Positions 1 to 64,000 of a DNA stretch of 64,000 nt are shown piece after piece; the stretch's first letter is position 1, and each line of letters begins with the position of its first letter. The position numbers were made by a program, and so were the translations under genes. The stretch comes from Leucoraja ocellata (Eukaryota). The stretch spans positions 1 to 64,000 of the forward strand of contig JAWMAR010003932.1 of NCBI GenBank assembly GCA_036785375.1, given 5' to 3'. The notes beneath the pieces are model-generated. The model was not told the origin of the DNA, searched no databases, and saw only the letters and a program-made list of their open reading frames with translations.

Positions 1-369
1 TGCGTTTTCACACCTATATATCTCGCCTCATGGGAGAGGGGAGAAGAGGTAGTGTCCGGGGTGACAATACTCCTTGATTATGCTTGTGGCCTTGCTGACA
101 GCGTGAAGTGTAATTGAAGTCAATAGAATGGACGTTGGTTTGTGTGATGGTCTGGGCTGCGGCCACAATTCTCTGCAATTCCTTGCTGTCTCAGATGGAG
201 CTGTTGCAAAACCAACGTGTGATGCACGCCGACACAATGATTTTTATCGCAACCAATGTTACATTGCTGAAGTAAAAGCCCCTTACAAACTGAAGCACTG
301 CAGTAGCTCATATTGACAACAGGTCATGTGTGCTGATTGAATGTTTGAATGTGGCAATGGAACATGGGT

Positions 370-612
370 CGTTTAGCCACAAGGGCCACATCTAACACCC
401 TCTTAAATATAGCAAATGAACTGGCCTCAACTACCTTCCGTGGCAGAAAATTCCAGAGATTCACCACTCTCTGTGTGAAAAATATTTTTCTCATCTCGGT
501 CCAAAAGGATTTCCCCTTATCCTTAAAATGTGACCCCTTGTTCTGGACGTCCCCAACATCGTGAACAATCTTCCTGCATCAAGCCCGTCCAACCCCTGTA
601 AGAATTTTGTAA
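370..612 (-). mobile_element. CR1 3' fragment
   Basis: Matches 26220-26460. Confidence 0.8.
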
Positions 613-3454
613 CTAAAATGTGGAAACAGGTCCTTCATGCCAACTTGCCCACACAGATGAACATGTCCGCTCTAATCTTGACTCACCTGCATGCGTTTGA
701 CGTGAAGCCCTCTAAACCTGTGCTGTTCATGTAAGTGTCAATGTGTTTCCTAAACAGTGCAATAGTTCCTGTCTCAACTACCTTATCTGGCAGCTCGTTC
801 CCCTCAGATTATTATTAAATATTTTCCCCTCTACCTTAAACCTATGACCTATGGTCCTCATTGCACCTTTTTTGGGCAGGAGACTTTTCGTCTACCCGAC
901 ACATTTTTCTCATGAACGTATACTCTACACCTCTGAAAGGCCACCCCTCGTCCTCCTGCATGCAAGGATTTTGTCCCATCCTGCTACACCTCACACGATA
1001 GCTCAGGCCCTGGAGTCCGATGATCAGCCTTGAATCACCCCGGCAATTCTACAACACTGTACAGAGCCCTAACATTCACTACGCAGGTCGTCATCATGTT
1101 ACGTTTTAGAAAATGCAACACCTCACATTTTATTGTATGTAACATGCCAATGGGGCAACGAAGAATGTGCCCTGTATGTTATGTTTAATTTAATTAAGTT
1201 ATGTTTAGTTTTATAAATTTGACCGATTCCGGGCCGACCGGCGATTCACCTACACTAATACTATCGTCAAGTCAAGTCAAGTTTATTCGTCACATATACA
1301 TACGAGATCTGCAGTGAAATGAAAAGTGGCAATGCTCGCGGACTTTGTGAAAAAAGACAAACAAACAAACAACCGAACAAACTACAACAGAATGGAACAG
1401 AATCACATGTTATTTTTCATATTAAATATTGTGCGCGGAATGAAAAAGAGAAAAAATTGTCAATTAAAAAAAAAAATCGGACACACTAGGGAAAATGTGT
1501 ATGATTTTTAGGGCGGGTCTAAATAACTGCACGTCTTTGGAGCGCGGAAGGGATCCGGAGCACCCTGTCCCCACCCACACGGTCACAGGAAGAACGTACA
1601 AACTATGTACAATATGCACCGGTAGTCACGATGGAACCAGTTATCTGATACTGTAATGCAGTCACGCTACTGCTATGCCACCGTGTCGCCCTAAAGCTGA
1701 GGTGATCTTAAATGAATCTCAAGTTTTTGGACAAGTGTACTGGAAAGGTTTAGAGGTATATGGGATATTGCCCAACGTGTGGGGAAAAATAAATAGCTGG
1801 GATAGGACATCTTGGTCGCCATAGACGAGTGCATCTTAAGGGCCTGTTTCCGTGCTGTGTGATTATGACAATGCATTCCGACTGTCAACCGAACGGGGTA
1901 CATATAGGTGTGCACAATGCGGCGTTGGTGGCTTTTGGACAACAGTCTGACATTTGTGATTTTATTGTCAAAGTGGTCCAGCGCCGAGTGGAGAGCCAGC
2001 GAGATCGCATTCCACCTTATCTAATGTGGCGGTAGGCAAATTGTAGAGATTTCACGATTTTGATAGCCCAAATGTCCTAATCCTGCTCCTATCACTTATG
2101 AACTTATGAATACATCTATGAGACTAAACATGCATTTCCTATACCACCGAATTGTACCATCAACGAATGGAACTGCAATGTCTAGATTTTCCAATCAAAT
2201 CCAAAAAAAACGCAGATATAGAACATCGAACAGTGCACTCAAGAGCAGGCCCTTCAGCCCAAAACGTGTGTCTAATATTATGCCAAGGCTATCACTTATT
2301 TAACTACCCATAATTCTTATCCCTCTATTCCCTGCCCATACATATATCTGCCTATCTAAACGATTCGTAAACCCTACGAATCTTTTGGATAGGCAGGCCT
2401 GTATAGGCAGACATCGTATCTTTCACTAACACCAGTTCAGGCACCTACCATCCAACACTGTATAAAACGCTCCCGCACATTTATATTAAAGCTCTCGCTC
2501 TCACCTTAAAATTATGCCAGCTATTATTTGATAATTCCTGGGAAGAAGATTCTGACTTAATTATATATTCTTCTATCTGGTCTCTCCGTAACCTCCTGCG
2601 TTCCATAGAAAACAATCCAAGTCGGTCCAACTTCTGCGTATTGCTTATACCTCATAATCTCGGCATAATTCTGGTAAAGGGTTTGAAGAAGGGTCCCGAC
2701 ACAAAACGTAACACATCCTTTCCCCCCAGAAATGCTGCGTGACCGGCTGAGTTTCTCCAGCATTTTGTGTCCATCATTCTAGGATATCTTCACTGCACAT
2801 TTTCAAAGCCTCCACACCTATCATGTAATGGGGCAACTAAACCTGAACGCAATACTGCATATGAGGCCTGACCAAAGCATTCGAAATCTACATCATGATT
2901 TCCTGATATTTAAATCAATACCCCAAGCCATGAAAGCAGGCATATCATATGCCATCTTTATTTGAGTATCTACGTGTTTTGCCACTTTCAGGGAGTTATG
3001 GACGGTCTTCAAGATTTCTTTCCACATCTGTTCTATTAAGGATATCTGTATCTGTTCCCTTATATTAGAGATCTTTGATACTGAAATCTTGAACAACCTT
3101 CAGCCTGACTTTAGGAGGGGGATAAAGCACGGTGTTGGAGTAACTCAATACCTGATGACAATTGAGGAATTTACAGTGTACAGATGCACGAGAAACGGAA
3201 TAACATGAATCATGATTAGTGCAAGATAAAGTCCAACAAATCAAATCAATGATAGTCCGATGGTCTCAAATGAGGTATCGATTCAATGGAAGGGGATTTT
3301 GTTTGTGTGATGGTCTGCGCTTCATCCAAAATTATCTGCACTTTCTAGCTGTCTTGGGTGGAGCTGTTCCGAAACCATGCTGTGATACATTACACTAAAC
3401 CTCTCCTATCCACGTAGCTATCCAAAAGGTACCGGTCACAGATAATTTGGAAAC

Positions 3455-3765
3455 TCCATGCACGCGATGGCACAGTGGAGGAATTGCTGCCTTACAGCGC
3501 CAGAGACCTGGATTCACTACTGTCTATGGGCGCTGTCTGTACATGGTTTGTACGTTTTCCTCGTGACCGTGTGGGTTTTCGTCGGGTTCCCTGATTTCAT
3601 TCCACACTCTAACGATATGCAGGTTTGGAAGCCAATGACCAGTAAATATTGTTAATTGTCCTTGGTGTGTAGGGTGGTGCTAGTGCACGGGGATTGCCAG
3701 TCTACGCTGACTCAGTGGTCCGAAAGAGCTGTTTCCACGCTGTATCTCTAAAGTAAACAGAACTA
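3455..3765 (+). mobile_element. V-SINE (HE1-like); further degenerate copies at about 1480-1690(-), 5480-5800(+), 19290-19610(+), 31985-32250(-), 37460-37610(+), 44100-44325(-)
   Basis: tRNA-like head TTGCTGCCTTACAGCGCCAGAGACC, V-domain TTTGTACGTT..CGTGACCGTGTGGGTTTT..CCCACACTC, CR1-like tail. Confidence 0.7.
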
Positions 3766-4001
3766 AACACACACAGCACCCAAGATCAGGATCGAACCTC
3801 GGTATGTGGTGCTGCGAGGCAGTAACAGTACCAGCTGTGCCACTGTACCACCCTTCGGCAGTGTACATATCCACTGATCGACTACATGAACAGACAGGGG
3901 TTAAAGATTTTTGGTAACGTTCAACAAGCTGTACCTAAATAGTTAATTTAATTTCAACTGGCAGCGAACAATACATCCTGAATCAGCTCGACCGTACAAG
4001 T

Positions 4002-4154
4002 ATTTGCATTTTATTATCTTTTTGACAGCCAGTACGTTACATGTTCATTCATCCCTGCCCAAGTTAGAGTGGTGAAGATTCATTGCTTTTGCCGAATGCC
4101 ACGTAGCAAATGGAGCCAACTTTGCGGTTAAGTGGCTCTCAGGCACATAAAAAG
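4002..4154 (+). promoter_or_regulatory. Proximal promoter of defensin-like gene
   Basis: CATAAAAAG at 4146-4154 about 50 nt before ATG; RUNX-type TGCGGTT 4123-4129; octamer ATTTGCAT 4002-4009. Confidence 0.5.
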
Positions 4155-4204
4155 CCTGTTTTCCACAACACACATCACCACGAGTCTCACAACTCACCGG
4201 GAAA

Positions 4205-4256
4205 ATGAACCCCATTTGTCTCCTCCTGGTTCTCCTCATTGCAACCGCCGCCGTCG
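4205..4256 (+). CDS. Beta-defensin-like gene exon 1 (signal peptide MNPICLLLVLLIATAAV)
   Basis: ATG in AAAATG context, Leu-rich core, consensus donor G|GTAAGT at 4257, phase 1. Confidence 0.8.
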
Positions 4257-6538
4257 GTAAGTATTTATCTGAGAAGGTCCCTGGATATAAAAGGTGACCG
4301 AGTTTGTGATTCAGTTTTGTTGATTGTCACTTATGCTGAGACACTGTGAAAAGCGTGTGTAGGGTGCTAACAAGTTTGCGGAAAGTCATGCATGGTTACA
4401 ATCGATCCGTCCACAGTGTACAGAGCCATGATCAAGGGAACAACGTGTATTAGAAGTTGGAGCCAGCAAATTCTGATCACAGATAGTCTGTGGGTCTCCA
4501 ATAAGGTAGATAGTAGTTCAGGGCAGATCTCTGGTCGTTGGTAGCATTGATATGTTGCCTCATAACATTTGAGAAGAAATCGTCCCTAAGTCTGGAGGGA
4601 TGCGTTTTCACACTTCTCTACCTCTTTCCCGAGTTGAGAGGGGAGAGGAGGGTGCGACCGGTTTGCGACTCGTCCTTTATTTTGCTGCTTGCCTTGCTGA
4701 GGCAGCGTGAGGTGTCGATCACGGAGGTGTCAATCGAACGGAGGTTGGTTTGTGTGATGGTCTGGGCTGCGTCCACAATTCTCTACAGTTTCTTTCAGTC
4801 TTGGATGTAGCTGTTCACAAACCAAGATGCAATGCATCCTGAGTTGTTGGAGACAGATGGCTGTGAAGACCACGTCAATGTATTGTTCTAAGGTGCATCT
4901 TGACATTTTCATGATTAGTAAGTATGTTATGGGTTATGGAGCGAAGGCAGGAACATGGGTTCAACAGGGAATGATGAATCTGCCAGGAATGAACGGCGGG
5001 GTAGATTTGATGGGTCGAATGGCCTAATTCTGCTTCTAGAACGTATGACTTATCAAAATCTACAATAAATCTGTTATACTAGGCAGGCATTGAATGGAAA
5101 GTGAGAAGGAGGCGATCTACCTTGAATCAATTGCCTGAGAAGAGGAACCGTGATTTGGGTTTCATTAAGTTATTATCAGCATTAAAGCCTATCGCTAGAG
5201 GTATTCCCTGTCAGTGTCGGGATGTTACTCTATCCTACCTGTTGATCTATTGGGAAATGGTAAGATGGTGTAGCTTGAATAGTGATTATTTACACGATTA
5301 CTTAAATACAATAATAACAGAATTATGTTTATTTCACAGATTCTTATCCAGATGGTGCGAAAGGTAATGCGTTTCCTTCGGTTTATCTTTCCATTTAGGA
5401 ACAATAGAATACTGGTATGTAGTTTAAAAAAAACACGGATTTAGAACCTCTTTCTAATTTAACGAGACCATTTTTTAACAGTGACGCAGCTGGTAGCGTC
5501 GCTGCCTCACAGCGAGTTTGATCTTAACCTGTCTCTGCGGAGTGTGCACGTTCTCCCTACAAACAACGCCTAAACGATCTATTGCCGCAACAGGCAAATC
5601 GTACGGATATGCTGGCTATGGTAATTCCTTTCTTGCTGAATTTAATCTCCATGTATACCAACGTGCGGGTCAACTTTAAATTGTCCCTTATTGGTAGAGA
5701 TTGGATACAAAAGTAGAATAACATAGCGTGAACGGGTGATAAATGGGCGGCGTGGATTTGGTGGCCAGAGGGTATGTTTCCATGCTACACCTCTAAACCT
5801 AAGTATCCAGCTCCTGATTCACGCAACCGTTATGATTTATGGAAATACATTATGATTCGGAAGAGATTAGAGAGCAATGGGCCAAATGCAGTAACCTGGG
5901 GCAATTTGGAGTGCCAAGTGAAACAATATTGTCAGATATCAAAGTCTCTCCTCATCCCATCACAGGCTAAGTGTTAGAAAATTGTAGACACAAGGCAGTG
6001 CAGCAGCTGGTTTACACAAATGGACACATCACTGGAGAACATGGAGATGACTTTTCAGGATGGATTAAAAAAAGGTCCATCCGATCCCTTAAAATATTGG
6101 GTTAAAGTTCGTTGAGCGTATGGCAGCACTGGGCCTGTAATCGCTGGAATTTAGGATAGGGAGACCTCACTGAAACTTACCTACTAAGTGAAAGGCCTGG
6201 ATAGACTGGATTTGGACATTATATTTCCATTAGAGGAAGAATATAGGAACATAGGCCACTCTCTCTGATTTTATGAAGTGCCTTTAGAAAGAAGACGAGG
6301 ATACATGTATTTAGTCGGAAGGTGGTGAAACGGTGGAATTCTTTGCCACGAATGGCTGTTGGTGCTAAGTCATTGGATTTATTCAAGGTGGATATTGATA
6401 TATTCTTGATTACTACAATTGTCACGGATTATGAGAGGATAGCAGGAGAATGTGGTTGCGAGGGAACAATAGATCAGCCATGAATGAATGGTGGAGTAGA
6501 CTTGATGGGCCGAATGGTCTAATTCGGCTCATATAACT

Positions 6539-6592
<54 letters not shown>

Positions 6593-8313
6593 CTTATTTA
6601 TATAGCACATTTTTAGTCAACTTGCATTGACCCCAAAGTGCTTCACATAATTACATTACATTTACACACAGGCAAAGGTGGGTGAAGTGTCTTGCCCCAA
6701 GGACACAACGACAGTATGCACTCCAAGCGGGATTCGAACCGGCTACCTTCCGGTCGCCAGCCGAACACTTAGCCCATTGTGCCATCTGTCGTCCCTTATG
6801 GACGTACGACTTATGGACGTACGAAGTGCAGATGCTGCATTACACAAAAGGACACGATGTGCTGAAGTAACACAGCTGGTCAGGCAGCATCTACGGAGAA
6901 CATGGAAAGGTGACGGTTTGGGTCATAATGAAGAAGGGTCCCGACCCAAAACATTACCGATCCATGTTCTACAGAGATGCTGCCTGACCCGCTTAGCTAC
7001 ACCAGCTAAAGTGTTAGAACAATTAGATCACATCAGGGTCTCGTTGAGAGACTGGTGGTCCGACGTACCCCAAGGTTTAATGAAAACTGCATTTGACTGA
7101 CTTCAAATGCTCACATCGAATTAATTGCATATAACATTCTTGGCTCTACCAATGGCTCTACCAGCTCCACCACTTGGCTTACTTGTAGCTCAACATCTCG
7201 TATAATATTAGCTACTGTCAGGAACAGACCAGGAGCTGGCTGGGAGACTATTATTGGGCAAAATGCGAACTGGTGGGGCTAGTGTAGTGCAGCTTGGTCG
7301 GCAATGGCAAATCGGGTCAGAGGGCCTGTCTCCGTGATTTATACCAATGCATCTCCAAACACTTACTTCTTTGTGATGTTGGGGAGAAAGGCGGCATCTT
7401 GAGGAAACTCACGCTGTTTCAGAGAGAACGTGCCGACTCCTTGCAGACTGCACTAAAAGTAAGCAAATCGTGTCTCTTGCTCATTGAAGTTATATCATGC
7501 ATGAGAGATGTAGCATTGTAATTGGCTGTCGGTTGGTGCCACACATTTCAAATAGACGAAGAGTTAAAACTTACCCCAGTGTGCCTTTCCGATTCACTAT
7601 GAAATGACACCACGTCTCTCTTGATTAACCAATTATGTGTCCATGTAATTTGTTAATCTTGGAAAAGACTAGACTTGTATTCACTGGAGTTTAGAAGGAT
7701 GAGGGGGGAATCCTCTAGATACATTTACAATTATAAAACGACTGGACAAGCTAGATGCAGGAAAAATGTTCCCAATATTGGGCGAGTCCAGATCCAGGGG
7801 CCACAGTCTTATAATAAATGGGAGGTAATTTAAAACTGAGGTGAGAAAAAAACGTTTTGACCCAGAGAGTTCTGAATTTGTGGAATTCCGTGCCAGAGAG
7901 GACAATGGAGGCCAAATCATTGTATGGATTTATGAGAGAGTTAGATAGAGCTCTAGGGGCTAATGGAGTCAAGGGATATGGGGAGAATGGAGGCGCTGGT
8001 TATTGATAAGGAAGGATCAGCCATGATCACAATGAATGGCGGTGCTGGCTCGAAGGGCGGAATGGACTCCTCCTGCACCTATTATCTATGAGGAGGAGAA
8101 CTGGATATTTTTTAGTGCCTTCCCTCACAGTGAATTCTGCTGTGGGGGGACGTTTCTTGTTGATTTCTATAGTGTACTGTTCTGTGTCTTTTTTCTTTTT
8201 CTTTTTTATTTTATATGGATTTATTGACATTTAATCTATTCAATTAGTTTAATCAATCTCTGTAAAGAACTTTGGTTCAAAGTGATTTTGTTTAAAAGTG
8301 CTATATAAATAAA

Positions 8314-8361
<48 letters not shown>

Positions 8362-8707
8362 GTTTCTATCTGTTCCTTGACAAGCGCTGGTTTCATGGAG
8401 CAGACAATTGCCTGCCAATGTCGTGCACTTTAAATATGTCACAGTTTCTGGCGCTGCTTTATTCAGCGCCTCTCTCTGGTCGCCATCAGAAGAAATGTTC
8501 ACAAGGAATTCGTTGTTTGATATTGTTTGATACTTTCAGCTTAATTTTCTAGTATCTCTGAAAAACGGCATATATTTTTTTTTTTAAGGAAAACCCGTAA
8601 AATGCAGTGATAAAGGTGGAATCTGCAAATCTAGGTGTGGGAAGAAGGAACTCAAATTAGATTATGATTGCAAACATAACAAAAAGTGCTGCTTCGATGT
8701 CTATTAA
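4205..8707 (+). CDS. Beta-defensin-like antimicrobial peptide gene, 3 coding exons (4205-4256, 5340-5363, 8589-8707), 64 aa: MNPICLLLVLLIATAAVDSYPDGAKGKPVKCSDKGGICKSRCGKKELKLDYDCKHNKKCCFDVY
   Basis: Hydrophobic signal-peptide exon ending G|gtaagt; last exon after poly-T+ag encodes C-x6-C-x3-C-x10-C-x5-CC; all introns phase 1; TATA-like box upstream and AATAAA downstream. Confidence 0.88.
5340..5363 (+). CDS. Beta-defensin-like gene putative 24-nt micro-exon 2 (DSYPDGAK)
   Basis: Acceptor ttatgtttatttcacag, donor AAG|gtaatg, symmetric phase 1-1; creates a plausible V-D-S signal cleavage site; lies in non-repeat sequence. Confidence 0.55.
6541..6795 (-). mobile_element. tRNA-derived CORE-like SINE with L2-type (TTA)n tail
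   Basis: A box TGGCACAATGG, B box GGTTCGAATCC, GTGTCCTTGGGGCAAGACACTTCACCC core, tail ...GTGCTATATAAATAAG(ATT)n. Confidence 0.8.
7655..8090 (+). mobile_element. CR1 3' fragment in defensin intron 2
   Basis: LDLYSLEFRRMRG motif and CR1 3' UTR. Confidence 0.8.
8091..8360 (+). mobile_element. Short element with L2-type tail and (TAT)n, inserted into a CR1 tail
   Basis: TGTAAAGAACTTTGG...AAAAGTGCTATATAAATAAA(TAT)n. Confidence 0.6.
8589..8707 (+). CDS. Beta-defensin-like gene exon 3 (mature six-cysteine domain GKPVKCSDKGGICKSRCGKKELKLDYDCKHNKKCCFDVY)
   Basis: Poly-T tract + ag at 8587-8588; beta-defensin Cys spacing with GGxC and terminal CC; Lys-rich; TAA at 8705-8707. Confidence 0.9.
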
Positions 8708-8793
8708 TCACGGCGTCTTCGAAAATAAGGTTGTCCCGCTCTTCAGCTGAGTTTCAACTGTCTCTCAATAGCAATTGGCTGTAGACATGTCGC

Positions 8794-8799
8794 AATAAA
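8794..8799 (+). terminator. Polyadenylation signal of defensin-like gene
   Basis: AATAAA 87 nt after the stop, followed by T-rich downstream sequence. Confidence 0.65.
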
Positions 8800-9345
8800 T
8801 GAACCTGTTTGCATCGATCACTGCTTATATTGTTATTTTCACTTCCAATAGTTTGTTTTTTTATTAACTTTTAGAAAGTTGTACACCGTGAATGATATTG
8901 AGCATATTGAATCAATGAGAATCGTAGTCATTTTCAATTGTTGGCCAAGTCCTGGGTGAGAATACAAGAGTGAATCCAATTGATTGATGATCTTGTAGAA
9001 CGGTTCAAAAGCATGGCTGGGTTAGATAGGGCAAGTACCAAGGATAGGCGAAGCAAGATGAAGAGAACTCAATTTAATGCGAGGAGAGAACGATTTAGTA
9101 GGGAAACGAGAGGCAGCGTTTCCAAACAGTGAATGCCGGATATATAGAATGAGCTGCAAAGAGGAACTAGGTAAGGCAACGGCATTAATAACATCTAACT
9201 TAGTTTGGACATGTCCGTGGGGAAAACTGGTTCAGAAGGATGTTGCAAAAAGGAGACAAATAGGATTGGCTTACATGGTCGAGCTGGGTCGACGATCCTG
9301 GTTCGATGCTGCATGACACCATGAGCGACAGAAGCGGGTTTAAGC

Positions 9346-10126
9346 TTCCGGTGGCGCTACTAGTCGGATGCCTCGCCTGCAGCGTGTTCGTTGTTTCGAC
9401 TTTTTTTTTTAATGTCGAAAAGTATGTTTTCGTGTTTCTCTGTGGGTTTTGTCAGGATGCTGGTGGGTGGGAATAGGGGGAAACCATTTTCAGGCACCTA
9501 CCTCGACGGTGATGCAATTTTCTTCCTTATCGCTCTTCCCCTCCATCCTCGCGGTCTTACAGTTGCTTTGGAGCGGCTTTTCCCGGAGTAGAGCCCAGCG
9601 CTTCACCGGCGGCGCAGCGGTGACTTTAACAACCGGGACACCATTGCCGGGGGTCGCCGGAGAACCGCTAAGACCGCTGGCCTGCGGCCTACAATATCTT
9701 GGAGCCCCGGTCTGTGAAGCTTCTAGCGGTAGACGTGGAGCGGAGCTTCCATCATGGAGAGGGCGATCACTCGCTGGGACAGTGGCAAGAGCTGCGACCG
9801 CTGGCCTGCTGCATACAACAGCTGCAAGCCGCGGTCTGCTCGACCTGTCCGACCGGCGTTCGGACCATCCCGACCAAAGGGCTTAACATCATGCCGTCCG
9901 TAGCGGTGACAAGGGAGGGTCAGGGCCCCGAACACGGGTGAGAACAAGGGAGGAGGAGGACAGTCTGAAATGTATAGCCTTCCACCCCAGTGAATAATGC
10001 TGCGGTGGATGTCTGTGTAGAATTACGTTGTGTATTGTATCCTTTTATAAATGTAACGCTGCATTTTAAATTACATTTCACTGCACCTTATGTTTCACGT
10101 GGCAAATACATTTGAACCTGACTTGA
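9346..10126 (+). mobile_element. GC/CpG-rich non-autonomous retroelement with Rex1-type tail; related copies at about 31385-31910(-) and 33676-34460(+)
   Basis: Shared 5' ..GCCTCGCC..CAG motif, T-rich block, CpG-rich body, 3' CATTTCACTG...AAAT...TTTGA tail. Confidence 0.55.
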
Positions 10127-10559
10127 AAATAAAATTACGGAATTATCAGAAAAATGCTGGAAGCACTCGGAGGTTAGGCAGCATGTGACAAAGCATGAAA
10201 AGATATCTGGGCTTTACGTTCCAAAAACAAAAAATGCTGGAGGATCTCAACTCGTCAGTTAACATCCGCGGACAAAACATGCAAGCGATCTTTCGCATCC
10301 AGAACTTCTTCATTCCAGAACGTTGTCCACACATTTCTTTACCACGGGTGTTGCCTGATCCTTTCATTTCCTCTGTTTATTGTTGAAGATTCCACCATTA
10401 AACATCTCTCGTGTCTTCCAGCGATAAGGCCCGAATCCATTACATTTCGTTCATTTTCTGTTTTATTCTAATCATGGCGTAAGATCGCTCATATTATTGC
10501 TCGCTTTGAGGCAAAGAGGCCTCATGCAGTCACACTGCTCCCACCAACCTCCGGCGCCC

Positions 10560-11000
10560 ATTCGCTCACTCCCCAGTAAACCAAGTGAGGCGTGCGCTCA
10601 AGTCGGTGAATCCAAGGAAAGCCGATGGACCTGATGGTGTACTCGGGAAAGTGTTTAAAAATTCTGCAGAGCAGCTTTCAGGGGGTTTTACCAAGTTCTT
10701 CAATCTTTCCCTGACATACGCAACCATATCACCTTGTCTGAAGTAAGCTACCATCATCCCTGCCCCGTAGTAGCCAGTCATAAATCGTCTCAATGACTAC
10801 AGACCAATTGCATTAACATCCGTAGAAATGAAAGACTAATTGCACAGCACATCAAAGCCAGCCTCCCTCCGAACCTTGACACTCATCAGTTTGCTTATAG
10901 AGCAAACAGATCGAGGGAGGACGCCATCGCCACTGCCCCCACACTGTACTGAGCCCTCTGGAACATCGGAAAGCTATGTAAGGATTGTTTTTATTGACTA
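10560..11000 (+). mobile_element. Degenerate Rex1/Babar RT fragment
   Basis: Homologous to 13500-13930 (KADGPDG, NDYRPIALT, HQFAYRANRS). Confidence 0.75.
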
Positions 11001-12018
11001 GTAGACTACGTGGCAAATAAATTTGAACCTGACTTGAAAATACAATTACGGAATTAATTGGATCCCATGTTCACATGGAAGGGCTGGTCCCCAACACAAT
11101 AATCCACCTCTCCAGCATTTCCAATATTGGTGGTCAGTTGGGGAGCTATCTGGAGCGCTAGTAGGGGCGTTGTGAGCCCAAGGAACTGGTTTCCAGAAGG
11201 CTAGTATGATCATCGTGGGCGGAATGGATTCTTGGGCTGGCTACTCAATCACTCAGGCCTGATGGGCTGGCACCTCAGTCACTCACGGCTGGTGAGCTGG
11301 CAGTTCACTCACGGTTATTCCTAGAAATTACAATTCAAGCAGAGTGCAGGGCAACAAATTCATTTCATACAATTTCAAACAGAGTGCTGGCCACCAAATT
11401 CATTTCATACCATTTCAAGCAGAACGCCTGCCATCAAATTCAATTGCAATTTCATACCATTTAAAGCGAAGTGCAGGCCACCAAATTCAAATGCAATTTC
11501 ATACCATTTCAAGCAGAGTGCAGGCCACCAAATGCAAATGCAATTTCATACCATTTCAAGCAGAGTGCAGGCCACCACATTCAAATGCAATTTCATACCA
11601 TTTCATGCAGAGTGCATGTCACCAAATTCAAATGCAATTTCATACCATTTCAAGCAGAGTGCAGGTCACCAAATTCAAATGCAATTTCGGAGCATTTCAA
11701 GCAGATTGCAGGCCACAAATGTCAAGGGAAAATTCTTATCATTTGGCCTTTATACTCCTGGCCACCAGGAAGGGGGCGTTAGGCTCATCATGGTGATTGA
11801 CAGGTGAGAGGATCAATGTTGATCTCAAGATGATTTAAACATCCATAACTTTTTAATTTTTAATTGATCGGAAAATATCCGCGGGGCTGCCACAGCGGAG
11901 GAGGGCTGTGAGTAAGATGGCCAAAAATCAAAGCGTTTTACAGTATGTTAGCGTTTTTTCTACAATCAATATAAAGCGCAGACAGGAAATGGTCAAGATG
12001 AGATTTTAGTTATGCAGA
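10998..12018 (-). mobile_element. Non-autonomous Helitron-like element carrying a 47-bp minisatellite
   Basis: Minus-strand 5' A|TC..TAACTAAAATCTCATCTTGAC, related to 13038 ff.; CTAG at the opposite end; no coding capacity. Confidence 0.45.
11335..11725. repeat. 47-bp tandem minisatellite, about 8 copies
   Basis: Unit CAGGCCACCAAATTCAAATGCAATTTCATACCATTTCAAGCAGAGTG (starts at 11474, 11521). Confidence 0.9.
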
Positions 12019-12029
12019 TAGCTGAGCTT

Positions 12030-12715
12030 TTAATACGATCACCCCTGACATACTAGTCAACAAGTTGTGGGACTTAGACTTCCCCCTCTCATCTGCGCAT
12101 GGATAAAGGACTTTCGCACAAACCGCCCACAACAGTCAAAATGGGCCTCCACTGCGCCTCCACCCTCACACTAAGCACTGGTTCTCCACAGGGCTGTGTG
12201 CTGAGTCCACTCCTCGATGCTCTGTTCAACTATGAATGCACTCCCATCCACTCCACAAGCTCCATTATTAAATTCGCGGATGATACCGTTCTGCACACCG
12301 CTCTCACTCATGTTGACAGCCAGAAGGGTGGCTACGTGAGCATGCTGTTCATAGACGTCACTTCAGCTTTCAATTCGATGGTCCCCCACCAGACTGGCCG
12401 AGAAACTACAGGAATTTGGGCTCATCACCTCCCTGTGTGCCTGTGTCCTGGACTTTCTCTCCACCAGGCCCCAGGTGGTGGGAAATTCATCGAAGTCCCT
12501 CACCCTGAGGACATGATCCACCCAGAGTTGCGTCCTCAGCACCCTACTGTACTCACTCTATACACATGACTACGTGACTAGGTTCAACTCCAACTCGATA
12601 ATCAAGTTTGCTGATGACACTCTGGTGGTGGGCCTGATCTCAGACACCGATGAGAAGGCCCACCGGTTGGAGGTGGCTGATCTGGCACTCTGGTGTTAGG
12701 CCAACAACCTCCTAC
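12030..12715 (+). mobile_element. Two rearranged Rex1/Babar RT fragments
   Basis: [13 protein letters not shown] and IIKFADDT motifs occurring twice, out of order. Confidence 0.75.
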
Positions 12716-13035
12716 ATGGAAACATAGAAACATAGAAAATATGTGCAGGCGTAGGCCATTCAGCCCTTCGAGCCTGCACTGCCATTTATTATGATCATGG
12801 CTGATCGTCCACTATCAATAACCTGTGCCTGCCTTCTCCTCATATCCCTTGACTCCACTAACTCCTAGAGCTCTATCTAACTCTCTCATAAATCCATCCA
12901 GTGACTTGGGTGAAAAAGTGTTTTCTCACATCAGCCTTAAATGGCCTCCCCTTTATTATAAGACTGTGACCCCTGGTTCTGGACTCGCCCAACATTGGGG
13001 ATATTTTTTACTGCATCTAGCTTGTCCAGTCCTAT
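12716..13035 (-). mobile_element. CR1 3' fragment
   Basis: (TTCTATGT)n tail and 3' UTR. Confidence 0.8.
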
Positions 13036-13221
13036 TATCTATCTTTATTAATAAAACTCTGTTCTTGACAGCTTTTGCCGATCTTTGCTGCGATTTCCGA
13101 GAGAACGCCGCCACCTACGGCCGTTATTTTTGGCCATCTCGCTCAGAGCCCCCCCCCCCCCCCCCCCGTCTGCCGCATGTGTGCCGAGGATTTTTCCCGT
13201 CGAAGAAATGTGACCGAGATA

Positions 13222-15068
13222 CAGCTCATCCAGGGCCAATCTGAAAACGGGAATTAGGATTGCTAAATTCAATCATAAACGGCGGATTGAGGAGCAATTC
13301 CATAACAACTCTGACCCCAGGCGCATGTGGCAAGGACTCAAATCCCTTGCCGATTACCAGAAAGTTAACACCCCTCCCCCAGACAACGCCACCCTGCCTG
13401 ACGAGCTAAACCACTTCTATGCTCGCTTTGACCGGGCCAACAAAACTTCAGCCATTAAAGTTGCTCCACCCCCGAATGAACAACCTCTCAGCCTCTCCAC
13501 CTCTGCTGTACAAGTAGCACTGAGCAAGGTGAATGAGCGCAAAGCTGCCGGCCCCGATGGCATCCCTGGCCGGGTGCTTAGGGCATGTGCTGGACAACTA
13601 TCCCCAGTCCTCGCCGACATTTTCAATCTCTCACTGGCCCAGGGTGTTGTCCCCACTTGCCTCAAGACATCAACCATCGTGCCAGTGCCCACACAGTCAG
13701 CTACAGGGAGTCTCAACGATTTCCGCCCAGTGGCACTCACCCCTGTCATTGCAAAGTGCTTTTAGCGGCTGATCTTGGCTCACCTCAAAGCCTGCCTCCC
13801 CCCCACACTGGACCCCCATCAGTTTGCCTACCAGACCAACAGGTCTACAGAGGACGCCATATCGGCGGACCTACACTCTGCCCTGACCCACCTGGACTAC
13901 AACAACTCCTACATCAGGCTGCTGTTCATTGACTTCAGCTCAGCCTTTAACACCGCCATCCCCGGCAGCTTGATCACCAAACACAGTGGACTTGGCATCT
14001 CCACCTCCCTCTGCAACTGGACACTGGACTTCCTCACTAACAGACCACAGTCTGTTAGGGTCAATAACCTCACCTCCTCCACTATAACACTGAACACCGG
14101 AGTGCCACAGGGCTGTGTGCTCAGCCCTCTCCTCTACTCCCTCTTCACGCACGACTGCGTCCTAAAGTACGGATCCAACGCTATTATTAAGTTTGCTGAC
14201 GATACCACGGTAGTAGGACTGATCAGCGACAACGATGAGTCAGCCTACAGGGAGGAGATCCAGCACCTGACAGCCTGGTGTGCCAACAATAACCTCGTCC
14301 TCAACTCCAAAAAGACGAAGGAGATTATTGTTGACTTCAGGCAGACCAGACGAGGCAGTCATACCCCCATCCACATAAACGGGACTGAGGTGGAGCGCGT
14401 CTCCAGCTATAAATTCCTCGGAGTACATATCTCGGAGGATTTGTCCTGGTCCCTCAACACCTCCAAGCTGATCAAAAAGGCACAGCAGCGCCTTTACTTC
14501 CTGAGGAGGCTCAAGAAAGCCCACCTGTCCCCCCGGATCCTGACCAACTGTTACCGCTGTACCATAGAGAGTATCCTGACCACCTGCTTCACGGTATGGT
14601 ACAGCAGCTGCAGTGCTGCGGACAGGAAGGCACTACAACGGGTGGTGAAAACCACGCAGCACATCATCGGTGCCCCGCTCCCTGCCATGGATGCCCTCCA
14701 CCGAAAACGGTGTCTGAGACGGGCTGGGGAGATCATCAAAGACCCCTCACACCCCAACCATGGACTGTTTGCCCTCCTCCCATCAGGGAGGCGGTACAGG
14801 AGCCTCAGGTCACGTACTAGTAGGATGAGGAACAGCTTCTAGAATAATACATTTACATTGCTGAACTCGGAGTCCCGCCGATAGATTTCTCCGGTCCCTC
14901 CGTCCCCATTGTTTAATTATTCTGTATTTTTTGATTATTCTGTATCTTCTCTCTTTCTATTTGTTTTTATTTCTTCATGCACAACTACTACGGACTGACG
15001 CAAAACTGCATTTCGTTGTACTCATACTTGTATTTGTGCGATGGCATTAAAGTTGAATTGAATTGAAT
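13222..15068 (+). mobile_element. Rex1/Babar non-LTR retrotransposon, 5'-truncated, near intact
   Basis: ORFs 13325..13765 and 13775..14842 in one frame with a single stop; [63 protein letters not shown]; (TTGAA)n tail. Confidence 0.92.
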
Positions 15069-15239
15069 ATTAATGTTTTATAACATTCCCCATTCTCTCT
15101 ACTGCCCCCGCTGGGAGCAGGGGAGGAGGGGACTATAAAACCCGGAAGTGTCCTGCTTCTATCAATTTCTGCCAGACCACGAAGTGAAAGGGTCACGGCT
15201 CTCTGAGCTGCAGCTCTACTCCAAGGTGAGTCCCCTGCA

Positions 15240-15520
15240 TATGTCTATTTGTCTATCTATATTTGAAGTGTGTATTGAACATGAAAAGCATTTGTATATT
15301 TGTCTATCTATATTGTGTTTGAAGTGTGTATTGAAAATAAAAAGCATTTGCAAATTTGTCTATCTATATTGTCTTTGAAGTGTGTATTGAACATGAAATG
15401 CATTTGTATATTTGTCTATCTATATTGTGTTTGAAATGTGTATTGAACATGAAATGCATTTGGTATATTTGTCTATCTATATTGTGTTTGAAATGTGTAT
15501 TGAACATGAAATACATTTAT
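15240..15520. repeat. 56-bp tandem repeat, about 5 copies
   Basis: TGTCTATCTA recurs at 15301, 15357, 15413. Confidence 0.88.
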
Positions 15521-15556
15521 TATTGTTATAAAGCGTTTGCAAATTTGTTTCTCTTG

Positions 15557-15808
15557 GGTTTTAAAATGGTTGCACCCGTTTTCAGGTGACTAAAGCATGA
15601 TGTCTTTGAAATGTTCATGTAAATTGAAATGCATTTGTTGCAACGTTTTCAGGCGCGTAATGCACGAATAAAGCTTTATTTTTGGATTTTAAAATGGTTG
15701 CACCCGTTTTCAGGTGAGTAAAGCATGATGTCTTTGAAATGTTCATGTAAATTGAAATGCATTTGTTGCAACGTTTTCAGGCGAGTAATGCACGAATAAA
15801 GCTTTATA
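15557..15808. repeat. 128-bp tandem duplication
   Basis: AAAATGGTTGCACCCG at 15563 and 15691. Confidence 0.88.
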
Positions 15809-16235
15809 TTTGGACCAGAACTGTGTTTAAATTTAAAATTGGCGCTCATTTTGTGATTTTGGCGGTTGCAAGATGGCGGCGATGACGTCATCTCCGGTGA
15901 TCGGGAAGCGACGGCGATGTCGTCATTTCCGGTGATCGGGAACCCAGCGGTGATGACGTAATTTCTGGTCGGAGGCAATATGGCGCTGCCTGCTGAAGAC
16001 AGAGTGCACGAGGGGTTGAAAAATTCTACAGAACTGGTAAATGTTTGTGTGTTTGTTGCAGCAAAAGCTGCATTGTCTTTCAGCCACAGAGAACAACAGG
16101 ATTTGAAGATTCGTTCAAATATTCGGCTGCTTTCTCTATGGTAAGCCTTTGTTGGACGTTATTTAAAAGCAGCAAGGTACACAAAATTGCTGGAGAATCT
16201 CAGCGGGTGCTGCAGCATCTATGGAGCGAAGAAAA

Positions 16236-16272
16236 TAGGCAACGTTTCGGGCCGAAACCCTTCTTCAGACTC
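16236..16272 (-). ncRNA. Minimal type I hammerhead-ribozyme-like motif within a Penelope pLTR-derived repeat
   Basis: Minus strand AGTCTGAAGAAGGGTTTCGGCCCGAAACGTTGCC: CUGANGA core, GGG/CCC stem II, GAAAC-GUU. Confidence 0.5.
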
Positions 16273-16867
16273 GAAAAGATTTAAAAGCAGCATTTTGTTT
16301 CATCAAAAGACTCTACAGCAGGATTTGAATATTCCTTTTGCNNNNNNNNNNNNNNNNNNNNNNNNNNNNNNNNNNNNNNNNNNNNNNNNNNNNNNNNNNN
16401 NNNNNNNNNNNNNNNNNNNNNNNNNNNNNNNNNNNNNNNNNNNNNNNNNNNNNNNNNNNNNNNNNNNNNNNNNNNNNNNNNNNNNNNNNNNNNNNNNNNN
16501 NNNNNNNNNNNNNNNNNNNNNNNNNNNNNNNNNNNNNNNNNNNNNNNNNNNNNNNNNNNNNNNNNNNNNNNNNNNNNNNNNNNNNNNNNNNNNNNNNNNN
16601 NNNNNNNNNNNNNNNNNNNNNNNNNNNNNNNNNNNNNNNNNNNNNNNNNNNNNNNNNNNNNNNNNNNNNNNNNNNTGGAAAGGAGAAACGGAAAATGGGT
16701 ACGAACATCTTGGCCAGTTACCACTGGGGATTGTGTCTGAAGTGCATAATTTACAGCCGTTGCCTTGCAGTTTTGACAACGGAGGAATGATTGTGCCTTG
16801 AAAAATCCCTCATGGGTAAATTGGTGTAAACTTACAACGGCGAAAGGAACTGTGGCAAAGATCATAT

Positions 16868-17107
16868 GTAGAAACATAGACATAGAAACATAGAAATTAG
16901 GTGCAGGAGTAGGCCATTCGGCCCTTCGAGCCTGCACCGCCATTCAATATGATCATGGCTGATAATCCAACTCAGTATCCTGTACCTGCCTTCTCTCCAT
17001 ACCCCCTGATCCCCTTAGCCAGGAGGGCCACGTCTAACTCCCTTTTAAATATAGACAATGAACTGGCCTCAACTACACTCTGTGGCAGAGAGTTCCAGAG
17101 ATTCACC
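16868..17107 (-). mobile_element. CR1 3' fragment
   Basis: Same tail and UTR as 52201-52440. Confidence 0.85.
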
Positions 17108-18078
17108 ATGTATTTCTGTATTTGTATTTCGTTTTGTCTAGTCTGGCAGTTCTGGACAGTCTAGTTTAATTGTTCGCAACGCCCATTGCGAAAGGCACTC
17201 TCGATGAAAGTTTAGCCTTGATAGCCTTAAGCGATCGAAGTGCTTTTTAAAAATTGTCTTTGCGCCATGACTTAGATGGAACGAACAAAGAAAACAGAAG
17301 AGCGAGCTAAGTCGTTGTTAAAGGATGCCCCGAAATGCAGGGCACGTCGTCCGAGCGAGCAGGTGGTGTAAACAGGTTCTCAAATCCGGAGGCAAAAGCG
17401 GGATTTGCCCTTGGTCGAACTGACGAAATGAAAGTAGCAATTCTCGAATGAAAGTCAAAGTGAAAGCGATAACATTGCGGTCATATTACATATACTTAAA
17501 TTACGAGGAAATTAATTGTAATTGGGTAGATACCTGGAATTGTGTACTGTCTGTGTTTAAATGTATGAGTCTGTGTATTATAGCTGTCAAACAGCTGACA
17601 GCTAAATTAGCGATACAGAATTCAAAACCCTTCGAAAACAAATAGATGTTTTGGATGATGTTGCGAAACAAGTAGAAAGTGTCAGTAGATGGCCCCAAAA
17701 ATGTCTGTGAACGTCTGTGTTTCCTGTGTAATGCACTGCACTGCTTGGCGGAACACCTATCACAACCAGTGCAGAATCAATGTAGCACGGCCTGTTTGGT
17801 CAGGATAAGGATTGATTTGCGAAAGAGGGTATCACGCGGTCTGAATGGGCGATAAACGCTATAAAGGACCGTGTAGGGTGCCCTTCCAGAGAAGGAGAGA
17901 ACCCTGGCCTTGGACGGTGTCACGAATGGTCACCACCTGTGCGCGTTTTTCTGTGCATTTGGGATTTGCGATAGTGTATGCGGGCACCTGAGTCTATGTG
18001 CCTTATTTGGTTGTGTAAGAAAATATCTTGCCGTACTAACCTGGTTGTCTGAATCCCGTGTCTTTTCCAACGTACTTT

Positions 18079-18096
18079 TGGCGTAGTCGGCAAGAT
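18079..18096 (+). promoter_or_regulatory. Retroviral primer binding site, tRNA-Ser
   Basis: TGGCGTAGTCGGCAAGAT, 17/18 match to the complement of the vertebrate tRNA-Ser 3' end (TGGCGTAGTCGGCAGGAT). Confidence 0.8.
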
Positions 18097-18171
18097 TCAG
18101 ATAACCGAGACTAATCATAAATCGGATCAACAGACAGTTAGTAAAATAAGCGGAGAACTGCAAAGAGAATA

Positions 18172-18830
18172 TGGCAAATTGACTACATCGTCCCGATGCC
18201 CATATGTCCGAAAAAGAAATATGCGCTCTCCATGGTGGACACTTACTAACCATATAACCATATAACCATATAACAATTACAGCACGGAAACAGGCCATCT
18301 CGACCCTTCTAGTCCGTGCCGAACACATAAACTCCCCTAGTCCCATATACCTGCGCTCAGACCATAACCCTCCATTCCCTTCCCATCCATATAACTATCC
18401 AATTTATTTTTAAATGATAAAAACGAACCTGCCTCCACTACCTTCACTGGAAGCTCATTCCACACAGCTACTTACTCGGGGATTCTAACACATTTCCCTG
18501 TCACTAAGGCCGATCAGGACCACACGTTCCATGGCCTACAACTGCTAATGGTCGTGTGTGGCACCCCATGGGGAATTCAGTCTGCCAACTGGTCCCAATT
18601 TGTGGGCAGATGATAATTGGGTGGAGTGGACCATCTTCATCCCGTGGACCATCCTAACCCCCTTCAAGCAGCAGGGCTGTTGGAGCGTATGACTAAAAGA
18701 GCAGACACGTGTGCTAAATCCGTCCCGCACGCTCAAGGACTGGGCCCTTGTGTCACTGCAAGCAGTAAACAATTTGAACCAGCCACTTGTGACAGGGGGC
18801 ACTCATGAGCCGACATCTGGCTGTTGGAGT
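18172..18830 (+). pseudogene. Retroviral integrase core fragment, frameshifted, split by a CR1 3' fragment
   Basis: D,D(35)E-region motifs; reading frame VDTY|SG rejoins across the insertion. Confidence 0.78.
18248..18469 (-). mobile_element. CR1 3' fragment with (TATGGTTA)n tail
   Basis: ACTTACT target-site duplication at 18241-18247 and 18470-18476. Confidence 0.85.
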
Positions 18831-18838
18831 CGAGCCAG

Positions 18839-19109
18839 ATGAAATGAAATGAAATGAAATGATTCAATTTATTGTCATTGTCAGTGTACAGTACAGAGAC
18901 AACGAAATGCATTTTTAGCATCTCCCTTGAAAGGGAGACACAGGGCGTCGCGGTGTGCCCGCGCCTGCCGCCGTACATTCCATTACAGGCAAAGGTGGGT
19001 GAAGTGTCTTGCCCAAGGACACAACGACAGTATGCACTCCAAGCGCGATTTGAACCGGCTACCTTCCGGTCGCCAGCCGAACTCTTAGCCCATTGTGCTA
19101 TCTGTCGCC
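18839..19109 (-). mobile_element. Same SINE head and core with a Rex1/Babar-type tail
   Basis: About 125 nt near-identical to 6668-6790; tail AAAATGCATTTCGTTGTCTCTGTACTG...ACAATAAA(TTTCA)n. Confidence 0.8.
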
Positions 19110-20399
19110 TCTAACGTTGACATTACGCCGGCGAAAGAACACCAGGAAGACTCCTGGAAGGAGTGGATATCTAACACGGCGGGAAGGCATTCGTTAAGGA
19201 GAAGATTGTTGTCGCAGCGCAGGTGGCATATGGTGATCGGGAATGTGCCTATCAAGAAAATGGTTAAACACCACTGTCGTATCTGCCTGCACCACCACTG
19301 CGGGCAGCGAGGTTCTAGGCACACACCACCCTCCGTGCAAAGAACGTACCCGACACAACTATTGTCAACTTGCCCCCCTCTCACCGTAAAACCTGTGCCG
19401 TGTGTTTTTCCGGAACTCCAGTTTCCATCCACACTCCAAAGGCATGCAGATTGGGCTAATCAGCGTGGTAAAATTGTAAATTGGCCCGAGTGTGTGAAGA
19501 ATGGTGTTTTTGTGCGGAGATCGCTAGTTGTCCCGGACTCGATGCGCCGAAGGGCTCATTACCGTGCTGTAAATCTAAACTATACTAAACTAAAGTAAAG
19601 TAGTGTAAAGTAAATTAATCTAGACTATTTGCTTTTGCACCAGAGGATAAAAACCGTGCCTGTCAACTCTATCTGTGCGTTTCACTTCGATTAACTGATG
19701 TTTAAAATATTTTATTTGCAGGCAAACTGTTCTCTCGGACTGAATGTTCTACAAACTACGTTGCTGACATTACTTGGCAGCGACTTCGTGAACCCATGTA
19801 TGCTTTATTCTCACTGTCATTTGAAAAGACGGCTTTATATCTAATCATCTTCGCAAAATACAATGTCATGTCAATAAAAATGTGGGTGCCTATTTTTTTT
19901 GCAATGGGAAGAGATGCTGGTAAACCAGCATGTGAGGGAGTCAAGGGTTGTGGGAAGAAGGGAGGAGAATGGGGGTACAAGGTAGAGATGCAGCAGCCAA
20001 GATTGAATAGAGAAGTAGATTGATGGGCCGAATGTTCTAATTCTGTTAATATCGCTTATGAAAACAGCACTTCCTTGCATGGATTTCACCTCGAGGACGC
20101 ATCCCGAAGCACCGGCCGAAGATCAAAGAGCAAGATACTCCACTATGCTGTACATGCACTATGCAAAATATACAGTGCCAACCATTTGCGCGGGTTCGTA
20201 ACTGAAGGTGCTGGGTATAAAGGCAAGGAGGTTGTATTGAACTTCGTTAACACATTGGTTTCATTAAGGCTGGGATATTGGACACTGCACGACGCAGCGC
20301 GAAAGCACGACAGACAGCGCAGCCAAGATTTACCAGAACAAGGTATGAATGACCTGCAGATGCTTGCACCAGGTCTGGCTGTGTATAGAGATACTGTAT

Positions 20400-21045
20400 A
20401 AAATGCAAGGCAGATTTAATTAGGCAAGGCAGATTTAATTAGGCAAGGCAGCATTAATTGGGCAAGGCAGCTTTAATTGGGCAAGGCAGCTTTAATTAGG
20501 CAAGACAATTTTAATTAAGCAAGGCAGCTTTAATTTGATATGGCAGCTTTAATCAGGCAAGGCAGCTTTAATTCGGCAGGCAGCTTTAATTTGGCAAGGC
20601 AGCTTTAATTAGGCGGCAATTAATCACTTTCAAACCAAAGGCAACACAGCTTTAGCACTTTAAAACCAAAGGGAACGCAGCTTTACCACTTTCAAACTAC
20701 ATTTTCAAACCACATCAAGGGCACTGAAAGGACAGTAAAACCATTCACAGTTTAGTAGGCACGTGTTCAGTGTTATTCACAGAATAGACTGAGAATTGCG
20801 ACCGTTCGCTCCCACATCTTGCAGAGAACTGAGGCACCTCCACACTTCCGGGTTTTATAGTCCCCGGTAGGGCCGTGGCCTTCAGGTGAGAGAACCTCGA
20901 CATTTTATAAACACGAATATCTCTTTTATTTTACATCGATGGGGAAAATCGCCTTGTCCTGCGCAGCGGATGGGGACTCTATGTAAGATGGCCAATAATC
21001 ACAGCTATACTTGGCAGCCTTTTTTTCGAAAAACTATATACGTGG
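20400..21045 (-). mobile_element. Helitron-like non-autonomous element with a 20-bp minisatellite (20405-20625)
   Basis: Unit GCAAGGCAGCTTTAATTAGG about 11 copies; CACTTCCGGGTTTTATAGTCCC and TAAGATGGCCAA motifs shared with the other copies. Confidence 0.45.
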
Positions 21046-21439
21046 CAGCAGGGAGTAGTNNNNNNNNNNNNNNNNNNNNNNNNNNNNNNNNNNNNNNNNN
21101 NNNNNNNNNNNNNNNNNNNNNNNNNNNNNNNNNNNNNNNNNNNNNNNNNNNNNNNNNNNNNNNNNNNNNNNNNNNNNNNNNNNNNNNNNNNNNNNNNNNN
21201 NNNNNNNNNNNNNNNNNNNNNNNNNNNNNNNNNNNNNNNNNNNNNNNNNNNNNNNNNNNNNNNNNNNNNNNNNNNNNNNNNNNNNNNNNNNNNNNNNNNN
21301 NNNNNNNNGACTGAGCTTCCAGCCAAAACATCCATTCGGCCCACAATTTGCATACTAGCCCTCTGGAATGCAGTCCCTTCGACACACAACACCATGTTAG
21401 CGCTCCAGAATGCACACCCCCACACACACACACTGGCCA

Positions 21440-22482
21440 GCAATATTGGGTGGGTGTGTGTGGGTGGGTGTGTGTGGGTAGGTGGGTGTGGATGGGCGTG
21501 TGTGTGTGTGGGTGTGTGCGGGTATGGGCGGGTGAATGTGTGTGTATGTGTGGGTGGTTGTGTGTGGGTGTGTGCGTGTGTGTGGGGGGGGGGGGGGGTT
21601 GTGTGTGGGTGTGCGTTTGTGTGTGAGTGGGTATGTGTGTGTTGGTGTGGTCGGGAGTGTGTGCAAATGTGTGCGTTGGTGACTGGGTGTGGGTGTGTGT
21701 TTGTGAGTGGGTGGGAGAGTGAGTGGGTGAGTGAGTGTGTGGGTGTGGGTGAGTGGGTGGGTGAGTGTGTGAGACGTATGAGTATGTGGGTGTACGTGTG
21801 CGTGCGTGTGCATGTGCGTGTNNNNNNNNNNNNNNNNNNNNNNNNNNNNNNNNNNNNNNNNNNNNNNNNNNNNNNNNNNNNNNNNNNNNNNNNNNNNNNN
21901 NNNNNNNNNNNNNNNNNNNNNNNNNNNNNNNNNNNNNNNNNNNNNNNNNNNNNNNNNNNNNNNNNNNNGTGACTGAGCTTCCAGCCAAAGCATCCATTCG
22001 GCCCACAATTTGCATACTAGCCCTCTGGAATGCAGTCCCTTCGACACACAACACCATGTTAGCGCTCCAGAATGCATACCCCCACACACACACACTGGCC
22101 AGCAATATTGGGTGGGTGTGTGTGGGTGGGTGTGTGTGGGTAGGTGGGTGTGGATGGGCGTGTGTGTGTGTGGGTGTGTGCGGGTATGGGCGGGTGAATG
22201 TGTGTGTATGTGTGGGTGGTTGTGTGTGGGTGTGTGCGTGTGTGTGGGGGGGGGGGGGGTTGTGTGTGGGTGTGCGTTTGTGTGTGAGTGGGTATTTGTG
22301 TGTTGGTGTGGGAGGGAGTGTGTGCAAATGTGTGCGTTGGTGACTGGGTGTGGGTGTGTGTTTGTGAGTGGGTGGGAGAGTGAGTGGGTGAGTGAGTGTG
22401 TGGGTGTGGGTGAGTGGGTGGGTGAGTGTGTGAGACGTATGAGTATGTGGGTGTACGTGTGCGTGCGTGTGCATGTGCGTGT
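21440..22482. repeat. (GT)-rich low-complexity repeat, present twice between gaps
   Basis: 21309-21821 is almost identical to 21971-22482. Confidence 0.85.
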
Positions 22483-22982
22483 NNNNNNNNNNNNNNNNNN
22501 NNNNNNNNNNNNNNNNNNNNNNNNNNNNNNNNNNNNNNNNNNNNNNNNNNNNNNNNNNNNNNNNNNNNNNNNNNNNNNNNNNNNNNNNNNNNNNNNNNNN
22601 NNNNNNNNNNNNNNNNNNNNNNNNNNNNNNNNNNNNNNNNNNNNNNNGGAAAGTCAGGGCGAGTTGGTGCCGGGACGGCACCTCGGTAAAATACATGATT
22701 ACCGTATTTTTCTTTTTTGCTTGACAATTATATTTCGTGATAATTAGTGAGTGCAACCGACCCCGAGCAACACCTGCAGTTACGCCGCTGTTTGACGGTT
22801 CCGGCATCTAAAACATTCGCACTGCAACAATGTCCAATCACATAGGAACGTAGATTGCCCATCTGTTGGTAAAATAGAGCAGGAAGTAGCTGCAGATGTT
22901 ATTTTTCGAAGGTAGACACTCGCAGACGAAGGGCCTGTTGCCGTGCTGCCTCCATCTCCGGAAATCACAAAGTACCCTACAA

Positions 22983-23535
22983 ATAAATGCGAGGTTATCC
23001 ATTTTGGTGGCAAAAACGGGAAAGCAGACTATTATCTAAATGGTGGCCGATTGGGAAAAGGGTAGATGCAGCGAGGCCTGGGTGTCACGGTACACCAGTC
23101 ATTGAAGGTAGGCATGCAGGTGCAGCAGGCAGTGAAGAGAGCGAATGGTATGTTGGCTTTCATAGCAAAAGGATTTGAGTATATTAACAGGGAGGTTCTA
23201 CTGCAGTTGTACAGGGTCTTGGTGAGACCACACCTGCAGTTTTGTCTCCAAATCTGAGGAAGGACATTATTGCCATAGAGGGAGTGCAGAGAAGGTTCAC
23301 CAGACTGATTCCTGGGATGTCAGGACTGTCTTATGAAGAAAGACTGGAAGACTTGGTTTATACTCTCTAGAATTTAGGAGATTGAGAGGAGATCTTATAG
23401 AAACGTACAAAATTCTTAAGGGGTCGGACAGGCTAGATGCAGGAAGATTGCTCCCGATGTTGGGGAAGTCCATGACCAGGGGTCACAGCTTAAGGATAAG
23501 GAGGAAATCCTTTAAAACCGAGATGAGGAGACTTG
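22983..23535 (+). mobile_element. CR1 internal fragment
   Basis: QQAVKRANGMLAFIAKGFEY...RPHL motif. Confidence 0.85.
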
Positions 23536-49754: not shown

Positions 49755-50646
49755 CTATCCTGCTGTATTCAGGATGAGGTCAATAGGTACATCCATCCTA
49801 ACTGCCGTTGATGTGGAGGCTGCCCTAGTGGAATGAGATTTAAAGGTGTTAATATCTATCCCAGCAGCTTCCAATACCTGTTTTAGCCATCTTGAGATGG
49901 TTTGGCTTGTTACCCGGCCATGAGGTTTTTTTGTGGCTGACCCATAAGGCTTGTTCACTCCCTCTGATGTTGTGGATTGTGTCGATATACTGTATTAGGT
50001 GGGTCACCACACAGAACCATGGCTCTAGTGGGTAGGCCCAGAATACCACTAGTGAATTGGATGTTCCTGGCCTGCTTTGTTTCACCAGACCTTGTAGAAT
50101 GAATGTTATCTGGTCTGGAGTTGTTTTCATGTCGTCCAGTCTCAATTTGTGTAGCGACTGGACCCTCTGAGCAGATACCAGTGCCATCAGCATGAGCGTC
50201 TTCAGTGTTGATTGCTCGAGGCTGAGGGATCTAGCTGGTGGCCATTCCCGGAGGTATGTCAGGACGACACTGATGTCCCAAATATGGGTATACCTGGGCT
50301 TAGGGGGCTTGATGTTGTAAATGCCCCTCATCAGTTTAACCACCAGTGGATGGGATCCCATGGCCTGGTGTCCTGCTGGTTTGAGGTACGCGGAAAGAGC
50401 ACTGCGTGCCGTGTTGATGGCACTGTAGCTAATCCCTTCATGATGGTGTAGATAGGCCAGGAACTCCAATGCGTTGGTTACTGTGGCTGTTTCATATGAT
50501 GTCCCTGTTTCCTGGCAGTACTTCTCCCATTTTCTGATGCTGGTTAAGTACTGCCTCTTGGTAGATGTTCGCAGGGATGCTGACATGGTGGTGATGGTTT
50601 GTTCGGATAATCCCAGGTCCAGGTAGGGTCTGTTCAGAATCTGCAA
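49755..50646 (-). pseudogene. DIRS tyrosine recombinase (lambda integrase family), frameshifted
   Basis: INTARSALS, LVSAQRVQSL, VKQSRP, TISRWLK, FKSHSTRAAS (H-x-x-R); frameshift near 49925 and stop at the conserved Trp position. Confidence 0.88.
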
Positions 50647-53600
50647 CGCAGGAGATTAATGTCTTGATGGCATGGGTGGCTTATTCCTGACACTGGGCGA
50701 ATCAATAGTCCTGGATGACTGGGAAACACCATTGGTGATTCCACCACCATGTCATGTAGTACTGGGAACCATGGCTGTGTAGGCCAGTCGGGTACCACCA
50801 AAATACCAGAAGCCGCGTCCATCTGGATGTTGCGAAGTACCCGACTAATGAGGCAGAAGGGAGGAAAGGCATAGACAAATAACTTTCCCCAATCCAGCGT
50901 GAAGGCATCTACCGCTGCTGCCTCTGCATCTGGTTCCCAAACGACATACATAGTTAACTGGAGATTTAGTCTTGATGCAAATAAATCGATATCTGGCGTC
51001 CCATATTGCTTGACAATTTTAGCAAATGCTTTAGGATTTAACATCCATTCGATGCTGTCATTGAATTTGCGTGACCTGGTGTCTGCCACTGTGTTTAGCG
51101 TACCTGGTAGATAGGTAGCTGAAAGCCAAATATGTCTTTCGACACACCATTGCCAAATCATATTGACCAATTTGTCGCATGATAAAGATTTTATGCCGCC
51201 CATATGGTTAATATAAGCCACCGCCGTAGTATTATCTATTTGTAATCGAACATGCAAGTGCTGCATATTTGATGCATATGCTTTTAAACCATAAAAGGCG
51301 CCCAACATTTCTAAATAGTTAATGCCCATTGTAGATAGTAATGATGATTCTGAGTTAGTCCATCTACCACCTGTGCTGGATATGGAGTTAGTTGCTCCCC
51401 AGCCTTGAGCACTGGCATCTGTTTGAAGAACTAAATTAGGATTAGTAACGATAATAGGACTAAAACTATGCCAAATATTTTGTGTCCATCACTGTAGCTC
51501 TGATATTGCTTCCGTGGGTAACATCATGACCCGATCATGGTGACCTCTATGTTGTTTTAGTGCCTGCACATTTGCTCTTTGTAAATTTTGATAATGCAAA
51601 GCTCCAAATTGTGTAGCCGGAAATGCTGCTACCATTTTACCAATTAATGTTGCTACTTGTCGAATAGTTGGTCTTTTGTTGACTATTAAATTATTGCATG
51701 ATTGTGCTAATGCAATCATCTTTTCCCTTGGCAGAGTAATAGTCATTTGGACTGAATGAATTGTGAACCCCAGGAAGTCCATAATAGAGGATGGATTTAA
51801 CTTGGATTTATCTGGATGTAGGACAAATCCCAGAGTTTCAATTAGCTATTTTGTAGCTGAGACTGCTGCCACAGCTAATTCCATAGTTTTCCATACTATG
51901 AGGATATCATCCAAATATGCCATGATTGTATGTTTTTGTTTCCTTAATATTGCCATGGCTGGCTTCAATATTTGTGTGAACAATCTTGGGCTGACGTGAG
52001 CCCATTAGGCAATGCTTTGTACTGCCACAGCTGCCCCATCCAGGTAAATTTTAGGTATCTGCTATGATCCTTATGTATGGGTACTAGATAGTAAGCATCC
52101 TTGAGGTCAATGTTTGCCATGTAGTATCCTTTGGAAATCAGTTGTCTAGCAGTCACAAATGTTTCCATTTTGAAATGTATATACTTAACAAACTCGTTTA
52201 CATAGAAACATAGAAACATAGAAATTAGGTGCAGAAGTAGGCCATTCGGCCCTTCGAGCCTGCACCGCCATTTAATATGATCAAGGCTGATCATCCAACT
52301 CAGTATCCCGTACCTGCCTTTTCTCCATACCCTCTGATCCCCTTGGCCACAAGGGCCACATCTAACTCCCTCTTAAATATAGCCAATGAACTGGCCTCAA
52401 CTATCCTCTGTGGCAGAGAGTTCCAGAGATTCACCACTCTCTGTGTGAAAAAAGTTCTCCTCATCTCGGTTTTAAAGGATTTCCCCCTTATCCTTAAGCT
52501 GTGACCCCTTGTCCTGGACTTCCCCAACATCGGAAACAATCTTCCTGCATCTAGCCTGTCCAACCCCTTAAGAATTTTGTAAGTTTCTATAAGATCCCCT
52601 CTCAATCTCCTAAACTCTAGAGAGTATAAACCAAGTCTATCCAGTCTTTCTTCATAAGACAGTCCTGACATCCCAGGAATCAGTCTGGTGAACCTTCTCT
52701 GCACTCCCTCTATGGCAATAATGTCCTTCCTCAGATTTGGAGACCAAAACTGCACGCAATACTCCAGGTGTGGTCTCACCAAGACCCTATACAACTGCAG
52801 TAGAACCTCCCTGCTCCTATACTCAAATCCTCTTGCTATGAAAGCCAACATGCCATTCGCTTTCTTTACTGCCTGCTGCACCTGCATGCCTACCTTCAAT
52901 GACTGGTGTACCATGACACCCAGGTCTCGCTGCATCTCCCCCTTTCCCAATCGGCCACCGTTTAGATAATAATCTGCTTTCCCGTTTTTGCCACCAAAAT
53001 GGATAACCTCACATTTATCCACATTAAACTGCATCTGCCAAACATTTGCCCACTCACCCAGCCTATCCAAGTCACCTTGCAGTCTCCTAGCATCCTCCGC
53101 ACACCTAACACTGCCCCCCAGCTTAGTGTCATCCGCAAACTTGGAGATATTGCCTTCAATTCCCTCATCCAGATCATTAATATATATTGTAAATAGCTGG
53201 GGTCCCAGTACTGAGCCTTGCGGTACCCCACTATTCCCTGCCTGCCATTGTGAAAAGGACCCGTTTACTCCTACTCTGTGCTTCCTGTTTGCCAGCCAGT
53301 TCTCTATCCACATCAATACTGAACCTCCAATGCCATGTGCTTTAAGTTTGTATACTAATCTCTTATGTGGGACCTTGTCGAAAGCCTTCTGGAAGTCCAG
53401 ATACACCACATCCACTGGTTCTCCCCTATCCACGCTACTAGTTACATCCTCGAAACATTCTATAAGATTCGTCAGACATGATTTACCTTTCGTAAATCCA
53501 TGCTGACTTTGTCCAATGATTTCACCACTTTCTAAATGTGCTGCTATCCCATCTTTAATAACTGACTCTAGCAGTTTCCCCACTACCGATGTTAGGCTAA

Positions 53601-53990
53601 CTGGTCTGTAATTCCCCGTTTTCTCTCTCCCTCCCTTCTTAAAAAGTTTAGGGATGTTAAGTCAATGATGATGCGACATCCACCATCTTTTTTGGTTTTG
53701 GTAAATATATTGGATACAAATTCCAAGGGTTCATGTTTGGTCTTTTCTATGACCCCCTTATTTATAAGTCACGCCAGTTCAGCTTGTCCCTCCCGTTGCT
53801 CTTTATTGGAGGGAGAAAATACCCTTTCGGGCCAATGTTGAACTGGCGGTGTTGTTTCTGATATAAACTGAATTTTATATCCTCTAATGCTGTTGAGTAT
53901 ATACTTGTCACTCGTGATCATCCCCCATGCTTTTTTAAACAAGTGTAATCCCCCCCCTGTTAGTAAAGCATCTTTATTCTCTATATGCTG
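50634..53990 (-). pseudogene. DIRS pol: reverse transcriptase, RNase H and DNA N6-adenine methyltransferase-like domain; frameshifted and split by CR1
   Basis: HFKMET, IDLKDAY, ALPNGL, MAYLDD, TDAS..GWGA, INYLE, QIDNTTAVAYINHMGG, DLFASRLN, YAFPPF, VVPDWPTQPWF. Confidence 0.88.
52201..53645 (-). mobile_element. 5'-truncated young CR1 LINE inserted in DIRS RT
   Basis: Uninterrupted 427-aa RT ORF ([27 protein letters not shown]); (TTCTATGT)n tail; GTTTA duplicated at 52196-52200 and 53646-53650. Confidence 0.95.
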
Positions 53991-55228
53991 GTAGGAACCA
54001 GACCCACCTACCTCCATGGTTATTGGCGGTTTTGTCTTTTCTGTTTTCTGAGTGCTTTGTTCTGGCGACGTGCTGGCGATGTTGGGGGGAGGCGCATTTT
54101 CCAGGGGGGTCCGCGGCGGGCCCTGATCTAAAAAAGATCTTTGGGGATAATGCGTCCCCAAGCGTTCACCAGTCCCATATTCCAGACGTCGACTGGTGGA
54201 TGCCGTGGGGTGCTGCCGCTTGGGTATCGGAGGTCGTGGTTTGCTCGTCCCGGGGCCTGCCCTCATGAGGCCGAAGGTTTTTGATGCCTCTTCCATGTCC
54301 TTCGGCTTTTTGTTCAGATCTTTCCCAAACAGCAGTGAGTCAGCCTCCGCAGCTGGGGCTTTGCACAAGCCAACAAATTTGGGATTGAGGGCAGGTCTTA
54401 TATTTTCCCTCCGGAGATTGTTGAGTTCGAATTGTGTGGTACACATTAATGCCAGCACATCCTGCTGGCATGTATTCATCTCCGTTGTCTCCACAGAACG
54501 AGCAAAGGCTGTGATAGCTGACGTCAGGAGCCTTAGGATCCGCTGTAGCTTGAGTTCTTGTGCCCGAATAGGGGCCCCCACATTTCCCCGGATTTGGCTG
54601 TTGAGGCTTTTTACCTTAAGGGCCTCACAGTTCTCTGGTGCTGTATGTTCTTCCAGCACCTCGGCGAGCACCTTTTTCAGTAGAGGTTTATTGGATAGGT
54701 GGTTAATACTGGCTGCCATTTTTGGCTCCAGCGGTGCTCCAGCCCGTGGGGTTGCTACGAAGCGGTCCACCACACCCAACAGCTGTTCCTGTTCCTGCAC
54801 CCCATGCATACTCCCGATTGACACGACACTATGGAGGATGTGCCTGTCCTGTCTCCCCGGGAGCGCTGCTGTTCCCGGTGGACCATCTCCTCCAGGAGCT
54901 GCTGAATGCAGCTCAGGCGGCTGTCTCTCCTCCGCTTTGGGGGAGACATGTCCCCCTCCGACGAATCGGATTCGACCGGCCGATTGGTCTTCCTGGCCGC
55001 TTTCCCAGTCCGCCGTGCAGGCTCTGGCGTGACTGGGTCAAGTCGGTCTCGGGGATAGCGAAACGCTCTGAGAACGACGCTGCCGCCGGTTGCTGCCCCG
55101 CTGGAATAGAACGCTCCTCTGGTGGAGTTAAAGCGCGGGCAGTTCTGTTCGAGAGTTTTCTGCGTTGAGACATTCTGTGCAAGCCTGCAAAACACTAAAC
55201 GCGACTCTCCTCTGTTATCCCAACGCAC
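53769..55228 (-). pseudogene. DIRS ORF1 (gag-like), frameshifted, running into the start of pol
   Basis: ORFs 54755..55228 and 53769..54824; motifs PENCEAL, LNNLRRENIRPALNP, LLFGKDL; then GGLHLFKKAW...SIRGYKIQF typical of the DIRS RT N-terminus. Confidence 0.7.
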
Positions 55229-55916
55229 CGTCTACTTACCAGACGGTCCGTTTTAAAGCGCAGCTGGAGAGCCTGACTCCAGGTACCGCCGCTGTTGCAC
55301 TGCTGGCGTAAAAGCGCGCCTGCGCACTGAGCGGGTTCTTCACGTAGTCGTTCACGTGACTCCGAAGTAAAATACATGTAACGTCTACATAACTCCGAAA
55401 AAAATGCATAGTTTAAATGTATCCGATAAAGTAGATGGGATGTCGGGAACGTAGCTGAGCTGAAGGGAGGACCGTCCAGTTGTCTGATAAGTGCTGAGAA
55501 GAAACTGTCCCTGAGTCCTGAGAGACAGGTTTTGAAATTCTGCACATCTTGTCTGACGGGACTGGGTTGAAAACGCAGTGACCGGGGTGAGGATGGTCAT
55601 TGATGATGCTGCTGGTCTGGGCGAGGCAGCGTCATGTTTAGATGGTGTCAATGAAGGGAAGTTGGTTTTATTTGAGCGTCTGGGCAACGTCCACAACGCT
55701 GCAATTTATTCGGTCCTTAAAATGAGCTGTTCACAAACCATAGGTGGACACAGAAAGCTCGAATAACTCAATGGGTCAAACGGAATATCGGGAGAAATGG
55801 AATGGGTAAAGTTTTGTGTCGAGACCGTACCTCAGATAAATAGTCAGGGGGAAGATAAACGAGATATATAGACGACGATATAGAGTGATATACATCCTAA
55901 TGGTTGCCCTTGATCG

Positions 55917-57160
55917 AAACATAGACATAGAAAATAGGTGCAGGAGGAGGCCATGCATCTCTTCGAGTCTGCACCGCCATTCAATATGATCATGGCTGAT
56001 CATCCAACTCAGTATCCTGTGCCTGACTTCTCTCCATACCCCCTGATCCCTTTAGCCACAAGGGCCACATCTAACTCCCTCTTAAATATAGCCAATGAAA
56101 TAACCATATGACCATATAACAATTACAGCACGGAAACAGGCCATCTCGGCCCTACAAGACCATGCCGAACAAATTTTGTTCCCCTTAGTCCCACCTGCCT
56201 GCACTCGTACCATAACCCTCCATTCCCTTCTCATCCATATGCCTATCCAATTTATTTTTAAATGATACCAATGAACCTGCCTCCACCACTTCCACTGGGA
56301 GCTCATTCCACACCGCCACCATTCTCTGCGTAAAGAAGTTCCCCCTCATACTACCCCTAAACTTCTGTCCCTTAATTCTGAAGTCATGTCCTCTTGTTTG
56401 AATCTTCCCTATTCTCAAAGGGAAAAGCTTGTCCACATCAACTCTGTCTATCCCTCTCATCATTTTAAAGACCTCTATCAGGTCCCCCCTTAACCTTCTG
56501 CGCTCCAGAGAATAAAGACCTAACTTATTCAACCTAATGGCCGCAACTACCTTCTCTAGCAAAGAATTCCAGAGATTCACCACTCTCTGTGTGAAAAACG
56601 ATTTTCTCATCTCGGTCCTAAAAGATCCCCCCCTTATCCTTAAACTGTGACCCCTTGTTCTGGACTTCCCCAAAATCGGGAACAATCTTCCTGCATCTAG
56701 GCTGTCCAATCCCTTAAGAATTTTGTAAGTTTCTATAAGATTCCCCCTAAATCTTCTAAATTCTAGCGATAACATGCCATTCGCTTTCTTCACTGCCTGC
56801 TGTACCTGCATGCCTACTTTCAATGACTGGTGTACCATGACACCCAGATTTCGTTGCATCTCCTCTTTTCCCAAACGGCCACCATTCAGATAATACTCTA
56901 CATTTTTGTTTTTGCCACCAAAGTGGATAACCTCACATTTATCCACATTATACTGCATCTGCCAAGCATTTGCCCACTCACCCAGCCTATCCAAGTCACC
57001 TTGCAGCCTCCTAGCATCCTCCTCACAGCTAACACTGCCCCCCAGAATAGCCTGCTCTCTGGTTGGTGCCTCTACATGTTGGTTTAGAAAACTATCACGA
57101 ATACATTACAAGAAATCCTCTTCCTCAGCACCCCTGACAATTTGATTCACCCAATCTATC
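55917..57160 (-). mobile_element. Nested CR1 fragments (one subfamily inserted at about 56099-56535 into another)
   Basis: Two CR1 3' tails; repeated LYSLE/RLRGDLIE motifs in chimeric ORF 56185..56994. Confidence 0.85.
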
Positions 57161-57695
57161 ACCCAGCCTTCATAGTAACCACAGCTAGTTTGAAGAAGCA
57201 TATGCAATATGTTCATCGAAGTACGTTCCAAATGTTAATGTATTTAGAGTTTGGTAAATGGTGACAATGTCTGTGCCGCATCTCTTCCCTGTGCACGTAA
57301 AGGTCAGACGCTCAATTCAACAGCAGTTCAAGAGATCGCTATGAATTATCAGATCCAGAACTACACTACCTCATCCAACAAAGTAACACCCTTTCATAGT
57401 TTTGCAAGCGACACTATAAGTAATTGCACTTGTCAAATGTGATCCTCGTCCTGCATTAAAACTATTCAATCTTCTATATCCCTGTATAAAATCTAAGTTT
57501 GTACTATTACAGTCGGAGAAGAGTCATAAGAAATCTAAAAATAATAATTGTTTGCAACATCCCTTGAGGTGCCTAATTCACTGTACAATGATGCAATGAG
57601 CGAAAGTTGGTGACGGGTCATTTGTTCAGTGGACTGTGTCTGAGGTGACTGAAGTGACGGTCGCACTAATTGTCATAGTCGACGTGCCCTGATTG

Positions 57696-57702
57696 TATAA
57701 TA
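57696..57702 (+). promoter_or_regulatory. Putative TATA box of GPCR paralog 3
   Basis: TATAATA about 75 nt upstream of ATG. Confidence 0.4.
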
Positions 57703-57773
57703 GGGCTCGAAACCAAACACCGGTAGATGAAAGGAGTTAGCGCATTATACCGATTCGCAGCTTTGGATGGAAA

Positions 57774-59720
57774 ATGGGATATTCAGCAATTTACTACATA
57801 GCGAGCATATACTATCCTGTTCTTGTCGCGTTTGGAATACCGGGTAAGAAATAGAAGCTGACTATTTTTGATGCTTTTCGTTTTCTTGTTAACCCCCGGC
57901 GTGTGCAAAACGACGACCATTATGTCCATCTCAGGTGTTTTTCGAATCATTTTCAGGTTTCAAGCTTATGGAGTCTTTTAAAATCTGATTTTCTCGCACT
58001 GTTTACTCTTCGATTTAGATATGTTGTCCGTTGTAAACATAAACTGAGCGGCTCTAGTGTTTTTGTGGCCAACATTTGATCCCGTTGTAATTTCAAAAAT
58101 CATTCCTGATGCATTTTTTACGTTCATACAAATTGTAGGGTCAATAGTCAGAACACGCTGATTTCTGTCGGGAAGTAGGTATTCCTGAACGTGGTTGTTG
58201 CAGTCTTCAGACTCCTGTACCTCCTACCTGAAGGTAGCAGGGAGATGAGTGTGAGGCCAGGATGGTGTGGGTCTTTGATGATACTGCCAGCCATTTTGAC
58301 TAATTCGACAAGCTGGATGCAGGAAATGTGTTTATATGAAATAGGCCATTATTAGTCCCAAATTATTTGAAGTGTTAACAGAGGCCGATGCATATTCGTG
58401 GCCCTTTCATTGCAATCGTCAGCTATCTACCCTTTGGGTAATAATGTTTCATTAATTTCATCATATTACATTAAGTAATAAGTAATACAGCTTTTATTAA
58501 TTGTATTTATTCTGTTGTATCTCAACTCGTACACTTAACAACCGATGTAACCGAGCTATTAGTGACGTTGGTATGTCTTAACAGCTTTTTTTCCCAACGT
58601 GTGAGAATTTTAATTTGAAAAAGTTTATTATCGTTCGGAATCGTGTTGTATTTGGCAGAAACCTATTGCGTCAGGTGTTGGTTGCAATCAGCTCCAGGAT
58701 GGAAATCGATTTCACCACGGTAGGGACTTGTTTCCCCAGGTACACGAAACGAGCCGAGGAGATTGACTACGTTTGCAACGAGGATTCCTTTATCAATATT
58801 GTTCCTCTTGTTTCCATTCAGTTAACTTAATGGCAATCGTGATCCTCTCGCGTGGAAAATGCGGTCTTTCCAAGTGCATCACACGTTACCTGGTGGGAAT
58901 GGCGGCGGCAGATCTCATGGTGGTCATCGTCGTTGCATTATTGGAGCAGACAAATATGATCCATAAATATTCCCGTTTATTGCACATCACTCCAATTTGT
59001 GCTCTGACAACTGTTTTGAGGGTTGCAACTACGGGCTGTTCCGTTTGGCTTACGGTGGCTTTCACCTTCGATCGCTTCATCGCAATATGCTGCCAACAGT
59101 TGCAGATAAGGTATTGCAGCGAAAGGACTGCGACGGTGGTTATAGTAGTCGTGACAATATTGTGCTGTGCCAGATGTATCCCGGTTTACTTTGCAATAGA
59201 GCCTTACGCCATAATTGATCACATGCCATGGGGCTGCATCTTAATAGCAGGATACTACACTTCTTCCATGTGGAAAGCGTTCGAGTTAATTGACAGTATC
59301 TTGACACCGTTATTACCAATCGCGTTAATTCTACTGTTTAATTGGTTGACAGTTAGACACATTATTGCGGCAATTAGAGTTCGCCAAAGTCTGCGGAACA
59401 ACAGCGAGAATCAGAAGGATCCAGAAGTGGAAAACCGGAGAAAGTCAATGGTTTTGTTGTTTGCTCTATCAGCCAATTTCATATTATTGTGGATGCCTTA
59501 TGTGGTATCTTCTGTGAACTGGCAAATGCAAAATTATTTTTACACAGACTGATATATGAGTAACCCAACATATATCCTGCAGGAACTTGGGTATATGTTT
59601 AAATTCCTCAGCACCTGCACCAACACATGTATCTATATACTGTCACAGAGGAAAATCAGAGAGGAGCTGAAGAATGGTGTGAAATTCGTGCTTACACTGA
59701 ATGGTCATTGTTGTGAATAG
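57774..59720 (+). pseudogene. GPR139-like GPCR paralog 3; exons 57774-57843 and 58822-59720; premature TGA at 59550-59552 before TM7
   Basis: Exon 1 MGYSAIYYIASIYYPVLVAFGIP with G|gtaaga; acceptor tttccattcag; AFTFDRFIAIC; after the TGA the same frame continues YMSNPTYILQELGYMFKFLSTCTNTCIYILSQRKIREELKNG to TAG at 59718-59720. Confidence 0.85.
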
Positions 59721-60954
59721 CACGCGAATCTAATTTTAAATCAGTTGGGCGGCCGCATAAAAGTTAATGGAACTCCGATGTAGTTTTGGAAATGTATCAG
59801 GAATGTATGTAACAGTTAGTAGCTTTGTGCTGCCACGTCAGGCAACATGATCATTTCGAATCAATACGTGAAACTGCGCATGCGCATTAAATACCTATGG
59901 CTTGATGTTTATGTCGGTAAACGTGTTTTCCAAGCCATTTGTATATTGATACCTGGTGTATCGTGTTTATGTCATTCAACGGACATTTATGGAAGTAGCC
60001 AAGCATTTGTAATTACAAATTAAATTAAAGTCAAAAAATCGAAAACCTTCGTTGATCTCAAAATATAATGCAAGTGCATGTGCACAGTTGGCAATTGTTT
60101 TTGCACCGAAGACCGCATTCAGATTACAGACATTTACTTAATTGGACAGACGAATAAAATACTCATAGTATGATTAAAAAACATTAAGTCACCGGATTAC
60201 TCACCTCTTTGGTATCCGTGTTTATCTCTCGGTGGCAATTGCAAACACTGAACAGGATGGAAAAATGCTGTACGGTTTCCCTAGAAACTGGGCGCCATCG
60301 ACGAACAGCGTTTGGTAAGTTTCTCAGGACTCATACAGTAAGTGGCAAAGCACCAGTGAGCTTTGTGGAAGTCGGGTACCCTGGGTACAGGTTTAATGCT
60401 CCTATCTTTCCCTGAAATCAGAAACAGAGTTAGACAGTGAGCGAAGAAGACGTTCCGCGTGATTGATTTCATACGTCTGATCAATGTGACAAATTTAATT
60501 TTGAAATGAATCAGAGGTGAAGATCAAAATATTTATCAACTACTGGAAGTAATTTCGTATTGCAGTGTTCAATGTGCATGTGCGACGCGTGTGTGATGAC
60601 ATATTTGTCGAAAATGGGTCCACGACGCGAAACCAAACTATCCGTAGCAAAAAATCATGCGATTTGCTGAGAGAAGGTAACAAGACAGAATGCTGCTGTG
60701 CAGATCTCCGGAGCAAATGAATAGGCAACGTTAACGGTCGGAACCCTTGGCTGGTGCAATGTGACTGCCATTGGGGCATACATGCGCAAAATATACGTTA
60801 TGTATATGTATATATCTGTCCAAATATATTCTAATAATTCAATCCTCGTCTGCAGCCTCATCTGGCAGCTCATTCCAGACGTGGACAACACAGAGTGAAA
60901 AGGTTAACCTTGCAATAACTCTTCAATGTTTCCCACCCACGTTAAACCTTAAGC

Positions 60955-61415
60955 ATTCATAGCAAACGGATTTGAGTATAGGAGCAGGGAGGTTCTACTG
61001 CAGTTGTACAGGGCCTTGGTGAGACCACACCTGGAGTATTGCGTTCAGGTTTGGACTCCAAATCTGAGGAAAGACATTCTTGCCATAGAGGGAATACAGA
61101 GAAGGTTCACCAGACTGATTCCTGGGACGTCAGGACTTTCATATGAAGAAAGACTGGATAGACTCGGCTTGTACTCGCTAGAATTCAGAAGATTGAGGGG
61201 GGATCTTATAGAAACTTACAACATTCTTAAGGGGTTGGACAGGCTAGATGCGGGAAGATTGTTCCCAATGTTGGGGACGTGCAGGAGAAGGGGTCACAGT
61301 TTAAGGGTAAAGGGGAAATCCTTTAGGATTGAGATGAGAAAAACATTTCTCACATAGAGAATGGTGGATGTCTGGAACTCTCAGCCACAGAAGGCAGTTG
61401 ACGCCAGTTCATTGG
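60955..61415 (+). mobile_element. CR1 C-terminal fragment
   Basis: RPHLEYCVQVW...RLRGDLIETY. Confidence 0.88.
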
Positions 61416-61829
61416 GGGGGGGGGGGGGGGGGTCAAATGAAGTGTTTTTTTCTCTACCTCACTCATATAATCGCACTCCTATATAAGGCCGCCCTGAACG
61501 CCTACGCTCCACACCAAAAGCATTCGCTCCCGGTAACTCAAACTAACAATTCCGGGTAAGATGCTGATGAATATCTGCTACATTTTTTGTTCAACAGCAT
61601 ACCATCGTTTTATATCCTGGCGACCAGTACTGCACACACAACACTAAGAGTGGTCTTCCTCTGGCATTACATGCTCAATCTGTCTGACACGTCATCCTCA
61701 AAACATTATCTTTTGTTCGTTGAATCTTTCTTCTGCTCTGTATGCAATTAGACACAACCAAAGGTATTGTGACTATTGCTTCCAACCATCGTAACCTGAG
61801 ACTGAAAAGGCGTCCTGACCAGAAATATC

Positions 61830-63845
61830 CCCTATTGCATTCGTAATAAGGTGGATGAGTTGAATGTGCAGATAACTGTTCATCACTATGATATAGTTGT
61901 GTTCACGGAGACATGGCTCCAGGGTGACCAAGGCTGGGAGCTGAACATCCAGGGTTATGCAATATTCAGGAGAGAGACAGAAAGGAAAAGAAGGTGAGGT
62001 AGCGTTGATGATTAAAGAGGAGTTTAACGCAATAGAAAATAAGGTCATTAGCTTGGAGGATGTGGAATCGATATGGGTAGACCTGCGAAACACTAAGGGG
62101 CAGAAAACACTAGTGGGAGTTGTGTACAGGCCACCTAACGGTAGTAGTGCAGTTGGGGAAGGCATCAAAAAGGAAATTTAAAATGCGTGCAACAAAGGTA
62201 AAACAGTTATGATGGGTGACTTCAATCTACATATAGATTGGGTGAATCAAATTGGCAGGGGTCCTGAGGAAGAGGATTTCTTGGAATGTATTGCGGGATA
62301 GTTTTCTAAACCAACATGTTGATGAACCAACGAGACAGCAGGCTATTCTAGACTGGGTATTGAGTAATGAGGAAGGGTTGGTTTGCAGTATTGTTGTGCA
62401 TGGCCCCTTGGGCAACAGTGTCCATAATATGGTTGAGTTCTTCATTAGGATGGAGAGTGACATGATTAATTCAGAAACAAGGTTTCCGAACTTAAAGAAA
62501 GGTTAATTTGAGGGTATGAGACGGGAATTGGCCAAGATAGACTGGCAATTGATTCTTAAAGGGTTGACGGTGGATATGCAATGGAAGGCATTTAAAGACT
62601 GCATGGATGAACTAAAACTGTCGTCGAATTAAGGAAAGACAACTATGCACAGACTAAAGGAGGCATAGAACGATGCCATGAGAACACTGCTATGGCAATC
62701 TAGATGGTGTAGTGCCAGTAAAATACTTGTGGTTGCAGTAGTCGGCACTAAAGAAGCTATCCTAAGACATCACATGTACAATTCATTTGCTTGATAAATG
62801 ACTCTAAAAATGTGCTTATTGTGTCCTTGTCAAACATAAGGGTTAGCACTACACGCTACGAATCCAAGCTGTGGAGACACTGGTTTCGTTGTCTCGTTGT
62901 AGGGCATTGATCGTACTTTTAATCTGGATTTTTAACTTATGTATTGTGTTTTTAAAAATATATTTAAATTATTGTTTTTATAAGTGATATACAAAGATTT
63001 TATATGTATTTTATGATATTTAATATGCAATGCATTTTTAATGTAATGTTGTCCCTTGTCTGGACNNNNNNNNNNNNNNNNNNNNNNNNNNNNNNNNNNN
63101 NNNNNNNNNNNNNNNNNNNNNNNNNNNNNNNNNNNNNNNNNNNNNNNNNNNNNNNNNNNNNNNNNNNNNNNNNNNNNNNNNNNNNNNNNNNNNNNNNNNN
63201 NNNCCCAGGTTGGCAAAATAATAAATCAGGGAAGGTAGTGTATGCGTGGATAACAAGGGAAATCAGGAATAGTATCAAAAGAAAAGATGAAGCATACAAA
63301 TTAGCCCGAAAAAGCAGCCTTCCAGAGGACTGGGATAAATTCAGTCCAACAGAGGAGGACAAAGGGCTTAATTAGGAAAGAGAAGATGGATTATACAAGA
63401 CAACTGGCAGGGAACATAAAAACTGACTGCAAACGTTTTTAGAGATATGTGAAGAGAAAAGGATTAGTTAAAACAAATGTAGGTCCGTTGCAGTCAGAAA
63501 CAGATTAATTGATCATTGGGAACAAGGACATTGGAGACCAGTTGAATAACTACTTTGTTTCTGTCTTCACCAAGGAAGACATACATAATCTGCCGGAACT
63601 AGCAGGAGACCGGAGGTCAAATGAGATGGAGAAACTGAGTGAAATCCAGGTTAGCCGGGAAGTGGTGTTAGGTAAATTGAATAGATTAAAGGCCGATAGA
63701 TCCCCAGGGCCAGATAGACTGCATCCCGGAGTAGTTAAGGAAGTAGCCCCAGAAATAGTGGTTGCATTAATGATAATTTTTAAAAACTCTTTAAATTCTG
63801 GAGTAGTTCCTGAGGATTGTAGGGTCGCTAATGTGTCCCCACTTT
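61830..63845 (+). mobile_element. Degenerate CR1 (endonuclease to start of RT) with an unrelated insertion at about 62612-63203
   Basis: TETWL, VGVVYRPPN, MGDFN, EPTRQQAILDWVL, SPGPDRLHP motifs. Confidence 0.85.
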
Positions 63846-63849
63846 TGTG

Positions 63850-64000
63850 CCACAGTGGAACCACAGTGCGACTCCATCATCAAGTTCGCTGACGACACCA
63901 CTATTGTGGGGCGTATCACTGACGGGGATGAGTCAGAATACAGAAGAGTGATCGAGCAACTGTCCATATGGTGCCAGCGCAATAACCTGGCCCTCAACAC
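63850..64000 (+). mobile_element. Rex1/Babar RT fragment running off the window end
   Basis: [24 protein letters not shown]. Confidence 0.75.

What the first reader, a model, noticed from the sequence alone, without database searches (positions are those of the whole stretch)
4205..8707. Hidden three-exon beta-defensin-like antimicrobial peptide gene, invisible to the ORF track
Seen: a signal-peptide exon, a 24-nt micro-exon and a terminal exon splice in phase 1 to give MNPICLLLVLLIATAAVDSYPDGAKGKPVKCSDKGGICKSRCGKKELKLDYDCKHNKKCCFDVY. A TATA-like box lies upstream and an AATAAA downstream. Known: C-x6-C-x3-C-x10-C-x5-CC with GGxC matches the vertebrate beta-defensin signature. The region after the signal peptide has 12 K/R versus 7 D/E. 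Inference: a functional secreted cationic peptide in a cartilaginous fish, a lineage where beta-defensins are poorly characterised. Its tiny exons inside TE-filled introns make it easy for annotation pipelines to miss.
Basis: partly seen in the sequence, partly recalled or inferred. Interest (0 to 1): 0.88.

Follow-up and report, generated by a model that had tools for sequence, protein, structure and literature searches.

The report
Chimeric, fast-evolving fish beta-defensin gene
A small gene, likely of a shark or ray, joins the promoter and first exons of a glycine/tyrosine-rich secreted-protein gene to a beta-defensin exon from a separate cluster; its two copies in this genome differ at 17 of 38 peptide residues while the DNA around them is 99% identical, and it likely makes an antimicrobial peptide in a new tissue.

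Summary
The gene is real as described: exons 4205-4256, 5340-5363 and 8589-8707, GT-AG, phase 1, beta-defensin cysteine pattern and predicted fold. (1) It is a chimera. DNA up to 7343 (promoter, signal exon, micro-exon) comes from a roughly 30-copy family of Gly/Tyr-repeat secreted-protein genes with no defensin exon. DNA from 7344 on comes from neighbouring defensins that use an unrelated signal exon. (2) A further inherited 27-nt in-frame micro-exon lies at 5594-5620, so the gene may have four exons. (3) A second copy, collinear over the whole window and probably the other haplotype, is 0.9% divergent in introns but 21% in the defensin exon: 17 of 38 codons differ, all change the residue, and no cysteine codon changes. 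The genome holds dozens more defensin-like exons. No transcript evidence was obtained; tissue and antimicrobial activity are inferred. Ten literature searches listed no paper on chondrichthyan beta-defensins. Verdict: new variant of a known kind.

The parts
3301..4145 (+). Upstream/promoter region inherited from the Gly/Tyr-repeat (GGY) gene family; collinear, repeat-interrupted homology runs on to the window start
   Evidence: 82% to the C478:1092k GGY gene over 3301-4300, further collinear blocks to window base 1
4146..4152 (+). TATA-like box CATAAAA, shared with GGY genes
4205..4256 (+). Exon 1 CDS: signal-peptide exon (17 codons + 1 nt, phase-1 donor), homologous to GGY-gene exon 1 and unrelated to the signal exon of the cluster defensins
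   Evidence: signal peptide judged from hydrophobicity only
5340..5363 (+). Exon 2: 24-nt phase-1 micro-exon, homologous to GGY-gene exon 2
5594..5620 (+). Additional 27-nt phase-1 micro-exon candidate (KSYGYAGY core), homologue of GGY-gene exon 3; weaker acceptor, may be skipped
   Evidence: AG..GT, 25 of 27 nt identical to the C478:1092k copy, identical in the C428 copy; homologue found in 12 of 12 GGY copies examined; 9 pyrimidines against 11-13 in positions -20..-4
7159..7343 (+). Last GGY-derived intron stretch; in the donor family it ends about 125 nt before the long GGY-repeat exon
   Evidence: 77%, E 3.2e-28 to C478:1013103 and 663229 in a genome-wide search; alignment
7343..7344 (+). 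Fusion junction inside the long intron; no microhomology seen; present in both copies
7344..8588 (+). Defensin-derived intron part (interrupted by repeats at about 7660-8367) with the last acceptor
   Evidence: 71-72%, E 6.5e-56 and 1.1e-51 to C428:1505k and 1517k defensin introns
8589..8707 (+). Last coding exon: six-cysteine beta-defensin domain (protein P0001) and stop; hypervariable between the two copies
8708..8815 (+). 3' UTR with AATAAA at 8794, homologous to the cluster defensins; downstream homology continues in blocks to about 13028
   Evidence: 87.5% to the C428:1516k defensin UTR

Best explanation
This is a chimeric beta-defensin gene: its promoter, signal exon and micro-exons come from a Gly/Tyr-repeat secreted-protein gene and its last exon from a separate defensin cluster, and it likely encodes a secreted cationic host-defence peptide made where the donor gene is expressed and likely driven by diversifying selection. 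Shown by sequence: an intron of a GGY gene was joined to the intron of a defensin at 7343/7344; both are phase 1, so the frame survived; the defensin's own signal exon is gone. Shown: the second copy differs almost only in the defensin codons and keeps all six cysteines. Inferred: the precursor enters the secretory pathway, the signal is cut after about residue 19, and a short Gly/Tyr/Lys linker (one or two micro-exons) leads into a three-disulfide defensin domain of net charge about +6 that would bind microbial surfaces. Inferred: the captured promoter gave it a new site of expression, and new microbial targets then drove rapid residue turnover, with two very different versions now most likely segregating as alleles.
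For: Sharp switch of homology from GGY genes to defensins at one base, confirmed genome-wide. 5' tree: sister to one GGY subfamily, 99/96; 3' UTR tree: with the C428 1504k/1516k defensins, 100/99. Those defensins and seven more carry a different signal exon; no remnant of it in window 1-20000. No defensin-profile hit of 12 bits or more in 431,200 bases of GGY loci, and a stop-bearing exon in 6 of 8 GGY copies followed. Both parents are 12-25% diverged from the window and two contigs carry the junction, so it is old and no assembly join. Fold: pLDDT 84, helix plus three strands; best matches human, crocodile and avian beta-defensins. Selection: 25/119 substitutions in the exon against 37/4287 in introns, 0/52, 0/24 and 1/108 in exon 1, exon 2 and UTR; chance of no synonymous-only codon and untouched cysteines together 0.00035 in 20,000 random placements; strongest excess of 9 pairs tested.
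Against: No transcript was seen. The Pfam score is just under the curated cut-off, no Foldseek match reached E 0.001 and the best Z was 4.3, as is usual for 38 residues but not strong. Nei-Gojobori counting inside the exon gives pN 0.22 and pS 0.20 (Fisher P = 1): the synonymous steps all fall in multi-hit codons, but the classical dN/dS > 1 test is not passed. Allele or paralogue is unresolved. The function and tissue of the GGY donor family are unknown: no database named it. The 5' tree is midpoint-rooted and no one-clade test was run.
Confidence: 0.72

Rival explanations
1. Same chimera, but the peptide is not mainly antimicrobial: it is a defensin-fold ligand for a host or prey protein (sperm-surface or reproductive-tract factor, receptor ligand, or a venom-gland-type peptide), and the rapid change reflects sexual or receptor co-evolution.
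For: The fold is shared with non-antimicrobial defensin-like peptides, which appear lower in the same lists. Capture of a tissue-specific promoter and signal exon through a phase-1 intron is the route proposed for scorpion venom recruitment (PMC5308243, abstract). Both versions keep the same charge count (11 K/R, 5 D/E) while most other surface residues change.
Against: The best structural and sequence matches are host-defence beta-defensins; the peptide is cationic; highly divergent alleles are known at an antimicrobial-peptide locus (PMC2582982, abstract).
Confidence: 0.15
2. The two copies are paralogues in a recent segmental duplication, or one took its exon by gene conversion from a third, unassembled paralogue; the 21% divergence is then partly imported or old rather than built up quickly between alleles.
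For: pS is as high as pN by path counting. The region has large tandem duplications and an 85-kb copy-number difference. Run X1 holds a contig with the C428-type exon, and both a contig with the C428 insertion at 9185 and one without it.
Against: The window is collinear with C428 from end to end at about 98-99%, as a second haplotype would be, and the assembly has other contig pairs 0.03-2% apart. No third copy or donor was found for either version. Differences stop one codon before the stop codon and the UTR is 107/108 identical, so a conversion tract would have to match the coding exon closely. Each version shares some residues with the 1504k/1516k outgroups that the other lacks.
Confidence: 0.3
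3. The fusion is a non-expressed by-product of rearrangement and the exon has decayed or diverged freely.
Against: ATG, frame, all splice dinucleotides, six cysteine codons, stop and AATAAA are intact in both copies despite 12-25% divergence from both parents and 25 substitutions in the exon; neutral decay cannot give 21% in the exon beside 0.9% in the introns.
Confidence: 0.04

Closest known systems
Vertebrate beta-defensins (Pfam PF13841; human DEFB106/HBD6 2lwl, HBD2 1fd3, crocodile CpoBD13 7t9q, mallard AvBD3 7lzl)
   Same: Six cysteines with GxC and terminal CC, cationic, predicted helix plus three-stranded sheet, signal exon ending in phase 1, tandem clusters.
   Different: Promoter, signal exon and micro-exons come from an unrelated gene family; 20-35% identity to the four matches named; activity untested.
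Teleost three-exon beta-defensin genes (sea bass BD1/BD2; PMC8231796, passages)
   Different: In teleosts exon 2 is long (112-121 nt) and exon 3 tiny (22-25 nt); here the middle exon(s) are 24 and 27 nt and the last exon holds all six cysteines. The equal exon count is coincidence; this genome's other defensins look two-exon like the mammalian and proposed ancestral form.
Exon-shuffling recruitment of venom peptides through a phase-1 intron after the signal exon (scorpion; PMC5308243, abstract)
   Same: A peptide domain gains regulatory DNA and a signal sequence from a different secreted-protein gene through a phase-1 intron.
   Different: There it is inferred from shared intron position; here both parent families and the junction are visible. 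The cargo is a vertebrate defensin and nothing shows venom use.
Balanced, highly divergent alleles at the frog brevinin-1 locus (PMC2582982, abstract)
   Same: Very different peptide versions of an antimicrobial-type gene with excess amino-acid change.
   Different: Allelism and population data are shown there and only inferred here from two contigs; a disulfide-rich defensin rather than a helical peptide.
Gly/Tyr-rich structural proteins with GGY repeats (squid suckerin M2 modules, PMC9999432, passage; skate egg-capsule proteins, recalled, no call)
   Same: The donor family's long exon is 44-54% Gly and 17-23% Tyr with GGY repeats and follows a signal exon.
   Different: Only composition is shared; no homology was shown, and the tissue of the donor family is unknown.

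Membership tests
vertebrate beta-defensin | six cysteines in the C-x6-C-x3/4-C-x9/10-C-x5/6-CC pattern with GxC | tested here: met
   six Cys and the Gly invariant in 16 of 16 aligned rows
vertebrate beta-defensin | match to a beta-defensin profile at the curated threshold | tested here: inconclusive
   PF13841 E 2.5e-4, 21.9 bits against 22.2; 11 of 16 aligned relatives match PF13841 at E 0.1 or better; 9 genome matches over the cut-off, of which 8 lie at defensin-like exons
vertebrate beta-defensin | short N-terminal helix plus three-stranded antiparallel sheet | tested here: met
   predicted model, pLDDT 84, H5-8 E11-13 E20-23 E32-36; top five VIA rows and top ten Foldseek rows are beta-defensins, Z 4.0-4.3, rmsd 1.9 over 37 residues for 2lwl; scores are low in absolute terms
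vertebrate beta-defensin | disulfides C1-C5, C2-C4, C3-C6 | tested here: inconclusive
   implied by the fold match only; bond distances were not read from the model
vertebrate beta-defensin | secreted precursor with signal peptide, cationic mature region | tested here: met
   hydrophobic 10-residue mean 3.65 in exon 1; 11 K/R against 5 D/E in the last exon; no SignalP run
vertebrate beta-defensin | signal exon of defensin ancestry (family gene structure) | tested here: not met
   exon 1 and micro-exons are homologous to GGY genes, not to the signal exon of the cluster defensins
vertebrate beta-defensin | transcribed and spliced; antimicrobial or chemotactic activity | not testable with these tools
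   the RNA runs offered were of unknown tissue and only partly read; activity needs the bench
vertebrate beta-defensin | synteny with the cathepsin B / TRAM2 cluster of amniotes (recalled) | tested here: inconclusive
   the one cathepsin B propeptide match lies on another small contig, C2531; linkage to C428 could not be told
teleost three-exon beta-defensin genes | long exon 2 with most of the peptide and a tiny exon 3 | tested here: not met
GGY (Gly/Tyr-repeat) secreted-protein family of this genome | shared promoter, 52-nt signal exon, 24-nt and 27-nt micro-exons | tested here: met
GGY (Gly/Tyr-repeat) secreted-protein family of this genome | long GGY-repeat exon and 33-36-nt repeat exons | tested here: not met
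   no match in window 1-20000 or in 389 kb of C428
big defensins | hydrophobic N-terminal domain before the defensin domain | tested here: not met
   only 9 to 18 polar residues lie between signal and domain; PF14862 E 5.5

The most novel reading that the evidence does not exclude
The GGY genes encode Gly/Tyr-rich structural proteins of the egg capsule (oviducal gland), and the fusion put a beta-defensin under their promoter so that the mother co-secretes an antimicrobial peptide into the egg case, where its tyrosine-bearing linker and tyrosine-enriched surface (2 Tyr in this version, 5 in the other, none in the two closest unfused defensins) would tan it into the matrix; two alleles 45% different are kept by balancing selection. 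This would name a so far unidentified antibacterial factor of elasmobranch eggs and show a vertebrate immune effector born by promoter capture from a structural gene.
Probability: 0.25. Interest if true: 0.88.

Novelty: new variant of a known kind. Interest (0 to 1): 0.72.

Why it matters
A review of fish immunity lists no beta-defensin among shark and skate antimicrobial peptides (PMC6795676, section 14), yet this genome holds dozens of defensin-like exons, most with a two-exon layout like the proposed ancestral one. The window gene is a rare case of gene birth by exon shuffling in which both parents and the single-base junction can still be read, which makes the 'promoter and signal-exon capture' idea directly testable by expression data. 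The 45% peptide difference between two otherwise 99% identical copies is at the level seen in strongly selected immune genes and gives two natural peptides to compare. If the donor family is oviducal, it offers a candidate for the unidentified antibacterial factor of elasmobranch eggs (PMC11496042, passages).

Tried and rejected
Transcripts: no RNA holder was listed. I laid 4 of the 24 runs on window 8365-9400 only: three RNA runs of unknown tissue, 5-25% read, under another organism code, put no read on the exon; this is no evidence either way. X1 proved to be genomic contigs; its depths (41 on the exon, 29 on paralogues, 147-176 next door) are uneven and were not used for copy number. Junctions 4256/5340 and 5363/5594 were not examined with reads. 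Protein homologue searches found nothing for the C428 peptide, the family alignment or the GGY exon; the 50%-representative search gave 11 hits, and the 5 I read were repeat proteins with no sign of being close relatives; the Atlas gave no usable hit for the GGY exon. So no cross-species conservation of the chimera could be tested. Synteny with cathepsin B was uninformative and the TRAM family was not in the library. Earlier-findings look-ups were empty. Rejected: chance motif; assembly join (parents 12-25% diverged, two contigs); homology switch caused only by shared repeats (other hits are short, E 3e-9 or worse); WAP or big defensin; GGY genes being long defensin precursors (the ends of 2 of 8 copies were not reached); sequencing error as the source of the exon differences (an independent run holds the C428-type exon). 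Four weak genome hits were read: one was a further defensin (C352), three were not. No signal exon was found for the C428:1604k gene or the C1662 array.
Full report
Observation. The loose six-cysteine motif occurs once in the window and never in 100 shuffled windows. The last exon scores E 2.5e-4 with Pfam Defensin_beta_2, 0.3 bit under the cut-off; the three best of 5 PDB sequence matches are beta-defensins at E 0.2-1. A model built on 16 relatives from this genome has pLDDT 84 and a helix plus three strands; the top rows of two fold searches are beta-defensins, with modest scores (no E under 0.001; Z up to 4.3). The host is a vertebrate with a 3.44-Gb assembly in 5847 contigs. That it is a cartilaginous fish is inferred from the GPR139-like arrays and repeat types, by recall, and was not shown by a call.

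It is not alone. PF13841 gave 76 matches at E 10 or better from 150 scored candidates. Six-cysteine exons were read at six places on C428, five on C352 and several on C211, C455 and C563/C1662. One C563 peptide alone finds 61 matches at E 0.001, 46 of them without an inner stop; duplicated contigs inflate these numbers. Upstream of the C428 1470k, 1475k, 1504k, 1516k and five C352 exons lies a shared signal exon of 24-27 codons with a phase-1 donor, about 1-4 kb away. These look like two-exon genes; micro-exons between were not excluded.

The chimera. The window gene lacks that signal exon. Its exon-1 region has 37 matches in the genome: itself, the C428 copy, 32 full-length matches at 76-86% and 3 partial ones, on C478, C791, C2285, C2480, C2130, C3107 and C4290. 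I examined 12 of these in part. They share the promoter, the 52-nt exon 1 and the 24-nt exon 2, with other intron lengths, then run on through a 27-30-nt exon, a long repeat exon of 44-54% Gly and 17-23% Tyr, and 33-36-nt exons. Six of 8 copies followed reach an exon with their own stop; no defensin profile hit of 12 bits or more lies in 431,200 bases of these loci. Sliding comparisons show the window matching these GGY genes up to 7343 and the 1504k/1516k defensins from 7344 through the exon, UTR and beyond. A genome-wide search with 7150-7660 gives the same split: bases 10-193 best match GGY genes (E 3e-28), bases 195-510 the two defensins (E 6e-56, 1e-51); the other 34 of 40 rows are short repeat hits. 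Trees agree: the 5' part is sister to one GGY subfamily (99/96) and the UTR groups with the two defensins (100/99); roots are midpoint only. No microhomology is seen at the junction. Because every intron involved is phase 1, the join kept the frame. The 12-25% distance to both parents and the presence of the junction on two contigs show an old event, not an assembly join.

A possible fourth exon. The homologue of GGY exon 3 survives at 5594-5620 with AG and GT, open and in frame, 25 of 27 nt identical to the nearest GGY copies and unchanged in the C428 copy; its acceptor has 9 pyrimidines where the 12 GGY copies have 11-13. The precursor is 64 aa without it and 73 aa with it. Which form is made is unknown.

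Two very different versions. C428:1.648-1.803 Mb is collinear with the whole window at about 98-99%, apart from repeat insertions and an 85-kb difference in a receptor array. Between the copies: introns 37/4287 substitutions, exon 1 0/52, exon 2 0/24, UTR 1/108, last exon 25/119. Seventeen of 38 codons differ and all 17 change the residue; no cysteine codon changes. Random placement of 25 changes gives no synonymous-only codon in 4.1% of 20,000 draws, untouched cysteines in 1.0%, both in 0.035%. Of 9 defensin pairs, this has by far the largest exon excess (P 1.7e-16); two others show a mild one (P about 0.005) and six none. Against a simple reading: path counting gives pS 0.20 beside pN 0.22, so old allelic lineages or an imported exon are not excluded, though no donor was found. 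An independent genomic run holds the C428-type exon and a further haplotype downstream; contigs drop variants, so this does not show that the window version is absent there. I put alleles at about 0.7 and paralogues or conversion at about 0.3.

Mechanism. Shown: the structure of the gene, its two parents, the junction, the intact frame in both copies and the concentration of change in non-cysteine codons. Predicted: the beta-defensin fold. Inferred: secretion, cleavage near residue 19, a short polar linker, antimicrobial action of a cationic domain, and expression under the captured promoter. Speculative: that the GGY genes are egg-capsule or similar matrix proteins (their composition resembles GGY-rich structural proteins, PMC9999432 passage; skate capsule proteins rich in Gly and Tyr are recalled and no call confirmed it), and that tyrosines gained by the peptide tie it into that matrix.

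What is known. Ten searches of the paper library listed no paper on chondrichthyan beta-defensins, on this chimera or on the GGY family; the library lacks most subscription journals, and automatic annotations could not be checked. Seen: PMC6795676 (passages and section 14; names transferrin, squalamine and kenojeinin, no defensin), PMC8231796 (passages; teleost gene structure), PMC10707392 (passages; 'defensin' only in a reference), PMC11496042 (passages; antimicrobial substances of elasmobranch egg jelly not identified), PMC9999432 (passages), PMC2582982 and PMC5308243 (abstracts). No supplements were read. Protein databases returned no close relative.

Verdict. A real beta-defensin-like gene, correctly spotted, whose interest lies less in being hidden than in being a dated-looking fusion with readable parents and extreme peptide divergence between two near-identical copies. 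New variant of a known kind; interest 0.72. Expression and activity remain open.

Noticed in passing
G000 C478, C791, C2285, C2480, C2130, C3107, C4290 (loci L076-L110, L128-L134): About 30 tandem genes (units near 24 kb) for secreted Gly/Tyr-repeat proteins built from phase-1 micro-exons, with the stop in an exon that still has a donor site; unnamed in the databases searched.
   Followed up: partly
G000 C563, C1662, C4392, C2763, C2571, C3210, C4784, C3689 and others (L026, L028, L029, L121, L122): Large arrays of near-identical defensin-like exons at 7-8 kb spacing: 61 matches, 15 with an inner stop; their signal exon was not found.
   Followed up: partly
G000 C478 about 577k-1092k (L076-L087): GGY genes occur as inverted near-identical pairs (668k/1007k identical over the 585 bases compared, 775k/890k nearly so), suggesting a palindrome of several hundred kb or an assembly mirror.
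   Followed up: no
L007 (C428:1651831-1654906), at window 3793/3794: A 3.1-kb LINE-type element with a 912-codon open frame sits about 350 nt upstream of the TATA box in the C428 copy only; a 99% identical element lies upstream of the C478:890k GGY gene with other flanks.
   Followed up: partly
window 28503-29426, 40241-41167, 58767-59552 (minus strand): Single-exon GPR139-like receptor genes in a tandem array that differs by about 85 kb between the window and C428.
   Followed up: partly
window 49849-55596 (minus strand): Frames resembling a tyrosine-recombinase (DIRS-type) retroelement, broken by a LINE insertion; the name is recalled from motifs.
   Followed up: no
window 11331-11744 and about 21300-22650: A tandem repeat with a unit near 94 bp and a duplicated CA-rich block.
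   Followed up: no
L113 (C428:1470k and 1475k): Two adjacent unfused defensins differ at 9 of 36 codons, all changing the residue, with flanks 2.8% apart: a milder case of the same pattern.
   Followed up: partly
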